Assembly (NCBI GenBank): GCA_021810605.1
Contig: JAJZIL010000001.1
Location: forward strand, 604 to 64,603
Direction: 5' to 3'
Source of the DNA: a bacterium
GTDB lineage: Bacteria > Patescibacteriota > Dojkabacteria > JAKAPS01 > JAJZLI01
Length of the DNA stretch: 64,000 nucleotides
Shown here: positions 1 to 64,000 of the stretch, one piece after another
How positions within the stretch are numbered: position 1 is the first letter of the stretch
Layout: every line of letters begins with the position of its first letter
The notes under the pieces: generated by a model
Told to the model about the DNA's origin: nothing
What the model saw: only the letters and a program-made list of their open reading frames with translations
The model's database searches: none
Made by a program: the position numbers and the translations under genes

Positions 1-154
1 GGACTTGTACCAAAGAGTACGAATCCTCCCAATATATATATAATTTCAATAATTTTCTTAATTTTCATAATAAAAAGCTAGGATACAATAAAAATACCTA
101 TTAGTCAAGTATACTATAAGTTTATTAATGTTTAGTGAAGATATATTTGAGAGA

Positions 155-496
155 TTATATATTTGAGAGATTGAATCTTAATGTAGTACCATTTATGAAG
201 TTTGTTGAAAAACTATTATTTGCAACAAAACTTCCAATAAATACAATTACTATATATGCCATAACTATAACTACTAAACCTAGTACTGCATACATTAATC
301 CCTGTTGTGCTTTCTGTTTTAATTCAGGATTGACACCACTAAATAAATACCTAATACCATTCCAGATTATCACTATAAATAAGACTAAAGTAATAAAATC
401 ATAAAGAAGACCTATTACTATTCCGAAATATCCTACTAATTGATATAAATGTGGAGTAGATGCTTGATTAATAGGAATATTATTATTTGCTGACAT
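155..496 (-). CDS. small membrane protein with VirB2/TrbC-like two-helix pilin module (paralog 1 of 5)
   Basis: 113 aa. Hydrophobic helix, then a short loop (SGVNPELKQKAQQ), then a second hydrophobic helix. The motif [IV]SGI[RK]x(5-8)EKxxKAQxx[LI]xxAIxGLxxI is shared with the four ORFs downstream. Confidence 0.45.
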   Translation of the reverse strand: MSANNNIPINQASTPHLYQLVGYFGIVIGLLYDFITLVLFIVIIWNGIRYLFSGVNPELKQKAQQGLMYAVLGLVVIVMAYIVIVFIGSFVANNSFSTNFINGTTLRFNLSNI

Positions 497-498
497 AA

Positions 499-1011
499 TT
501 ATTTAATACTACAATTAGAGCTTATTGGATTACTTGTAAATAGGGATCCTCCTACACCTAAAACACTTGTAACTATCTCAACTATCAAAAATGATCCAGC
601 TACAATGACAATCCCAAGTATTGCATGAATTATTGCAGTTTGAGCAGATGCGATTTTTTCTTTATCTCCTCCTGCAGTAATAATTTTAATTCCAGATAAG
701 ATTAGCATTACAAAAAAGGCTAATCCAGCTACAGAAAATAAGCCTACTATTATAGTACTTATAGTAGTTGATATTGAAGAACAACTACTAGGGATATTAC
801 TTGATGGTAAAAAATTACAATTACCTCCGCTAGGATTTCCTCCTAAAATAGTACAAGAACTTCCTCCTACAGATGTAGTAGATATAGTTTGTCTTGAAGA
901 TTGTATTCCTGTCTCAACTTTAGAGACTGCCATTGCATAATTAGGAGTTTTTAGGATAAAAACAAAAGTGAATAGGATCGCAAATACAAATAAAAAATTT
1001 TTTATCTTCAT
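499..1011 (-). CDS. secreted/membrane VirB2/TrbC-like pilin-family protein (paralog 2)
   Basis: 170 aa. N-terminal signal-like segment and a Cys/Ser/Thr-rich variable region. C-terminal TM - AGGDKEKIASAQTAI - TM module. Confidence 0.5.
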   Translation of the reverse strand: MKIKNFLFVFAILFTFVFILKTPNYAMAVSKVETGIQSSRQTISTTSVGGSSCTILGGNPSGGNCNFLPSSNIPSSCSSISTTISTIIVGLFSVAGLAFFVMLILSGIKIITAGGDKEKIASAQTAIIHAILGIVIVAGSFLIVEIVTSVLGVGGSLFTSNPISSNCSIK

Positions 1012-1766
1012 AAAGTGTGTATTAAGACTAAACTTATAATATAAGCAAGTATTATTATACTAGCACCGATAATAGCTCCAGTCAATACAGATTTAGCTTT
1101 TTCTACTTTATTACTGTCTCCACTAGAAGTCATAAATAAAAATCCTGCATATGATATTAACCCTAAAACTATAACCCCAATAAGGCCATATAATATTGGT
1201 AAAACTATTCCTAGTAATGTAGAAATTATATTTGAAGTTCCAACTGTCCCTCCTAAAGGATCTGAAATACTCCCAGTAGGAAGAGAAGTTACTCTGTGCT
1301 TACCTGAGCCTGAGGAGGAAGTTGGTAATATAGGATTATAAACCTGATAATAATGGCATCCAATGTGACCTATACAACTAGAAACAAGACCACTTGGTTC
1401 AGTATAAACAATTACAGTTCCTGCAGGTAAATTATAAAAATTAGAATTTAAATTTGGCTGAGTACAATTAATCAAGTTACCTAAAACTCCCTGAGGAGAA
1501 ATAGTTATCCCAATAAAACCTCCTGAATCAGATATAGCTTCTACATAATGAATTTCTCCATTACTTGAAGTACCATGATCTATTCCATATTGTAATTCTC
1601 CACACGAAGTTATTGAAGTTAAATTAGTTGAAGAAGTTGTAATTACACTACTAGCATGAATTAAATTATTCCCTCCTGAAAAAATACTAACTACATAAAA
1701 AAAGATTGATATAATTAGTAAAACTGAGAATAACCTACTTATTAAAAATTTTAATAAACTATTCAT
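1008..1766 (-). CDS. VirB2/TrbC-like pilin-family protein with variable Cys-rich ectodomain (paralog 3)
   Basis: 252 aa. The MNSLLK leader is shared with 2159-3004. C-terminal TM - SSGDSNKVEKAKSVL - TM module. 4-nt overlap with the upstream gene. Confidence 0.5.
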   Translation of the reverse strand: MNSLLKFLISRLFSVLLIISIFFYVVSIFSGGNNLIHASSVITTSSTNLTSITSCGELQYGIDHGTSSNGEIHYVEAISDSGGFIGITISPQGVLGNLINCTQPNLNSNFYNLPAGTVIVYTEPSGLVSSCIGHIGCHYYQVYNPILPTSSSGSGKHRVTSLPTGSISDPLGGTVGTSNIISTLLGIVLPILYGLIGVIVLGLISYAGFLFMTSSGDSNKVEKAKSVLTGAIIGASIIILAYIISLVLIHTL

Positions 1767-1818
1767 AAATATTTATTTTATAAACTAATATATAACATAT
1801 GTTACTTACCTTATTCAT

Positions 1819-2157
1819 TTATAATAATCCATTAAATATAGGTACTGCACTTGATAATACCTTAATTATAATTCCTGCAAAAACTATTAATGTTAGACCT
1901 ATTATTGCATATATAAGAGTACTTTGAGCTTTTGAAACTTTCTCTCTACTCCCATTTGAAGTAATAATTCTTATTCCTGATACTATAATAAGAACAAAGA
2001 ATACTATACCTACTATAAAATAAAATAAATTAAATATTGAACTAAATATATTAGTTAAACTTAAAGCATTACCAAAAGGACTTGTAATAGTAACTGAACA
2101 CTGAGAATTACTACATTGAGCAAAGACAGGGTTTATTATGTTTATATATTTTTCCAT
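1819..2157 (-). CDS. minimal VirB2/TrbC-like pilin-family protein (paralog 4)
   Basis: 112 aa. TM - TSNGSREKVSKAQSTL - TM module, with two N-terminal Cys. Confidence 0.5.
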   Translation of the reverse strand: MEKYINIINPVFAQCSNSQCSVTITSPFGNALSLTNIFSSIFNLFYFIVGIVFFVLIIVSGIRIITSNGSREKVSKAQSTLIYAIIGLTLIVFAGIIIKVLSSAVPIFNGLL

Positions 2158-2158
2158 A

Positions 2159-3004
2159 CTATAAATATTGTAAAAATTGAATATTAAATATTGCTCCTAT
2201 TGATGTAAGTATTATAAATGCAAATATTATAACAAGTAACCCAATTATTGATTTTGTCATAAGACTCTTTCCTCGCCCTAATTTTTCTGGATCTCCTCCA
2301 GATACCATAATTAAGTATCCAGCAAATATTATAACCGCAAATGCAAGCATAAAAGCTAAAGTAAGTACTATTTTATACACAAAATTTATTACCCCATATA
2401 AAGAAGTATCTATACATCCAAAATCAGTATATATATACTGATATGTACTTCCTCCCTTACTTACACAAGATATACATTGTGAATTTCCCCCACATGCAGA
2501 ACTAACTGAATATTTAGATGTTGAATTTGATGTTGAAGTACTAGTAGGTTTATAAAAATAGATAATAAAATTATTAGTTCCTTGAATTAAGGTGGCAAGA
2601 GATTCTACAGATGAAATATTTCCAACATTAATTTGATTAACAGTAGTATTATTTACCTTACAGTAAGAATTTACAACATTAGCAGAACTATTTATTTTTA
2701 GATACACAGTAACAATAAGATTTCCTACTTTACTACTATTAGAAATTTCAGTAACAGGGATAATAAAATTTGATCCTATTCCTGAACTAGAAATTGAGGA
2801 CACATTTAAATTCGAACTATTTGAATTATTAATAAGAGCTGAAGAAACCTGAGCAAAAGATTGACAAGTAACATAATTCTTAGTACTTGCATAAATTTTA
2901 CTAATATTATTATCTATTAATATATTAAACCCAGATAAAAATAATCCTACAGTTAATAAAATTAATAAAAATCTATACCCTATTTTTTTTAATAAACTAT
3001 TCAT
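2159..3004 (-). CDS. VirB2/TrbC-like pilin-family protein with large S/T/N-rich ectodomain (paralog 5)
   Basis: 281 aa. MNSLLK leader plus TM. C-terminal TM - SGGDPEKLGRGKSLM - TM module. Confidence 0.5.
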   Translation of the reverse strand: MNSLLKKIGYRFLLILLTVGLFLSGFNILIDNNISKIYASTKNYVTCQSFAQVSSALINNSNSSNLNVSSISSSGIGSNFIIPVTEISNSSKVGNLIVTVYLKINSSANVVNSYCKVNNTTVNQINVGNISSVESLATLIQGTNNFIIYFYKPTSTSTSNSTSKYSVSSACGGNSQCISCVSKGGSTYQYIYTDFGCIDTSLYGVINFVYKIVLTLAFMLAFAVIIFAGYLIMVSGGDPEKLGRGKSLMTKSIIGLLVIIFAFIILTSIGAIFNIQFLQYL

Positions 3005-3051
3005 AAATAATTGTATAAACGATACATTATACTATAAAATATAACATATGT

Positions 3052-5784
3052 TTATCTTTTATAACATAGACTTCTGTACTCACAATAAGTGCAAGCAAAA
3101 GAAGGTGTAGCTTTTACCTCTAATTCCCTTATCTTTACAATAAGGTCTATGACTTCATTCTTTACCCTATCTATATCAATTTTATCATAATTTATTGTTA
3201 TTTCTTTACCTTCATCTATAAATATAAGTTTTAAATCTTTTATCTCTTTTTTAAATTTCTCTTTTACTAGTATTGAGTAAATTCCAAGTTGCATATTAGA
3301 TGAGCTCGTATCCTGACTAGAAGAGCTTCCAGTTTTATAATCTATAATAGAAACTGTTCCATCTTCTAAAAAATCTAATCTATCTAACCTACCATTAATA
3401 GGATATATTTGATCCATAAATAAATCTATATTCTCTTCATAAGAGTTACTTAACCCTCTAGGTTTAATAAGCTCAATATTATTTTTTATTGATTCCAATC
3501 CTTTTTTCTTATAACTATCAATATGCTCTTTACTTCTAAAAACCGAAAGATTAACTCTTTCCCAACGAGCATTATAAATATTATCTAAAAGATCTATATT
3601 AAGTATATTTCTATCTCTCTGTAAATACTGTTTGAGAGTATCATGTATAAGATTACCATACTCGAATACTAATTTAGGCTGTTTTTTAACTCTTAATATA
3701 TATTCATAATAATACTGCAATGGACATGTTTTAAATAGGTTTAATTGAGAATAAGAATATTTCTGAGGAATAGAATTCTCTGGAATAAAAAAATCTGGAT
3801 CTATATATGTACTCTTTTCACTTTTATTATCTAAATTAATTCTTTCAGTTTTTTTATGAAATCCAGTAAGAAATATACTCTTATCTTTTTTAGTCTTATT
3901 TCCCTCATACATATCTGAATAGCTAAGATATACACTCTTCTTTGCTCTAGTTAATGCCACAAAAAAAAGTCTTTTTTCTTCCTCAATAAATGATTCTTCT
4001 TCTGGAACAGATTCATGTAATAAAGATGAATTTATTCCTATATCTCCACCTCTATTTCTAGTTGGAAACCTATCTTTTACAAGATATGGTATAAATACAT
4101 ATTCAAATTCTAAACCTTTAACTGAATGAATAGTTGATATAGTAACACTATCAAAATTTACATCTTCAGAAATATCATCATCTATAGAAGATATTTTATC
4201 AATATTTTTTATATATTTAGAAAAATACTCTACATTATTCTCTTGCAACTTTTCTATAATAGCAATAAATCTATCTAAATTAGACCTCTTTACTATGGAA
4301 TCATTTTTTTTGTGTAAGAAGTCAAAATAAAAACTAGAATCTAAAAATTCGTTTATCTTATCTAGAATAGCTATATCTTTATCTAAAAGTCTAGATAAGA
4401 TATTATATACGTTTATTATTTTATTAGTTTTAAAAGAATATTCATCAGATTTAGATTCTACAATTTTAGATAATCCTTCAAAATATGATTTTCCCTTAAA
4501 ATTAGTATTTAAAAAATCTATTATACCTGCAAATTCTTCCTTAGAAATGTTGAAACTCTCTATACTAAGAATCCTTAAAAAAGATATATTATCAGAGGAA
4601 TTCTCTGAAAAATATACTACTGAAGATAAATCTTTAAATTCTTGAGACATCTCAAATGTAGAAGATCCTCTAAGATATATTGGGATATTATATTTAATAA
4701 ATAATTCAGCAAAATCATTTATATAAGAATTCGACCTTAGAAGTATTGCTATATCAGAAAATTTTATACCATTGTTATGCATCTTTATAATTTCATCTTT
4801 TATATAATTAACCTCCTGAGTATTTTTATTAAAATTAAGAATTCTAATATCATCTTTATTACTTCCCTTTACTGATTTCAAAGTATTAGAATCTCCTATA
4901 AAAGAATAAGCTTCATCTATAATTTCTTGATATGATCTATAATTATAATCCAAAGTATACTCAATACTATCAGCAAAAAATTTTTTAAATGTATTGAAAT
5001 TTGATAGTGCAGCACCTCTAAATTTATATATAGATTGATTCTTATCTCCTACTACAGTAATATTTGAAGCAAGCTTTAAAATAAGCTGATTTTGTATATA
5101 ATTTGTATCTTGAAATTCATCTACAAGTATATATTTATATCTCTCTTTATATTTTTTTAAAATATTGGGATTTTTTTCAAAAATCTTTAATACAAGATAT
5201 ATCAAATCATTAAATTCTAGCTTTGATTCTTCTATTTTAAGTTGTAAATATTTCTCATATAGATATGATAATTCTTCAAAATATTCATCTTTATTTTTAA
5301 GATTTATAAACTCTTCAGGAGAAATATATTCATCTTCAAGTTTTGAAAAAAATTCTAAGATCTTATCGATCTCTTTATCAGGATTTGAAAGTGGTCTTAA
5401 TATATTAATATCAAAATCAAATATATGATCTGATAGAAAAACGAAACTCTCCATTCTATCCATAACTATAAAATCTTTTTTAAGATCAAAAAACTTATAA
5501 TTTTCTCTAAGTATTTTCTCTGCTAGAGAATGAAAAGTCTCTATATTTACTTCACTAAAAAGACCTAGAGTATCCGAAAGTCTATTTTTTATTTCTTCTG
5601 CAGCTTTCTTTGAAAATGTAACAGCAAGTATACTATTTTCAGTAAAACCCTTAGTGATAAGATATTTTATTTTTTCAATTATAAGAAAAGTTTTCCCAGT
5701 GCCAGGACCAGCATTCACAATAACTGGCGAAGATATGTTACATACAGCTTGTTTTTGAATATCATTTAAATTCATATAATTCAA
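3052..5784 (-). CDS. UvrD/PcrA-type superfamily-1 helicase fused to C-terminal RecB/Cas4-like PD-(D/E)xK nuclease with 4Fe-4S Cys cluster
   Basis: 910 aa. Walker A NAGPGTGKT near the N-terminus. Walker B-like LVDEFQDT. C-terminus has CPLQYYYEY ... DRLD ... IDYKTG ... CTYCEYRSLC, a Cx(n)CxxCx5C cluster typical of AddB/Cas4 nuclease domains. Confidence 0.8.
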   Translation of the reverse strand: MNYMNLNDIQKQAVCNISSPVIVNAGPGTGKTFLIIEKIKYLITKGFTENSILAVTFSKKAAEEIKNRLSDTLGLFSEVNIETFHSLAEKILRENYKFFDLKKDFIVMDRMESFVFLSDHIFDFDINILRPLSNPDKEIDKILEFFSKLEDEYISPEEFINLKNKDEYFEELSYLYEKYLQLKIEESKLEFNDLIYLVLKIFEKNPNILKKYKERYKYILVDEFQDTNYIQNQLILKLASNITVVGDKNQSIYKFRGAALSNFNTFKKFFADSIEYTLDYNYRSYQEIIDEAYSFIGDSNTLKSVKGSNKDDIRILNFNKNTQEVNYIKDEIIKMHNNGIKFSDIAILLRSNSYINDFAELFIKYNIPIYLRGSSTFEMSQEFKDLSSVVYFSENSSDNISFLRILSIESFNISKEEFAGIIDFLNTNFKGKSYFEGLSKIVESKSDEYSFKTNKIINVYNILSRLLDKDIAILDKINEFLDSSFYFDFLHKKNDSIVKRSNLDRFIAIIEKLQENNVEYFSKYIKNIDKISSIDDDISEDVNFDSVTISTIHSVKGLEFEYVFIPYLVKDRFPTRNRGGDIGINSSLLHESVPEEESFIEEEKRLFFVALTRAKKSVYLSYSDMYEGNKTKKDKSIFLTGFHKKTERINLDNKSEKSTYIDPDFFIPENSIPQKYSYSQLNLFKTCPLQYYYEYILRVKKQPKLVFEYGNLIHDTLKQYLQRDRNILNIDLLDNIYNARWERVNLSVFRSKEHIDSYKKKGLESIKNNIELIKPRGLSNSYEENIDLFMDQIYPINGRLDRLDFLEDGTVSIIDYKTGSSSSQDTSSSNMQLGIYSILVKEKFKKEIKDLKLIFIDEGKEITINYDKIDIDRVKNEVIDLIVKIRELEVKATPSFACTYCEYRSLCYKR

Positions 5785-6023
5785 AATTATATTATAAAAT
5801 CAAGATAATTTTCTTTTATTATAATATCTAGATTAATATTAAGATACATAGAAAACATCCTCTTCGATATTGTAGTTAAAATAGTAGATTTTGGATATAT
5901 ATTAGATTTTTTTGAATTTTCTGAACTCATTAAATCTTTTAATAAATAAGATCCTTTAGAATCAATTATATTAAAAGTAATAACTGTCTTGATATGAAGG
6001 ATAAATATATCTATATATTCCAT

Positions 6024-6049
6024 AATACTGCCAGATAACTGACAGTATT
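6024..6049 (-). terminator. stem-loop 38 nt downstream of groEL stop (AATACTGCCAG-ATAA-CTGACAGTATT)
   Basis: 11-bp imperfect inverted repeat with a 4-nt loop, directly after the groESL operon. The U-tract is weak. Confidence 0.3.
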
Positions 6050-6087
6050 ATGTGCAATATATTTACTTATTTCAAGTTGTAGATGTT

Positions 6088-7749
6088 TTACATCATACCA
6101 CCCATTCCTCCCATTCCACCCATATCAGGTGATGCAGGAGATTCTGGTTGAGGAATATCAACTATCACAGCATCTATTGTAAGATACATTGAAGCTACTG
6201 ATGCAGCATTCTCAATTGCAAGTCTAGTTACTTTTACAGGATCAATAATACCAGCTTTAATCATATCCAATTGATCCTCACCTGTAAAAACATTATAACC
6301 TTTTCCATTCCCAACAGATGATCTTACAATAGCTTGTCCAGATACATCTGGAGATCCTGCATTATCAATAATTTGTATTGCAGGATATTCTAATGCTCTT
6401 TTTACTATATCTACTCCAACCATCTCCTCAATAGATAAATCTTTTAATTTTGCCTTACCTTCTGCACTATTTAGATAAATTTTTGCATTAACTAAAGCTA
6501 CTCCACCTCCAGCAACAATACCTTCTTTAACTGCAGCTCTTGTAGCTGATAAAGCATCTTCTATCCTATCTTTCTTCTCTTTTAACTCAACTTCAGTAGC
6601 TGCTCCAACTTTTAATACTGCAACTCCTCCTACAAACTTAGCAACTCTCTCTTGTAATTTTTCTTTATCATAATCTGAAGTTGTATCATCAATCTGTTTT
6701 CTTAAACTTTCAACTCTATTTTCTATATCAGCTTTCTTTCCAGCTCCATCTATTATAGTTGTATCATCTTTAGTTATAACTACCTTTTTACATCTACCTA
6801 AATCTTCAATTTCAGTAGTATCCAATTTTAAACCAATCTCTTCAGAAATTAATTTTCCTCCAGTTAAAATAGCTATATCTTCTAACATAGCTTTCTTTCT
6901 ATCACCAAAACCAGGAGCTTTTACTGCAGCAACATTTATAATACCTCTAAGTTTATTAACTATTAAAGTAGCTAGAGCTTCTCCTTCTAGATCTTCAGTA
7001 ATAATAAGTAAATCCTTTTTACCAGACTGAACTAATTTTTCAATAATAGGTAGTAAATCTTTTATTGCTGAAATTTTAATATCTGTTATAAGTATATATG
7101 GATCTTCTAATACAGATTCTTGTCTTTCAGAATCTGTTACAAAATATGGAGATACATAACCTCTATCGAAATTCATACCTTCAACATGCTCAATTGCATT
7201 CTCTATTGTTCTAGAATCTTCAACAGTTATAACTCCATCCTCTCCAACTTTTTCCATTGTCTCACCAATAAGTTTTCCTATCTCACTATCATTATTAGCA
7301 GAAACAGTAGCAACTTGAACTTTCTCCTCTAGAGAAGATATTTGTTTTGCTTGTTTCTTTAAGTTTTCAACAACAATCTCAACAGCTCTATCTATTCCTC
7401 TTTTAATTGACATCGGATTAGTTCCTGCAGCAACATTTTTAACTCCTTCAGTAATTATAGCTTGAGCTAGAATTGTAGCTGTAGTAGTTCCATCTCCTGC
7501 AAGATCTGCAGTCTTTACAGCAGCCTCTTTTATAAGTGATGCACCAACATTTTCAATTGGATCTTCTAATTCAATTTCTTTAGCTACACTAACTCCATCT
7601 TTAGTAACGTGTGGAGATCCATAACTTTTTCCAATAGCAACTAATCTGCCTTTTGGACCTAATGTTATTTTTACAGAATCAGCAAGTGTATCTATACCAA
7701 CTTTTATTTTTGCTCTTGCTTCTTCGTTTAATACTACTTTTTTTGCCAT
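6088..7749 (-). CDS. groL: chaperonin GroEL (Cpn60)
   Basis: 553 aa. [12 protein letters not shown]..., [15 protein letters not shown]-type segment, and the C-terminal [10 protein letters not shown] tail diagnostic of bacterial GroEL. Confidence 0.97.
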
Positions 7750-7774
7750 AATAAAAATTTATCTAAAATAATAA

Positions 7775-8089
7775 TTATTGAATAATACCTAATACATCAT
7801 CTTCTGAAAGTATTAAATACTCTTCTTCATCTAAACTAAATTCAGTAGGAGAATATTTTTTAAATAAAATTTGATCTCCAATCTTGACTGTAAAAGGAAT
7901 TTTTTCTCCTTTTTTATTCTTTCTTCCCTCCCCTAAAGCAATTACTGTTCCTCTTTGAGGAGATTCTTTTGACACAGTATCAGGAATAAAAATTCCTGTC
8001 TTTGTTTTATTTTCTTCAACAATAGGCTTTACAACAATCTTATCTCCTATTGGTTTAATATTTAAACTGTTTGACATATTTTTGTACAA
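7775..8089 (-). CDS. groS: co-chaperonin GroES (Cpn10)
   Basis: 104 aa. KPIGDKIVVKP ... mobile-loop region, immediately upstream of groEL. Confidence 0.95.
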   Translation of the reverse strand: MYKNMSNSLNIKPIGDKIVVKPIVEENKTKTGIFIPDTVSKESPQRGTVIALGEGRKNKKGEKIPFTVKIGDQILFKKYSPTEFSLDEEEYLILSEDDVLGIIQ

Positions 8090-8181
8090 GATAATATAAA
8101 TTTAGCAATATAATAATTTGTTTGCTAGAGTAATATTAGCAGATGTACAAAGCCCTTGTCAATATACATCTATACTAGAAT

Positions 8182-9990
8182 TTAGATCTCAGGAGAATTA
8201 GATATACTATCATCTACACCTGAACCTCCCTTAAATCTCTTTCCATATATAAAATCTCTAAATGTATATACTGTACGAGTTAATAAATCCATATCTGGAT
8301 CGTTTAGTACAAAGGATGAAATTATATATGCAGATAATCCAATATATACTGTTATTAAGAATAGGAATATGATATCTACTGTTTTAGCTGTATTAAATAT
8401 TGTTGAAAGTAATTTATATACTGAATACATTATTATAGACATAAAAAACCCACTAAAAAGTTTTTTTATAGCAGGAGAATAAAAATCTTTAAAAGAAAAT
8501 CCTTTTAATTTCTTTGATAATAGATATACTAATACTAATACATTTAATGTTACTGCTATAGCAGATGCAAACCCTAATCCTCCTATAGCCTTCCAAGTAA
8601 ATTTACTATTAAAATGAATATAGTTATTAATATTAAATAGATTCCCTATTGTAGAAGATACTACTGGGAAATTTCCAAATACTCTAACAAAATATAGAGC
8701 TAGTACAACATTCAAAAGAAATGTAACAATCTCAACTATTACTGGAGTTTTCGTATCTTTTAGAGAATAAAAAGCCCTTATAAGTATAGATAATACAGAT
8801 TGTCCAATTATAGAAAGTGATAAGAATAAGAGTATCCAAGACGTAAGGATTGTATCATTCCAACCAAACTTACTATTCGAACCTGGCCCTAAAATTAACC
8901 TTACTATTGGAAGCCTTAGTACAAGAATCATAACAAATATCGGGATTACAAAAAATAATGTTTGATTTATAGTTTTTGAAACAGTTTTTTTAAAAGTATC
9001 TATCATATTTCCAGATGACTCTTCTGCAAGTGTAGGAAAAGATGCTTGAGCAAAACTCCAACCTACTACTGCCACAGGAAAGAGATATAAACTAGATGCC
9101 CAATTAAATGCAGTTAGAGATCCAGGAACTAATGCAAAAGCAACAAAAGATTCTACAAAATATGCTAATTGAGAAAAAGCTATTCCTATGAATCTTGGAA
9201 AAGATAGTACAAATAACTCTTTAACATATTTATTTTTTAATTTTAGTATCTCAGATTTATAATTAAATCCAAGATATTTTGCCACAGGAAATTGAACTAA
9301 TAAATGAAAAATACTCCCTAAAACTATACCCCAACATAATCCATAAATACCTAAAAATGGGGTAAAAAATAATATTCCTATAATAAAACCCAGATTATAT
9401 AATACTGTAGCAATTTGAGTTACAAGAAATCTTTTATATACCTGAAGAAGAGAACTGAAAATAAAAGATACCCCTAATATTATAGGGGATATAAATAAAA
9501 TCTGCATAAGAGATGCTATCAAAGAGATATCTGAATTTGAAAAACTTGGAATTGCAGAAGATCTATATGTAAATGCAAAATATACGAATAACTCTGCTAT
9601 TTCTTTTGCAAATATTATTCCTAATATACCCACAATAAGTAAAACTAAAGCAAATATATTTAAAAACGAATTAAATACTTTCCACATTGTTTTACTTTTC
9701 TTCTTATATACAAGTTCTCCTATAACTGGAATAAGAGCTGTGTTAAAAGATCCAAGTACTAAAATATTAAAAAATATTTGAGGAATTGAGTCTGCTGCAT
9801 AAAATATATCTAGACTACGTGATAAACCAAATATATTTGCAAGTAATGTAAGTTTGAAAAGACCTAAAATCTTAGATATAGCAGTTACAGCCATTATAAT
9901 AAAAGCTGCTGAAACTATTGTATTCTGTCTTTTAACAAAAAAAGACGTACTATTTTTCTGAATACTGCTAAAAAGATTTCTTATTGTCAT
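8182..9990 (-). CDS. murJ: lipid II flippase MurJ/MviN family
   Basis: 602 aa, polytopic. The N-terminal region ILGLFKLTLLANIFGLSRSLDIFYAADSIPQIFFNILVLGSFNTALIPV matches the MurJ signature. Confidence 0.85.
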   Translation of the reverse strand: MTIRNLFSSIQKNSTSFFVKRQNTIVSAAFIIMAVTAISKILGLFKLTLLANIFGLSRSLDIFYAADSIPQIFFNILVLGSFNTALIPVIGELVYKKKSKTMWKVFNSFLNIFALVLLIVGILGIIFAKEIAELFVYFAFTYRSSAIPSFSNSDISLIASLMQILFISPIILGVSFIFSSLLQVYKRFLVTQIATVLYNLGFIIGILFFTPFLGIYGLCWGIVLGSIFHLLVQFPVAKYLGFNYKSEILKLKNKYVKELFVLSFPRFIGIAFSQLAYFVESFVAFALVPGSLTAFNWASSLYLFPVAVVGWSFAQASFPTLAEESSGNMIDTFKKTVSKTINQTLFFVIPIFVMILVLRLPIVRLILGPGSNSKFGWNDTILTSWILLFLSLSIIGQSVLSILIRAFYSLKDTKTPVIVEIVTFLLNVVLALYFVRVFGNFPVVSSTIGNLFNINNYIHFNSKFTWKAIGGLGFASAIAVTLNVLVLVYLLSKKLKGFSFKDFYSPAIKKLFSGFFMSIIMYSVYKLLSTIFNTAKTVDIIFLFLITVYIGLSAYIISSFVLNDPDMDLLTRTVYTFRDFIYGKRFKGGSGVDDSISNSPEI

Positions 9991-10119
9991 AATTATTAAA
10001 GAATTTTAACAAAGTATAGCATTAAAATTTTTATTCTAAAAGTTATATTTTTATATCAAAAATTTGCAAAAATAAACAATAAAAATGATATAATAATAAA
10101 ATCATGTTTTAACAATTTA

Positions 10120-10836
10120 ATGAAGTACTTAATAATAATACCCACATACAATGAAAGATTGAATATAGAAAAATTAATAAAAAAGATTTTTGCTACTAAA
10201 ATTGATCTTAATATACTCTTTGTAGATGATAAATCCCCTGACAAAACTGGAGATTATATAAAAAAAATTCAAAAAAGAAATTCTCATATATATCTAATAG
10301 AGGGAGATAAAAAGGGATTAGGAGATGCCTATAAAAGGGGGTTTCTTTATGCTATTGATAAATTACATCCTCAATATATAATTCAGATGGATGCAGATCT
10401 TTCACATGATCCTAAATATATCGTAAATCTTATAAAAGAATCAAAAAATAATGATGTTGTTATAGGATCAAGATATATAGAAGGAGGAAGTATTCCTAAT
10501 GAATGGAGTTTTACAAGAAAAATGAATTCCAAATTTGGAAATGTGTTTACAAAAAGTATATTAAAATTTCCATATAATGACTGCACATCTGGATTCAAAA
10601 TAATAAAATCCAGTGTATTTGATAAAGATATTATAAGATCAATAAATTCAAATGGGTATTTATTTCAAGTTGAAATACTTTACTATTTTTATAAAAAACA
10701 TTTAAAAATAAAGGAAATTCCTATTAATTTTAAAGATAGATCTCTAGGATTCTCGAAACTATCATTAAAAGATATATTTGAATATTTCTCTAAAATTAAT
10801 AAGATTAAGAATAAATATAATAAACTTTATAACTAA
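10120..10836 (+). CDS. GT2 polyprenol-phosphate mannose/glucose synthase (DPM1/Ppm1-like)
   Basis: 238 aa. IIIPTYNERLNIEKL, VDDKSPDKTGD, GLGDAYKRG, MDADLSHDP and VIGSRYIEGG are the motifs of dolichol/polyprenol-phosphate mannosyltransferases. Confidence 0.8.
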   Translation: MKYLIIIPTYNERLNIEKLIKKIFATKIDLNILFVDDKSPDKTGDYIKKIQKRNSHIYLIEGDKKGLGDAYKRGFLYAIDKLHPQYIIQMDADLSHDPKYIVNLIKESKNNDVVIGSRYIEGGSIPNEWSFTRKMNSKFGNVFTKSILKFPYNDCTSGFKIIKSSVFDKDIIRSINSNGYLFQVEILYYFYKKHLKIKEIPINFKDRSLGFSKLSLKDIFEYFSKINKIKNKYNKLYN

Positions 10837-10839
10837 ATT

Positions 10840-11598
10840 ATGGATTTATCTATAATAATAATTAATTGGAATACATATAATCTAACATATAAATGTATAG
10901 ACAGTATAAAAATTTCAAATTATAAGTATGAGATAATTTTAGTCAATAATAGTAGTAATGATGCAATCAAGATTGCTAAATTAAAGAATATATATAACAA
11001 TCTTAAAATTATACAAAATAAAGAAAACATTTATTTTGCTAAAGCTAATAATAGAGCTTACTCTGAAGCAAAAGGTAGATATATATTATTACTTGGATCT
11101 GATACTAGAATTTTAAATGATGCTATAGATCAATTAATTAAATTTTTGGATACGAACTCAAAATACTCAATAGTATCACCTCAACTTATAAATTCTGATG
11201 GTAGTATACAAAGATCTTGTAGAAATTTTCCAACAGTTATAAATGTATTTAAATCATTATTTGATATAAATCAAAAATCTAGATTCTTTGGAGAGTATAA
11301 ATTATCATATTGGGATCATAATGATTCTATGGAAGTTGTTCAGCCTCAAGCTACATGTATTTTAATAAGAAAAGAAATAATAGATAAATATGGTCTTTTT
11401 GATGAAAAATTTCCTCTATATTTTAATGATGTAGATTTTTTCAGAAAAATGAAAAAATTTAATATAAAGACATATTTTTTATCTACAGCAAAAATAATTC
11501 ATTTTTACGGTCAAAGCACTAGAAAATTAAGATGGAAAAGAAAATTACTTTTATATACTGGATATATTAATTATATAAAAAAATGGGGATTAAATTAA
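10840..11598 (+). CDS. glycosyltransferase family 2
   Basis: 252 aa. LSIIIINWNTYNLTYKCIDSI at the N-terminus and LGSDT (DxD-like) are typical of GT2. Confidence 0.7.
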   Translation: MDLSIIIINWNTYNLTYKCIDSIKISNYKYEIILVNNSSNDAIKIAKLKNIYNNLKIIQNKENIYFAKANNRAYSEAKGRYILLLGSDTRILNDAIDQLIKFLDTNSKYSIVSPQLINSDGSIQRSCRNFPTVINVFKSLFDINQKSRFFGEYKLSYWDHNDSMEVVQPQATCILIRKEIIDKYGLFDEKFPLYFNDVDFFRKMKKFNIKTYFLSTAKIIHFYGQSTRKLRWKRKLLLYTGYINYIKKWGLN

Positions 11599-11608
11599 TT
11601 AATGTAAT

Positions 11609-11725
11609 TTATTTACTTTCTTCTTGATTAGCTTGTAATCTCATTTTTTTTCTTTCTCTATTTCTAACTCTCTGCTCTTTAGCTTTAAGTTTTTCTTTTG
11701 TTCTCATTTTTTTTCTTTTACTCAT
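11609..11725 (-). CDS. small (38 aa) highly basic ORF not in supplied track (MSKRKKMRTKEKLKAKEQRVRNRERKKMRLQANQEESK)
   Basis: Hand translation of the minus strand. K/R-rich like small ribosomal or nucleic-acid-binding proteins. It sits between SDR and GT genes. Below the ORF-track length cutoff. Confidence 0.25.
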   Translation of the reverse strand: MSKRKKMRTKEKLKAKEQRVRNRERKKMRLQANQEESK

Positions 11726-11756
11726 GCCAAGAGTATATCTAAAAAACTATAATATT

Positions 11757-12533
11757 TCAATAATTATTAATCCTAGTAATAATTTTTCCTAGTATATTGT
11801 GAGGAACAAATTTAATAATAAATACTGATAATCTATTTAATATTCCTGTTACAACAACTCTTTTTCCTTTCATTAATCCATTATAACCAATTAAAGCTAC
11901 TTGTTTTGCACTCATTGCTGAAGAATCAAAAGATTTTTGATTCTTCAGATGAGCTACAGATGCAAAATTAGTTTTAGTTGAACCTGGACATAAAGCTGTA
12001 ACAGTTATATTATATTTGATATTTTCAAAAAATAAAGCTTCAGAAAAAGATAAAACATAAGCTTTTGTAGCGAAATAGACACTCATATATGGACCTGGTA
12101 AAAATGCTGCAACAGAAGCAAGATTCAATATCTTTCCTCTTTTTCTTTTTTTCATATCAGGAAGTATAAAATACGTGAGCTTAGTTAATGATAGAATATT
12201 AAGATTTATCATATCTTGATATCTATCAATACTACTACTATTAAATTCTCCACCCCAACCAAAACCAGAATTATTCACTAATATGGAAATTTTAAGTTTT
12301 TTAGAAGTTATGAAAGAAAATACTTTCTCTGCTGAATCATATAAAGATAAATCTATAGCTATATATTCTACATTTATTTTATATTTCTTCTCTATATTTA
12401 GCTTTATATCTTTTAATTTTTCTTTATTCCGAGATACTAATAGAAGATTATTTTTACTTTTAGCGAATAAAAGCATCAATTCATATCCTATTCCACTTGT
12501 TGCTCCAGTTATAAGTACATACTCTTTATTCAT
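11757..12533 (-). CDS. short-chain dehydrogenase/reductase (SDR)
   Basis: 258 aa. TGATSGIGYEL cofactor motif, NNSG, and the catalytic YFATK (YxxxK). Confidence 0.85.
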   Translation of the reverse strand: MNKEYVLITGATSGIGYELMLLFAKSKNNLLLVSRNKEKLKDIKLNIEKKYKINVEYIAIDLSLYDSAEKVFSFITSKKLKISILVNNSGFGWGGEFNSSSIDRYQDMINLNILSLTKLTYFILPDMKKRKRGKILNLASVAAFLPGPYMSVYFATKAYVLSFSEALFFENIKYNITVTALCPGSTKTNFASVAHLKNQKSFDSSAMSAKQVALIGYNGLMKGKRVVVTGILNRLSVFIIKFVPHNILGKIITRINNY

Positions 12534-12548
12534 CTACTTTTTAGTATA

Positions 12549-13277
12549 TCATAAATATTTATCCAAATTATTATAAAAATTAGATTTATCATAAAAATTA
12601 AAGAAATTTAATTCTTCTTTATATTTTTTTAATTCTATATAAGATTCTACCTTATTTTTAATAAATTCAGATCTTTGTATATCAGGAAATATAAATATAA
12701 CTTTAGGAAAAACATCAAAATACTTTTTATATTCCATAGATAAATAAAAATTTGAATATACATCTATCTTATTAAGTATTTTAAAAAATGTCTCTGTTGA
12801 TCTATCTAGCTCTAAATAAATATTATTCTTGTTAAATATACAAAACCCATCTGGAATAATCTTATATGCTTTACCTTCATATTTAAAATATTTTGCAGTA
12901 TTAATATCAGAAACCCAATCAGAAAAAATATAATTATTTCTTAATGCATATTGTTTAAGATTTATAAAAAAAATATTAGATTCTAATATATGAGGAAGAA
13001 AAAATTGTTTATATGTGTCTTGTATATAGCTAAAAGTTTTCAGATTATTCCCTATAATTTTATTACCTTTTTTAGTAGAAAAATAATATCTAAAACCTCT
13101 ACGATTAGACACCCTCAAAAAAGAAATCAATTTATACTCATAAAGGAGATTTATTCTTTTTCTTAATGTACTAAGTTTTATGTCAAAAAATAAATTAATA
13201 TCTTTTACAGATAGACATGGATGTTGATCAATAAAGCTAAGAATCTGAATGTCTTTTTCTTTAATTTCCGTGTACAT
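12549..13277 (-). CDS. winged-helix protein, replication-relaxation-family-like with possible PD-(D/E)xK-like core
   Basis: 242 aa. N-terminal MarR-like wHTH (ILSFIDQHPCLSVKDINLFFDIKLSTLRKRINLLYEYKLI). Downstream IIPDGFCIF ... YLELDRSTE resembles the PDG...E.DrgTE motif of replication-relaxation proteins. Confidence 0.4.
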   Translation of the reverse strand: MYTEIKEKDIQILSFIDQHPCLSVKDINLFFDIKLSTLRKRINLLYEYKLISFLRVSNRRGFRYYFSTKKGNKIIGNNLKTFSYIQDTYKQFFLPHILESNIFFINLKQYALRNNYIFSDWVSDINTAKYFKYEGKAYKIIPDGFCIFNKNNIYLELDRSTETFFKILNKIDVYSNFYLSMEYKKYFDVFPKVIFIFPDIQRSEFIKNKVESYIELKKYKEELNFFNFYDKSNFYNNLDKYL

Positions 13278-13279
13278 AT

Positions 13280-13726
13280 CTAAAACAGATAATTCCGAAT
13301 CCTCTCTAATTCACCTTTTAAATATATGACTCCCAAACGAGTAAAGTCTCTTTTAATATTTTGTTGATTAGAAGATAAATCATTAAGAACAAATATTTTC
13401 TTCCCTAAAATATATGCAAAGCCTATATCCATATACATATTATAACCAATATATCCTAAGATATTATTCCAATCATAATTTAATATTAGAATTGAATCTG
13501 AACTTTGTATAAAATTATACTCTATATCAAAAGAGTCCTTTCTAAGCTTTAACAATGAAGTATTTTTAGCATCAGAATAACGACTTTTACTTGATTCTAA
13601 AAGATTATACTCTTCAAAAAATGGTAAATTGCAATCATATCCATACTCTTGTAATAATAACATAACCTTTTTAGATTCAATATAATTTTCTATTTTAGAA
13701 CAAATTAATATTTTTTTTCTATCCAT
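13280..13726 (-). CDS. nucleoside 2-deoxyribosyltransferase-like (NDT/SLOG-fold) small protein
   Basis: 148 aa. YMDIGFAYILGKKIFVL matches the NDT active-site region (FElGyAyAlGKPv) with Asp in place of the catalytic Glu. 8-nt overlap with the ATPase upstream. Confidence 0.4.
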   Translation of the reverse strand: MDRKKILICSKIENYIESKKVMLLLQEYGYDCNLPFFEEYNLLESSKSRYSDAKNTSLLKLRKDSFDIEYNFIQSSDSILILNYDWNNILGYIGYNMYMDIGFAYILGKKIFVLNDLSSNQQNIKRDFTRLGVIYLKGELERIRNYLF

Positions 13727-15719
13727 AAGTATTTAATAATCTAGAATAAATTGTATATACAGCATTATTATCATTTTTAGAGTAAATAAGATATCTATTT
13801 ATATTTGAAGGAATTTCAAAGTTTATAATATTAGAAAGATATTTCCTGGAACTCTCCCCAGTATCCATTATATAAAAATTTGAACAATTCTCTATGATAC
13901 TAGATAAATATTTTTTATCTATCTGATCTATATATTGATTCGCAACAAATACTGATAAATTGTACTTACGAGATTCTGAAAAGATAAATAGGACATTCTC
14001 GGATATAAAATTTTGAAATTCATCAATATACAAATATACATGATTCTTACTTTTTTTCTGAATAATAGTATTTCTTATCTGATTTATTATTAAAGATCCT
14101 AAAAATTTAGAATTCTCTTCCCCTACTACATTTTTTGGTATAGAAAATATTATACTTTTACCTTTATCAACAATAGAATTTAAATCTAAATTCTTATTTT
14201 CTCCAGATACAAACTTAGAAATAAACTTATCTGATTTGAGTCTACCTATCTTATTTATTATTGGAGAAATTCTATCCATCCTTGACCTATTATCCCACTT
14301 AGAAAAAATACTATCAAAGTAATCTAGTGTATCTTTATCTTTTAGAGTTAAAAGAACCTTTAATCTAAAGTGTTCATCTGTCAAAAATTCTTCTAAATCT
14401 AAAATATTATACTTATTTTCAGAAAATATTAAAGCTGAAAGACTTCTTCTTAAAATATCATCACTCTGAGGACCCCAAAACTCAGGATAAAGATCTTTAA
14501 ATATAGAAACAATATTATCAATTAAAAGATATTTATTCATATTTGGATCTAGATTTAAAGGATTAATAGAATATTTAATATCAGAAAAATCTACCAATAC
14601 ACAATTTTTTCTATCTTTTAAAGAGAGTTCTGATACTATCAAATCAGATAAATTATGGGGATCTATAACTATAGTAGATTTACAATTTTTAATATTCTGT
14701 ACAATTATATTTTTCATAAAAAGACTCTTCCCTGATCCAGTTTTTCCTATAAGATAACTATGTGATTTTAAGTATATATCCTTTATTCTAACCTTTTTCC
14801 CATTATTAAATCCTATAAATACACCTTTATTTTTATCCAATACTCTAGAGGGTATATTTAACTCTAAACTGTGCTTGACTAGATTTAAAGAATTATTACT
14901 ACTGACAATAGGTCTGAATATATGAGATAAATTTTTATTATAAAATAATATAGATTTAGCCTTATTATTAGATAATAATAGTGATACTCTATTTAGAATC
15001 TTCTTATCATTAGATTCAACTTTTAGAATAACTAGAGATAAATCCTTGAATCTATATGGATTTCTTAAAATAAAGCTAAAAGATACGCTTTTATTGTCTT
15101 TCAATATATTTAATATATCTTCATAGTAGTTATAAGAAGAATCTAATAACAAATATTTCTTATATAATTTTATCTCTCTTTTCTTAATAGTTGAGATAAT
15201 AATATCTGGGTAATTTAAATGTACAACATCTTTTATATGGTCTATATTTGCTTTACTAATTTGAACCGAATTATATACTTCTCCCCTTACATATTCATAA
15301 GAAATATTTAAAGGTAGTCCTAAAAAAATATCCTCTAGACTCTTATAATGGGGTGTTCTCGTGGAAGATAATTTTAAATTTACTTTTTTAACTATAAATA
15401 AAGATTTTATGAAGAAAAATAGATAATTTAATAGTATCAAAATAGACAACAAATATAGTTCCCAATATATATATTTATATGAATAAGCTAAAAAAATTAA
15501 TACTGGAATAAATGTTGCAAAAAATGATCTACTTACACTCTGAGAATAAGATGAAATTAAATTTTTTATTTTTGATATTAAAGTTCCTTCTGAATATAAA
15601 ATATGTATAATTATTAAAAGAAAAATAATAAATATTGGAATATAACTTTGAGGAAATAAAAAAATATATACAAAAAGTAATATTATTAGAAATTGGTTTA
15701 GATAAAAATTCTTTTTCAT
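13719..15719 (-). CDS. membrane-anchored FtsK/HerA-superfamily ATPase, TraG/VirD4-like type IV coupling protein
   Basis: 666 aa. Three to four N-terminal TM helices. Walker A LIGKTGSGKSLF followed by IVIDPHNLSD. Walker B VYLYIDEFQNF. ANQYIDQI resembles the QSxxQL motif of T4CPs. Confidence 0.6.
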   Translation of the reverse strand: MKKNFYLNQFLIILLFVYIFLFPQSYIPIFIIFLLIIIHILYSEGTLISKIKNLISSYSQSVSRSFFATFIPVLIFLAYSYKYIYWELYLLSILILLNYLFFFIKSLFIVKKVNLKLSSTRTPHYKSLEDIFLGLPLNISYEYVRGEVYNSVQISKANIDHIKDVVHLNYPDIIISTIKKREIKLYKKYLLLDSSYNYYEDILNILKDNKSVSFSFILRNPYRFKDLSLVILKVESNDKKILNRVSLLLSNNKAKSILFYNKNLSHIFRPIVSSNNSLNLVKHSLELNIPSRVLDKNKGVFIGFNNGKKVRIKDIYLKSHSYLIGKTGSGKSLFMKNIIVQNIKNCKSTIVIDPHNLSDLIVSELSLKDRKNCVLVDFSDIKYSINPLNLDPNMNKYLLIDNIVSIFKDLYPEFWGPQSDDILRRSLSALIFSENKYNILDLEEFLTDEHFRLKVLLTLKDKDTLDYFDSIFSKWDNRSRMDRISPIINKIGRLKSDKFISKFVSGENKNLDLNSIVDKGKSIIFSIPKNVVGEENSKFLGSLIINQIRNTIIQKKSKNHVYLYIDEFQNFISENVLFIFSESRKYNLSVFVANQYIDQIDKKYLSSIIENCSNFYIMDTGESSRKYLSNIINFEIPSNINRYLIYSKNDNNAVYTIYSRLLNTYG

Positions 15720-16450
15720 TTAATACTAAAAGTTTCTAAATTTTTATAAAATTCAAATATATTATAATTTTTTATTAAATAGACCTTACCTACTCCATAT
15801 ACAGTATAATTAATTTTATTTGTAGTAAATATAACAGTATCCTCATCAATACCAATAATTAAAGAATCTTTTGGAAAACTATTGAAAAATTGCTTATTTA
15901 GATATTTTAAATTAATCAATTTAGAAAATTTATTGAAATGAGGTATCACACTAAAATTAACTATTCCAGATAATCTAGAAATTTCCAAACCATCTTCTCT
16001 TTTCTTCTTAAAAATACTTTTAAAAATATTATTAGGTAAAAATTCCCCCATTATCATAGCACCTGCTGATGACCCAGCAAGAATAAAACCTTTGTCATTA
16101 TTAACCCTCTGTATAATCTTTTCTAAAAATAAAGTATTTTCTAAACATGAAAAAAGATATTCAGGATCTCCTCCAGAAAAATATATAACATTACATTGAT
16201 CAATAAGATTAATATTACTACTTTCAAAAAAATCTTTTCTTGACACTATATCAGCTCCAAATGAATCTATTCCAATTTTTTCAAAATGACTAATCCCATC
16301 ATCAATCCATTTATGATAATCAGATTCTTTCCCTGCAGCTGCTGGAATTATCATGACTCTAGGATTATCTATTACACCTATAATATCTTCATCTATTTGA
16401 TTCATAGAATCAGTGAATTCTCCAGAACCCGCTAATAATAACTTTCCCAT
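15716..16450 (-). CDS. peptidase family S51 (dipeptidase E/cyanophycinase-like)
   Basis: 244 aa. IYFSGGDPEYL and ILAGSSAGAMIMG (GxSAG nucleophile elbow) are characteristic of S51. 4-nt overlap with the downstream ATPase. Confidence 0.75.
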   Translation of the reverse strand: MGKLLLAGSGEFTDSMNQIDEDIIGVIDNPRVMIIPAAAGKESDYHKWIDDGISHFEKIGIDSFGADIVSRKDFFESSNINLIDQCNVIYFSGGDPEYLFSCLENTLFLEKIIQRVNNDKGFILAGSSAGAMIMGEFLPNNIFKSIFKKKREDGLEISRLSGIVNFSVIPHFNKFSKLINLKYLNKQFFNSFPKDSLIIGIDEDTVIFTTNKINYTVYGVGKVYLIKNYNIFEFYKNLETFSIK

Positions 16451-16468
16451 ATATCATATTATAACACT

Positions 16469-17305
16469 TCAACTCTTCTCAACTAATAGTCTTGCAAACT
16501 CCATACCATTACTATCACTATCTTTTTTCATATAATTCAAAATAGATTCTCCTATTTTAGGAATATTTGATCTCTTAAAAAATATCTGGATATTCTCAAC
16601 AGAGCTTATAGAAAGAATATTATTCCCTAAATTATTCTCTAAAAGAAAATTAGAATAGTTTTGCATAGACATGTATAGTGAAATTTTTTTTAACTGAGAT
16701 ATAAATGCTTTTGAAAAAAAACTATTACTACTTATATTCTCAATATCATTTATATTATACCCTCTAAAATATGCTTGTATAAAAATTCTAATTGTATCTT
16801 TTTCCCAACCAAGAGATTGTAAATGTGAATATATCAATGATATAGAATTTATTTCTCCTAATCCAGATAGAAATGTAAATTTCTTAGATAAAAAATCTAT
16901 CATACTAGAGGAAAATGGAGATATAAAAGGATCAAATATAGGGATATTCTGTATTCTTGATAATTTATTAGCAATCCTAACTTGAGGAAGAAAATCTAGA
17001 TTACTATTTTCAAGTATGATAAAACTGTACTCATAATTAAAATCTTTATATTGTAACCAAATATCTTTTGTAGCAGAAAAAGAAGATATACCATTCAATA
17101 TTATTAAAGTTTTACCAGTTGGAAATTTTAAAACAGAGTGAGTTGAATCTGGAAGATAAAGACTCTTACTCTGTTCTCTATTAATAACTCTAATATTATC
17201 AAAAGAAATAATTTCAGCTAAATCCCCATTAGTTTCAGTATTAGAATTATCATTGGATCTATTTAAATAGAAAATATTTCCTGAATTATTAAATTTATTC
17301 TCCAT
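16469..17305 (-). CDS. hypothetical protein
   Basis: 278 aa ORF, first gene of the minus-strand run ending at the SDR. No recognisable motifs. Confidence 0.5.
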   Translation of the reverse strand: MENKFNNSGNIFYLNRSNDNSNTETNGDLAEIISFDNIRVINREQSKSLYLPDSTHSVLKFPTGKTLIILNGISSFSATKDIWLQYKDFNYEYSFIILENSNLDFLPQVRIANKLSRIQNIPIFDPFISPFSSSMIDFLSKKFTFLSGLGEINSISLIYSHLQSLGWEKDTIRIFIQAYFRGYNINDIENISSNSFFSKAFISQLKKISLYMSMQNYSNFLLENNLGNNILSISSVENIQIFFKRSNIPKIGESILNYMKKDSDSNGMEFARLLVEKS

Positions 17306-17413
17306 TCAAATTAGATTGTAACAAATACATATATACTAACTCAACTTAAAGTATATTGACAAAAACTATAAGGTAATCTAGAATAGGTTTAATAATTTAT
17401 TTTAATAAATATT

Positions 17414-18073
17414 ATGAATAAAGAAAGACAAGAACATATAGATGATTTAGTACAGAAAAGTATTCATTCCAGAAGAAAACCAATGAATAGAAGAAAAAAA
17501 CTAGAAAGAACTTTACTTCTTGCAGCAGGACTATTTACTGCTGGTTTGGGAATTGATAAAGCACTTAATTTTACTAATAAAACAGAGGTAGGCAATCCTG
17601 TATCTACAAAATTAGTTAATAGACCTGAAGTTAATGGAGTCCCTGAAGTATCTGAAGGAGAGATTTCTGTTACAAGTGGAGGAAATCTTGTGACTGTTGC
17701 AATAGGAATAGAAGATAACCCAGCTATTAAAAAAGCTTTTCATATACAATCTAATCCAAATTCTAATTACAAAGTTACTCTAGAAGCAAATAATTTTACT
17801 ACAGATAGAGGACAAATATCCTTCCCTAAAATGAATGGATCTATAGGAGAAACAGCTATAATAACCAAAGTTTCTAATGGAACAAGTTCTGAGATAGCAA
17901 GTGATAAGAATAGCTATATATTAGTCTTTACAGGAGAAAATTCACAAAATTCTATAAACTTTCAAAGCGAAGTACAAAATACTGGGATATCAGGAGAATA
18001 TGCTATTAGAATTACAAATAATGTAACTGGTAATTCTAAAAATTTAATGAAAACATCTTTCCAAACTAGTTAA
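17414..18073 (+). CDS. membrane-anchored hypothetical protein (basic N-terminus, one TM, extracytoplasmic S/T/N-rich domain)
   Basis: 219 aa. RRKPMNRRKKLERTLLLAAGLFTAGLGI is a TM anchor. Confidence 0.5.
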   Translation: MNKERQEHIDDLVQKSIHSRRKPMNRRKKLERTLLLAAGLFTAGLGIDKALNFTNKTEVGNPVSTKLVNRPEVNGVPEVSEGEISVTSGGNLVTVAIGIEDNPAIKKAFHIQSNPNSNYKVTLEANNFTTDRGQISFPKMNGSIGETAIITKVSNGTSSEIASDKNSYILVFTGENSQNSINFQSEVQNTGISGEYAIRITNNVTGNSKNLMKTSFQTS

Positions 18074-18078
18074 ATATA

Positions 18079-18984
18079 CTAGTCAGTAAATTCACTATAC
18101 ATATGATCAGAAGATCTTGACATATAATGAGGAACTGCTGAATAAGGATTGTTAGAATGAATTACACATGCAGCAATAATATATGCTGGTGCATTCATAT
18201 ATATATCAGCAACATCTAATATAGTTTTTCTAGTTGATTCTGTTTTTTCAATAAGATCTTCCCCTTCTCCAGAGTATATTAAAATATTTTTTAATATCGA
18301 ATCTGAAAAAAAATATCTCTCACTCGAATCCATCCTATTACGATAATCCATCATCTTACTATATATAGATAACTTATTTTTAATAAAATCAATATTCTCA
18401 CTATCTCTATAAAATAAAAGACTTTCTAATATTTCTCTTTCTGGAAGATTATTAAAAAATTTTTTTATATATTCATATTCATTATATATCTCTACAGATT
18501 CTTCAATAATCTTACCTTTAGAAGAAGCAATATACCCAGAAACCATTTTTAAAAAATATGAATCCAATTGATTTTCAAAAGAAGACTTCATGTCCTTAAT
18601 ATATTTTTTAGAATTAGTAGAAATAGTTTCAAATTCTTTTTGAAAAAAATAATTACTATCTAAACCAAATTGAGTGTAATTTATAAGTCTCTGATTTTTA
18701 GAATTATTAATATGATCTAATTTTTGAATAATATTATAATTATTAAAAATAGATTTATATTTATACAATGAAATAGAAGGAAGATAACTTTCATCCTGAA
18801 TACGTTCTAATTCACTTTTATGTATGGTCCTTTCTTGCTTCTTATAACTACTTGTCATTGTTATTGTAGTTTCATTAATCTCTATGTCGTTAATCTCTAC
18901 TAAATTCATGTTCTTAAATAATGATAAAAATATTAAGTATTGAATTATACTACAATTTATTATTAAAAACCAAATGTTTATCAT
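18079..18984 (-). CDS. hypothetical protein
   Basis: 301 aa ORF with no recognisable motifs. Confidence 0.5.
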   Translation of the reverse strand: MINIWFLIINCSIIQYLIFLSLFKNMNLVEINDIEINETTITMTSSYKKQERTIHKSELERIQDESYLPSISLYKYKSIFNNYNIIQKLDHINNSKNQRLINYTQFGLDSNYFFQKEFETISTNSKKYIKDMKSSFENQLDSYFLKMVSGYIASSKGKIIEESVEIYNEYEYIKKFFNNLPEREILESLLFYRDSENIDFIKNKLSIYSKMMDYRNRMDSSERYFFSDSILKNILIYSGEGEDLIEKTESTRKTILDVADIYMNAPAYIIAACVIHSNNPYSAVPHYMSRSSDHMYSEFTD

Positions 18985-19040
18985 ATAGCAACAGCAAAAA
19001 TCAGCATAATTCAGAAAATATATGTTATAATCCTATAAAT

Positions 19041-20177
19041 ATGGATAAAAGTATAGAACTTTCTATTATAATGCCTTGCTACAATGAAGAAGACACTGTT
19101 GCTATTTGTATAAAAAAAGCTAAATCAGCAATTAAAGATCTAAAAATAAAAGGAGAAGTTATTGTTATAGATAATAACTCAAAAGATAACTCCTTTAATG
19201 TGGCAAAAAAAGCTGGAGCTATAGTATTTAAAGAAAGACTTAAAGGTTACGGAAATGCTTTAAGAAAAGGTTTTAAAGAAGCAAGTGGAAAATATATAAT
19301 AATGGCTGATTCTGATGATACATATGATTTTTATGAATCAAAAAAAATATATAATAGACTTAAAAAAGGTTACGATTTTGTTATAGGTGATAGATATAAA
19401 AAAGGGAAAATAGAAAAGGGAGCAACTCCATTCTCTCATAGATTAGGAGCTCCTCTATTAACATTTATATTAAATGTATTTTATGGAACAAATATATCTG
19501 ATGCTCATTGTGGAATGAGAGGAATAGAGAGAAATGCTTATAAAAGACTTAATCTTCAAACTGAAGGAATGGAATTTGCATCTGAAATGATTGTTAAAGC
19601 AGGGAAACTAAAACTTAAAATATCAGAAGTCCCAATTACTCTATCTAAAAGAAAAGGATCTGAAGCAAAACTTTCTACATTTAAAGATGGATGGAGACAT
19701 CTATCTTTTCTATTAACTCAGGGAACTAATTTTACATTTATATATCCAGGAACATTACTCCTTATCCTAGGTATTATTATGTTTATACTACTCTCACCTG
19801 GACATTTCACTATATTTGGACGAACATTTTATTACCATATTCTATATATAGCATCTCTCCTATCAATACTTGGTTATAATATTTTAATTTTCGGAGTACT
19901 TACTAAACAATATTCCTCCAAAGAAAAATTTACACCCATTGATAAAATAACTGAACTTATACAACAAATTGATATGAATAAAATTCTTATATTCGGATTA
20001 CTTTTAATACTTCTAAGTATACTTATATTAATTGATGCTTATATAATTTGGGCACAAAATCATTTTGGAGTTCTATTAAGCTCAGGGAAAGTCATTGCAG
20101 GAATCACTATATTTATATTAGGAACACAAACAATATTTGCAGGACTATTTTCAAAAATAATTGAACTTAAAAACTAA
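19041..20177 (+). CDS. GT2 polyisoprenyl-phosphate glycosyltransferase (GtrB/ArnC-like) with C-terminal TM helices
   Basis: Start moved to the internal ATG at 19041 (MDKSIELSIIMPCYNEEDTV) to avoid overlap with the divergent gene. VIDNNSKDNS, MADSDDTYD (DxD) and GDRY are present. The C-terminal 130 aa form about 4 TM helices. Confidence 0.75.
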   Translation: MDKSIELSIIMPCYNEEDTVAICIKKAKSAIKDLKIKGEVIVIDNNSKDNSFNVAKKAGAIVFKERLKGYGNALRKGFKEASGKYIIMADSDDTYDFYESKKIYNRLKKGYDFVIGDRYKKGKIEKGATPFSHRLGAPLLTFILNVFYGTNISDAHCGMRGIERNAYKRLNLQTEGMEFASEMIVKAGKLKLKISEVPITLSKRKGSEAKLSTFKDGWRHLSFLLTQGTNFTFIYPGTLLLILGIIMFILLSPGHFTIFGRTFYYHILYIASLLSILGYNILIFGVLTKQYSSKEKFTPIDKITELIQQIDMNKILIFGLLLILLSILILIDAYIIWAQNHFGVLLSSGKVIAGITIFILGTQTIFAGLFSKIIELKN

Positions 20178-21063
20178 CAGATAAAACTGTTTTCATATTA
20201 GATATTAATTTATCTTCAAAATCTTTATCTAATTTTACTCCCATATACATCAAAGATATAATATATGGTTCTATAATAAGATATTTAAACATATTCCAAG
20301 AACTAATACTTTTTCCCTTAAAAAGACTATTAGTTGCATTTTCATATAGACCTATACAAGACTTGTATAATATAGATAAGTCTTTTACAGCTAATTCTTC
20401 TATATTCATATTTCTACGAAAAACAGAAGCCTCCCAATCAACTATTTTAACTTTACCTTTTAAATCAACAACAAAATTTTTTAACTGTGAATCTCCATGA
20501 CATATTTTTAAAGAATGTATTTTTGAAAGAGATTTAGCTATACCTTCAAGCATAGCTTTTGATGTATCATGGTTATTACTTGATTCATCATATAAATCAC
20601 CCCAATTATATCTATCTAAGGATACTACAGAAAAATTTGTTTTTGTAAATAAATAAGCATGATCTTGATACTTTAAAAACATTAAAGGAGGAAATACAGA
20701 TATTCCTAATGAACTAACTTTTCTCATCTTCAAAAGTTCTTTTGCTCCACTTTGATTTTGTGAATAAAATTTAGATGCTACAGGAATTGAATATTCTCCA
20801 TTATGATTTCTATAATATAAGTTTAAAAAAGAAACTTTATGAGCAGAACCTCCAGATAAAACAACTTGGCTTGATCTATCTACTCGTATTTCTTCTAAAT
20901 CTCTAATTCTGTCTAATGAGGGATCAACATATATCCCATCAGGGAGATATATCTTATTTACAGAAGATTCTAGTACTTTGTTAATACTTGAAAATTCACC
21001 AGACTTAAATAATAATAAATCCTCAATAGGACTAGGTTTTGATATATCTTGCTCAAGATTCAT
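20167..21063 (-). CDS. protein-kinase-like fold protein (Kdo/WaaP/RIO-like lipopolysaccharide kinase family)
   Basis: 298 aa. VLSGGSAHKV (Gly-rich loop), IPVASKF (VAIK-like), ICHGDSQLKNFVV (catalytic loop HGDxxxxN) and KIVDWEAS (DFG-equivalent). Confidence 0.55.
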   Translation of the reverse strand: MNLEQDISKPSPIEDLLLFKSGEFSSINKVLESSVNKIYLPDGIYVDPSLDRIRDLEEIRVDRSSQVVLSGGSAHKVSFLNLYYRNHNGEYSIPVASKFYSQNQSGAKELLKMRKVSSLGISVFPPLMFLKYQDHAYLFTKTNFSVVSLDRYNWGDLYDESSNNHDTSKAMLEGIAKSLSKIHSLKICHGDSQLKNFVVDLKGKVKIVDWEASVFRRNMNIEELAVKDLSILYKSCIGLYENATNSLFKGKSISSWNMFKYLIIEPYIISLMYMGVKLDKDFEDKLISNMKTVLSVSF

Positions 21064-21607
21064 TTAAATATTTTATATATTGAGATTTAAAAAAACTTTT
21101 TAATTTTTCATGATTATTCTGGGGATCATACTTATCTAAATCATCTAGTAAAAACGAATAATCTTTTATACTAGAGTCACTTTCCTCTAAAGAAAATGTA
21201 GATGGAATAAACTGTAACCACTCCCTCTCTCCAGGACACAAAGCAATAGAAGATAAATCCAATTTATTGAACTTATATCCTTCTTTATTAACTTTTGCAA
21301 ATATTTTTGCTAGTACATCAAAAATTTCATAAGAACCAATATAATTTTCTTCTCTATCTCCTTCAACAAAAGTAAAAATCTTCATAGGAATTGCATTAAT
21401 AGGAACTTCAAATAAATCATCATTTACTCTTCTGAAAACAGGTAAACTTTCAGGATAATCTTCCAATAAAAAATCATATTTAATATATCTATATCTTCTA
21501 CCTTCTTCTATTACAATATAATCTCGACCTTTAACTAAATTATGGAAGGTATGTAAACCATCTGTCTCTACTATTTTTGATTTTGAACGTTCTTCTTCAA
21601 CATCCAT
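21053..21607 (-). CDS. hypothetical protein, translationally coupled to the kinase-like gene
   Basis: 184 aa. 11-nt overlap with the downstream kinase-like ORF. Confidence 0.5.
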   Translation of the reverse strand: MDVEEERSKSKIVETDGLHTFHNLVKGRDYIVIEEGRRYRYIKYDFLLEDYPESLPVFRRVNDDLFEVPINAIPMKIFTFVEGDREENYIGSYEIFDVLAKIFAKVNKEGYKFNKLDLSSIALCPGEREWLQFIPSTFSLEESDSSIKDYSFLLDDLDKYDPQNNHEKLKSFFKSQYIKYLNES

Positions 21608-21690
21608 TAATACATAGATTAATATTATAAGATGTGTATTATACTCTTTAAATATTATTATTTCAATAGAATATTATATATAATATACAT

Positions 21691-22794
21691 ATGAAAAAGA
21701 TTTTATTTGTATATGATGTCATATACCCATATCAATTAGGTGGTGCTGAAAAAAGAATACATTCTATATCAAAATATATAAAGAAAGATTTTGATGTAAG
21801 TATTATAGGTATGAGGAAAAATGGAATGGTAGATCATTTTGATAAAAATAAAATACATTACTATACACTTACAAAATATAGTAATTTATATGACTCAAAA
21901 GGAAAAAGAAAGATTTATTTAAGTATAAGATTTGCAATTGATCTATATTTTTTCCTTTTAAAAAATAACTTCGATATAATCGATGCTACAGCAAATCCAT
22001 ATTTCCATATATTTGCAATAAAATTAGCACTCATCAATAAAAGAAACTCAAAATTCTTTGTAACCTGGCATGAATACTGGGATAAAAAATATTGGATACA
22101 ATACTCTTCCCCAATTGTAGGAAGAATCGGTTTTATAATTCAAAATCTAGCATTAAAATTTTCAGAAAATATCATCTCTGGAAGTAATTTTACAAAAAAA
22201 AAATTAGAAAAAAAAACAAAAAAGAATATTCAACTAATTTCAAATGGAATTGAAGATATAAAAATAAATAAAAGTAAAAAAATTTATGATATTGTTTATA
22301 CAGGAAGAATAATTGATTTTAAAAATATTGATAAAATATTAAAACTTTTGAATATTTCCCCAAATCTAAATATATTAATTATAGGAGATGGCCCAGAATT
22401 AAAAAAATATAAAGAAGAATATAACAATAAAAATATAACATATACAGGATTTCTAAAAAAAGATATTGAAGTATATAGATATTTATCTCAATCTAAAATA
22501 TTCATGATACTTTCTGAAAGAGAAGGATTCTCAATATCAACCATAGAAGCAATGAATATTGGACTTCCTGTTATATGTTATAAAGGAGAGAATAATGCTG
22601 CAAAAGAGCTTATTGATAATAATAAAAATGGTATATTAGTAAATCTTAATTTAGAAGATATAAATAAATCTATTATTGATATAAATAATAACTATAAATT
22701 TTATTCCCAAAATGCAAAAAAAACTTCAAATAAATATTTATATTCAAATATTAGTAAAGACTATATTGATTTTATAAATACTAATTCAAAATAA
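21691..22794 (+). CDS. glycosyltransferase family 1 (GT4)
   Basis: 367 aa. YPYQLGGAEKRI at the N-terminus. C-terminal EREGFSISTIEAMNIGLPVI ... NGILVN matches the E-x7-E region of GT4. Confidence 0.75.
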   Translation: MKKILFVYDVIYPYQLGGAEKRIHSISKYIKKDFDVSIIGMRKNGMVDHFDKNKIHYYTLTKYSNLYDSKGKRKIYLSIRFAIDLYFFLLKNNFDIIDATANPYFHIFAIKLALINKRNSKFFVTWHEYWDKKYWIQYSSPIVGRIGFIIQNLALKFSENIISGSNFTKKKLEKKTKKNIQLISNGIEDIKINKSKKIYDIVYTGRIIDFKNIDKILKLLNISPNLNILIIGDGPELKKYKEEYNNKNITYTGFLKKDIEVYRYLSQSKIFMILSEREGFSISTIEAMNIGLPVICYKGENNAAKELIDNNKNGILVNLNLEDINKSIIDINNNYKFYSQNAKKTSNKYLYSNISKDYIDFINTNSK

Positions 22795-23152
22795 ATGAAT
22801 AAAAGATATTATCCCTAATATAAAAATAAAGATAATAAATAATACTATCAAAAAACAAGAAAAGCACCCTAAAAACCCATATGAAGAATATATTTTTTTA
22901 GTATTACCTATTGTATATACCTGTACATTCTGACTATTTATCATGATATATCAAGACAATAATCTATTATACTATAAAATTCTTTTAATTTTAGGAATAT
23001 ATATAAATATCAATAACTTCCATATTCAAAAGTTCAACCTGAATTATAATAGTAACATTAAATATTTATAAAGAAATTTTATCTAATTATTAATATTTTC
23101 TATACTGTAGATCTTATTTATAAAAAATAATATATGTTTTATAATCAAGAGA

Positions 23153-24067
23153 ATGGAAAATCAGGCAAAATATAAAAAGTTTATAGAGAGAATAAATTCA
23201 AATTGGGCTAATTTCACAGAAAAAAGAAAATCTCTTCTCATACAACAAGAAAGATTTGGAAAAGTTCCTGAGAAAATTACAGAAAATATTATATTTCATC
23301 TATTTACAGAAGTACTAGATTGGAACATTAAAGATATTAACTATCAGATAGATTATGCTGATATAGAAATAACAAAATTAGGTATAAAAAGAATATTAAT
23401 AGAAACAAAAAGACCTGGAGGAATAATATGGGATCAGTTCAAAATAGAAAAACATATTAATCAAGCACTCAGATATGCATATGCACAAAAAGTATCAGTT
23501 ATAGGTATATCTGATGGAGAGAAGCTATATATTCTAAATGTTAAAGGAGGGTTAATTGAACCTCGCATATTTATATCTCTAGACACAGAGACTCCTAATG
23601 AAGATTTATATTATATAAGTGTAAATGGAATAGATAAAAAGAAAAATATAGATATAGATTTAAAAAATAATCAAAAAGAAAGTCTCATAAAAGATACAGA
23701 AAAAGTTATTAATAATGAGCTTCTAAATACTCAATATAATCTCCCAGCACGTTGTTTTGCATACATAGGAAATCCTAATAAACCTACAACATGGAAACTT
23801 CCTTATTTATTGGAAGATGGATCAGTAAATATTAAAAGATTACCTGGAGCAGTACAATGTGTAGTTACAAATTTTAGAGGTCTACAAGTAAAAACTATAC
23901 CCGAGAAGGATATTCCTTCAGTTTTATTGAAATTAGGAAAAGCAGCAAAAAGTGTTGGGAAATTAGATCCAGAAAATCCGAAAATGGCAAATTGCTACAA
24001 ACAATTGTATAATGCTGTAGTTCAACTAGGATATTTAAAATATGAAGAAAATAGCAATATATCATAA
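23153..24067 (+). CDS. stand-alone HsdR-N-like / PD-(D/E)xK nuclease-fold protein
   Basis: 304 aa. IDYADIEI...(13 aa)...ILIETKRPGG matches the D-x(n)-(D/E)xK core and the 'vvEaKrp' signature of the type I restriction enzyme R N-terminal domain. Its end overlaps the next GT gene by 26 nt. Confidence 0.45.
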   Translation: MENQAKYKKFIERINSNWANFTEKRKSLLIQQERFGKVPEKITENIIFHLFTEVLDWNIKDINYQIDYADIEITKLGIKRILIETKRPGGIIWDQFKIEKHINQALRYAYAQKVSVIGISDGEKLYILNVKGGLIEPRIFISLDTETPNEDLYYISVNGIDKKKNIDIDLKNNQKESLIKDTEKVINNELLNTQYNLPARCFAYIGNPNKPTTWKLPYLLEDGSVNIKRLPGAVQCVVTNFRGLQVKTIPEKDIPSVLLKLGKAAKSVGKLDPENPKMANCYKQLYNAVVQLGYLKYEENSNIS

Positions 24068-25184
24068 TTTACCTTCTGGTGGGGCAAAAAGAGCTTTATA
24101 TGAGTATGTGAAGAAATTACATAAAGATTATTATATTGATCTATATACATTATCAACTACTAATGAAGATTTTCTTCCATTAAAATCATTTGTAAATAAT
24201 ATTTTTATATATAAATATAGACACTCTGATGGAATAAAAAGTAGTATTTCAATATTAACAAAATTAAAATTTGTAAATAAAAAAATAGCAAAAAATATTG
24301 ATAGTAACTCATATGAATTTGTATATGTAAATCACTGTCAGTATACTCAATCTCCATATATACTCAGATATCTTAAAACAAAAACTGTATACTATATACA
24401 AGAACCTTTAAGATTAGCTTATGAATTTAATATAAAATATTATCAATATGCAATACTAAAAAAACTTCTCACATATTCAGCTATTAAAGTATTAAAAAAT
24501 ATTGACTTAAAAAATGCAAGGAGTGCAGATAAAGTATTATCTAATTCTTATTATTCATATGAAAGTATTTATAAGGCATATGGGATTGTTAGTAATATAT
24601 GTTATCTAGGAGTAGATACATCACTGTTTAAATTTCTAAATCTAAACCAAAAAAATCAGATAATAATGGTTGGTGCATTATCTCAAGAAAAAGGGCAATT
24701 GTATGTACTAGAAAGTCTTTCATTATTAAAAAAAGAAGAGAGACCATTAATGATAATGGTCGCTAATAGACATAATAAACAATATTATTACGAAATTATA
24801 AAAATTGCAAAAGAATTAGATATAAAAATTAAAATATTAAAAAATATCCCTGATAAAAAGCTTGTAGAATTGTATAATGAATCTATTGCAACAATATGTT
24901 TTGCAAAAGTAGAACCTTTGGGATTAACAGTATTAGAATCTTTTGCATGTGGAACCCCTGTTATTGCTGTAAAGGAAGGAGGCTATAGAGAAACGGTCTT
25001 AAACAATAAAAATGGATACTTAGTAAATAGAAACAGAAAAGAGTTATCTATAGTAATACGAAAATTAGCTAATAATCCTTCACAAAGAAAAAAATTTAGT
25101 AATTATTCAATAGAATATATTAAAAAATATTGGACATGGGATAAAAGCTTTAAAAATTTTAAAAAACTTATTAATGAAAAATAA
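24042..25184 (+). CDS. glycosyltransferase family 1 (GT4)
   Basis: 380 aa. KVEPLGLTVLESFACGTPVIAVKEGG ... NGYLVN. Confidence 0.75.
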   Translation: MKKIAIYHNLPSGGAKRALYEYVKKLHKDYYIDLYTLSTTNEDFLPLKSFVNNIFIYKYRHSDGIKSSISILTKLKFVNKKIAKNIDSNSYEFVYVNHCQYTQSPYILRYLKTKTVYYIQEPLRLAYEFNIKYYQYAILKKLLTYSAIKVLKNIDLKNARSADKVLSNSYYSYESIYKAYGIVSNICYLGVDTSLFKFLNLNQKNQIIMVGALSQEKGQLYVLESLSLLKKEERPLMIMVANRHNKQYYYEIIKIAKELDIKIKILKNIPDKKLVELYNESIATICFAKVEPLGLTVLESFACGTPVIAVKEGGYRETVLNNKNGYLVNRNRKELSIVIRKLANNPSQRKKFSNYSIEYIKKYWTWDKSFKNFKKLINEK

Positions 25185-25191
25185 ATATTCT

Positions 25192-26184
25192 TTATTTTTT
25201 TAAAATCCACTTAATAGGAAATATAGATTTTTCAAAATATTTTAATAGATTTTTATTTTTTACTTTAGAATTTTTCAATATAAATATTCTTTTTTTATAG
25301 ATAAGAGGGATCATCGAAAAAAATCCAATATATGATTTCATTAAAATTCCTAATTTCCACCTTTTTGTATATAAAATACTTAATCCAAATTGCATAATTA
25401 CTATTGGAATAAAATATTTAAACAAAAGATATGTTGGATAATTTTTATATATTGTTAATAAAACATTTCTTGAATGATAGTATCTCGCGAAATCACTTTC
25501 TTCTCCAGCAGTAGTTCCTCTTTTATGGTAAATTATAGATTTTATTTCAAATTTTGGTATATATCCTTTATGTATCAATCTAAATCCTATATCTAGATCT
25601 TCTGAGTACATAAAAAAATCTTCATCAAAATATTCATTATTACAAGAGATATTTTTTAAAGCTTCTGCTCTATACAAAGAACATACCCCTTCAGAACTAA
25701 ATAAATTTTCTTTAAAAATTTTATTTTTTTCCTTATTAAGATTGAGTATTAATGCTATTCCAGATTTATAATAATATATTCCACAACTATCTATTACATT
25801 TCTATTTTTATATTGTAATACTTGTGGCATTATTGATCCTATTTTTTCATTCTTTTCAGCACTATCTACTAGATATTCTAAAAAGCTTCTATCTACTACA
25901 GTATCATTGTTCAATAACAGTACATATTTAGATGTATTTTCCTTTATAATTTCTCTAATAGCAAGATTATTTCCACCTGAAAATCCTAAATTTTTATCAC
26001 TCTGAATTAAATGAATATACTTTCTAAATTTCTTTTTTAATCTCTCTCCTTCATTATTTTTTGAGGCATTATCCACTACAAAAACATCATAATTAGGGTA
26101 TTTTATTTTTTTTAGAGAGTCCAAACATTCGATAGTATCTTCAATACCATTATAATTGATTGTTATTATTGATACTTTAGGCAT
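25192..26184 (-). CDS. glycosyltransferase family 2
   Basis: 330 aa. VSIITINYNGIEDTIECLDSL, NNDT, and C-terminal hydrophobic helices. Confidence 0.8.
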   Translation of the reverse strand: MPKVSIITINYNGIEDTIECLDSLKKIKYPNYDVFVVDNASKNNEGERLKKKFRKYIHLIQSDKNLGFSGGNNLAIREIIKENTSKYVLLLNNDTVVDRSFLEYLVDSAEKNEKIGSIMPQVLQYKNRNVIDSCGIYYYKSGIALILNLNKEKNKIFKENLFSSEGVCSLYRAEALKNISCNNEYFDEDFFMYSEDLDIGFRLIHKGYIPKFEIKSIIYHKRGTTAGEESDFARYYHSRNVLLTIYKNYPTYLLFKYFIPIVIMQFGLSILYTKRWKLGILMKSYIGFFSMIPLIYKKRIFILKNSKVKNKNLLKYFEKSIFPIKWILKK

Positions 26185-27217
26185 GATTTTTATTTAAATT
26201 ATAATACTTTTCAAATGATTCTATAAATTTACCTTTTGTATCAGGATATTCTATTAAATCTCCATTTTTTAATACCTCTTTGTGTGAACATAGATTAAAT
26301 GCTATTGAAGGTTTTCCACAGAACTCAGCTTCAACTATAGGTAAATCAAATCCTTCCCATATACTACACGTTGCATAAAGATTACTCCCTTTATAATAAT
26401 TTGGCAAATCATCATCTTTTATAAACCCAGTAAATATAACATTTTTATTTGCAAGTTTCTGTAATTTTTTAAAATATTCTTGAAATGTTGGTTTTCCAAC
26501 TATTATTAAATATGAGTTTATATATTTTTTATTAAAATTTTTAAAATATTTTATTAATAAATCTACTTTCTTATGAGGAGAGATTCTTCCTACATATAGT
26601 ATAATAAAACTATCTTTTGGTAAGTTGTATTTTTTTCTTATATCTAAATTAGAAGGTTTTTTATTATATCTATCCTTATCTATTTTATCATATATAATTT
26701 TACTACTTCTCCCTGTTTCTTTCTTCAGAATATTTCCTAAATATTTAGAAATTGATATTACTTCATCTGTATTTCCAATACTTATATTATTTAGTATTTT
26801 TATTACTTTTATATATATCTTTTCATAAAATTTTGAGAATGTAATAGTATCTGCAACTCCATGGTTATAATAAATATATTTTAAATTAGGATTTCTCTTT
26901 TTTGCAAAATAAGCAATAACATTCATTGGATAAAAATGACTATATACAATATCATAAGATGATATAATTTTTGAATACTTAGAAATTGTAAAAATATCTA
27001 GAAAAAATAAAAGTCTATATATTCTTTCAAATAAAAGATTCTTAAAAATTTTTATTTCATATATCTTTATCTGTGTATCTTCTAATTTTATATCTCCATA
27101 TAAACAATAGATATTTACATCACTACCTTTTTTACTTAATTCTAAAGCTTGAGTCTCTACAACTCTATCAATTCCACTAAATTTAGAAAAAGTTGGAGTT
27201 AATATTGCTATTTTCAT
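26177..27217 (-). CDS. glycosyltransferase family 1 (GT4)
   Basis: 346 aa. MKIAILTPTFSKFSGIDRV and EGFDLPIVEAEFCGKPSIA. Confidence 0.75.
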   Translation of the reverse strand: MKIAILTPTFSKFSGIDRVVETQALELSKKGSDVNIYCLYGDIKLEDTQIKIYEIKIFKNLLFERIYRLLFFLDIFTISKYSKIISSYDIVYSHFYPMNVIAYFAKKRNPNLKYIYYNHGVADTITFSKFYEKIYIKVIKILNNISIGNTDEVISISKYLGNILKKETGRSSKIIYDKIDKDRYNKKPSNLDIRKKYNLPKDSFIILYVGRISPHKKVDLLIKYFKNFNKKYINSYLIIVGKPTFQEYFKKLQKLANKNVIFTGFIKDDDLPNYYKGSNLYATCSIWEGFDLPIVEAEFCGKPSIAFNLCSHKEVLKNGDLIEYPDTKGKFIESFEKYYNLNKNHA

Positions 27218-27285
27218 ATAATAATTATTATATCATTATATTGACTCTAGGTGTCAAAGGAATTATATTAATATTTTATATAGAA

Positions 27286-29832
27286 TTATATATTCCATGA
27301 TATAAACCATTTTATTAAATTCTTCTTATTAAAAGTTAGAGAGTTATCTTCTTTTAATATTTTTTCTGCTAAATTATTTAAAATTTCCTTATCAAAAATT
27401 TCATTATTTTTTAAATTATTTTCTAAATAATTATCCTTCTTTAAAAATTCTATTAGTTTAATTAAACTTTTTTTATCTATAACAAATTTATGTATATATT
27501 TTTTTATATAAATTGAGTTATTTTCTTTCTCTTTTATATCTATAGTAGTAGAATTACCTAACCATAAATATAATGCATAAAAGAAATCTTTAGAATTGTT
27601 ATTTTTAAATGCATTATATTTAGTCTTATCAATAAATGTATTTACTATTTTATTTATTTCTATTCTCATTTCTGGTTTATATAAAAATTGACCACCATTA
27701 TATAAATTAAGGTTATTATATAAAGAAACCATAAAGTAAAAATTATCCTTATTTATAATAGAATAAATATTTTTAAATATATTTATAATTTCATTTTCAC
27801 TAAACATATTTAAAAGATTCTTAATAAAAAATATATATATATTATTATCTTTAGCACTCTCCTGTAATTTCAAAATATTATTACAAATCATTTTGATTAG
27901 ATTTACAGATCCTTCCTTAGTTAACCCCCATTCTGGTATCGCCAACTTATCCATAAAAAGACTTCTATCTTGAAATTTTAGAAAAATATTAAAAATATCT
28001 TTTTCATCACCATTATTTATTAATTCTATATTATATCTAATTTCTCTATTATGTATATCTTTTTTACTTATCTTCATAGTGAAATATCTGTAAAGACTAT
28101 CTTCACTACAGATTCTAGAATTAATACTATCTTTATCTGTATTCTCACTATTAAAAGGAATCAAACCTATATAAATATTAGAATATTCTTTATTTATTAA
28201 AGCTCTATTTTTATCTGCTAAATCGTATATATTCGGGAATAAAAGACAAATTATAGAGAATACATATTCCTTATATTTAATATCAATACTTTCTAATAAA
28301 TGATTTAAATGATCTAATGTTGTTCTCTCAATAAGAGACTTATCTATACCAATAACAGAATAAAGACCTTTTTTATCAATATTTATATAAATATTAGAAT
28401 TCAAATATATATCATCATAAATAGTAAGAAAGAAAGTTTTAAGTATTTCAAGTATAAGGAAATCTGTTAAATAAATATCTTTATTATTAATTCTATTGTC
28501 ATTCTTTTTAGATATTCCAGAAATATCGAAATTCACAAGATTAATATATTTTTTAACTTTCCTCAAATCAGTAAAATAAGATCCAAAATAATTAAAATAT
28601 GCAAAAGAATAATCATCTATTTTCTCATCAAAATATTCATATATTTTTATTAAATTTTTTTCTATATAATCTAATATATATTCAGGAAGAAATTTTGGGA
28701 CAGATTGATCAAATTGAATAAATTTTTCAAGATATAAGGAATCTTTAACTATATCTTGTATTTTTTTATTTACAACATCTTTGTCAAAAGAAAGTATGAA
28801 TAATAATTTTTTAAAATTACTTACAGAGTTTACTAATTTAAAAACATACAGGATATCTTCAGGAGATAATCTATCTATATTATCAATAATAATAATTATC
28901 TTTTGATCTGTTTGTTTAATAATATCACTAATGCTATTTTTTACATTTTGAAAACTTAGATTATTCAATGAAATTTTAATGAAACCAAAAATATTCAATC
29001 CGAGTGAAGATAATGTAGTATATTTAGACAATAATGATTTTAAATTTCTTATAAAATATTTTTCATTAAGAGTAACCTCTATTTCATTATACAGACCATT
29101 TAATATTGCAGTTTTATTCTCATAATTCCATGGATTAAAATCTATAACACTAATATTTTTTTCTTTTTTTTCATTAATTTTCTCTTTTAATAGATTTAGA
29201 ATAGAAGTCTTTCCAGAACCCCATTCTCCATATAAACCGAAAACAAAACTTTCTTCAAATTTAATATTCTTAATTTTATTAAAAATATCCTCAACAAAAT
29301 TTTCTCTTTCAAAAATATCTTTTTTCTTACTCTTAATTGGGTCATCTGATTTAAAGTCAAATAGATTTTCTCTTCTATTTTTATCTTTTTTCTTTTTCCC
29401 CATAATAAGAGGAACCATAAGTCTTATTATAAGTACATATAAAATAATAATATTCTTCTTATATAAAATATATAACAGAATTAATAAACCTCCTCCTAAA
29501 ACATAATCCAACCAATTTATTGGGAAAAAATGTATTATTGATTCCAAATATTTTTTAAAGAAACGCTTAATGCTTATAAAATTATGAATAATAAATAGTA
29601 TGCAACCAAAAATAAAAATTATTATATAAATGTAATATGGGAAAGTAAAAATATATTGATGTATAACTTTACATAACCAATTATAATAAACTTTTCCAAA
29701 CCTATTAGAAATAAATTCAATAATATAAAATAAAAGTACTAAATATATTAAATATACTGTAGAAATATATACGATAAGTTTAATTATATCTTCTTTAAAA
29801 TCCAAATTATTTATAATTCTCCTAATTTTCAT
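27286..29832 (-). CDS. KAP-family P-loop NTPase with N-terminal TM helices
   Basis: 848 aa. FGLYGEWGSGKTSILNLL is the KAP Walker A (GxWGxGKT/S). IIIIIDNIDRLSPEDILYVFKLV is the KAP Walker B/hhhhDDlDR motif. Four TM helices precede the P-loop. Confidence 0.75.
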   Translation of the reverse strand: MKIRRIINNLDFKEDIIKLIVYISTVYLIYLVLLFYIIEFISNRFGKVYYNWLCKVIHQYIFTFPYYIYIIIFIFGCILFIIHNFISIKRFFKKYLESIIHFFPINWLDYVLGGGLLILLYILYKKNIIILYVLIIRLMVPLIMGKKKKDKNRRENLFDFKSDDPIKSKKKDIFERENFVEDIFNKIKNIKFEESFVFGLYGEWGSGKTSILNLLKEKINEKKEKNISVIDFNPWNYENKTAILNGLYNEIEVTLNEKYFIRNLKSLLSKYTTLSSLGLNIFGFIKISLNNLSFQNVKNSISDIIKQTDQKIIIIIDNIDRLSPEDILYVFKLVNSVSNFKKLLFILSFDKDVVNKKIQDIVKDSLYLEKFIQFDQSVPKFLPEYILDYIEKNLIKIYEYFDEKIDDYSFAYFNYFGSYFTDLRKVKKYINLVNFDISGISKKNDNRINNKDIYLTDFLILEILKTFFLTIYDDIYLNSNIYINIDKKGLYSVIGIDKSLIERTTLDHLNHLLESIDIKYKEYVFSIICLLFPNIYDLADKNRALINKEYSNIYIGLIPFNSENTDKDSINSRICSEDSLYRYFTMKISKKDIHNREIRYNIELINNGDEKDIFNIFLKFQDRSLFMDKLAIPEWGLTKEGSVNLIKMICNNILKLQESAKDNNIYIFFIKNLLNMFSENEIINIFKNIYSIINKDNFYFMVSLYNNLNLYNGGQFLYKPEMRIEINKIVNTFIDKTKYNAFKNNNSKDFFYALYLWLGNSTTIDIKEKENNSIYIKKYIHKFVIDKKSLIKLIEFLKKDNYLENNLKNNEIFDKEILNNLAEKILKEDNSLTFNKKNLIKWFISWNI

Positions 29833-29837
29833 ATCTA

Positions 29838-30224
29838 TTAAAATATCCCCTCTAACTTATAATCTAATGTCAGAAATTTATCTGCTATATCTATTAAATA
29901 TGGTGAAATCATTTGTTTTGAATCTAAAGCTGTAAGATAAACATTTCCTCCTTGTTCTTCAATTGCTTCAAATAGGGGGATATAATCTCTATCATTTACC
30001 AGGAATACTGTATTTTGGATTCTATTATTTACTATAGATAATAATGCATCATAGAATAATTTAATATATAATCCTTTTTCTCTTTTTTGAAAATAATACC
30101 TATATTTAGAGTCTAGTTTTTCAAGTTCTGAACCAGGAAACCCTTTCTTAATATTAATCCTATACTCTAGAATTTCCCAATAATCTTTATATCTCGAGGT
30201 TCTAGAGTCTAATATATTAATCAT
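29838..30224 (-). CDS. NYN/LabA-like nuclease domain, C-terminal portion
   Basis: 128 aa. TVFLVNDRDYIPLFEAIEEQGGNVYLTAL aligns to the NYN 'vlvSgDsDfvplv..lre.GkkVivv' block, with the DxD retained. Confidence 0.45.
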   Translation of the reverse strand: MINILDSRTSRYKDYWEILEYRINIKKGFPGSELEKLDSKYRYYFQKREKGLYIKLFYDALLSIVNNRIQNTVFLVNDRDYIPLFEAIEEQGGNVYLTALDSKQMISPYLIDIADKFLTLDYKLEGIF

Positions 30225-30427
30225 AAGATGGATCCTATCATCTCCTTTTTAAAGTAGAAATTTGCCCTTATAGATTGATAAATATTCTCCAGCCAAATCT
30301 CAAATAAAGCATTAATTAATTTTGTTATATCTATTTTTTTATTCTTTAACTGTAGTCTTAATTTATAAAGATCATTAATACTTGCACATAAGTGAGGCTC
30401 ATCAATCATTATATATCCTGTATCCAT
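30221..30427 (-). CDS. possible N-terminal portion of the same NYN/LabA-like protein (split by frameshift, or a separate coupled gene)
   Basis: 68 aa. YIMIDEPHL resembles the NYN N-terminal 'vfIDgeNl' strand. ATGA overlap with 29838-30224. Confidence 0.3.
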   Translation of the reverse strand: MDTGYIMIDEPHLCASINDLYKLRLQLKNKKIDITKLINALFEIWLENIYQSIRANFYFKKEMIGSIL

Positions 30428-30696
30428 ATTTTGATTATATTATATAGCTAAAAAAACTGGAACATATAAATATGACTACTCTAATGTAGGAAAAGTACAT
30501 GTAGAAGCCATGCAAAAATTAGCCCAACAAGGATCTGGATTAAATACCTATATCAATGACTATTTAAATGACTATTTAAAAGATAAAAAGGTTTTTCGAA
30601 TAAATTAGCACATAACCAAAACATATATTCAAAGAATAAAAATTCATTTCATATATTTACATATAAATAACTAATTCTCAATTTTATAGATATTTA

Positions 30697-31953
30697 GTGC
30701 AACAAAACTCAAAAAAAGATATAATATTGAGTATGCAAAATATATACACTCTTATAAAAAAATATAAATATCTAGCAATAATTATATTTATATTCATAAT
30801 AATAGAATCTATATGGATAATAACCATACCAACTTTATCAACACCAGATTCCCCATATAAGTTAGATAATATTCAGAATTATGCAAAAGGTATAAAAGCT
30901 CCAATAATTCAAGAGCCATCACCTTTATACTATACAATCACTGGAAATATTGATAAATTATTCATACATACAAGAATCTCTTCACAAGTAAAATTTCTAG
31001 AATTTATATCAGCACTATTTTCTATAATCACTGTAATATTTGCATATAAAATATCTGAGCTATTATTTAATGATAAAAAAATTACAATTATAAATACATT
31101 AACATTAATATTATTCCCTATGTTCTCATATGTAGGAATAATGATTGATTTAGATGCTCTTTTAATATGCCTATATACTGCATTTATATATTATTCGTTG
31201 AAAATTCTAAAAGAAGGTTTAAATAAGAAAAACTTTATAATTATAACGATAATATTATTCCTTGGACTTTTAACAAAACAGAATATGTTTCTAAATATAT
31301 TATTCTATATTGGTATAATATTCTATGAATTATATAGAAAAAGATTGTTAAAATTTTATGTAAAATACATAATAGGTGGAGCATTTATTACATTGTTATT
31401 TTTAATATTTTTCAATACTGGATTTAAGAGTATTGTTATTCCAAGGTTAGAATTATTATTAAATCAAAATAATAGCTACTCCATATTAGATTACACTACT
31501 TATAATTTTCATAGATTTTATAATGGGCTAATTTTCAAATCATTCTGGGGAATTTATGGATATATATTCTATCCTTTACAAAATAGTATATATTTTTTAT
31601 TAGAAATCCTATCTATAGTATCGATTATTGGAATAGTTATAAAAATATATAACTATATAAAAGAAAGAAATATTAATAAATATATAATATATATTATTTT
31701 ACAATTTATTATTACATTCATATTTTTATATTTACTAGATTTCACAAGTGTAAAAGGATATGGAGGTTACTTTGTTCAAGGTAGATATTTTTTTCCTATA
31801 ATATCATTACTAATCATAGGATTTATTTCAGGATTAAAAATGTTTATACCAAAGAGATATTATGACCAATTCTACTTTATACTTATAGCATTAATGCTCT
31901 TGTTTAATGCATATTCTATATTTATGATAAATTACAAATTTTTTGCAATATGA
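30697..31953 (+). CDS. polytopic membrane protein, GT-C-fold glycosyltransferase-like (PMT_2/ArnT-like)
   Basis: 418 aa with about 11 TM helices. First extracytoplasmic loop is LSTPDSPYKLDNIQNYAKG. Sits in the GT island alongside two polyprenyl-P-sugar synthases. Confidence 0.45.
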   Translation: MQQNSKKDIILSMQNIYTLIKKYKYLAIIIFIFIIIESIWIITIPTLSTPDSPYKLDNIQNYAKGIKAPIIQEPSPLYYTITGNIDKLFIHTRISSQVKFLEFISALFSIITVIFAYKISELLFNDKKITIINTLTLILFPMFSYVGIMIDLDALLICLYTAFIYYSLKILKEGLNKKNFIIITIILFLGLLTKQNMFLNILFYIGIIFYELYRKRLLKFYVKYIIGGAFITLLFLIFFNTGFKSIVIPRLELLLNQNNSYSILDYTTYNFHRFYNGLIFKSFWGIYGYIFYPLQNSIYFLLEILSIVSIIGIVIKIYNYIKERNINKYIIYIILQFIITFIFLYLLDFTSVKGYGGYFVQGRYFFPIISLLIIGFISGLKMFIPKRYYDQFYFILIALMLLFNAYSIFMINYKFFAI

Positions 31954-33248
31954 TTAAAGATAGAATAAAAACAATTATAATATTAATATTTACTATAATA
32001 ATAGGAGTTATTATATATTATATGTCTTTAGGATATATCATAAATCTAACTAATCTCACTACCACTAAGGTATTCTCTCAAAATAAAATAACATTAAGTC
32101 CTTTTGGCCCAATTACAAATACTGAAAGAGTAAATCAATATTTTAAAGCAGAACATAATAATCTTTCATCTCTAGGAGTTGATATAGGAACATATAATAA
32201 GAAACTTCTAGGAGTTAGTTGTTTTACCATTCGAAATATTACAAAAAATGTCACTTTTTATAATAAATGTTTATTGAATACAACATTTGTAAATGATAAA
32301 TATTATACATTAAATTTCCCAATACAAAAGGAAATCAAAGGGAATAATATTTTACTTTCAATTACATCTCCAACAAAATCATCTAAAAAAGCGATTGCTC
32401 TATTTACATATAATACGAGTTTAATATCAGGATATAAGTTATATGTAAATCATAAACTACAGAATCAAAATATAGCATTTACTCAAATATATAAAATTAA
32501 TAATAATCTTGTAATCGATGGACTTTCTAATTTAGGTCAAAGAGTTCCATATAATCCTATATTAAAAGGGACTACTTTAAAACAGTATTTTATAACTAAC
32601 CATTCTAATCTTAATTCAATACAAATAGCTATAGGTAATTATGACAGGATAAATAATAGTCTTTTCTGTATTAAATTAAAAAATATTACACAAAATAATA
32701 TTTTCTATAATAAGTGTATAATCTCTACTAATTTCATCAATAATCAAAATTACACTGTTCAGTTCCCTGAACAGAAAAATATAAAAAATAATAAAATATT
32801 AATAAGTATATTTTCACCTAATGCAACAGCTAATAATGCTGTTACTGTCTTTATGTATAATAATTATTTACCTGGATACCAACTATATTTAAATAATACA
32901 AGACTAAACTATAATATAGATTTTACTCAAGAATATAATCTTAATTATGGATTTTTAAAATCTATTAATATTATATATCATAATCTAGATTCACAAAATC
33001 CATATATTATAAAAGGATATTATATTTATATATTTCTTTTTATCTATCCTATTGTCTTTACAATATTAATATTTTTACTCGAATCTTATCTTTTAAAAGA
33101 TAAGAGTATTAAAAATATTATTTTGACAAATATTGTTTTATTACTTATATTTTGGATGATCATATACTACAATAATAATCTTCAAGACTTAATAATTGGG
33201 TGTTACAATTCTCAATGTGTTGGAACAACTATATCTTCAGGATTTTAG
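31950..33248 (+). CDS. membrane protein with N-terminal anchor, internally duplicated ~120-aa extracytoplasmic domain and C-terminal TM helices
   Basis: 432 aa. KQYFKAEHNNLSSLGVDIGTYNKK...FYNKCLLNTTF... aligns to KQYFITNHSNLNSIQIAIGNYDRI...FYNKCIISTNF... ATGA overlap with the upstream GT-C-like gene. Confidence 0.5.
   Translation: MIKDRIKTIIILIFTIIIGVIIYYMSLGYIINLTNLTTTKVFSQNKITLSPFGPITNTERVNQYFKAEHNNLSSLGVDIGTYNKKLLGVSCFTIRNITKNVTFYNKCLLNTTFVNDKYYTLNFPIQKEIKGNNILLSITSPTKSSKKAIALFTYNTSLISGYKLYVNHKLQNQNIAFTQIYKINNNLVIDGLSNLGQRVPYNPILKGTTLKQYFITNHSNLNSIQIAIGNYDRINNSLFCIKLKNITQNNIFYNKCIISTNFINNQNYTVQFPEQKNIKNNKILISIFSPNATANNAVTVFMYNNYLPGYQLYLNNTRLNYNIDFTQEYNLNYGFLKSINIIYHNLDSQNPYIIKGYYIYIFLFIYPIVFTILIFLLESYLLKDKSIKNIILTNIVLLLIFWMIIYYNNNLQDLIIGCYNSQCVGTTISSGF
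32130..32940 (+). repeat. intragenic tandem duplication (~360-nt unit, protein-level ~35-40% identity) inside 31950-33248
   Basis: Two about 120-aa segments, each with the conserved blocks KQYF..H.NL.S, FYNKC, and N..L.S...SP. Confidence 0.5.
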
Positions 33249-33378
33249 ATAATATATTAAGGCTTAGAAAAGAAAAAATTCAGTTATATTTTATATAGAA
33301 TCTCATTAGTATTTTTATATTTTATTAGAAATTAGATTGATAATTTTATCTAAAAATCATAAATAAATATATATACTT

Positions 33379-35523
33379 TTAACCATGAAAGGTTTTCTTT
33401 ATCTCTAAAAGTATTTCTGATAATTTTTTTGATCTCTCTTCTATAGTATATCTATTGATTACATCTATATAAGCATTTTCCCCCATTTTTTTCCTCAATC
33501 TTGCATCTAAAATTAATTTTTCTAAAGCATTACTCCAATCTTCTGTATTTTTTGCTAAAAATCCTGTTTTCCCTTGTTTTATTGCATATCTAAAAGATGG
33601 TAATTCTGAAGCTATTGTTGGAACCCTGACTAAAGCTGATTCGAAATATTTTAATTCTGATTTTGCTTCACAAAAAATATTATTTTCTAGAGGGGATAAA
33701 TTAATATCAAATCTTGCCAACCAGAAAGGAAGTTCTTTCCAACTTAAAAATGGAACTTTTATTATTCTTTTATTATATTTTTCTAATTCACTACTTATAT
33801 CTAATTCTCCAATTATTACTAAATGAACATTTTTATATTTTTTAAAAATATAAAAAAGACTTTCATTAATTACAGAGAAATCCTCATTATGAGTTTTACT
33901 ACCACTTGCATAACCTATTATTATATATTCATTTGATCTTTTATAGGAAGATATTTCTTTAAAAGCTTTCTCTGAATAAAATATAATTTCTTCTCCTATT
34001 GCGTTTCTATTAATAAATACTTTCTTTTGAGGAAAATTTTTAAGTATTTGGTCTTTTAAAGAATCTGTTGAAGTTAATATATAATCAGATTGATTCATAA
34101 CATATCTATATCTATTATATAACTCTATATCATAAAAACGGGTTAAATTATCTAAAACAGAAAGCCCTTTCCTATGAGATATATATTTTGTATTAAAAAT
34201 TAAATCATCTATATCATAAATTATAGGAATCTTACCTTTAACCTTATCTAAAAGTAAATTAATTTTTTCATTTATTGGAACCCTTTGAAGTACAATAAAA
34301 TCATATTTATAAATATCATCTTCTAATTTTTCAGAAAGTATTTCATTTTCAAAAAAAATTATTTGACAATTATACTCTAATTTTTCAAACTGTTCTTTGA
34401 GAAAAAGTGCTCTATACCTATATGTATCTCCATATCCTCCATTTATTATTAAACATGAACCTATATATTTTTTTTCTGAAGGTTTATCTAAAATGTTAAA
34501 TATATTCTTAACTGCATTATATTTTAAATATAGTTTCCAAGTTAAGGAAGATTGTATATTTTTTAAATGATTAGTTTGAATATTTAAAGATTTATTTAGA
34601 TCAGTAATATAATCTTCTTTATCTTTAAGTACTAATTTTAAGTTTCTATTTTCATTAATACTACCTATCAAAGAAAGATTTAGAGTACTTACTTTTTTAT
34701 TAATTTCATTAATGATATCTATTTCTTCATTCTTCAAATTTTCTACAGAAAGAATATTTAAAATTAGATTATAGAGAATTTTATTGAAATCTTTATCTTT
34801 ATTGTTTAAAAATTTTTTTAGATTAAAATTATCTCCATACATCATACTTAATCTATCTTTAAAAGGTTTAAATTTTAAAGCTTTATTCAATATAATATCA
34901 ATATTCGAAAAATTTAAAGCATGAGGAATAATATTAGATAAATTTAGGAAAGGATCTATATAATAATTATATTCATTAAAAATTGAAATCCAATATTCTG
35001 GATTTTGTACATTTACATGAGTCTTTTCTGTATAATCATCAGGAGTTGATGAGAAGAATATATTGCCAGCTAATTTAGTAAGATTCAGAACAGCTTTTTT
35101 TGAAAATTCTTGAGGAATATGCTCTAAAACCTCTATACAGCTAACACAATCATATTTCCCTAATTTTTCAATTTGAATATCTTCGAGAATAGATATATTC
35201 TTACAATATTGTTTTATATCAGATCTAATTGTAGAAAGTGCATATTTTGAAACCTCTATTCCATAAGCTTCAATACCTTTATCTCGTAGCATTTCTACCA
35301 AAAAACCTTTCGCACAACCTACATCTATAGTTTTTTGTGGATTAAAATTATTAATTATTTCATCAGAAAGGGTATCAAAATATGAAAACCAATTTTTATT
35401 CTGTAATGAATATTTTTTATCATATCCATTTTTTTTATCAACACTACATCCTCCTCCATCATAATACTCTTTATCATATTCCTGAGTATATTCATCTAAA
35501 TTTTTATAGGTATCTTTTGACAT
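33379..35523 (-). CDS. bifunctional class I SAM-dependent methyltransferase / GT4 glycosyltransferase
   Basis: 714 aa. N-terminal DVGCAKGFLVEML (motif I) and DCVSCIEVLEHI (motif II-III). C-terminal EAKSELKYFESALVRVPTIASE...GKTGFL is GT4-like. Confidence 0.75.
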   Translation of the reverse strand: MSKDTYKNLDEYTQEYDKEYYDGGGCSVDKKNGYDKKYSLQNKNWFSYFDTLSDEIINNFNPQKTIDVGCAKGFLVEMLRDKGIEAYGIEVSKYALSTIRSDIKQYCKNISILEDIQIEKLGKYDCVSCIEVLEHIPQEFSKKAVLNLTKLAGNIFFSSTPDDYTEKTHVNVQNPEYWISIFNEYNYYIDPFLNLSNIIPHALNFSNIDIILNKALKFKPFKDRLSMMYGDNFNLKKFLNNKDKDFNKILYNLILNILSVENLKNEEIDIINEINKKVSTLNLSLIGSINENRNLKLVLKDKEDYITDLNKSLNIQTNHLKNIQSSLTWKLYLKYNAVKNIFNILDKPSEKKYIGSCLIINGGYGDTYRYRALFLKEQFEKLEYNCQIIFFENEILSEKLEDDIYKYDFIVLQRVPINEKINLLLDKVKGKIPIIYDIDDLIFNTKYISHRKGLSVLDNLTRFYDIELYNRYRYVMNQSDYILTSTDSLKDQILKNFPQKKVFINRNAIGEEIIFYSEKAFKEISSYKRSNEYIIIGYASGSKTHNEDFSVINESLFYIFKKYKNVHLVIIGELDISSELEKYNKRIIKVPFLSWKELPFWLARFDINLSPLENNIFCEAKSELKYFESALVRVPTIASELPSFRYAIKQGKTGFLAKNTEDWSNALEKLILDARLRKKMGENAYIDVINRYTIEERSKKLSEILLEIKKTFHG

Positions 35524-35759
35524 ATATTTTGAGATAATTACCTTATTAATATATAGTTACGATTAAAACTAAATCTTATAAAATTAAATCAACATCATTA
35601 TAAGCTATTTTTTAAATTTCATCAAAAAATATTATATATTATTTGATAAGAATAATATATAATACAATGAAAATCTAAAACAAAATTTTTGTGGAGTAAT
35701 TTTTAAAAAATTAATTTATCAATAAATATAAATATTTAATAGCAATATTGTGTGTATTT

Positions 35760-35960
35760 TTTATTATTAAACTCCTCTGGATTATAATAAGTCCTATATA
35801 CCCACCTTTATCTACACCAGATGAAATAACCAGATTTACTAGGATTCAAAATTATGTAAAAGGAGAACATCTCCTTTATACTATTTTGTTATATCAAATA
35901 TAGATAAATTATTTATACATACTAGGGTATATTCCCAATTTAAAATATTAGAATACTCTG
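35760..35960 (+). pseudogene. decayed N-terminal fragment of a paralog of the GT-C-like gene at 30697
   Basis: Translates to FIIKLLWIIISPIYPPLSTPDEITRFTRIQNYVKGEHLLYTILLYQI-stop, then DKLFIHTR in another frame. This parallels IIESIWIITIPTLSTPDSPYKLDNIQNYAKG...LYYTITGNIDKLFIHTR of 30697. A stop and a frameshift are present. Confidence 0.5.
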
Positions 35961-36022
35961 GAAAAATGAGTCAGAAAGTTAATACCAGAACTTCATATAT
36001 AACTACAGTTATAAAATAGTAT

Positions 36023-37816
36023 TTATATTTTTCTAAAAGAATAGTCTTCTTTAGATAAAGTAAAGTTAGGATTATAAAAAGGATCTCCTTTTTTTATAAG
36101 ATATTTCCATTTTTTTATAAAGATACCTGTATCAATAGTATTTTCACCTACTGTTTTACCCCTAGTTTTACTTTCATAGTGGTAAATTTTCATATATGGA
36201 GTATATATATTTTTCAAACCTATTTTTTGTAATCTTAAACATAGATCAACATCGTTGTATGCTATTTTTAAGTTTGCATCGAAACCTTTAATTTTCAAGA
36301 ATTTAGATTTCTCTATCATTAAGCAAGCAGCAGTTACTGCTGAAACATCCCTTGTGAGGGTTAAAAGACCTCCATGACCATTAGACATTGAATCAAAACC
36401 TCGATGTGAATGTGCTGCTACTCCACCTAAACCAACTATTATTCCTGCATGCTGAATAGTATCATCTTTATATAAAAGTAAACCTCCAACTGCACCAATA
36501 TCTTTTCTTTGGGCAATTGAGAGCATTTCTTCTATCCATTGTGGTGTTATAATTTTTGTATCATTATTGAGAAATACAATAAAATCACTTTGAATTTTTT
36601 TAACAGCAAAATTATTGATTAAGGAATAATTAAAAGGTTTATTATAATTTAGTATTTCAATAGATTTATCATTTTTTAATGTTTCTAGATATTTTAGAGT
36701 ATCTTCTTTAGAACTTTGGTTATTTACTAATATAATTTTATAGTTTTTATATGTACTTTTCTCTTTTATAGAATTAATACAATCTTTAAGATAATTTAAT
36801 TGATCCTTAAATGGAATTATTATAGCAACAGAAGGATTTCCATCAATTTTTCTTTCTATTTTATAGGAACCTCTCCAGTAACCTTCTTCTATTCTAGCTT
36901 TTATTTCTTGTCTTTCTAAATGAGCTTGTAATAATTCTTTTTGTCTTTTATATGCATATGATTTTGCACCAGAGGATTCATTTGCAGTTGATTGATCAGT
37001 TTTTCTCCAATGGTACAGAACTTTTGGGATATGATAAAAAGAACCTTTTTTCTCATATAGATGTAGAGCGAAATCCCAATCCTGTGCCCCATCATACTTA
37101 GGATTTAATCCTTTTAATTTTAAAAATGTAGATTTTTTGACAACTCTTATATGAGTAATATACATGCAAGATAGAAGCATATCATATGAAAAATCTGGCT
37201 TAAAAAATGGGTCTTCTCTTTGACCTTTTTTTGATAATTTATCTTCATCTGAATATATATAGTCTATCTGTTTATTTTTATTTAAAACTTTTACAACCTC
37301 ATATAAAGCATTAGGGGAAAGTGTGTCATCATGATCTAGAAAAACTAAATATTCTCCTGATGATTTATCTACAGCTTTATTAGAAGTGATAGAAATTCCA
37401 CTATTTTTAGTATTAAAGAATACTTTTATATTTTTATTTTTTAAGTTATCAAGAGTTTTTATAAAAATAATAGTATCTTTATTGTTTGATTTATCATCAT
37501 AAATTATAATCTCCCAATTTGTATAAAATTGTTGTTTCACACTTTCTATTGCTTCTTTTAAAAATTTTGTAGGAGTATTATATGTGGGGATTATTATAGA
37601 GATTAAGGGATTAAATTTTAAATTATCAATTTCCTTTTTTATTGATGAAACTTTAAAGACTTGATCTTTCTTTATAAATTCTTCATATGAAATACTCTCT
37701 TTACTATTGAATAATCTATCCTTTATATATACTTTTGATTTTTTTAAAAAAGATTTTATTCCAAAATGCTTTATATACCTTATACTTTTATTTATGAGTG
37801 TAAAAATTCTTTGCAT
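36023..37816 (-). CDS. tandem double-GT2-domain glycosyltransferase
   Basis: 597 aa. Two GT2 N-terminal signatures, ISIIIPTYNTPTKFLKEAIESV and VAIIIPFKDQLNYLKDCINSI, plus DHDD and NND motifs. Confidence 0.75.
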   Translation of the reverse strand: MQRIFTLINKSIRYIKHFGIKSFLKKSKVYIKDRLFNSKESISYEEFIKKDQVFKVSSIKKEIDNLKFNPLISIIIPTYNTPTKFLKEAIESVKQQFYTNWEIIIYDDKSNNKDTIIFIKTLDNLKNKNIKVFFNTKNSGISITSNKAVDKSSGEYLVFLDHDDTLSPNALYEVVKVLNKNKQIDYIYSDEDKLSKKGQREDPFFKPDFSYDMLLSCMYITHIRVVKKSTFLKLKGLNPKYDGAQDWDFALHLYEKKGSFYHIPKVLYHWRKTDQSTANESSGAKSYAYKRQKELLQAHLERQEIKARIEEGYWRGSYKIERKIDGNPSVAIIIPFKDQLNYLKDCINSIKEKSTYKNYKIILVNNQSSKEDTLKYLETLKNDKSIEILNYNKPFNYSLINNFAVKKIQSDFIVFLNNDTKIITPQWIEEMLSIAQRKDIGAVGGLLLYKDDTIQHAGIIVGLGGVAAHSHRGFDSMSNGHGGLLTLTRDVSAVTAACLMIEKSKFLKIKGFDANLKIAYNDVDLCLRLQKIGLKNIYTPYMKIYHYESKTRGKTVGENTIDTGIFIKKWKYLIKKGDPFYNPNFTLSKEDYSFRKI

Positions 37817-37961
37817 AGATAAAGCATTATATTACATATAAAGGTTAATTATCAATAAAATTAAATCATTCGAAAAAAAATATATTAAAAAAAAGGCGTC
37901 AGACCTATAGAAAATTACATACTATTGACTAAAAATAATAAAAATTATATATTAAGATCTA

Positions 37962-39281
37962 ATGAAAATAATAAGACTTTTTACTTTTATATCTGTTATT
38001 GCAATTATATTTGCGTTAACACCTGGAAGAACTTTTGCTGCATCAGCTCAATTATCTCCATATTCTTGGGATCCTGGATTATATGCTACAACATCCACTT
38101 ATGGAAGTACTGTACATGCATGGGGAATGAGGAAGAACCCAGGTGCTTGGGGTACAGGCCCTGTAAATTATCAATCAGGAGCTACAACTACATACAGAGG
38201 ATCATCTTCTGGAACATTAAGTGTTGATTTAAACGGAACTTATTGTCCTAATGGAAATTGTGCTTACGGTTCAGGAACTGGATATAAAGGTTTAGTTCAA
38301 TTTTGGAACGATCCAAAAAATTATATAGCTTTTGGATTGATTCATGACCCTGGTGTATCACCTAATGGTATAACTATTATGGTAGAGGGTGCTGCAAATG
38401 GAGTTCCTGTTGGTGGTTATTGGCCAGGGGGTGCAATTACTGGAACATCACATCATTTCCAAATTACTTGGACATCAACAGGAATATCTGTAACTATAGA
38501 TAATCAAGTAACTTTAGGGGTTTACCCTGTAGCAGAAAATAATCCATCTATTTCATTTTTAGCTGCAGCAAGGGAGCCTGGAGATATATGTGATACAACT
38601 TTTACAGGAATATCATTTACACCAGGATCAATAGTATCAAACCCAGTAGTTATACCTCAAGGAAACCCCTACTTCACTTATAGTGACACAATCACAGAAT
38701 CTGGATCTGGAACTGGATATTCTGCATATATAAATGCTCATGATGCATATAATAATGCTATATCTGTAGGTATACAGACAGACTCTACTTCTGCATCTTC
38801 TCATGGACAACCATATTATACATGGGAAAGAGTACAAAATGGACAATTCACATATGAATATTTATCACCTGCATCGAATAATCCTACAAATGTAGAATTA
38901 GCTTGGTGGGCAGGAAGTAATACAGCGGTATTCTATGTAAATGGAACTCCTATTGCAGATATTACAGTAAATTTATCTCCAAGATTATTCTTTAATGTTG
39001 AAGGTAATGCTAGACAAAATGGAGATAGTGTCAATGATACATTTGGTCCTGTACAAATAAATGTGGGAGACTGTCCTTCTACATGTCAACTAAATGGATC
39101 ATGGAACACATCTTCATTTAATTATTATGGATTGAGTGCAATAAATACAAATGGAGATACTCAAAATGGAGCAACATTTACAATACAAGGAACTGTTTCT
39201 GGACTAGCTTCTGGAGAAAATTGGAATTCAAATGAAGTAGCTGGTATTGGAATGATTGCCCAATATTGGTATGGACAATAA
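37962..39281 (+). CDS. secreted G/T/S/N-rich protein
   Basis: 439 aa. Signal peptide MKIIRLFTFISVIAIIFALTPGRTFAASA. No catalytic motif recognised. Confidence 0.55.
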   Translation: MKIIRLFTFISVIAIIFALTPGRTFAASAQLSPYSWDPGLYATTSTYGSTVHAWGMRKNPGAWGTGPVNYQSGATTTYRGSSSGTLSVDLNGTYCPNGNCAYGSGTGYKGLVQFWNDPKNYIAFGLIHDPGVSPNGITIMVEGAANGVPVGGYWPGGAITGTSHHFQITWTSTGISVTIDNQVTLGVYPVAENNPSISFLAAAREPGDICDTTFTGISFTPGSIVSNPVVIPQGNPYFTYSDTITESGSGTGYSAYINAHDAYNNAISVGIQTDSTSASSHGQPYYTWERVQNGQFTYEYLSPASNNPTNVELAWWAGSNTAVFYVNGTPIADITVNLSPRLFFNVEGNARQNGDSVNDTFGPVQINVGDCPSTCQLNGSWNTSSFNYYGLSAINTNGDTQNGATFTIQGTVSGLASGENWNSNEVAGIGMIAQYWYGQ

Positions 39282-39348
39282 TTCTCCAATAAAATAAGAT
39301 ATCTTTACTCTAATTGATTCTCTATGTAAAAATATGCTAGATTAAGTT

Positions 39349-41448
39349 ATGTATAGAAAACTTTTATCCTTTGCATCATTATTATTTATTCTTTTTTTTA
39401 TTACAGGAAAGGTATTTGCAAGTACTACACCTCCCCTATCTGCTTATGAAGGAAATAGTTATCTAAATTCTTTATATAGTAATAAAAAATTTTCATTTAT
39501 AAAAGCTACTGTAAAACCTAATCCATATAAATCTTTTGCAAGTTATGGTCCTCAAGGACTTCAGAAAGAAGTTATGGGTTTTGCTCCATATTGGGATCTA
39601 ACAGATAATGCCTATCTCAATTATCCATATAGCAATCTTACTACAATTGATTACTTTGGAATAACATCTGATGGTAATGGTAATTTTGGAACTAATGCAG
39701 GAGGAGGAGATGGTTATGCAGGATTACAGTCATCACAATTTGTAAATATGGTAAATATTGCTCACAATAACAATATTAGAGTAATCATTACTGCAAAAAT
39801 TTTTAACCTTACTGATATTGAAAGTGTAGTTAACTCTACTACTAACTCTCAGAATTTTATTAATAATATAATATCTATTGCAAAACAATACAGTTTACAA
39901 GGAGTAAATATAGATTTTGAATATCAACCATCTCAGGGAACACCTGATACAACAACAATAAATAACTTTACTACCTTTGTAGGAAATCTCACAACACAGA
40001 CACATAATGCTATTCCAGGATCATTTGTAACAGTTGATGTATTTGCATCTTCGGTTCGATGGCCAGGATCTTTATTTAATGTTCCTGCTCTTGCTAATGT
40101 AACAGATGCTCTTAATGTTATGGCTTATGATTACTACACACCTTCCTCTTCTGTAGCAGAGCCTGTAAATCCATTTACAGGATATAATGATGGAGCAGGA
40201 CCTTTATGGTATGACGTTAGACGTACAATATTAGATTATGCAGCAGCAATTAATCCAAATAAGATAATTCTTGGTATTCCATATTATGGAAATGATTATC
40301 AAACAACAAATGATTCTCAGAATGCCCCTACAGTCTCAGGGACTGGAATAAATGAGCCTTATGGTCAGACAAATGACCAATATAAGAATCAGAATACTAA
40401 ACATTGGGATTCTCAAAGTTCTACCCCGTGGTATGCATATTGTTATACTTCAAATAATACTCCTCCTAATTGTGCTTCAGGAGACCAGTTAAGAGAGGGA
40501 TATTATTCTAATTCTACTTCACTAGGATTAGTTTACTCACAAGTACTACAGTCTAATCTTAGAGGTGTAAGTATTTGGACCTTAGGTTATGAACAACCAT
40601 CGAGTAGTCTTACTGATGTAATAAATAATTATTTTACTGATAACTCTATTTTTTCAAAAATCAATAGTGCCTATTACATACTCTCTTCAAATGGACAAGT
40701 TCTTCCATTTGGAAATGCTAATTATTATGGTGATATGTCATATATAAGTGGAGCACCTAACAGTAATGCTGTAGCAATGGCTACTCTTCCATCTGATACA
40801 GGATATTATATATTAACTCAAGATAGTGGAATATATACATTTGGTTCAGCTAATTTTTATGGTAGTGTATATAATATTCCAAATGCCCCAGTGAAAACTC
40901 CAGTTACTATAGCTACAACACCTAGTGGAAATGGTTATTATGTGTTAACTGCGGATGGAGGGGTATATACGTTTGGAGATGCTCAATTCTTTGGATCATT
41001 ATACAACATACCTTCCTCTGCTGTTCCTGATAGAACCCCTATAGCTTTTGCAGTAACTCCAGATGGAGGAGGTTATTATATAATGACTTCAAATGGTGCT
41101 ATATATACATTTGGGGATGCTCAATTCCATGGATCAGTTTTTAATATTCCTGCAGCACCGAATAAAAATGCTGTTAACTTTGCACTCACTCCTAGTGGAA
41201 ATGGATATTATATTACAACTCAAGATGGAGGGGTATATACATTTGGGGATGCTCAATTCTTCGGTTCTATGTATAATATAAATGGTGCTCCTAATAGAGT
41301 TCCTGTATCATTTTCTGTTACATCTAATAATCTTGGATACTATATAGTAACTGCTGACGGAGGTGTATATACTTTTGGAAATGCAACCTATGATGGAACA
41401 GCAATAGGTATATTTGCAAAAACAATCGGTCTTAATCTTTCTCCTTAA
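39349..41448 (+). CDS. secreted GH18-family glycoside hydrolase-like domain + 6x ~44-aa C-terminal repeats
   Basis: 699 aa. Signal peptide. GFAPYWD, SLQGVNIDFEYQP (the DxxDxDxE region with D-F-E retained), LNVMAYDYY, KIILGIPYYGNDY and GVSIWTLGYEQ follow the GH18 blocks. The C-terminal repeats have consensus YYILTxDGGVYTFGDAQFFGSxYNIP. Confidence 0.65.
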   Translation: MYRKLLSFASLLFILFFITGKVFASTTPPLSAYEGNSYLNSLYSNKKFSFIKATVKPNPYKSFASYGPQGLQKEVMGFAPYWDLTDNAYLNYPYSNLTTIDYFGITSDGNGNFGTNAGGGDGYAGLQSSQFVNMVNIAHNNNIRVIITAKIFNLTDIESVVNSTTNSQNFINNIISIAKQYSLQGVNIDFEYQPSQGTPDTTTINNFTTFVGNLTTQTHNAIPGSFVTVDVFASSVRWPGSLFNVPALANVTDALNVMAYDYYTPSSSVAEPVNPFTGYNDGAGPLWYDVRRTILDYAAAINPNKIILGIPYYGNDYQTTNDSQNAPTVSGTGINEPYGQTNDQYKNQNTKHWDSQSSTPWYAYCYTSNNTPPNCASGDQLREGYYSNSTSLGLVYSQVLQSNLRGVSIWTLGYEQPSSSLTDVINNYFTDNSIFSKINSAYYILSSNGQVLPFGNANYYGDMSYISGAPNSNAVAMATLPSDTGYYILTQDSGIYTFGSANFYGSVYNIPNAPVKTPVTIATTPSGNGYYVLTADGGVYTFGDAQFFGSLYNIPSSAVPDRTPIAFAVTPDGGGYYIMTSNGAIYTFGDAQFHGSVFNIPAAPNKNAVNFALTPSGNGYYITTQDGGVYTFGDAQFFGSMYNINGAPNRVPVSFSVTSNNLGYYIVTADGGVYTFGNATYDGTAIGIFAKTIGLNLSP
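40668..41445 (+). repeat. six tandem ~44-aa repeats (YY[IV]LTxDGG[VI]YTFGDAQF[FH]GS) forming the C-terminal domain of the GH18-like protein
   Basis: Repeats read directly from the translation. The same module is present in the next gene. Confidence 0.8.
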
Positions 41449-41451
41449 ATT

Positions 41452-43566
41452 ATGAAAAAATTTGTATTTATATCTATTATTATCTCTATTTTTGGAATAT
41501 CTATTATTAAAATTTATGCTTCTAGTATAAGTGTTAATAATAGTACTATTAATGAATACAACAAACTTACCCTTAACAGAAAATATACTACTAATTCAGC
41601 CATAGTTGAGACTAATAATAATAAAATAGGTTACTCAAATATTGTAAATGTTAATCAAAAAATAAAAATAATAAAGAAGCCTAATAATGAAAGTTATAAA
41701 AGTTTTATGACTAATCTTATATCTAATAAGAATATTGTAAGTGTATCACCAAATTATACGAGAAATTTCTCTTCTCTTCCTAATAATATAGATATAAATC
41801 TTCAAAAAAATTTATTTGATATTAATGCTCCTGTAGTTGATAATTCAGGGTTTACAACATCTTTAGGAGGAAGTACTAATATAAAAATAGCAGTACTAGA
41901 TTCTGGAGCTGAGTATCAAAATTTTACAAACACATTAGACTCAAATACTTATGCACAAGCACCTGCATTATCTAATATTAATATAGTTGATCCCTATAAT
42001 GCTTTAGCTGTATATGATGGACAAACAATAAATGAATACAATCCTTATGATAGTCTAGGACATGGAACATATGTTACTGGAATAATAAATTCTAGTACTA
42101 ATAATGATTCGAATGGATCTCAGCAGTATGGTGTTGCAGGAATCGCATTCAATACTAGTATTATGCCTATAAAGATAGGAAACAGTAGTGGTATTCCACT
42201 AGGAGCAGAACTATTAGGAATTCAATGGGCTATTAATAATGGCGCTAATATAATTAATTTAAGTATAGCTGGTAATACTCCTTACAGTACAGAAGAAAAT
42301 TTAATAGAGCAGGCAATATCAGATGGAATAATAGTTGTAGCATCTTCTGGAAATGAAGGTGTTTCTTCTATTGATTATCCTGCAGGGTATCCAAATGTTA
42401 TAGCTGTAGGAGCATCAAATTCACAGAATGCTTTAGCTGGATATTCAAATTATGGATGTAGTAGTGACAATAATTGTCAGACATTAGTTGCTCCAGTTGG
42501 ATATAATAATCCTTTAACTTTTCAACAAAGTTATACTGGATTTAACAGTGGAACAGTATCTAGCTTCTCTAGTTTTTCTAATCAGAGTGCGATTGGAACA
42601 TCATTTTCTGCCCCTCAAGTTACAGCTGCAATAGCTTTATATGAGTCAAAATATGGAATACAACCACTTAGTGTAATACAGAGTGTTTTAGAAAAAAGTT
42701 CTACAAATATAGGAAGTCAATTTCAATTTGGAGATGGGCTTTTAAATATTAATTCAATGCTAAGTAACGCTCCTACAAATAGTAGTAATACCTCATCATA
42801 TAATATTCTCTCTCAAAGTGGATCTGTTTATGCAGAAGGTAATGCTCCTAATTACGGAGGGATTAATAATATAAACCAAAATTATGGAAAAGCAGTTGAT
42901 ATAGTCAATACCTATAATAATCAAGGTTATTATATACTGACATCTTCAGGATCAGTTTATACATTTGGGAATGCTCAATTCTTTGGTTCTATGTATAACA
43001 TAGTAAATCCTCCAGATAGAACTTCAATAAAACTCATTCCTACTTTAAATGATAAAGGTTATTACATATTAACTGCAGATGGAGGTGTCTATACATTTGG
43101 AGATGCTCAATTCTTCGGGTCATTATATAATATTCCTTCCTCTGCTATACCAGATAGATCCCCAGTAACATTTTCTTTAACATCAGATAATCTAGGTTAT
43201 TATATTATTACAGCAAATGGAGCTGTTTATACATTCGGCAATGCTCAGTTCTTTGGTTCTGTGTTCAATATACCTAATGCTCCAGTAAAAACAGCAGTTG
43301 ATTTTCAAATTACAAATAATAATCAAGGTTATTATCTACTAACAGCTGATGGTGCAATCTATACATTTGGAAATGCTCAGTTCTTTGGTTCTATGTACAA
43401 TATATCTAAAAGCTCAATTCCATCAAACATACCACAAAGTTTACTTATTACAAATAATAATCAAGGTTATTATATTTTAGAGCAAGATGGTGCAGTTTAT
43501 ACATTTGGAAATGCTCAATATGAAGGGAGCATTTATGGTATAATATCCTCATCAATAACATATTAA
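41452..43566 (+). CDS. secreted subtilisin-like serine protease (S8) + 6x ~44-aa C-terminal repeats
   Basis: 704 aa. Signal/TM at the N-terminus. Catalytic triad contexts IAVLDSGAEY (Asp), HGTYVTGII (His) and GTSFSAPQVTAAIAL (Ser). C-terminal repeats YYILTADGGVYTFGDAQFFGSLYNIPSSAIPDR. Confidence 0.8.
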   Translation: MKKFVFISIIISIFGISIIKIYASSISVNNSTINEYNKLTLNRKYTTNSAIVETNNNKIGYSNIVNVNQKIKIIKKPNNESYKSFMTNLISNKNIVSVSPNYTRNFSSLPNNIDINLQKNLFDINAPVVDNSGFTTSLGGSTNIKIAVLDSGAEYQNFTNTLDSNTYAQAPALSNINIVDPYNALAVYDGQTINEYNPYDSLGHGTYVTGIINSSTNNDSNGSQQYGVAGIAFNTSIMPIKIGNSSGIPLGAELLGIQWAINNGANIINLSIAGNTPYSTEENLIEQAISDGIIVVASSGNEGVSSIDYPAGYPNVIAVGASNSQNALAGYSNYGCSSDNNCQTLVAPVGYNNPLTFQQSYTGFNSGTVSSFSSFSNQSAIGTSFSAPQVTAAIALYESKYGIQPLSVIQSVLEKSSTNIGSQFQFGDGLLNINSMLSNAPTNSSNTSSYNILSQSGSVYAEGNAPNYGGINNINQNYGKAVDIVNTYNNQGYYILTSSGSVYTFGNAQFFGSMYNIVNPPDRTSIKLIPTLNDKGYYILTADGGVYTFGDAQFFGSLYNIPSSAIPDRSPVTFSLTSDNLGYYIITANGAVYTFGNAQFFGSVFNIPNAPVKTAVDFQITNNNQGYYLLTADGAIYTFGNAQFFGSMYNISKSSIPSNIPQSLLITNNNQGYYILEQDGAVYTFGNAQYEGSIYGIISSSITY
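42795..43563 (+). repeat. six tandem ~44-aa repeats, same family as 40668-41445, forming the C-terminal domain of the S8 protease
   Basis: Protein-level identity to the GH18-gene repeats is high. The nucleotide sequences have diverged. Confidence 0.8.
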
Positions 43567-43576
43567 TAATAAGTTT

Positions 43577-44107
43577 ATGAATAAGAATAGGGACTTTATA
43601 ATAATAATACTTGTAATAATTATAATAGTACTTTCTATAGTAATATATAGCCAAGATAAGAAGTCCGCAACATTAAAGACAAGTAATTCTAGTACAATTA
43701 ATACTCCTGCAACAATAAATAAAGGGATAACATCTAAAACAGAATCATTTCCAAATCAAAACCCTACAACAGTAATACAATATATAATAGGACACTATAA
43801 TAGTTGTATTGATAGTAGTATATGTCCAATATCATCTAATTTCAGAACAATATCTAAAAAATATATTAAGAATAAAGGAAAATTAAATCCAATAACCAGA
43901 CTTACTGGAAACTTTCTAACACCTACCTACTCTATAGTTACTGAACTTCCAACTATATCTATAATAAAAGTTTCTAATTTTAATGGAAGTAATTCAATTG
44001 AATATGATCTTTCAAATATAAATAATAAATGGGTACTGACAAATTCTTACTGTTTTAATAATCCAGATTCTAAGATAACAGCTACAAATATAATATCTTG
44101 TAACTAG
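43577..44107 (+). CDS. membrane-anchored hypothetical protein
   Basis: 176 aa. N-terminal TM FIIIILVIIIIVLSIVIY, then an S/T/N-rich domain with 4 Cys. Confidence 0.5.
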   Translation: MNKNRDFIIIILVIIIIVLSIVIYSQDKKSATLKTSNSSTINTPATINKGITSKTESFPNQNPTTVIQYIIGHYNSCIDSSICPISSNFRTISKKYIKNKGKLNPITRLTGNFLTPTYSIVTELPTISIIKVSNFNGSNSIEYDLSNINNKWVLTNSYCFNNPDSKITATNIISCN

Positions 44108-44199
44108 ATAATTTTTATTATTCACTTTATAACTAAGTAGAATATAGAATTATTTTTCCTACTCCCTACCACTTGCAATATGATATATAATGCTTTTAT

Positions 44200-45006
44200 A
44201 TGGTCAGTGTAATCTTAGTAACATACAACAGCGAAAAATTTATAAAAGAAACTTTTGTTCGTCTTTTAAAGCAGACATATAAAAATATAGAAATCATAAT
44301 AATTGATAATAATTCAAAAGATAACACTATAAAATCAATAAAAGAGATAAAAAAAGATCAAAAAATAATTAAGAATGATAGGAATATTGGTTTTGCTAGA
44401 GCAAATAATCAAGGATTAAAAATTTCCAAAGGAGAATACATACTTACTCTAAATCATGATCTTTACCTAACTCCATCTTATATTCAAAAAATTGTAGAGA
44501 TCATGGATAGAGATCTTACAATAGGATCTGCTCAAGGAATATATTACAATAACCTAGCCAAAACCAAAGTTGATAGTTGTGGAATATATCTTAATATAGG
44601 ATACAGTGGTAATGATATAAAAAAGATACCAAAAGAGAATAAAAGTATACTTGCTTGCTGTGCTGCAGCTGCAATATATAGAAAATCTGCATTAATAGAT
44701 ATAGGTTTTTTTGATATAAGATTTGTATCATATTATGAAGACTTAGATTTAGGAATAAGACTTAAAAAAGAAGGGTATACTAACTTGCTTGTTAAAAATG
44801 CATACTGTATACATCTTAGAGGAACAACTGACAGTTATAAAAATCTAAAATATTCATTAATTAATAAATATAGAATTTTAAAGAAGTATAAAATGACAAG
44901 GGAGATTAAGATTGCTAAAATATATGATCTAGCTAAATTTCCTATATATTACAAAAAAAATAGAGATTTTATACCCGAATATTTCAAAATAATGAAAAAT
45001 ATATAA
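44200..45006 (+). CDS. glycosyltransferase family 2
   Basis: 268 aa. VSVILVTYNSEKFIKE and IIIDNNSKDNT. Confidence 0.75.
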   Translation: MVSVILVTYNSEKFIKETFVRLLKQTYKNIEIIIIDNNSKDNTIKSIKEIKKDQKIIKNDRNIGFARANNQGLKISKGEYILTLNHDLYLTPSYIQKIVEIMDRDLTIGSAQGIYYNNLAKTKVDSCGIYLNIGYSGNDIKKIPKENKSILACCAAAAIYRKSALIDIGFFDIRFVSYYEDLDLGIRLKKEGYTNLLVKNAYCIHLRGTTDSYKNLKYSLINKYRILKKYKMTREIKIAKIYDLAKFPIYYKKNRDFIPEYFKIMKNI

Positions 45007-45158
45007 AAACTAATACTATAAAATGATATCTCTATTCCATTTTATTTTTTAACTATATATATTGCATAATAGATTTGAATTTATAACTGTTACATGAGAT
45101 ACTTTAATAGATTTTTAATTAAACTATATTACCTTAAGGTTAATTATTCTCATATAAC

Positions 45159-45614
45159 ATGCATTTTAGTATACTAACTTATATAGCTTCTACGGGCATA
45201 TTAGCCGTTTTTTTTCTAGGTCTTCTTCTTATTACAGCATTAATTAAAAAGCTTAATTTAAAAATTTGGATAAAATATCAGGTTCCTGCAACAAAAATTC
45301 ATATAACATTAGGTTGGCTAAGTTTTATATTTGTAGTAATACATATAAGTCTTGCTTTAACTATATTTCAAATTGGAGATATAGTTTTTTGGGCAGGATT
45401 AGTTGCAGCTTTCTTTTTCTTCCTTGCCTTTATTACTGGTGTTGTAAAGAAGTTTAATTTTAAATTATTTCATAGATATCAAATTCCTTCATCAAGATAC
45501 CATTATATATTAGGTTTTACAGCATTATTTTTTATATTAATACATATGATACTAGGACTTTTAATTTTTCATTATACTTTTGTTTTAACAATTTTAAGGA
45601 TATTACATGTTTAA
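45159..45614 (+). CDS. 4-TM membrane protein with two His-x13-His helices (putative di-heme b, ferric-reductase/NOX-TM-like)
   Basis: 151 aa. An internally duplicated 2-TM unit. KIHITLGWLSFIFVVIHISLAL and RYHYILGFTALFFILIHMILGL each carry two His spaced 14 residues apart. Confidence 0.5.
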   Translation: MHFSILTYIASTGILAVFFLGLLLITALIKKLNLKIWIKYQVPATKIHITLGWLSFIFVVIHISLALTIFQIGDIVFWAGLVAAFFFFLAFITGVVKKFNFKLFHRYQIPSSRYHYILGFTALFFILIHMILGLLIFHYTFVLTILRILHV

Positions 45615-46293
45615 AAAACTAATACATACAAAGAGAAAAGCTACAATTATAAATAAAGAACATATATCAGGAAATCTTATAAAAATTGATTTTAGAACAG
45701 ATCATATAGATTACATTCCTGGCCAATATATAACTTTATATATTGGGAATTTAATCCCTAGAAATTATTCTATTTATAGAGTCTCTGAAGATGGAAAAGT
45801 ATTTTCTATAATAGTAAATATTAATGGTAATGGTGTTGGAAGAAGAACAATAAAAGAATTTATTGTCTACGAACAAGTATATTTTATTGGACCAATTGGA
45901 GATTTTAGATTTAATAGAAATGATAATACTCATAATAAATGGTTTATTGCAACTGGAAGTGGGATATCTCCTTTAATTCCAATGATACTTGAAAATAGAT
46001 ATAAATATAAAATCAAGTTTTTTTTCTCTGCAAGATACAAAGAAGATATTTTTAATATGAAGATAAATGGAATTGACACCATAATATCTCTCACCCAAGA
46101 GAATAGCAATTGGAATGGCAAATTTGGAAGAGTTACTGACACACTTTTAGATGAACTTAAAAAGATAGATAACAGAGATGATATATCTTTTTATATATGT
46201 GGAAATCCTAAGATGGTAACTGATACAAAAAATTTTCTTATTAATCAAAATATAGATTTATCAAAAATATATTTTGAAAAATTTGGATTTTAA
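45607..46293 (+). CDS. FNR-family FAD/NAD(P)-binding oxidoreductase (ferric reductase/NOX dehydrogenase-domain-like)
   Basis: 228 aa. RNYSIYR (RxYS FAD motif), FIATGSGISP (GTGxAP-like NAD(P) motif) and YICGNPKMV (CG motif). 8-nt overlap with the upstream membrane protein. Confidence 0.7.
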   Translation: MFKKLIHTKRKATIINKEHISGNLIKIDFRTDHIDYIPGQYITLYIGNLIPRNYSIYRVSEDGKVFSIIVNINGNGVGRRTIKEFIVYEQVYFIGPIGDFRFNRNDNTHNKWFIATGSGISPLIPMILENRYKYKIKFFFSARYKEDIFNMKINGIDTIISLTQENSNWNGKFGRVTDTLLDELKKIDNRDDISFYICGNPKMVTDTKNFLINQNIDLSKIYFEKFGF

Positions 46294-46334
46294 TCTATAT
46301 TATAGTCATAATCCTATTATATAAAAAAATATAC

Positions 46335-46363
46335 TTGACATAATTCTATAGGTTTTATATAAT
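46335..46363 (+). promoter_or_regulatory. consensus sigma70-type promoter TTGACA-N17-TATAAT upstream of 46395 gene
   Basis: TTGACA at 46335-46340 and TATAAT at 46358-46363 with a 17-nt spacer. The gene start is 32 nt downstream. Confidence 0.4.
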
Positions 46364-46394
46364 ATGTATATTAATTTATTATGGGTTCAAACAT

Positions 46395-46883
46395 ATGAAT
46401 AACATAGAACAATATTTAAACCAAGTTCCTTTTGATCAAGATAATCCTGATCATAATAAAATTACATATCCAGAAAGAAAAGAAAAAATTACACAGAATA
46501 AATATTCAAACCAAGTTCCTTTTGACCAAGATAATCCTGATCATAATAAAATTACATATCAAGAGAGATTTGATAAAGAAAAAATTACACCAAATATTGA
46601 GGTATTACCTAGTAATCAAATAAAACCTACTGTTCTTTTTGATCAAGATGCACAAGATTTAAAAGAAACAAAATTGTTTGATCAAGATAATCCTGATCAA
46701 AATAATATAGCTTCTTCAAGGAGAATTAATAAAGAAAAAATTCCACAAAATATTATATTATTACCTACTAATCGACCAAGACCTATGGGTCTTTTTGATC
46801 AAGATGCACAAGATTTAAAAGAAACAAAATTGTCTAATAAGGTAAGAAAAACTCTTTCATTAAGGATAAAAAGAAATAAATAA
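46395..46883 (+). CDS. repeat-containing acidic hypothetical protein (FDQD-motif repeats), no signal peptide
   Basis: 162 aa. QVPFDQDNPDHNKITY occurs twice and LFDQDAQDLKETKL twice. Six FDQD(N/A) motifs in total. Confidence 0.5.
   Translation: MNNIEQYLNQVPFDQDNPDHNKITYPERKEKITQNKYSNQVPFDQDNPDHNKITYQERFDKEKITPNIEVLPSNQIKPTVLFDQDAQDLKETKLFDQDNPDQNNIASSRRINKEKIPQNIILLPTNRPRPMGLFDQDAQDLKETKLSNKVRKTLSLRIKRNK
46416..46834 (+). repeat. intragenic near-identical nucleotide repeats (copies at ~46416-46470 and ~46506-46560; second pair at ~46631-46678 and ~46787-46834)
   Basis: The first pair differs by 1 nt over about 55 nt. The second pair is identical over about 45 nt. Confidence 0.7.
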
Positions 46884-47090
46884 GAGATATTTTAATATCT
46901 TAAGAGTTCAATTCTAGTTTGGAAGTAACTATTGTTAAAGAAACTGTGTTCTATGAAACTCTTCTCCATAAACAATGTAGGAAGAGTTTCAAAAACTGCA
47001 AGATTTAAGATTTGTATGCCTTGGATTGCTTGATAATAATGAAAATATAGTCTATTTATTAAAATCCAAAAAAAGAAATAGATGATATAG

Positions 47091-48260
47091 TTAAATATTA
47101 CTCCATTTACCTGCAATTTCAAAAAATCCTTTTATATTATTATTTGAAGAGAAAACTTTAAAGTTTTTTATTCTTTCAATAGAGACTATCTGTTCTGTTA
47201 AATCCTTATTATATATAACTAAAGATATAAAATATTCAGAAGATATGAAATTTATAGAATCTATTTCAAATTGAATTTTACCTAAATTTTCTAATTGATC
47301 TACATTAAACTTATTATAACTAGAAATAGAAGTTATAACAGTACCATCATCTCTTGTAATAATAAATTCTATATTAGGGTTTTGTATTTTTCTTTCTAAT
47401 TTGTAATCTAGGACTATCCTCATAATCTCAGAGGACTTAAATATAGAAATTTCTTCATTTTTAGAATTAAAAAGTTTTATTTTAAATTTATCATTACTTT
47501 TAACTTCATCTTTTTTTTCTATCCTATGAAAAGATATTTCATTATACTTTTGCAATACCCCAAAGGCTTTTCCTTCATCTTTAATTGAACCTTTCTCAAG
47601 AAGTATTACTCTGTCACAAAACTCTTCAATAGCACCCATTGAATGAGATACAAAGACTATTGTTTTTCCATCTTTTTTTAATTTTCTAAACATATCAAAA
47701 CATTTTTGTTGGAAGGATAAATCTCCTACTGCAAGTACTTCATCTAAAAGATAAATATCTCCCTCTGCCTGTATTGCAATTGAAAAAGCTAGTCTTACTT
47801 GCATTCCAGAAGAAAAATTTTTAAGCTGAGTTTCTTCAAAACCTTGCAATTCTGAAAATTCGATAATAGAGTTATATTTATTTTTTATCTGATCCCTAGT
47901 AAGCCCAAGTATTACTCCATTAAGATATATATTATCTTTTGCAGTAAGTTCAGGATTAAAACCTACTCCTAGCTCTAGGAAAGGTATAAGTTTTCCATTA
48001 ACAGTTACCTCACCTTTATTAGGTAAATATATATTTGATATTATTTTTAAAAGAGTACTTTTCCCAGAACCATTTCTACCTATTATTCCTACGAATTCTC
48101 CCTCTGTAATAGAAAAAGATACATCTTTCAAAGCAACAAAAGACCTATACTTAGCTTTTCTTAAAGGATGTATAAAATAATCCTTAAGCTGAGTTCTCCT
48201 CTCTATAGGTATTTTAAAATTTTTTGTTATATTGTTAACTTCTATTACTTTTTTAGCCAT
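47091..48260 (-). CDS. ABC transporter ATP-binding protein, Wzt/TagH-type polysaccharide exporter with C-terminal extension
   Basis: 389 aa. GIIGRNGSGKSTLLK (Walker A), LSSGMQVRLAF (signature-like) and LLDEVLAVGD (Walker B). An extra C-terminal domain of about 140 aa follows. Confidence 0.8.
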   Translation of the reverse strand: MAKKVIEVNNITKNFKIPIERRTQLKDYFIHPLRKAKYRSFVALKDVSFSITEGEFVGIIGRNGSGKSTLLKIISNIYLPNKGEVTVNGKLIPFLELGVGFNPELTAKDNIYLNGVILGLTRDQIKNKYNSIIEFSELQGFEETQLKNFSSGMQVRLAFSIAIQAEGDIYLLDEVLAVGDLSFQQKCFDMFRKLKKDGKTIVFVSHSMGAIEEFCDRVILLEKGSIKDEGKAFGVLQKYNEISFHRIEKKDEVKSNDKFKIKLFNSKNEEISIFKSSEIMRIVLDYKLERKIQNPNIEFIITRDDGTVITSISSYNKFNVDQLENLGKIQFEIDSINFISSEYFISLVIYNKDLTEQIVSIERIKNFKVFSSNNNIKGFFEIAGKWSNI

Positions 48261-48264
48261 ATAT

Positions 48265-49026
48265 TTAAAAATCTTCTGCTATCTTCATTATTTTTTTACT
48301 AAAAAATCTATAACTTATATACAAGAATATTAGAGATAGTACAAAAATCACTAAAGTTGAATAAAAAGATTCTATTTTATTATAAATTAAAGCTTCTCTT
48401 GTAAAATTAAATATATGTGTAAGAGGATTAGCATCAATAAGATATAAAGTCTTTCCTTTTATGAGAGAAAGAGGATAAACTATTGGAGTTAGATAGAATA
48501 GAACTAACATAAAAATATCCCAAATATGTTGAAGGTCTCTAAATAATACATGTAGAATACTTATAAAAAAGGATATTCCCAAACCAAGTATATATAAAAT
48601 AAAAATCCCAAATATAAAAATTAGAACATCTAGAGGAGAAGGAAGGATTTTATTAAATGCAAAAAATATTATTATCACTACTAAGTTAAATGTAAGATTA
48701 ATTACAGCTATAAGAGTTGATCCTACTACTGCTAGATATCTTTTGAAATTAACTTTTAACATCATATCTTTTTTCTGAAGTAGTGAATTCAGACCATTTA
48801 TTGTTATCTCTTGAAAAAAGGTATACATTATTGTTCCTAAAAGAAGGTATAGTGCATAAAATTTAACACTACCTCCTAAAAGAAGAGAGAATACTACATA
48901 CATTACAGTAAAAGTTAAAAGTGGCTTTATAACAACCCAAAGGAAACCCAAAATTGAGTTATTATATCTTAATGTAAAATCAGTTTTTACAAATTCTAAT
49001 AATAGATCTTTATCTGTTTTAGTCAT
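48265..49026 (-). CDS. ABC-2 type transporter permease (Wzm/TagG-like)
   Basis: 253 aa with about 6 TM helices. Immediately upstream of the Wzt-like NBD gene. Confidence 0.75.
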   Translation of the reverse strand: MTKTDKDLLLEFVKTDFTLRYNNSILGFLWVVIKPLLTFTVMYVVFSLLLGGSVKFYALYLLLGTIMYTFFQEITINGLNSLLQKKDMMLKVNFKRYLAVVGSTLIAVINLTFNLVVIIIFFAFNKILPSPLDVLIFIFGIFILYILGLGISFFISILHVLFRDLQHIWDIFMLVLFYLTPIVYPLSLIKGKTLYLIDANPLTHIFNFTREALIYNKIESFYSTLVIFVLSLIFLYISYRFFSKKIMKIAEDF

Positions 49027-49172
49027 ATATATATTATTATACCTTCTATTACAAATTTTTAATAATTATAGAATCTATTAAATTTTAAATCTATCTATAT
49101 CTTCACTTTACCATTTTTCAAAATATCATTAAATGTATACAAGTATATTTATGATATAATCTATATACATAT

Positions 49173-50084
49173 ATGAAGAAAATAGACTTATCCATAATAA
49201 TAGTTACATATAATGTCAAAAAGCTTTTAATTGATTGTTTGAAATCAATAGATAAAAATAAGGATATACTAACAAAAGAAATATTCATAGTTGATAACGG
49301 AAATGATGATACTTATAAAATTTTTGAAAATAATAAAGAATATATATATATAAAAAGTAAATCAAATATTGGATTTTCTAAAGCTAATAATATAGCGCTA
49401 AAACAAGCAAAAGGGGAATATATATTAATACTCAATCCCGATACCAAACTAAAAAAAGATACTCTTTTTACAATGTATAAATTTATGGAAGACAATAAAG
49501 ACATAGGTCTATCTACTTGTCCTCTATATCTTCCAGACAAAAGTTTAGATAAAGCATGTCGAAGACACTTCCCTACTATTAAGAGTGCTTTTGGAAAGAT
49601 ATTTAAATTCTCCTCAATATCATCCAAATTTAGAGGATATAACATCGAGATTGATAATGATCTACAAACTGAAATTGATGCATGTTCAGGAGCATTTATG
49701 TTTATACGCACAACTGTATTCAAAGGAGATAGAAAACATAGAAAAGTTGCATTTTTTGATGAAGCATTTTGGGCTATGGGAGAAGATCTTGATTTATGTT
49801 ATAGAATAAAAAAATCTCAATGGAGAATAACATTCTATCCCAAAACATCTATACTACACTACAAAGGAGCATCTGGAGGATTAAAAAAATCTAGTAGTAA
49901 ACTTAGTAGTGCCGATATGAAAACAAAAAAAAGATGGATAAAGGCATACTCTGATGCTATGTATATATTTTATAAAAAGCATTATCTAAAAAAACATACA
50001 CAATTTATAAATTTCTTGGTTATATTAGGAATCAAAATATATTATTTTACAAGTATAGTAAAATTGTCTCTTACTGGGAAATAG
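49173..50084 (+). CDS. glycosyltransferase family 2
   Basis: 303 aa. LSIIIVTYNVKKLLIDCLKSI, LNPDT and GAFMFIR. Confidence 0.8.
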   Translation: MKKIDLSIIIVTYNVKKLLIDCLKSIDKNKDILTKEIFIVDNGNDDTYKIFENNKEYIYIKSKSNIGFSKANNIALKQAKGEYILILNPDTKLKKDTLFTMYKFMEDNKDIGLSTCPLYLPDKSLDKACRRHFPTIKSAFGKIFKFSSISSKFRGYNIEIDNDLQTEIDACSGAFMFIRTTVFKGDRKHRKVAFFDEAFWAMGEDLDLCYRIKKSQWRITFYPKTSILHYKGASGGLKKSSSKLSSADMKTKKRWIKAYSDAMYIFYKKHYLKKHTQFINFLVILGIKIYYFTSIVKLSLTGK

Positions 50085-50167
50085 TATACATAAGAGAATA
50101 ATATTATATTTCTCACGGACCTATTGTACTAGATAATATTAAAGAAAATGTTTATATTAGAAATTTC

Positions 50168-50476
50168 TTAAAATTTTGAAGCAGAAGATTCATTTTGAGA
50201 AAGAAGGTTATTCAAAGATGAGAAACTTGTAGTATTAATATAATTGATAGCGCTATTTAAGCTTGAAGATGAAGTAATACTAGGAACATTAGAATTACTT
50301 GTCTGTGTCTTCATAATAATACTATTATCTAAAGATGATTGATAGTTTGCAGCATTAACTAACTCTATTAGAGATAATCCAAATAGTAATAATAGAATAA
50401 CTGCCAAAACCCTATATATGTTAATATCTCTTTTTAATGTTTTTATTGTTTCAAATTCACTTTTTTCCTCTACCAT
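50168..50476 (-). CDS. small membrane-anchored S/N-rich hypothetical protein
   Basis: 102 aa. TM VLAVILLLLFGLSLIELV. Confidence 0.35.
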   Translation of the reverse strand: MVEEKSEFETIKTLKRDINIYRVLAVILLLLFGLSLIELVNAANYQSSLDNSIIMKTQTSNSNVPSITSSSSLNSAINYINTTSFSSLNNLLSQNESSASKF

Positions 50477-50478
50477 AA

Positions 50479-51102
50479 TTATTTAGATGATGTATTAGTA
50501 CTAGGTATAGTTCCTACTGCACTTTTAACTGCAAATAAAAGATTTACAACAGCTGTTTTATATAAATTTAGATCATTAATTTCTATCTTCATATCAGAAT
50601 TAAAAGCTAAAATTTGAGCCTGAGGATTAGCACTAGTACAAGAGAAATTAGCATAATCCAGATTAAATTGATTTAGTTGACCTTGAGCTGTATCTTGAGC
50701 ATTGAGTACGGTATTCAAAAGTGAAGAATAATTTATAATAACTATTCCTTTTGGAATAACTGTTCTATTATAGTAACTTTCTACATTTGAAGTTATAACT
50801 GAAAATCTATTAATTATATTATTAGAAAGATTATACATTTGACTGTCTCTTTTCTTTATATTATTTTTATGTACAAGACAAGCTTGTTGCATACCTACAG
50901 CAGAGTGAGTTACTACATTAGTATTTTTTGCTTTTGAACTTATTGCCTGAGAAGAGTTATTAGTTACAGAAACTTTTGAACTTGTTTTATTTACAGGAGG
51001 AGTAGTCTTATAATTAACACTTGAAGGAACACTTGCATAAACATAATTAGCAGAAAAAACTGCTACCAAAAATGCTACTGGTAATAAATATCTTAATTTC
51101 AT
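50479..51102 (-). CDS. secreted hypothetical protein
   Basis: 207 aa. Signal peptide MKLRYLLPVAFLVAVFSANYVYAS. Confidence 0.45.
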   Translation of the reverse strand: MKLRYLLPVAFLVAVFSANYVYASVPSSVNYKTTPPVNKTSSKVSVTNNSSQAISSKAKNTNVVTHSAVGMQQACLVHKNNIKKRDSQMYNLSNNIINRFSVITSNVESYYNRTVIPKGIVIINYSSLLNTVLNAQDTAQGQLNQFNLDYANFSCTSANPQAQILAFNSDMKIEINDLNLYKTAVVNLLFAVKSAVGTIPSTNTSSK

Positions 51103-51409
51103 ACAAATAAAGAATATAACTATTAAAAAACTTTTTCAACTATCTTTTAAATTAACTATTGTAACAATAAAAAATAATAGTATAATGGATTGAGTATATG
51201 GATAAAAAGTTTAAAATTACATTTAAAGATATATTAATAATAATCCTTTTTATAATAATACTCTACCTTGTCTATAGGGATTATTCTATTAATTCAAAAT
51301 ATATAAATTTACAAAATAAGCTTCAAACTAACTCAAATAGCATAATTCCAAAACTTTAATTTATTTTTAAAGATATAAAATTATTTTATTTATATGATAT
51401 AATTTTTCC

Positions 51410-53611
51410 ATGAATATAGAGGAGAAAGCATATAATCCAAAATCTGTTGAAGAAAATATTCTAAATTTTTGGCAAGATAATAATCTGTATTCACCAGAAT
51501 ATAAATCTAATAAAAATAGAAAAAAAACTTTTTCGATAATATTACCTCCTCCTAATGCTAATAGTTCTCTTCACTTAGGAACAATGAGTGGAAATACTAT
51601 TCAAGATATTCTAGGAAGATATCACAGGATGATTGGTGATAAGGTATTACTTATTCCTGGAAAGGATCATGCTGCAATTCAAACTGAAGTTGTATTTGAA
51701 AAAATATTAGAGAAAAAAGGTATAAAAAAAAGAGATCTTACCAGAGAAGATTTTTATACTCAATGCTATGAATTTTGTATGCAAAACAGAAAAATAGCAA
51801 AGACTCAAGAGCTGAATATAGGTCTTAGTGCTGACTATTCTAGAGAAAGATTTACACTTGATAACGATATCACCAATATGGTTTATGATACATTCATAAG
51901 AATGTTTAATGAAGGATATATATATAGAGGAAAAAGAATTATTAATTGGTGCATTAAAGATCAAACAGCACTAGCAGATATTGATACTGAGTATAGAGAA
52001 GAGGAAGGAAAATTATACTATATAAAATATGGGGATCTTACTGTAGCAACTACAAGACCAGAGACAAAAATGGCTGATGTTGCATTAGCAGTAAATCCAA
52101 AAGATAAGAGATATAAACATCTTATAGGAAAAAGCATACAGATAGTATCAATAGAAGGAGAAAGATCATTGCCTATAATAGGAGATAGAGGAGTAGATCC
52201 TGAATTTGGAACAGGAGTTTTAAAAGTAACTCCTGGACACTCAAAGGAGGATTTTAAAATTGGAGAGAATAATAATCTTCCTATAATTAGTGTTATTGAT
52301 ACAAGAGGAAGAATAACTTATGGAAAATATAAAGATTTAAAAATAAAAGAAGGAAGAGAAAAAATAGTTGAGGATCTTCAAAAATTAGGTTTGATTGAAA
52401 AAATTGAAGATATAAAACATAACATACAAATATGTGAGCGATGTAAGCAAGAGATAGAACCATTAATATCTTATCAATGGTTTATAAGAACAAAAGATTT
52501 TGCAAAAGAAGCCATTAAAGCTAGTGAGAATAATGAGATACATTTTTATCCTAAAAGACAAGAAAACAATTATATGAGATTTTTGGAAAATATTGAAGAT
52601 TGGTGTATCTCTAGACAACAATGGTGGGGACAAAGAATCCCTGCATATTACTGTGGAGGAAAAGAGACAATCATTGATAGTAAGGGTGATATAACTGAAA
52701 AGATCTTAGGCTGTGGAGAAATAATAGTTTCTAAAGATAAGCCAAACGAATGTCCTAAATGTGGAAATAAAAATATTGTACAAGATGAAGATATCTTTGA
52801 CACGTGGTTTTCCTCTACTCAATGGCCTTACTCTGTACTTGGAGGAGTTGGAAGTAAGGATTATAAAGAATTTTATCCAACAAATGTTATGGAGACAGGA
52901 AGAGACATACTGTTTTTCTGGGTAGCAAGAATGGTTATGATGTGTATTTATACAACTGGAAAGGTACCTTTTTCAAAAGTTTATCTGCATGGGCTAGTTC
53001 TAGACAAAGAAGGTCAAAAACAATCAAAATCAAAGGGTAATGGTATTGATCCAAAAGATATGATTGATAAATATGGAACGGATGCATTAAGACTTTCATT
53101 AGTATCCTCCATATCCCCAGATCAAGATTTTAGATTATATGATGAAAAGGTTAAAGGTTTTAGAAATTTTATAAATAAAATATATAATTCTTCTAGATTT
53201 ATATTTTTAAAAATAGGAGACCTAACAGAGGATGAGAAATCAAAGCTTAAAAAACTTATAGCTTCAGGGAATATTCATACTAAAACAAATATAAAAATAC
53301 ATGCAGAAATGCATGATCATATTTCTAATATAAATAGATTTATGAAAAATTTTGAGATAGGATTAGCAGCATTTCAAATTCAAAATTTCTATCACCATAC
53401 ATTTTGCGATATATACTTAGAAGAGATGAAAGCACATAATAGTATTGAAGCTAAGGCTGATCTTATAAATATATTCTTACAAAATATTCTACTTATGCAT
53501 CCTTTTATCCCTTTTATAACTGAAAATATATATCAAATATTAAAAGAAGAAAACCTCATTGACAGTAGTGAAGATTCAATAATGTATGAGAAATATCCTG
53601 GGATAAAATAG
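51410..53611 (+). CDS. valS: valyl-tRNA synthetase (compact form lacking C-terminal coiled-coil)
   Basis: 733 aa. PPPNANSSLHLGT (HIGH-region with Thr in place of the last His), TTRPETKMADVALAVNPKDKRY (CP1 editing block), WCISRQQWWGQRIP and KQSKSKGNGIDP (KMSKS variant). Confidence 0.9.
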   Translation: MNIEEKAYNPKSVEENILNFWQDNNLYSPEYKSNKNRKKTFSIILPPPNANSSLHLGTMSGNTIQDILGRYHRMIGDKVLLIPGKDHAAIQTEVVFEKILEKKGIKKRDLTREDFYTQCYEFCMQNRKIAKTQELNIGLSADYSRERFTLDNDITNMVYDTFIRMFNEGYIYRGKRIINWCIKDQTALADIDTEYREEEGKLYYIKYGDLTVATTRPETKMADVALAVNPKDKRYKHLIGKSIQIVSIEGERSLPIIGDRGVDPEFGTGVLKVTPGHSKEDFKIGENNNLPIISVIDTRGRITYGKYKDLKIKEGREKIVEDLQKLGLIEKIEDIKHNIQICERCKQEIEPLISYQWFIRTKDFAKEAIKASENNEIHFYPKRQENNYMRFLENIEDWCISRQQWWGQRIPAYYCGGKETIIDSKGDITEKILGCGEIIVSKDKPNECPKCGNKNIVQDEDIFDTWFSSTQWPYSVLGGVGSKDYKEFYPTNVMETGRDILFFWVARMVMMCIYTTGKVPFSKVYLHGLVLDKEGQKQSKSKGNGIDPKDMIDKYGTDALRLSLVSSISPDQDFRLYDEKVKGFRNFINKIYNSSRFIFLKIGDLTEDEKSKLKKLIASGNIHTKTNIKIHAEMHDHISNINRFMKNFEIGLAAFQIQNFYHHTFCDIYLEEMKAHNSIEAKADLINIFLQNILLMHPFIPFITENIYQILKEENLIDSSEDSIMYEKYPGIK

Positions 53612-53651
53612 ATTAAATTGATAAATTAGATATAAATATGATATTATTCTT

Positions 53652-54311
53652 TTGTTTATGAAAGATAACATACAGCTAGAAGCTCAAAAAAGAACAATAA
53701 AAGGAAAAGAAGTAGCAGTTCTAAGAAAAGAAGGACTACTTCCTGCTGCTATTTTTGGAATCAATGGAAACCTAAATATCTCTTTAAATAAAAAGGTTTT
53801 CTTGAAAATTTTTGAAAAGTCTCAATATACATCAATAATAGAAATAAAATTGAAAGATGAAACTCATAATGTACTTACATCTGAAATTCAAGTTCATCCA
53901 GTCACAAATGAAGTATTAAATGTTACTTTCCATGAAGTTTCACTAACTGAAAAAGTTAATACAGATGTTCCTATTGAACTTATTGGAGAAGCTCCAGCTA
54001 TAAAAACATATAATGGAATATTAATACACTCTATACAAGAAATTGAAATAGAAGCTCTTCCAAAGAATATTCCTCAAAGTATTGATATTGATATATCTGG
54101 ATTAATAGATATAGGAGATTCAATTCTTGTAAAGGATATACAATTACCAGAAGGAGTTGAATTAGTATCAAAAGAAGAAGATGATCTAGATGTTGCTATA
54201 GTAACAATATCTCCTCCTACAGAAGAAAGTGTAGAAGAAGACGTAGAGATATCTCCAGAGGATGTAGAGATAATCAACGAAAAGAAAGAAGATAAATCTG
54301 AAGAAGAATAA
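53652..54311 (+). CDS. rplY: 50S ribosomal protein bL25 / general stress protein Ctc
   Basis: 219 aa. L25/Ctc N-terminal domain (LEAQKRTIKGKEVAVLRKEGLLPAAIFG), second beta-barrel, and an acidic C-terminal tail. Confidence 0.8.
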   Translation: MFMKDNIQLEAQKRTIKGKEVAVLRKEGLLPAAIFGINGNLNISLNKKVFLKIFEKSQYTSIIEIKLKDETHNVLTSEIQVHPVTNEVLNVTFHEVSLTEKVNTDVPIELIGEAPAIKTYNGILIHSIQEIEIEALPKNIPQSIDIDISGLIDIGDSILVKDIQLPEGVELVSKEEDDLDVAIVTISPPTEESVEEDVEISPEDVEIINEKKEDKSEEE

Positions 54312-54373
54312 TCCTATCGGTCAATAATTGGATAAGAATTTTAAATATAAATCTTATTTAGTTTTAATAATAA

Positions 54374-54784
54374 TCAATAAGTATAAATAATATTTTTACT
54401 TTTGGGATTTATTCCATGGTTTAATAAAAACTTCTTAGCTTCATTTGTTTTACTGTGCACTTGAGATAAGACAGTTTTAGGATCTAGAAAGTTTATACCT
54501 ATGATATGGACATACACTTTATCACCTTTAATATTACCACTTGAATTGCTTCCTGAAACATAATGAATTGAGAAATTTTCACCACTATAATTAAGTGCTC
54601 CTAAGCTAAACTTAGATTTATTTATTACTGGAACTCCTTTTGGTATATTTATATTATTTGATATCCCAGATGAAGGATTTAAATCAAAAGCTCCTTGTAA
54701 TAAAGAAATGATTATTATAATTACTATAATAGATATTAATAAATAAATAATTTTTCTATTTTTTTGTATAAATGTTAAATTCAT
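54374..54784 (-). CDS. small N-terminally anchored protein, paralog of 55551-55949
   Basis: 136 aa. MNLT..., TM, then PKGVPVINKSKF...HYV...GKNIIYTY, alignable to the 132-aa paralog. Confidence 0.45.
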   Translation of the reverse strand: MNLTFIQKNRKIIYLLISIIVIIIIISLLQGAFDLNPSSGISNNINIPKGVPVINKSKFSLGALNYSGENFSIHYVSGSNSSGNIKGDKVYVHIIGINFLDPKTVLSQVHSKTNEAKKFLLNHGINPKSKNIIYTY

Positions 54785-55542
54785 CCGCTTATTATAATCT
54801 GTGGACCTATAAATGTACTTAAAAATTCTTTTAAACTAGATCTTTGAGAACTATTTGATACTCCAGCAGAACCCACTATAGGAGTATATTCCTCCATCAT
54901 ATATGTAAATAGATCAGTAGTTTTACATTCTGAGTTAGTACCACTACCAGCAACTGCATATCCTGTAGATTTCATTTCTTGTTCAAAAGTAGTTTTATAA
55001 CTAATAAAACTTTGAATAACACAACTTAATCCTGATTGAAATGGTTCTGGGCCAGGAGGACAATTAAAATTTTCTCCATTAGAACCAGGAGCACTAAAAG
55101 TACTTTCTTGTCCCCAGATAGCTGCAATAAATCTAGGATCACAATAATAATTTCCTGAAGAACTCTGACATTCAGATATTATCTGATTTATATTACTAAA
55201 ATGAGAAAAACCAAGACTTGATAAATAACTCTCCATTAAATTAAAATCTGAATTATTTAAAGAAATATTTCCAGAAATAGATATTAAAGGTTGAGAAGTT
55301 GTCCAAGGCTCAGGACAATACCCTGTTGATACAGGAATCGGGGATGTAATAGTAGAAGAACTAGATCCACTTAATATTATACCCGAAGGATTATTATATT
55401 CAGAAATTGTATTTGTACACCAAGGTTGTAACTCAACTCCAGTAGCATAAAGATTTTTAGGGTGTAGAATAAAAATAGCTAAAACTATAATAAAAGTAAA
55501 TGTAAAGATATTTTTTATATATTTATAGTCCTTGTTTTCCAT
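54781..55542 (-). CDS. secreted Cys-rich protein, possible lytic-transglycosylase (SLT)-like hydrolase
   Basis: 253 aa. N-terminal TM/signal. FIAAIWGQESTFS resembles the SLT 'aIa.qESgfn' catalytic block. The downstream GLMQ-type motif was not found. Confidence 0.35.
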   Translation of the reverse strand: MENKDYKYIKNIFTFTFIIVLAIFILHPKNLYATGVELQPWCTNTISEYNNPSGIILSGSSSSTITSPIPVSTGYCPEPWTTSQPLISISGNISLNNSDFNLMESYLSSLGFSHFSNINQIISECQSSSGNYYCDPRFIAAIWGQESTFSAPGSNGENFNCPPGPEPFQSGLSCVIQSFISYKTTFEQEMKSTGYAVAGSGTNSECKTTDLFTYMMEEYTPIVGSAGVSNSSQRSSLKEFLSTFIGPQIIISG

Positions 55543-55550
55543 TATTTAAC

Positions 55551-55949
55551 CTAATTATATACATATATAATATTTTTTCCTTTTGGATTTATACCGTATT
55601 TTCTTAAATAATTTTGAGCAAGACTAAGATATTCAGATTCCTGACTTTTTAAAAGAGAATTCTGGTAGAAATTAATATTTTTTATATCTACATAAATTTT
55701 TCCTCCTTTTGAAGGATTCTTTGGAACATTTGGAACATAATGAACATCAAAGTTAAAACTATTATAATCTATAGCACTTAGTTTAAAAAGCTTTATATTT
55801 GCAATAGGAACTCCTTTGGGAACTTTTATAGTTTTTTCATTATTATTCTGAAAAAAAAGACTAAATATAATACTTATTATAATAACAATTAGTATTATAG
55901 GAATAACATAATTCAATTTAAACTTTGCTCTTATTTCTGTTAAATTCAT
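55551..55949 (-). CDS. small N-terminally anchored protein, paralog of 54374-54784
   Basis: 132 aa. MNLTEIRAKF..., TM, then KVPKGVPIANIKLFKL...HYV...GKNIIYVYN. Confidence 0.45.
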   Translation of the reverse strand: MNLTEIRAKFKLNYVIPIILIVIIISIIFSLFFQNNNEKTIKVPKGVPIANIKLFKLSAIDYNSFNFDVHYVPNVPKNPSKGGKIYVDIKNINFYQNSLLKSQESEYLSLAQNYLRKYGINPKGKNIIYVYN

Positions 55950-55983
55950 AATTATATTATAATACTGTTTCCAAATTATATCT

Positions 55984-58263
55984 TTAATTCCAAACTGGCC
56001 AATTAGAAGGAATTGTTCCTGGAGAAATATTTGTTCCCTGAACTTTTCCAGGTGGAGCCCCTAATGAAGCAAGTAGTTCACTATAATTTATACCATATGC
56101 AGTAGAATTTCCAACTGTACCGTTAAATTGACTTGCACCAGCTGCTATATCAGAAATACCATTTGCCCAACCAGTTTCTATTCCATACCCACAATTTATC
56201 ATATTACCTATAACAGTATTTGTTGTAACTGTTTCCCCTACAGTAACAGTAGGATTAATACATTCTGCAACATATGAATATAGACCTGCAGCAGGACCAG
56301 AAGTTAACTGTTCTTCTATAAAAATATTATTAGGACCCCATCCACTCCCATTTGGAGCATTTACATATGTTATTCTCCCTGGACCAAGAGCATATACTGG
56401 GCCTGTACCTGAATAATCAACTCCTTGATCAATTCTCTCTGGAGACAAATTTGATACTGATCTTAAAGGATTCTGATATATTCCTGTTGCAGATACAGAT
56501 GTATTTGTATTTGAACTTGTAAGTATATATTTGACAGGAGTAGATTGTGTACAAGCAAAAGGATTATATGAACCTAAATCAGCTGATACAATTGGATCAT
56601 TTGTAGAAAGAGCTCCTACATAAACAAGGTATAATAGTAATGGATCAGGAAATTGAGATCTATCTGTAATATAATACTCCCCTTCAGGCAAAGGAGAACT
56701 TACACCTGAGTTAGAATTAGTATTTGTAGTATTATTTGAAAAATAAGGTTGAAATTTATGTATATCTAGATTTTCTTCTATTATAGGAACATTCCCTAGC
56801 CAAGGGAATTCATAACTTACTGATTGGCTATTTGTACCAGAACCAGTTGAAGTAAGACAAGCTACAGAGCTAGCTGGTTGTAAAGAAACATTTAAAGATA
56901 CATTTATTCCAATTCCTGAGAACAGATTACTCTGTATTTCTGTAGCTGTTTGAACTTGTCCAATATTAGGTCCTTGAGTAACTGTATAAGAAGTATTATT
57001 TTGCAAAGCAGAAAGTACTCCAGGATAAAGAGAACTAGTTTGAGGATTTACATAATCTTGCCAGGCATTAATATTTGTATGACCAATTGGCTGCCCATCA
57101 TCTAAAGATGCCTCCATATACCATTCATCTGCTAATATTCTATTTAAACCTTGTAGATATAAATTTGGAGAAATACTGTAAGTATAGCTACTTTGACAAT
57201 TTACAATTTTACAACTCTCATTAACATTAATAGTAAAAGGACTACTCATATAACTACTATTTGTAACAGAATTTGTATCTGTTGTATTTTGTTGGCTAGA
57301 TAAAGGACAATACCCTTGAGGAAGATTAGTTATAGGAGGAGTTGGTCCAGACCCAAAAAAATTTAGAACACTATTATAGATACCTCCTAAAAAATTACTA
57401 ATACCAGAGAGCAGATTTGAATTAGATCTATAATATCCTCCTATAGTGTCACTTGAGGTTTTAGTTGGATTATATGGATCTCCATAAGGATCAATTAATT
57501 TACAAGTAAAATTTCCATTATTATTTGATGTAAAAGTAGCACAATCACTATTTATATTATTCTGATTAACAGTTCCAAATTGATTTAAAGGACTACTACT
57601 GACAACAGAACTGTTTGGAAGTTGCAAAGGATTATATTGATTATCTAAAATATAAGTACTTCCTAAGGTAAATAAATCTGCAGCATTCCCAAGATAAGGA
57701 ACTGGAAAAAATGCTACTCCAGAAGAAGGATTCAATGTAGATACTGAAATATTTTCTGTCATTGAATTAGAGCTAACTGTTGAATTTATCAGATTAACAT
57801 TATAACCTCCTAATCCAAGAACATTTGTATTCCCTAGTTCAGAAAAATTTACATAAGGATCCATACCCAATTTTTCAACCAGATATCCATATGGAGTATA
57901 TGGATTTCCTTGCCCATTATTATATGCTGTACCATTAGAATTTATAGAGTCAAAATAATTTAATAAACCAAAATTCTGTAATTGTACATCAAAAGCTAAA
58001 GATTGAGTCGCTTTAAGAGTTTCTGTACCCTTAGAATGATTTACACTAACAACTTTTAATGGAATATTATAACTGAAACTAGAAGGGTTTGTATTACAAG
58101 ATGTAGCCATATGATTAGGAAAACTAAATGGATTTGATCCTGCACTAGGACAAACTACTAAAGGCTCACTAGAAGCATATACACTTCCTACTCTTAGAAA
58201 AAAGACTATTATTATTGAAATAATATATATATATTTATAATGCAATTTTAATTTCGGGTACAT
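55984..58263 (-). CDS. large secreted S/T/N/G-rich surface protein (adhesin/fibre-like)
   Basis: 759 aa. Signal/TM YIYIISIIIVFFLRVGSVYAS. Low-complexity Asn/Ser/Thr-rich. Confidence 0.5.
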   Translation of the reverse strand: MYPKLKLHYKYIYIISIIIVFFLRVGSVYASSEPLVVCPSAGSNPFSFPNHMATSCNTNPSSFSYNIPLKVVSVNHSKGTETLKATQSLAFDVQLQNFGLLNYFDSINSNGTAYNNGQGNPYTPYGYLVEKLGMDPYVNFSELGNTNVLGLGGYNVNLINSTVSSNSMTENISVSTLNPSSGVAFFPVPYLGNAADLFTLGSTYILDNQYNPLQLPNSSVVSSSPLNQFGTVNQNNINSDCATFTSNNNGNFTCKLIDPYGDPYNPTKTSSDTIGGYYRSNSNLLSGISNFLGGIYNSVLNFFGSGPTPPITNLPQGYCPLSSQQNTTDTNSVTNSSYMSSPFTINVNESCKIVNCQSSYTYSISPNLYLQGLNRILADEWYMEASLDDGQPIGHTNINAWQDYVNPQTSSLYPGVLSALQNNTSYTVTQGPNIGQVQTATEIQSNLFSGIGINVSLNVSLQPASSVACLTSTGSGTNSQSVSYEFPWLGNVPIIEENLDIHKFQPYFSNNTTNTNSNSGVSSPLPEGEYYITDRSQFPDPLLLYLVYVGALSTNDPIVSADLGSYNPFACTQSTPVKYILTSSNTNTSVSATGIYQNPLRSVSNLSPERIDQGVDYSGTGPVYALGPGRITYVNAPNGSGWGPNNIFIEEQLTSGPAAGLYSYVAECINPTVTVGETVTTNTVIGNMINCGYGIETGWANGISDIAAGASQFNGTVGNSTAYGINYSELLASLGAPPGKVQGTNISPGTIPSNWPVWN

Positions 58264-59101
58264 ATATATACATTGGTAATATGGTATTATTTATTATATC
58301 AGCTTTTGCAGAAAGGATATATATTGGAATTATATTACTATTTTTAAAGTCAATAAAGAAACCTTGCCTCTCAGAGATAAAAGATATATTTTGAATTTGA
58401 AGATTTGTATTAATATATGAAAATGTTTTACTTAAATTACTACCTTTAAGTATAAAATTAGAACTTATAGCTAATCTTTTAGTTAAATTAAAAGGGTATA
58501 TAGAAAAACTTACAAAATTATTACTATCTGTAAAAATAAATTCATCATAAAATTTCATACCGTCTGGTTTATATATATAGCTATTGTTTATTCTTGGATA
58601 ATAATACAGAATTTGATCTAATCCAGAAAATACTAAATTCTTATCAAAATTAATCCCAGAAATCCCAAATGTATTTGAAATAATAGAATTAGAGTAAGAA
58701 TAAATATTTACTTTTTGAGAATCATTTTTAATTGAATAAAAATAGCTATTATTGCTATAAACTAAAGATTGTTCCCCTACATACCATACAGTTTGATTAC
58801 TAGACTCTGTAGTAGGTGGACTACTTATACCAAGATTTGATGCTATCTGATAATCAGTTTTACTAAAATAGAATGAATAATAATTACTTTGAGATGATTC
58901 TAAATTTAGAGAAAATTTCTGATTAATATTTGATACTGTATCATTTGAGAAATTAACTTTTGGAACACTCTTAGATACGGGTATTGTACTTTTTAAAGAA
59001 CTATTAGTTACAACTTTATTAACATTTGTTCTAAAAGCAAAATATAGATATAAAAGAATTATAAATATTATAAATGGCAAAACTAATCTTAGATATTTCA
59101 T
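58235..59101 (-). CDS. secreted hypothetical protein
   Basis: 288 aa. N-terminal TM LRLVLPFIIFIILLYLYFAF. 29-nt overlap with the downstream gene. Confidence 0.45.
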   Translation of the reverse strand: MKYLRLVLPFIIFIILLYLYFAFRTNVNKVVTNSSLKSTIPVSKSVPKVNFSNDTVSNINQKFSLNLESSQSNYYSFYFSKTDYQIASNLGISSPPTTESSNQTVWYVGEQSLVYSNNSYFYSIKNDSQKVNIYSYSNSIISNTFGISGINFDKNLVFSGLDQILYYYPRINNSYIYKPDGMKFYDEFIFTDSNNFVSFSIYPFNLTKRLAISSNFILKGSNLSKTFSYINTNLQIQNISFISERQGFFIDFKNSNIIPIYILSAKADIINNTILPMYIYVPEIKIAL

Positions 59102-59103
59102 AT

Positions 59104-62100
59104 TTATTCTCCTAAATATTCCCCTTTATACAAAGTCTCACCTTTGTACAGATATGGATTTGTTGTATTTATTTTTAATATACCAGAAGAAGTTTTTACA
59201 AAAATAGTATCAGCAGTAATACTTCCTGGATTATTTTCTATATTTATAATTTTACCAGAAGTATTTAGAAAAGATGAGGCAGGAGTTGAATTATGATTTA
59301 CTGTATTTGATGTATTATTATTATTTCCTCCAGAAGTTGTTCCTCCTCCTATCAGTGAAGCCATTAACCCCCAACCCAGAACCATTATAAATATTGTACG
59401 TAGAAAATCATCTATATCAAATTCTGTTTTAAATAAAAGAGCTAGTATTCCTATTAGTATATCGAACCCTAAAGATGCAACAGCTGCAGCTTGTCCGAAC
59501 CAACTTCCTATTGTACTTACTACTTTTTTGAAAAAATCTCCTACATAAAAAAATATACCGTGTCCAAAAACTCCTTCTAAAAAGAAATTAATTCCAATGA
59601 CTCCAATTCCAACAACACCAAGACCTGCGAGGGTAGCAACATATCCTCCAACTCCAAAAATTCCAGCACCAAGAGCTCCGAAAACTCCAGCACCACTAAG
59701 AGCTGCTGCCAAACCTCCTGAAATCCCTACTGCAGAAGCTATACCAAAACCTGCAGTCAAAGCACTTCCTAAAAAGCCTCCTATTCCTCTTTGAAAAAAT
59801 AATCCTTTCCAAAAATCTAAAGTTGCTAACTGAGTATCAAAATATACAAGAAAAGCAGGATCAAATATTTTATCTCCAATAAAATTCATAAATCTTGCAG
59901 CTAATCCTTTAACTCCTTCAACTGCTGGATTTAAAAGACGATAGACCCCCCAAGCAGCCCCCACTCCAGCACCAAATAATATTCCAGGAATAGTACCAAA
60001 GAAATAACTAGCTACTAATCCTGCTACTAAACCTGGAGTAGCTCCACTATCAATAAATTTAGAGGTTTTAATTATAGTATCTTTAGACAGAATATTGCCA
60101 ACCACAGCAGTACTTGGATCCATTTTTGAAAGAATTGTCAAACCTGTTTTTAATCCAATATATCCAGCAGTAATTCCCATTAAAATAAGAGGATTTGTAA
60201 CACCCAAAAATACTGAAATTATAACTCCTCCAAAGACTCCAGAACTGAAGTTTTTAAACAAATCTTCTGTCGTTATATTAAACTTAGGATAAAGATTAAG
60301 ATTTATTGTTGTACTAATCTTTCCTAATGCACCTAATCCTGAATTTTTTAAAGCTATAAGAATAGGTTCTTTTAGCTCAATACCCACAATAGATTTTATA
60401 ATAGATTCTGAATCGAAAAGCCTTGCAAAAGCATCCTGGTCTTTCATCTCCATAAATAACTCTCTAAAAGATAAAGAATTATCAGCTCCTTTGAAAAGAT
60501 CTGGGAATACACTACCTACTGAAATATTTATATTTGTTAAAAATTTATAAAAATCAGAGCCCACAAATGAAACACCTAAATCAAAACCTCTAAATTCTTC
60601 CACACTTCCAAATTTTTCAACAAATTCTGGATATTTAAGATCTAAATTTAAACCATGCTCTGATAAAAATGTTCTTATATCAGTGTTTGAAAGACTATTA
60701 TATAGATCCATCTCTCCTCTAGAATTAAAAAAATCTAGTAATTTTCCTTTTAAAATTTCTGGATCTATAAAATTTTTTGCAAGAGGGTCTTTTAATATAT
60801 CTGATATTTTATAATATGAACTCATTTCTCTAGAAACCAATTTGGTTCCAAACTTAGATCCATCTCGAATATTTTGGAGAGATTTTTCAAATCTAGACAT
60901 TATTTCCTCATCTTGTGACCATCCAGCTAGATCTTTTATATCTTCTCTGTATATATTTTTCATCAAAGAATCAAATCTCTCTGAATTATCTAAATTTTCA
61001 TATATATTTTGGATATTAGAATCAGCTGATAATTTATCTATCAATTCTGGACTAAGATTTCTCCCAAAAGGATCTCTTAGTGACCTTAAGAAATCTTCTA
61101 GATTAGTAGCACTCATATTTATACTCTCTCCATAGAAATTGAAAGCATTAGAAGGATCATATCCTCTCAAAACTTCCTGATGTAACAAAGAAGAATCTTC
61201 TCTTATTGTTTTAAGTTCATCTACTATATATCTAGCATCTGGAATGAATATTTTTGGGTCATGAAAATATTCATAAATTCCTTTATCAGAATAGAATCTG
61301 TCTAACATATCACTTGTATATCCACTTTTATAAAATTCTCTATACAAAGATTCTTTTTCTAGTGCTTTTAGGAAATCTAATCTTTCGGAAGTAAGCCTAA
61401 GATCTCCTTCAAGAAGTGTTCTTTCAGCTAAAGGTTTAGAATCAATTATAAATCTTGATCCTCTTTTTCCTATATAAGTAACTATAGATGAAATTCCACC
61501 TGAAACTACAGCTCCTATAACTGCCCCTACTGGTCCTCCAAAAGCAAAACCTATTAAAGCAGCTCCTCCTGTAAAACCAACACCAATATGAACTACATCA
61601 TATGCAGTTATGCCTGATATATTGTGTAGAACTGTATCCTCAAATAAAGATGATTTAAAGAAATCTGCAACCCCTCCAGAAACCAAACCTGCACCTGCTA
61701 GACTTAAGAATAAAGGATTTCCTGTAAAAAGAGCTAGTCCTATACCTACTAGACTTCCAGCTCCTCCAAACTCAATAAGATATTCTGATTTAAATAAAAA
61801 AGAAGATCCTGAATCTAGTGCTGCAGAATAGCTACCTATAGTCCTACCTACAAAAGATAGATCTACTGCTTTCAAAGCAGAACCTACTCCAAATAATCCT
61901 ACTCCTACAGCCACAAGAGGAAGTCCAGTTACCCCAAAAAGTGCTGCTGCAATAGTACCTACAACTGCAGTTGTTACTCCAAAAGTTCCTGATTTAAAAA
62001 TAATCTCAGGAAGAGAAAGCGCTCTGTCTGTCATTGTTGAAGCTATTCTTTCAATAATATTTGAAACTAATGGATTTTGTACAGAAAAATAATTTGCAAA

Positions 62101-63669
62101 ATCTAGAGAAAACTTAGGGACAAAATATGCCAAACCAAAACCTACACCTAAAATTGGATTTGATAAAGTTAATCCAACAATAAGTCCTGGAACTAAGGCT
62201 TCTATTCCATCCTTTGCAATAAGTTTTGCTACTCCAAAACTAAATCTAAAACTATCTAATGAAGTTAGAACTCTCCCCATTAATCCTTCCCCAGTAACAT
62301 TTCTCAAAAGTGAAAATGTTAATTCTTGCCTTTCTCCAACATACTCTGCAAGCTTAAATATAGTTTTATCTATAAGGAATTCTGCTGCTAAAATAATTGC
62401 ACCTGGAAGAAGAGCTAGAAAATCTAAAAACTTTAAAACTCTTCTTTTCTTTATTTTAGGACGCCTTTTTGTAGGAGATATAGAACCTACTCCTCTTAAT
62501 CTTTTCGAAATTTTTGAATTATTTATTTTTCTTCTTAAAAAATCTATTCTTGTTATTCTTCCTGTTGAAGGATTTCCTTCTATATTTTCTAATCTTTCCT
62601 TAAAAGCAGTTTCAAAATTTTCTGAGAATTTTTTTCCTTCAGTATTAATAAAAGAATTTGATAACTCAGACCAAATATATCCAGACCTATATTGAGAATG
62701 AAGATTCTTTTTTTCTGGATATAAAAATTTATTTACCCGTCTATATTTTAAAAGAGATATAGAATCTGAAGAACGTACTCTTCCTATATTTTTTTCATTT
62801 ACAAGTTTATTTAAAAGAGATACATACGAATGAGTATTTTCTTTTGCAACCCTTTCTACTATAGGATTTCTTTCTTTTGCAATTTCTGCACTCCATTTAG
62901 AAACCTCTGAACTAGAAGTTGTTCTTGATACAACTAAAGTTTTTTCCCATTGAGACATAAGTTTCCAGGAAGAAGGAAGCGAAAATAATTTAGATTTTTT
63001 AATTTTTCTATGAGAATCATTATCTAAGACAAATTCTAAAAGATGATTAAATTTAAAGGTTTTATCATTAATTGGTGCAGCAGAAATATCAACCCCTTTT
63101 TGATCTTTTAATATCTGAATTCTACCTTCATCTGTCTTTATTGGATTAAGATTTTCATCCAATGCATACATATAACCTTTTGTATATAATGTTTCTATCT
63201 CTTTTTCTATTACAGAAAGCCAAAGATTTCCTCTCCCTGTTAAATCTCTTTGAAATCCATCTAATCCAAATACATATTTTTTACTAGATCTAAGTGCAAA
63301 TTGAGGATAAAAATTCTTTGCTATTGCAGGGACTAAAGCTTGAGCTAAAAGATATGCTTCTCTATCTTTGAAGTTCCTTTTGTAAATAGTTGATAGATGT
63401 TTTGAAAAATCTCTGTATAAATTTTCTGTAATTGTAAGTTGAATAAACTTTTTTGATTGAGAAACTTTTACTATTGGGGAAAGTTTATTTATTAATTCTT
63501 GAGGAATAGTTCTATTATCTATAGACCCAGAATTTCTATATTCGTCTAAATATGAAGATAGATTGATTCTAGATAAAGATATATCTCTAGCAAGATCAAT
63601 ATCTCTATAATAATTATCTGTATATAATAAATTTAATTTACTTCTTAAAGATTCTAAATCAGCATTCAT
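59104..63669 (-). CDS. giant (1521 aa) polytopic membrane protein with two clusters of glycine-zipper TM helices; VirB6/TrbL-like candidate
   Basis: About 430 aa soluble N-terminal region, about 10 Gly-rich TM helices (aa ~430-760), a ~300 aa soluble region, then about 10 more TM helices (aa ~1080-1420). C-terminal GGTTSGGNNNNTSNT low-complexity tail. Confidence 0.55.
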   Translation of the reverse strand: MNADLESLRSKLNLLYTDNYYRDIDLARDISLSRINLSSYLDEYRNSGSIDNRTIPQELINKLSPIVKVSQSKKFIQLTITENLYRDFSKHLSTIYKRNFKDREAYLLAQALVPAIAKNFYPQFALRSSKKYVFGLDGFQRDLTGRGNLWLSVIEKEIETLYTKGYMYALDENLNPIKTDEGRIQILKDQKGVDISAAPINDKTFKFNHLLEFVLDNDSHRKIKKSKLFSLPSSWKLMSQWEKTLVVSRTTSSSEVSKWSAEIAKERNPIVERVAKENTHSYVSLLNKLVNEKNIGRVRSSDSISLLKYRRVNKFLYPEKKNLHSQYRSGYIWSELSNSFINTEGKKFSENFETAFKERLENIEGNPSTGRITRIDFLRRKINNSKISKRLRGVGSISPTKRRPKIKKRRVLKFLDFLALLPGAIILAAEFLIDKTIFKLAEYVGERQELTFSLLRNVTGEGLMGRVLTSLDSFRFSFGVAKLIAKDGIEALVPGLIVGLTLSNPILGVGFGLAYFVPKFSLDFANYFSVQNPLVSNIIERIASTMTDRALSLPEIIFKSGTFGVTTAVVGTIAAALFGVTGLPLVAVGVGLFGVGSALKAVDLSFVGRTIGSYSAALDSGSSFLFKSEYLIEFGGAGSLVGIGLALFTGNPLFLSLAGAGLVSGGVADFFKSSLFEDTVLHNISGITAYDVVHIGVGFTGGAALIGFAFGGPVGAVIGAVVSGGISSIVTYIGKRGSRFIIDSKPLAERTLLEGDLRLTSERLDFLKALEKESLYREFYKSGYTSDMLDRFYSDKGIYEYFHDPKIFIPDARYIVDELKTIREDSSLLHQEVLRGYDPSNAFNFYGESINMSATNLEDFLRSLRDPFGRNLSPELIDKLSADSNIQNIYENLDNSERFDSLMKNIYREDIKDLAGWSQDEEIMSRFEKSLQNIRDGSKFGTKLVSREMSSYYKISDILKDPLAKNFIDPEILKGKLLDFFNSRGEMDLYNSLSNTDIRTFLSEHGLNLDLKYPEFVEKFGSVEEFRGFDLGVSFVGSDFYKFLTNINISVGSVFPDLFKGADNSLSFRELFMEMKDQDAFARLFDSESIIKSIVGIELKEPILIALKNSGLGALGKISTTINLNLYPKFNITTEDLFKNFSSGVFGGVIISVFLGVTNPLILMGITAGYIGLKTGLTILSKMDPSTAVVGNILSKDTIIKTSKFIDSGATPGLVAGLVASYFFGTIPGILFGAGVGAAWGVYRLLNPAVEGVKGLAARFMNFIGDKIFDPAFLVYFDTQLATLDFWKGLFFQRGIGGFLGSALTAGFGIASAVGISGGLAAALSGAGVFGALGAGIFGVGGYVATLAGLGVVGIGVIGINFFLEGVFGHGIFFYVGDFFKKVVSTIGSWFGQAAAVASLGFDILIGILALLFKTEFDIDDFLRTIFIMVLGWGLMASLIGGGTTSGGNNNNTSNTVNHNSTPASSFLNTSGKIINIENNPGSITADTIFVKTSSGILKINTTNPYLYKGETLYKGEYLGE

Positions 63670-63671
63670 AA

Positions 63672-64000
63672 TTAATCATACTCATAATTAAATAGATTTT
63701 CTACATAAGTTTTATTTGCAAAAAAATTATTAATATCATCTTCACAGAAAGTTCCATTTTGTATTATTTGAAACATACGAAAAACTAAACTATCTTCATC
63801 TGCATCAAGAAAAAAAGAGAATATACCATCTAATTGAATATATTTTCTTATCTTTGATAGAATTATTTCATTTTTTATATATTTAAATCCAGATAAACCT
63901 TTATATTTATCTAAATAACTATAATTCTCATCTTTTGTTATCTCTAATCTTAAGTCTAAATCAGTATATTTTTGTCTTGATATAAAAGATTCTTTTTCTA
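63672..64000 (-). CDS. 3' (C-terminal) fragment of a hypothetical protein whose start lies beyond the window end
   Basis: Hand translation of the minus strand gives an open 108-codon frame (...FRMFQIIQNGTFCEDDINNFFANKTYVENLFNYEYD-stop). The stop is 2 nt before the ATG of the 1521-aa gene. Confidence 0.4.
   Translation of the reverse strand, partial: EKESFISRQKYTDLDLRLEITKDENYSYLDKYKGLSGFKYIKNEIILSKIRKYIQLDGIFSFFLDADEDSLVFRMFQIIQNGTFCEDDINNFFANKTYVENLFNYEYD

Follow-up and report, generated by a model that had tools for sequence, protein, structure and literature searches.

The two overlapping genes described here (gene 1 and gene 2, Table 1) probably encode a two-subunit transmembrane electron conduit, in which electrons would be transferred from NAD(P)H via FAD and two hemes b to an acceptor outside the membrane. 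The pair is found in a 64-kb stretch of DNA, which was analyzed as a whole and is referred to as the window. Judged from the sequences, this two-gene module is best read as a split, stripped-down miniature of known bacterial systems that deliver electrons from NAD(P)H to the outside, i.e., MsrQ/Fre, the MsrQ-like-NAD fusions and DUF4405/FezC. An earlier note on this DNA had proposed that the two genes together reconstitute the NAD(P)H-FAD-heme-heme chain of NADPH oxidases (NOX). The chain itself stands as the best-supported reading, on account of invariant His residues, profile matches to di-heme families, linkage to an FNR gene and the cassettes in which relatives occur, but the assignment to the NOX/ferric-reductase family does not (see below).

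The open reading frames of 151 and 228 aa given in the earlier note were both confirmed. The 8 nt that they share, ATGTTTAA, are read in different frames, and a Shine-Dalgarno-like site, AAGGA, is located at 45596..45600, i.e., within the 3' end of gene 1.

Table 1. Positions in the window of the two genes and of their observed and predicted features
Feature	Position	Strand	Description and basis
Gene 1	45159..45614	+	ORF, 151 aa; four-helix membrane protein, predicted di-heme b cytochrome, two tandem 2-TM bis-His units
Repeat unit 1, residues 13-70	45195..45368	+	TM1, K-rich loop, TM2 with His48 and His62; self-alignment, unit alignment
Loop 1, residues 29-47, IKKLNLKIWIKYQVPATKI	45243..45299	+	Predicted cytoplasmic; charge count, 5 K/R, 0 acidic
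His48 codon	45300..45302	+	Predicted axial ligand, cytoplasmic-side heme, paired with His115; invariant; start of TM2, directly after the K-rich loop
His62 codon	45342..45344	+	Predicted axial ligand, outer heme, paired with His129; invariant; 14 residues past His48
Repeat unit 2, residues 80-137	45396..45569	+	TM3, K/R-rich loop, TM4 with His115 and His129; self-alignment
Loop 3, residues 96-114, VKKFNFKLFHRYQIPSSRY	45444..45500	+	Predicted cytoplasmic; charge count, 5 K/R, 0 acidic
His115 codon	45501..45503	+	Predicted ligand, cytoplasmic-side heme; invariant in 26/26 sequences
His129 codon	45543..45545	+	Predicted ligand, outer heme; invariant in 26/26 sequences
Translational-coupling junction	45596..45614	+	AAGGA SD-like site, gene 2 ATG at 45607, 8-nt overlap with the gene 1 stop codon
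Gene 2	45607..46293	+	ORF, 228 aa; predicted cytoplasmic FNR-superfamily flavoprotein, FAD-binding barrel and NAD(P)H-binding domain
RNYS, residues 52-55	45760..45771	+	RxY[ST] FAD-binding motif; regex; R[NA]YS kept in cassette FNRs
GSGISP, residues 117-122	45955..45972	+	NAD(P)H-binding glycine motif; regex; aligns with ATG[ST]G[VI][AS]P in relatives
CGNP, residues 198-201	46198..46209	+	CG motif of the NAD(P)H domain; regex; YICG[NV]P conserved
Promoter consensus of the next gene	46335..46363	+	Outside the module; TTGACA-17-TATAAT, 12/12 match

The membrane protein encoded by gene 1 is, as had been noted earlier, an internal duplication of a 2-TM unit. Alignment of residues 13-70 with residues 80-137 gave a BLOSUM62 local score of 141, compared to 31.8 ± 5.7 for 500 shuffles (z = 19), and four long helices are seen both by hydropathy and in the AF2 model. 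The motif H-x13-H occurs exactly twice, at His48/His62 (KIH...VIH, helix 2) and His115/His129 (RYH...LIH, helix 4), in agreement with the spacing that had been described. Of the 55 ORFs in the window that reach 100 aa, one other, for a 733-aa tRNA synthetase, has two such pairs, counted regardless of membrane context. Loss of these residues in orthologues had been named as a finding that would speak against the proposal; all four are invariant among orthologues down to 64% identity and in all 8 aligned units, and 22 half-size relatives with about 30-39% identity retain the matching pair without exception (26-sequence alignment). The spacing of 14 residues corresponds to about 21 Å along a helix, and the same geometry is found in cytochrome b, NOX/MsrQ and DUF4405/FezC. 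From the invariance, the spacing and the family resemblance we infer that the four His residues are heme ligands. The two long loops, loops 1 and 3, carry 5 K/R each, vs none or one on the other faces, and by the positive-inside rule they would reside in the cytoplasm. In loop 1, a K..N motif is invariant across the units and residues 35-40 form a short amphipathic helix in the AF2 model, while in loop 3 K97 and N100 are invariant in 26 sequences.

The gene 2 protein scores above the Pfam cut-offs for FAD_binding_6 (PF00970, 30.8 bits vs 21.1) and NAD_binding_1 (PF00175, 38.6 bits vs 22), with no Fe-S or other extra domain found by Pfam. The NCBIfam model of Fre aligns over nearly all of the protein, below its cut-off (E 7e-11, 41.9 bits vs 230), the MmoC and BenC reductase modules also match (NCBIfam), and the nearest PDB chains are those of T4moF, NqrF, MMOR and cytochrome b5 reductase, and also BenC. 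The FNR motifs that the earlier note had recognized are present as RNYS, GSGISP and CGNP, and the protein ends with FGF, i.e., with the C-terminal aromatic residue expected of the FNR superfamily. By its sequence, the protein is thus a bona fide FNR module of the Fre/BenC/NqrF type, with predicted binding of FAD and NAD(P)H.

In the proposed mechanism, this flavoprotein would be soluble and cytoplasmic, oxidize NAD(P)H and keep the electrons on FAD. The gene 1 protein would form a 4-TM bundle from its two copies of the 2-TM unit, where the K/R-rich loops 1 and 3 are the likely docking surface for the flavoprotein. A cytoplasmic-side heme b would be held by His48 and His115 and an outer heme b by His62 and His129, such that electrons would be transferred from NAD(P)H to FAD, the inner heme, the outer heme and, finally, an extracytoplasmic acceptor.

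The family resemblance is recurrent at scores that lie below the thresholds. The gene 1 protein carries no Pfam domain above cut-off; all its matches, i.e., DUF4405, Ni_hydr_CYTB, Cytochrom_B561 and Ferric_reduct, fall below the gathering score. Sub-threshold similarity among 26 members was seen to Ferric_reduct in 26/26, to Ni_hydr_CYTB in 16, to DUF4405 in 13 and to Cytochrom_B561 in 4, i.e., the recurrent similarities are to di-heme cytochrome b families only, and each non-heme family matches at most 3/26 members. The best single match of the gene 1 protein is DUF4405 (PF14358, E 1.2e-3, 19.8 bits vs a cut-off of 26.7), where residues 12-65 align with model positions 8-64 of 66 (best E among the 26 members, 1.2e-4). 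The feature of this family, two conserved His residues per two-helix domain of ~60 aa, is also found here, the His pair being invariant in every unit. For Ferric_reduct (PF01794) the gene 1 protein scored 14 bits vs a 28-bit cut-off (best E among the 26 members, 9.6e-5). A profile search of PDB sequences with the gene 1 family gave no matches, and hhalign against the single sequences of E. coli MsrQ (E 0.73) and of YodB gave nothing significant; because of these results, homology to PF01794 and PF01292 is unproven.

The AF2 model of the gene 1 protein, obtained with the 26-sequence alignment, is a four-helix bundle of moderate confidence (pLDDT 73.6); with a 4-sequence alignment only, the model was unusable (pLDDT 57.9). 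A Foldseek search with the four-helix model yielded no significant match (all E ≥0.5). The top of the list was enriched for di-heme membrane cytochromes, i.e., the NOX5 TM domain (E 0.74 only), FdnI, Dcytb, b561 and b6, and generic or designed four-helix bundles were also listed. The best superpositions were those with cytochrome b561/Dcytb (4o6y, TM 0.66-0.68, rmsd 3.1-3.6 Å, prob 0.95), which at E about 1 are not significant. Like the predicted bundle, b561 and Dcytb are transmembrane di-heme electron carriers. Cytochrome b561 has six TM helices, with the four His residues on four different helices, and uses ascorbate as electron donor.

A close functional parallel is that of E. coli MsrQ (also named YedZ) and the flavin reductase Fre, referred to as a "two-component NOX-like system" (Juillan-Binard et al. 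2017, as cited in PMC5676040 and PMC8238504). Both there and in the window, a bis-His di-heme membrane protein is fed by a separate Fre-type reductase of ~230 aa (FAD_binding_6 and NAD_binding_1), the heme being predicted in the window pair. MsrQ, a protein with six TM helices, scores above the PF01794 cut-off and donates electrons to the molybdoenzyme MsrP, and its gene is not adjacent to fre, whereas the 151-aa protein has four TM helices and stays below the PF01794 cut-off, and its gene overlaps that of the reductase; no MsrP gene neighbors the pair. MsrQ-like proteins fused to a PF00175 domain are found together with FMN_bind and ApbE in 1437 clusters (Meheust et al. 2021, PMC8238504). These systems also combine NAD(P)H, flavin, two hemes and an ApbE-flavinylated FMN_bind, and half-size relatives of the gene 1 protein are encoded in such cassettes. 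The MsrQ-like proteins are fusions of a 6-TM PF01794 domain and a C-terminal PF00175 domain, mainly from Actinobacteria. In the window family, in contrast, the cytochrome is either a 2-TM protein (presumably a homodimer) or a 4-TM tandem, and the reductase is encoded by a separate, overlapping gene; the half-size cassettes also encode an extra conserved membrane protein, and the window version lacks FMN_bind and ApbE.

A DUF4405 protein of Oscillospiraceae and FezC, a 2-TM protein with heme sites proposed to form via homodimerization, were both found to bind heme b by experiment (Huang et al. 2024, PMC11334425). The repeat unit of the gene 1 protein has the size of one DUF4405 domain, and the same homodimer model would apply to the 77-85-aa relatives. 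The characterized DUF4405 protein has six TM helices; FezC harbors an HMA domain and functions within ferrosomes. Neither is described with an FNR partner in the passages of PMC11334425 and of a related paper. It had also been stated that the proposal would fail if the membrane protein belonged to a non-heme family such as DUF4405 and had no FNR partner elsewhere; binding of heme b by DUF4405 has, however, been demonstrated experimentally, and the FNR partner of gene 1 is conserved.

With respect to the features that define NOX and ferric reductases (Hajjar et al. 2017, PMC5676040), the picture is mixed. Two His-x12-14-His pairs on two TM helices are found, i.e., His48-x13-His62 and His115-x13-His129, as is a glycine-rich NADPH motif, GSGISP at residue 117, and the predicted cofactor chain is that of NOX, DUOX and SpNOX. 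However, NOX proteins have six TM helices with the His residues on TM3 and TM5, compared to four helices with the His residues on TM2 and TM4 in the gene 1 protein. The NOX FAD motif H[PSA]F[TS][LIMV] has no match in the gene 2 protein, which instead has RNYS, and the reductase domains are FAD_binding_6/NAD_binding_1 rather than FAD_binding_8/NAD_binding_6. The membrane and dehydrogenase domains, which in NOX form one polypeptide, are here distributed over two ORFs. By these differences, together with the low Ferric_reduct score, the pair does not belong to the NOX/ferric-reductase family as defined by those features.

The distribution of relatives provides a context for the predicted conduit. 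A word-indexed homologue search with the gene 1 protein revealed 3 close relatives only and a 4-sequence profile, run exhaustively with HMMER against 1.84 billion representatives, gave 3 matches only, i.e., the 4-TM family is truly narrow. Wider relatives came into view once a profile built on one 2-TM unit was used as the query. This unit also occurs as stand-alone proteins of 77-85 aa in CPR-type MAGs (two records are named Candidatus Yonathbacteria); repeat unit 2 is the half that aligns with these proteins. In 25 independent loci, the half-size cytochrome gene overlaps an FNR gene, here by 14 nt. A full cyt-FNR-unk-FMN_bind-ApbE cassette, in which "unk" is a conserved membrane protein of 154-181 aa, is found in 15 of these 25 loci (GC 0.36-0.55), flanked by differing genes across the loci inspected. 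The FMN_bind motif in five cassette proteins is GVSGATYTS (4/5) or GVSGATYMS (1/5), with an invariant SGAT flavinylation motif. The definition given by Meheust et al. 2021 (apbE and FMN_bind with [S/T]GA[S/T] in one cluster) applies to the 15 half-size loci and not to the window, and the half-size cassette is, as predicted from its gene content, a flavinylation-associated electron-transfer system. This cassette, the most informative context of the family, is absent from the earlier note.

The window FNR is 24% identical to the cassette FNRs (E 4e-21), with which it has the termini and all cofactor motifs in common. Identity to another FNR relative (P0012) is 39%, while the most distant FNR match (P0013) was set aside as uninformative; it belongs to a ferredoxin-linked system. 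Within the 4-TM clade, the same 8-nt overlap is found in loci L001, L002, L003, L005 and L010, and it is kept although the flanks differ and AAA_14 is inserted upstream in some loci. Linkage of the pair inside this clade is largely synteny by descent.

The stand-alone relatives presumably act as homodimers, and their likeliest electron acceptor would be the membrane-anchored FMN_bind protein, the gene of which shares a cassette with that of ApbE. The cassette ApbE proteins have no obvious signal peptide, so that the ancestral acceptor could have been on either side of the membrane. In the window lineage, the unit would have been duplicated and fused and the FNR kept, with FMN_bind and ApbE not linked, so that the candidate acceptors include O2, metal chelates and other small oxidants as well as a flavoprotein with its gene outside this locus. 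Searches of the 64-kb window for a redox partner (tblastn with ApbE, FMN_bind and the unknown cassette protein, a [ST]GA[ST] scan and custom HMMs) revealed none, nor did Pfam annotation of 13 neighbor genes.

These observations also bear on a different reading, i.e., that the two proteins suffice as a minimal NADPH oxidase or ferric reductase. The outer heme would then pass its electrons straight to O2 (yielding superoxide) or to Fe(III)/flavin chelates, with no protein as acceptor. Direct reduction would explain the loss of FMN_bind and ApbE from the locus and fits the observation that neither the window nor any other locus of the 4-TM clade has an acceptor gene linked to the pair. Furthermore, the predicted extracytoplasmic face of the gene 1 protein is tiny, composed of the N-terminus, a QIGD loop and the C-tail, which would leave the outer heme exposed, and direct reduction of O2 and cytochrome c by bacterial FRD+FNR proteins has a precedent in SpNOX (PMC5676040). 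However, the nearest relatives all use a cassette with a flavinylated partner, such a partner could in the window organism be encoded beyond the 64 kb, and the pair has neither the NOX-specific FAD motif nor the six-TM architecture; this reading is unlikely. The outputs suggested in the earlier note, i.e., reduction of metal ions or quinones, Msr repair and reactive oxygen, find no support in the window.

Very doubtful is a reading in which the gene 1 protein holds no heme and serves as an anchor or binds metal, where the His residues ligate Fe, Cu or Zn or are structural, and the FNR acts at the membrane surface on a lipid-soluble or cytoplasmic compound, e.g., a quinone, metal chelate or flavin, with no transmembrane electron transfer. 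CPR-type bacteria as a rule lack heme biosynthesis and are not known to possess respiratory chains. The hosts thus probably cannot make heme, which would need to be scavenged, and no heme-handling gene is found within the 64-kb window. Hosts that cannot make heme would suit a non-heme protein, as would the sub-threshold scores of all family assignments and the fact that Fre-type proteins are free-standing flavin/iron reductases in other bacteria. Two helices that each carry a His pair with a spacing of 14, unchanged across ~30% identity, are nevertheless the signature of a di-heme bundle, the recurrent profile matches are exclusively to di-heme families, DUF4405 and FezC bind heme b, and the association of relatives with FMN_bind and ApbE points to electron export. 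Finally, an incidental adjacency of unrelated genes, or a gene 1 that is not real, for which the synteny by descent in the 4-TM clade and the failure of gene callers to call the 151-aa ORF in L004 and L042 might speak, is effectively refuted by purifying selection on both genes (dN/dS 0.09-0.17 for gene 1 and 0.15-0.24 for gene 2) and by the recurrence of this pairing in 25 half-size loci that differ in GC content; the conserved 8-nt overlap also speaks against it.

If the biochemistry of the proposed transmembrane conduit holds, the pair would offer a minimal, compact model of heme-to-heme transfer across a membrane, with a wire of 151 aa (or 2 x 77 aa) and a reductase of 228 aa. Such a system is far simpler than NOX, MsrQ or PepSY-like proteins and would therefore suit structural and mechanistic work or synthetic biology. 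Organisms of the CPR/Patescibacteria type would be credited with extracytoplasmic redox chemistry driven by NAD(P)H and with a need for heme, both hidden from standard annotation, where gene 1 is sometimes not called. The catalogue of flavinylation-associated systems would be extended by a split, miniaturized form, and the half-size and tandem versions would document a duplication-fusion step toward the four-helix di-heme core. Among the papers searched, none links Patescibacteria with ApbE. A bolder and rather unlikely proposal is that the 77-85-aa protein and the 151-aa fusion are the smallest natural di-heme wires, which with their own FNR of 228-240 aa form autonomous NAD(P)H-driven transmembrane reductases or oxidases in ultra-small hosts of the CPR type. 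The window pair, having no flavinylated partner, would then directly reduce O2 or an external or host-derived oxidant with the aid of scavenged heme, and the 2-TM unit would be a living building block from which the four-helix heme core of the cytochrome b/FRD/NOX type arose by duplication.

The pair is surrounded by genes for glycosyltransferases, a Wzm/Wzt exporter, GH18, an S8 peptidase, a tRNA synthetase and L25, and the window contains no rRNA or tRNA. The upstream GT2 was considered as a functional partner and rejected because its conservation reflects synteny by descent and because AAA_14 is inserted between GT2 and the pair in L001 and L003. The promoter consensus of the gene that follows suggests that the predicted conduit is encoded by a self-contained two-gene unit; this site is a consensus match only, in a very AT-rich region, and promoter-like sites overall are not above shuffles.

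The membrane protein (protein 1) and the ferredoxin-NADP reductase-like (FNR) flavoprotein (protein 2) are encoded by reading frames with 8 nt in common (ATGTTTAA). The gene 2 ATG is preceded, at a distance of 7 nt, by the Shine-Dalgarno-like sequence AAGGA, and together this site and the overlap fit translational coupling of the two genes, both of which are under purifying selection (dN/dS 0.09−0.17 for gene 1 and 0.15−0.24 for gene 2). Protein 2 clears the Pfam thresholds of both FAD_binding_6 and NAD_binding_1 and carries the FAD, NAD(P) and CG motifs as RNYS, GSGISP and CGNP, respectively. Protein 1 has four long hydrophobic helices, seen both in hydropathy and in an AF2 model (with a deeper alignment, pLDDT 73.6, i.e., moderate), and it is an internal duplication: residues 13−70 align with residues 80−137 at a score of 141, compared to 31.8 ± 5.7 for shuffled sequences (z = 19). 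The spacing H-x13-H occurs exactly twice, at His48/His62 in helix 2 and His115/His129 in helix 4. The overlapping frames, the duplicated two-helix unit with its repeated His pair and the three cofactor motifs had all been described in an earlier note, and each is borne out. The gene for protein 1 is easily overlooked in annotation; the frame is omitted from some public gene calls (L004:4553−5008 and L042:553−1008, in the numbering of the loci that carry relatives), while sister contigs with the same DNA have it called.

Features of the window and of a representative cassette of half-size relatives
Feature	Coordinates	Strand	Description
Gene 1	45159..45614	+	ORF, 151 aa
Gene 2	45607..46293	+	ORF, 228 aa
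Sigma-70 consensus	46335..46363	+	TTGACA-17-TATAAT, perfect match, directly after gene 2
ORF after the pair	46395..46883	+	162 aa, internal repeats, no Pfam family, own promoter consensus
GH18 glycosidase	39349..41448	+	ends in ~5 RCC1-like repeats
S8 subtilase	41452..43566	+	ends in ~5 RCC1-like repeats
Five-gene cassette, locus L011	L011:4983-7985		82-aa bis-His protein, overlapping 240-aa FNR, 155-aa two-TM protein, 203-aa FMN_bind, 308-aa ApbE

The family of protein 1 is very narrow. A word-indexed search returned three relatives, as did an exhaustive HMMER search over 1.84 billion representatives, where two of the three, only 82 and 85 aa in length, correspond to one repeat unit each. In a unit profile built from the N-halves, the C-halves and these half-size proteins, only eight columns are invariant, including the two His; the profile retrieved 22 proteins of 77−85 aa (2 named Candidatus Yonathbacteria in the source records). 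The invariant residues of the 26-sequence alignment are W78, G80, K97, N100, H115, G119 and H129.

We consider it likely, judging from sequence, that the pair forms a transmembrane electron-transfer chain leading from NAD(P)H through FAD to two hemes. The domains of protein 2, the duplication, helices and invariant His residues of protein 1, the conserved gene coupling and the ApbE/FMN_bind context of the relatives are established. The long loops of protein 1 contain five K/R each and no acidic residues, while the N-terminus, QIGD loop and C-terminal tail are almost uncharged, a pattern that, by the positive-inside rule, would place both long loops on the cytoplasmic side. Helices 2 and 4 would then have His48 and His115, respectively, at their cytoplasmic ends, with His62 and His129 14 residues (~21 Å) farther out. 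The same placement is found in the two-heme arrangement of cytochrome b and of NOX/MsrQ-type proteins. The flavoprotein may dock on the conserved K..N..K/W..Q.P loops, and electrons would pass from NAD(P)H to FAD, the inner heme, the outer heme and outward. To our knowledge, CPR-type bacteria generally do not synthesize heme, so that a heme source must be assumed.

We regard genomic context as the decisive evidence. The loci of the half-size relatives, i.e., free single two-helix units, offer linkage that is independent of the full-length (4-TM) clade. The gene order of locus L011 is repeated in L012−L017 with different neighbors on both sides, and further cassettes are found in L022, L024, L025, L028, L031, L033, L036 and L037. 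In CPR-type MAGs the cassette is composed of a bis-His, two-helix cytochrome of 77−82 aa, an overlapping FNR of ~240 aa, an unknown two-TM protein of 154−181 aa, an FMN_bind protein and ApbE. The FMN_bind protein of L011 carries the flavinylation motif GVSGATYTS; in the five cassettes inspected the motif is NIQGVSGATYTS (4/5) or NIQGVSGATYMS (1/5). A single metagenome scan added 19 loci. When cassette-protein HMMs were used to classify every fetched locus, the cytochrome was adjacent to the FNR in 25 half-size loci and the cassette was complete in 15, four of these with two FMN_bind genes. Exceptions to the adjacency are only two contig-truncated loci plus L007 (439−3534) and L008. The cluster in the latter two, from an organism of 26% G+C, lacks an FNR gene and runs from a response regulator and a histidine kinase through FMN_bind and ApbE to a bis-His protein of 85 aa. 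Because the G+C content of the half-size loci spans 0.26−0.61, the association is not an accident of a single lineage. In these systems the likely acceptor would be the flavinylated FMN_bind protein. The window FNR is 24% identical to the cassette FNRs (E 4e-21), and they have characteristic sequences at both termini in common, as well as every cofactor motif. The searched literature yielded no description of the five-gene cassette and no paper linking Patescibacteria with ApbE.

The second FMN_bind gene is larger (~350 aa) and is located between the first one and apbE in L024 (7012−8070), L031, L033 and L036. The FMN_bind protein of L011 (6435−7046) and of L013−L016 has K/R on both sides of its N-terminal TM helix, and no signal peptide or TM helix is evident in ApbE of the same loci (L011:7059−7985).

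Every locus of the 4-TM clade (64−99% identity) keeps the pair together with its 8-nt overlap. The downstream genes vary, and some of the loci have an additional AAA_14 gene upstream. Apart from these differences they are syntenic with the window, and the linkage seen there is therefore partly due to descent. Cassette HMMs and tblastn across the 64-kb window identified only the cytochrome and the FNR, with no homologue of FMN_bind, ApbE or the unknown protein. Such a composition could be read as a window pair that works alone, as an oxidase or a ferric reductase; given the context of the relatives, we find this improbable.

The electron-transfer reading also agrees with the profile matches of protein 1. 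Alone, it gives only sub-threshold Pfam matches, to DUF4405 (E 1.2e-3), Ni_hydr_CYTB, Cytochrom_B561 and Ferric_reduct, and none in NCBIfam. Among the 26 members, Ferric_reduct matches all, Ni_hydr_CYTB 16, DUF4405 13 and Cytochrom_B561 4, all below the gathering score; non-heme families match at most 3/26 each. We regard a non-heme or anchor role as unlikely. A PDB sequence-profile search gave zero matches, and alignments to E. coli MsrQ and YodB with hhalign did not reach significance. Foldseek of the AF2 model against the PDB ranked the NOX5 TM domain, FdnI, Dcytb, cytochrome b561 (TM 0.66−0.68) and cytochrome b6 at the top, along with generic and designed helical bundles, at E-values that were not significant. 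At the sequence level, the likeness to bis-His di-heme cytochromes is thus consistent and stays short of formal entry into any curated family; superfamily homology is suggested, not proven.

DUF4405 had been listed in the earlier note as a non-heme family, which does not hold: PMC11334425 identifies DUF4405 proteins as flavinylation-associated cytochromes and reports heme b binding for one of them and for the ferrosome protein FezC. FezC has two TM helices, and its heme sites were modelled via homodimerisation (PMC11334425; bioRxiv 10.1101/2020.01.10.902569); it is a direct precedent for a two-helix bis-His unit as half of a di-heme bundle. Along with DUF4405/FezC, the functionally closest systems include MsrQ-like proteins that carry a fused PF00175 domain and share gene clusters with FMN_bind and ApbE (1437 clusters, chiefly in Actinobacteria; PMC8238504). 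In contrast to these systems, the pair has four instead of six TM helices, built from a two-TM unit also found free, its reductase is encoded separately in a frame that overlaps, its membrane protein is above no curated family threshold, and no flavinylation genes are found near the pair in the window's clade. The available text of PMC11334425 and PMC8238504 describes no FNR partner for DUF4405-type cytochromes. Criteria for NOX-type proteins include His-x12-14-His (PMC5676040); three of five NOX features are absent from the pair, namely the six-helix membrane part, the NOX-specific FAD motif and the fusion into one polypeptide. Of the earlier interpretation, support is found for the electron-transfer chain but not for NOX-family membership or the suggested outputs (extracellular reduction or reactive oxygen). 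The pair should not be named a NOX or ferric reductase, even if, from its sequence, it probably works like one; it is a miniaturised, split form of an already known type of system, and the form itself is new. Its significance would be greater should the pair act by itself as a minimal oxidase or reductase, or should the 77-aa unit be the smallest natural di-heme wire.

The genes around the pair encode glycosyltransferases, a Wzm/Wzt exporter, GH18 and S8 enzymes, a class I tRNA synthetase and ribosomal protein L25. The perfect promoter consensus directly 3′ of gene 2 suggests that the gene that follows forms a unit of its own. Its 162-aa product contains the repeats FDQDNPD.NKITY / LFDQDAQDLKETKL (DNA period 156 nt × 2, 84% identity), and the frame is present in the window-identical L040, L041 and L043 and absent from the more distant L002 and L010. 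The RCC1-like repeat of the GH18 and S8 enzymes reads GYYILT.DG.VYTFGNAQFFGS, and this gene pair is conserved in L009. Rfam at gathering thresholds found no tRNA, rRNA or riboswitch in the whole 64-kb window (~26% G+C genome). The G+C content, 25.8% overall and 24% around the locus, climbs to 0.30−0.34 at 38−44 kb and 0.32 at 6−8 kb.

Follow-up and report, generated by a model that had tools for sequence, protein, structure and literature searches.

The question raised by this locus is whether a tightly packed run of minus-strand genes in a small group of very AT-rich, ultra-small bacteria (Patescibacteria/CPR) belongs to a type IV secretion system (T4SS), and if so, whether that system is of a known kind. 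The block lies at the end of the window, by which we mean the whole stretch of 64,000 nucleotides that was analysed. A sequence-only reading had described it as an envelope-associated block tied to a dispersed, possibly undescribed T4SS-like machine. Minus-strand open reading frames were confirmed at all six positions, with overlaps of 4 nt and 29 nt and gaps of 2, 8 and 34 nt, in agreement with that reading. The earlier description ended with the window, but the block runs on upstream into two further co-oriented, abutting genes, and the six window genes make up the distal three-quarters of an operon of eight genes. In gene order, the features are as follows.

L001 7744-9330, window-equivalent 64340-65926 and wholly outside the window, co-oriented: p528, 528 aa, VirB6-like, heading the operon
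63672..64000, minus strand: 3' part of p222, 222 aa in total, the gene running off the window
59104..63669, minus strand: p1521, 1521 aa, giant membrane protein
58235..59101, minus strand: p288, 288 aa, bitopic
55984..58263, minus strand (ORF 55984-58263): p759, 759 aa, secreted
55551..55949, minus strand: p132, 132 aa, small bitopic protein, paralog of p136
54781..55542, minus strand: p253, 253 aa, Cys-rich, anchored or secreted
54374..54784, minus strand: p136, 136 aa, small bitopic protein, paralog of p132 and last gene of the operon

The junctions among p528, p222 and p1521 are a 1-nt overlap and a 2-nt gap, and this spacing suggests that the eight genes are co-transcribed. Promoter and terminator scans gave counts at the level of shuffled sequence, and tRNA and Rfam scans of the window returned no matches. 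The operon lies beside trmD, trx, dnaA and dnaN, and both its gene order and its dnaA-adjacent position are kept in about 10 related loci, in which the p528 homologs are 50-70% identical; because the block order is conserved in this way, the six reading frames are real genes and not chance ORFs. None of the operon proteins exceeded a threshold in Pfam, NCBIfam or PHROGs scans, PDB sequence searches with a profile of each family turned up nothing but artefacts, and apart from p528 and the hydrolase module described below, none showed homology to any T4SS component.

The protein that ties the operon to a T4SS is p528. It falls below every Pfam threshold itself, and Pfam TrbL was matched by 1/34 members of its family (1.6e-4). 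In the AF2 model, the TM core had a pLDDT of roughly 75-93 per 10-residue block, and each of the six best matches of the model in the PDB was to TrwI/VirB6 from the T4SS of R388 (probability 0.66-1.00), with everything below them at a probability of 0.16 or less. Taken absolutely, this fold match to VirB6 is weak, with E 0.014 and a TM-score of 0.42 on the target. Chains of TrwI/VirB6 of R388 (PDB 7o3v, 8rt9, 8rtd) gave the only credible fold matches of the TM core; in contrast to the matched chains of about 260-270 residues, p528 is longer at 528 aa, including an N-terminal helix, a TM segment and an ectodomain of about 120 aa that was modelled poorly. The family comprises 368 loci among species representatives, mostly Microgenomates. 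When only non-clade Patescibacterial loci with full flanks (at least 18 kb) were counted, a p528-family homolog lay within 10 kb of PF18895-type pilins in 37/37, with PrgI present in 17/37, TrsD in 15/37 and VirB4 in 12/37. The AF2 fold, the TrbL match within the family and this synteny together show p528 to be a VirB6-type polytopic channel or platform protein, and the proposed tie of the envelope block, with this VirB6-like gene at its head, to a dispersed T4SS is supported. The 2025 survey called VirB6 scarce or absent in Microgenomates, and the 528-aa family is a good candidate for that protein. The neighbouring p222 is acidic, has no TM segment and is cytoplasmic, with no detectable relatives outside the clade. 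Its identification as TrsD was rejected (hhalign 0.1%), and a match of its profile to JAK2 among PDB sequences was an artefact.

The largest member of the block, p1521, has a soluble region (1-410), a first TM bundle (410-735), a second soluble region (740-1130), a second TM bundle (1139-1444) and a tail. Two glycine-zipper bundles had been anticipated and are present, with [GAS]xxx[GAS]xxx[GAS] motifs numbering 23 and 27 in the two TM regions against 0-2 in the soluble parts, and each hydrophobic region (about 410-735 and 1139-1444) contains roughly 7-9 predicted helices. Bundle 1 is the most conserved part of the protein, with invariant K, D and P residues, and the N/S/T-rich tail ends in a conserved NPYLYxGExxYKGEYLG. 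Only 11 relatives were found among 1.84 billion representatives, and judged by its sequence p1521 is a clade-restricted orphan. Against VirB4, TrsD, PrgI and the Gly-zipper-M23 proteins considered below, hhalign gave probabilities below 5% in all cases. One family member matched M23 at E 0.13, and the reading of the C-terminal tail as an M23 remnant was rejected because hhalign gave only 1.4%. A PDB profile match to chorismate mutase was an artefact.

The secreted protein p759 has a signal peptide (...VYA/SS) and 11 Cys. It had been taken for a low-complexity, fibre-like protein; many of its columns are invariant across orthologs, so it is not of low complexity, and in place of a fibre-like character it has a C-terminal module of the peptidoglycan-endopeptidase type that is interchangeable between orthologs. 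The N-terminal region of about 600 aa is conserved and matches nothing known. Among nine orthologs, NlpC/P60 was matched by 7/9 (best E 2e-8), CHAP by three and M23 by two, and the Cys-His pair of NlpC/P60 is intact in 7/9 (conserved GIDCSG and QHVA). In the window's own p759 and in that of L017, NlpC/P60 (PF00877) did not match and the module has been replaced. The window's p759 scored 19.1 bits against M23 (PF01551), below the gathering score of 28.7, and when aligned with proteins carrying the canonical HTGVD and HLHYE it has IDQGVD and GINY, with the Zn and catalytic His replaced; because of the sub-threshold score and the replaced motifs, this module is at best a degenerate LytM-type domain. 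These profile and motif matches show that p759 carries a peptidoglycan-endopeptidase-type module, which in most orthologs is a catalytically intact NlpC/P60.

The Cys-rich p253 does contain the 7 Cys and the QESTFS block attributed to it. Glu146-Ser147, within 'AAIWGQES', is invariant in nine sequences, and goose lysozyme 3gxk aligns with it through its own catalytic ES (E=1), so that p253 has, at the level of the motif, the catalytic Glu in an ES pair after a helix that is expected of lysozyme-like proteins. The match to SLT_2 (PF13406) covered only 25 aa (E about 0.011), no significant domain-level match to SLT (PF01464), SLT_2 or G-type lysozyme was obtained by sequence or by fold, and fold searches with the p253 model (pLDDT 66) found no match. 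This motif-level evidence is consistent with p253 being possibly a lysozyme- or lytic-transglycosylase-like hydrolase.

The three remaining window proteins, p132, p136 and p288, share a topology of a TM segment plus an ectodomain. The proposed paralogy of the two small ones was borne out (phmmer E about 1e-24, 44% identity), and both have the MNLT start, one TM helix, PKGVP, HYV and KNIIY. In p132, TM 15-33 is followed by an ectodomain of about 95 aa, which in both paralogs is probably short for an NTF2-like (VirB8-like) domain; a PDB search with p132 found no match, and hhalign of p132 against p288 and against the pilins stayed below 5%. The clade-specific p288 is anchored by an N-terminal TM segment, and its extracytoplasmic domain of about 260 aa is rich in N, S, T and Y. 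The protein weakly matched 354/359-aa proteins (E 2e-4 in a small database) that sit between a Gly-zipper-M23 protein and PrgI in L079 and L036; hhalign against the 354-aa protein of L079 gave 4.5%, which did not confirm the link, and the relationship is tentative. A PDB search with p288 gave no genuine match, its profile match to dTor designed repeats being an artefact, and neither p288 nor p132 reached 1% against PrgI by hhalign.

Further T4SS-related genes are found elsewhere in the same genome.

155..3004, minus strand: VirB2-like pilin array (PF18895), five of seven tandem pilin genes, with two more beyond the window
12549-13277, minus strand: Replic_Relax protein, within the group at 12549..15719
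Within 12549..15719, minus strand: 148-aa ORF, grouped with the Replic_Relax and T4CP genes
13719-15719, minus strand: T4CP/VirD4-like ATPase, 666 aa (TraG-D_C, DUF87)

Thus the pilin-like array and the T4CP-like ATPase that had been picked out by eye hold up as PF18895 VirB2-like pilins and a TraG-D_C protein, and an array of VirB2-like pilins thus occurs in one genome with a coupling protein of the VirD4 type. The genes at 12549..15719 may make up a module for substrate coupling that lies apart from the rest. The array is about 51 kb from the six-gene block and about 60 kb from the p528 gene, and there is no other VirB6 candidate beside the pilins and the T4CP. To our knowledge, VirB4 is the one marker that all T4SSs share. 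Fifteen Microgenomates VirB4s supplied the HMMs for a search, run with filters off, of about 84 kb of this genome (record 13815-97329) and of 286 kb from loci of the clade; it detected no VirB4, and the same DNA yielded neither TrsD nor VirB3/PrgI. The functional link of the operon to an ATPase is therefore an assumption.

The system can be compared with the MPF-FATA-derived T4SS of Patescibacteria, known from Southlakia epibionticum (SEML1_0006-0019) and from the survey of Quinonero-Coronel et al. (2025). Both are of monoderm type and have PF18895 VirB2-like pilin arrays, a VirB6-like protein, peptidoglycan hydrolases, a distant T4CP and a chromosomal site near dnaA/dnaN, a location near dnaA being typical of Patescibacterial T4SSs (PMC12102498). 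Unlike in the described systems, the parts are dispersed here, with the VirB6-like gene far from the pilins to which it is adjacent in all the other loci counted; VirB4, TrsD and PrgI are missing from the DNA searched; and VirB6 shares its operon with five clade-only proteins, including the giant p1521. The assembly does not appear in the supplementary tables of PMC12102498. Since Patescibacterial T4SSs with pilin arrays near dnaA have been published (PMC10633639, PMC12102498), the suggestion of an undescribed system is not upheld.

In terms of wall hydrolases, compared by their descriptions (general knowledge and PMC12102498), the block resembles the VirB1 analogues of monoderm T4SSs (CwlT of ICEBs1, PrgK of pCF10, TraG of pIP501, the CD419/TrsG profiles) in having a C-terminal NlpC/P60/CHAP or M23 module on a protein that is secreted or anchored and whose gene accompanies that of VirB6, and in having a possible separate muramidase-like partner, p253, encoded nearby. 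It differs from them in the 600 N-terminal residues of p759 with no known counterpart, in a p759 module that is swapped between orthologs and catalytically degenerate here, and in the lack of a significant SLT or lysozyme domain. In the passages of PMC12102498 that cite PMC10633639, peptidase and lysozyme homologs downstream of virB4 in Southlakia are described as essential. M23 hydrolases sit beside PrgI/VirB4 in the canonical clusters. Some Microgenomates T4SS clusters (L079 16591-19434, L036, L073, L005 17795-20950) encode, beside PrgI or VirB4, a Gly-zipper-M23 fusion in which a cytoplasmic N-terminal region is followed by a Gly/Ala-rich TM bundle, then an ectodomain and M23, and p1521 followed by p759 repeats this order of features over two genes. 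However, no homology was detectable (hhalign probabilities of 4.8%, confined to the TM stretch, of 0.1-0.2% with p759 and of 1.4% when the tail of p1521 was compared with M23); the likeness is one of architecture, and convergence or composition could account for it.

Because the conserved operon pairs a VirB6-like protein with hydrolase-type and lineage-only membrane proteins, we read the block as a rearranged piece of the described Patescibacterial T4SS: it probably encodes the subassembly that serves membrane and cell wall in the lineage's MPF-FATA-like T4SS, split from the pilins and the coupling-protein gene. A somewhat unlikely alternative is that the eight genes specify an independent envelope machine peculiar to the lineage, for epibiont host attachment or feeding or as a wall-remodelling or division complex, which captured a VirB6-type protein and works without VirB4 or pilins. 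The six of eight proteins without T4SS homology, the separation of the operon from the pilins and T4CP, the missing VirB4 in the DNA searched and the confinement of the p1521 family to the clade would all suit such a machine. Against it, we know of no VirB6 function outside T4SSs, the p528 family outside the clade always stands beside T4SS pilin arrays, and the seven-gene pilin array and T4CP have been retained and would be left without a VirB6 partner if p528 worked elsewhere. VirB4 was found in 2417/3035 Patescibacterial assemblies, and the remaining 20% or so without detectable VirB4 (PMC12102498) also speak for a machine that does without it. It is distinctly improbable that the VirB6-type protein has lost its connection to the VirB4/PrgI/TrsD motor and become part of a new envelope-spanning complex around p1521 and the clade-only bitopic proteins, a VirB4-independent, T4SS-derived conduit for exchange with the host cell, which would be a new type of machine.

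We give very little probability to each of two further readings. In one, the block serves peptidoglycan remodelling during cell growth or division, as an autolysin or regulator operon, and is next to the VirB6-like gene by chance. Degenerate LytM domains activate division amidases (EnvC, NlpD), and the NlpC/P60 or degenerate LytM modules of p759 and the possible muramidase motif of p253 fit such a role; but p528, p222 and p1521 overlap or abut at their start and stop codons, their order is kept in all clade loci, the operon contains no division or amidase genes, and hydrolases of these exact types are standard accessories of monoderm T4SSs (PMC12102498). The other, close to the VirB6-like nature proposed for the giant in the sequence-only reading, makes p1521 itself a channel subunit of the 'extended VirB6' kind, comparable to the very large VirB6 paralogs found in Rickettsiales. 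Its many hydrophobic helices and large hydrophilic domains resemble extended VirB6 proteins as described in PMC12857230, and its gene is the second one downstream of the VirB6-like gene. The comparison with TrbL/VirB6 (PF04610) argues against this, as 0/10 members of the p1521 family matched TrbL, even at E<=1, and hhalign of p1521 against the p528 family gave a probability of 0.8% over 15 columns. In addition, p1521 matched no PDB sequence, no internal repeat was detected between its two bundles, and the operon already holds a better VirB6 candidate in p528.

The operon most likely represents, then, a dispersed variant, specific to this clade, of the MPF-FATA-like T4SS already known from Patescibacteria and not a new kind of machine. 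A plausible model of this subassembly is that p759, together with the possibly muramidase-like p253, would remodel or bind the wall locally in a VirB1-like manner and so let the apparatus cross it, and that p1521, peculiar to the lineage, would partner VirB6 as a scaffold in the membrane or as part of the channel. The bitopic p288, p132 and p136 may be extracytoplasmic assembly or spacer subunits with the VirB8-like role of monoderm systems, and p222 may act as an adaptor in the cytoplasm. Genes for the ATPase VirB4 and for TrsD and PrgI would lie in another part of the genome.

None of these results overturns current understanding. The T4SS is one of the few machines proven essential for epibiotic life in cultivated Patescibacteria (PMC10633639). 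The swap from NlpC/P60 to a degenerate LytM domain, the Gly-zipper-M23 fusions of some lineages and the orphan giant found here indicate that the envelope-facing parts of this system turn over very fast, as expected of host-contact components. Furthermore, a clade in which VirB6 is encoded among new partners, away from the pilins and the ATPase, is a natural experiment on which components need to be co-expressed.

The six minus-strand ORFs at 54374-63669, which the sequence-only reading had proposed to be a surface-apparatus block, are present at these coordinates, and their tight packing was confirmed: neighbours overlap by 4 or 29 nt or are separated by 2-34 nt. The encoded proteins are named here by length in residues (p1521, p288, p759, p132, p253 and p136, in operon order), and the two small ones, p132 and p136, proved to be true paralogs (phmmer E about 1e-24, 44% identity). 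The block is incomplete within the window. A 243-kb metagenomic contig and GCA_027425035.1 carry the identical p1521 sequence, and there the operon continues upstream of p1521, past the window end, with two genes overlapping each other by 1 nt, the p222 stop lying 2 nt from the p1521 start:

63672-64000, minus strand: last ~109 codons of p222, an acidic protein of 222 aa without TM helices
upstream of p222: p528, a polytopic membrane protein of 528 aa

Beyond p528, the genes further upstream are trmD, thioredoxin, a type IV pilin-like gene and dnaA/dnaN. All eight operon genes keep their order, next to dnaA, in about 10 loci; these belong to a small clade and have p528 homologs with 50-70% identity to that of the window genome. 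In two clade loci (L010 19710-20411; L009 20172-20861), the gene between those for p759 and p253 encodes a 229-233-aa protein without a Pfam match; the 132-aa paralog being replaced there, the small-protein duplication is not common to the whole clade. The window is very AT-rich (GC 20-34%), and a scan of it for tRNA and Rfam families gave no matches.

The giant p1521 had been likened to the large VirB6-like channel proteins, and its two glycine-zipper hydrophobic bundles were indeed recovered (23 and 27 motifs, against 0-2 elsewhere in the protein). The protein is organized as follows:

region 1, about 410 aa: soluble N-terminal part
region 2, residues 410-735: hydrophobic bundle 1
region 3, about 390 aa: soluble middle
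region 4, residues 1139-1444: hydrophobic bundle 2
region 5: N/S/T-rich tail

The VirB6 comparison itself was not supported: no member of the p1521 family matched TrbL even at E<=1, and profile-profile comparison with the VirB6-like p528 family gave a probability of 0.8%. An exhaustive HMMER search with residues 1-1140 against 1.84 billion representatives returned 11 proteins, all clade relatives; the best-conserved part of the family is TM bundle 1, with invariant Lys, Asp and Pro, and conservation is seen as well in the C-terminal motif NPYLYxGExxYKGEYLG.

The VirB6-like protein of the operon is p528 rather than p1521, judging from its predicted fold, a TrbL match and synteny. In the AlphaFold model, built from a 34-sequence alignment, pLDDT values across the 10-residue blocks of the TM core are roughly 75-93, and the top six PDB chains matched by the model are all TrwI/VirB6 from the R388 T4SS (probability 0.66-1.00), followed by unrelated helical proteins at <=0.16. 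Pfam TrbL was matched by one family member (E 1.6e-4). The family gave 39 word-index matches and, in species-representative genomes, 368 loci; almost all come from Patescibacteria, largely from Microgenomates lineages. Outside the clade, the p528 homolog belongs to clusters that can be recognised as T4SS: among loci with full 10-kb flanks (n=37), PF18895-type pilins lie within 10 kb of it in 37/37, PrgI in 17, TrsD in 15 and VirB4 in 12. The same count in 7 clade loci found no pilins, PrgI, TrsD or VirB4.

In the canonical clusters, the gene directly after the VirB6-like one is almost always convergent and encodes a large protein of 837-1210 aa with 0-1 predicted TM, which is absent from the clade of the window genome and had no Pfam match in precomputed listings (L003, L005) or a direct scan (L079):

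L003 8762-12163, L005 11516-14029, L079 11452-15084, L036 11283-14843: large post-VirB6 protein
L018 11642-14944, L019 11744-15295, L025 11697-14900: large post-VirB6 protein

Patescibacteria-type pilin arrays together with the VirB6-like family are also carried by many species-representative MAGs under the titles "uncultured Pseudomonadales" or "Gammaproteobacteria bacterium" (loci L018-L021, L025, L026 and about 30 others); these titles are probably wrong taxonomic labels.

For p1521, p222, p288 and p132/p136, nothing was found in Pfam, NCBIfam, PHROGs or PDB sequences, and hhalign against VirB4, TrsD, PrgI and pilins was negative. In Microgenomates clusters, a 947-1105-aa protein adjoins PrgI in L079 and L036, and in L005 VirB4 is followed by a relative of this protein, 1051 aa long. 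Each runs from a cytoplasmic N-terminal region (about 400-650 aa) through a Gly/Ala-rich glycine-zipper TM bundle and an ectodomain to an M23 peptidase, which makes these fusions candidates for the part of Microgenomates T4SSs that crosses the wall:

L079 16591-19434, L036 15509-18349, L073 16869-20186, L005 17795-20950: Gly-zipper-M23 fusion protein

In L079 and L036 the fusion is followed by a 354/359-aa bitopic protein, a layout echoed by the order p1521, p288, p759. A weak match links p288 to the 354/359-aa protein (E 2e-4 in a small database; hhalign only 4.5%). Since no homology was demonstrable, the likeness is taken as architectural analogy only.

The p759 protein had been described as low-complexity, but its orthologs have about a hundred invariant columns in common, and its C-terminal ~150 residues form an interchangeable peptidoglycan-endopeptidase module. 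This is NlpC/P60 in 7/9 orthologs (best E 2e-8; GIDCSG and QHVA kept), three of which also match CHAP, and M23-like in the window p759 and one other ortholog (E 1.5e-3 and 5.8e-4, both under the gathering score). Against canonical M23 domains encoded in the T4SS clusters of other Patescibacteria (HTGVD, HLHYE; M23 E 1.9e-17), the window p759 aligns with IDQGVD and GINY at the motif positions. It has therefore lost the histidines for metal binding and catalysis, and a degenerate LytM-type domain is the best reading of its module. Domains of this type, as in EnvC and NlpD, usually act by binding or regulation and not by cleavage. The p253 family is tiny (8 matches), with Glu146-Ser147 in "AAIWGQES" invariant. 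Three signals point weakly to a relationship with lysozyme or lytic transglycosylase: the top PDB sequence match is a goose-type lysozyme aligned on the catalytic ES (E=1), SLT_2 is matched by 3/9 members over about 25 residues (E about 0.011), and GPYQFEPST and KYNAG/KYNGG-like motifs are visible by eye in two divergent members.

Other T4SS parts anticipated from the sequence are encoded at a distance. The pilin-like array at 155-3004 comprises five PF18895 VirB2-like pilin genes, and two more beyond the window start (L007 10429-11362) bring the sequence-divergent tandem array to seven. After it come HSP20, SbcCD-like genes and a gene for a SpoIID-domain protein; in L005 too, a SpoIID-domain gene flanks the pilin array. 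The T4CP-like ATPase was likewise upheld as TraG/VirD4-like:

12549-15719, minus strand: Replic_Relax (PF13814) protein, 148-aa ORF and TraG-D_C/DUF87 ATPase, in a run with a Peptidase_S51 gene

The Replic_Relax protein and the ATPase could be a relaxase-T4CP pair, and such pairs are uncommon in Patescibacteria (2025 survey, PMC12102498). No VirB4, TrsD or PrgI was found in ~84 kb of the window genome or 286 kb of clade loci; VirB4 is present in 2417/3035 Patescibacterial assemblies, and T4CPs mostly lie far from it (PMC12102498).

Glycosyltransferase genes are dense at 10120-11598, 18921-20177, 25192-27217 and 33379-37816 (GT2, GT4, a 714-aa methyltransferase-GT1 fusion), which points to a large locus for surface glycans lying between the T4SS parts. 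At 27286-30224, an 848-aa KAP-family P-loop NTPase adjoins a 128-aa NYN-domain protein; as a pair, the two may act in defence or target RNA. GC is 0.30-0.34 at 38000-44000, against about 0.22-0.25 around, with ORFs of 439, 699 and 704 aa. The class I aminoacyl-tRNA synthetase at 51410-53611 (tRNA-synt_1 and Anticodon_1 domains) is probably a ValRS; its 733 aa are short for that family.

We favor, with moderate confidence, a model in which the membrane and wall subassembly of the T4SS is encoded by this operon. In it p528 would serve as channel or platform, p1521 would be a membrane scaffold specific to the lineage, p759 and p253 would handle or bind the wall locally in a VirB1-like role, p288, p132 and p136 would be bitopic extracytoplasmic assembly subunits, p222 would be a cytoplasmic adaptor, and a VirB4 encoded elsewhere would power the complex. 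An autonomous envelope complex, T4SS-derived or unrelated, appears less likely. Smaller weight still goes to p1521 as an extended VirB6 and to a pure autolysin operon.

The observation in the sequence-only reading stood, and its interpretation did so only in part. Patescibacterial T4SSs have been reported as MPF-FATA-derived, with VirB2-like pilin arrays and a position near dnaA, and as essential for epibiotic growth in Southlakia (PMC10633639, PMC12102498, review PMC12857230); with all of this published, the kind of system is already known, and the suggestion that it could be undescribed is not supported. The present case differs in its dispersed arrangement within one clade and in a clade-only partner set that includes p1521. 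Established here are a VirB6-type protein, a hydrolase-type module swapped among orthologs, and conserved operon structure and synteny. Also specific to this case is that a widespread VirB6-like family was recognised in lineages reported to have little VirB6.
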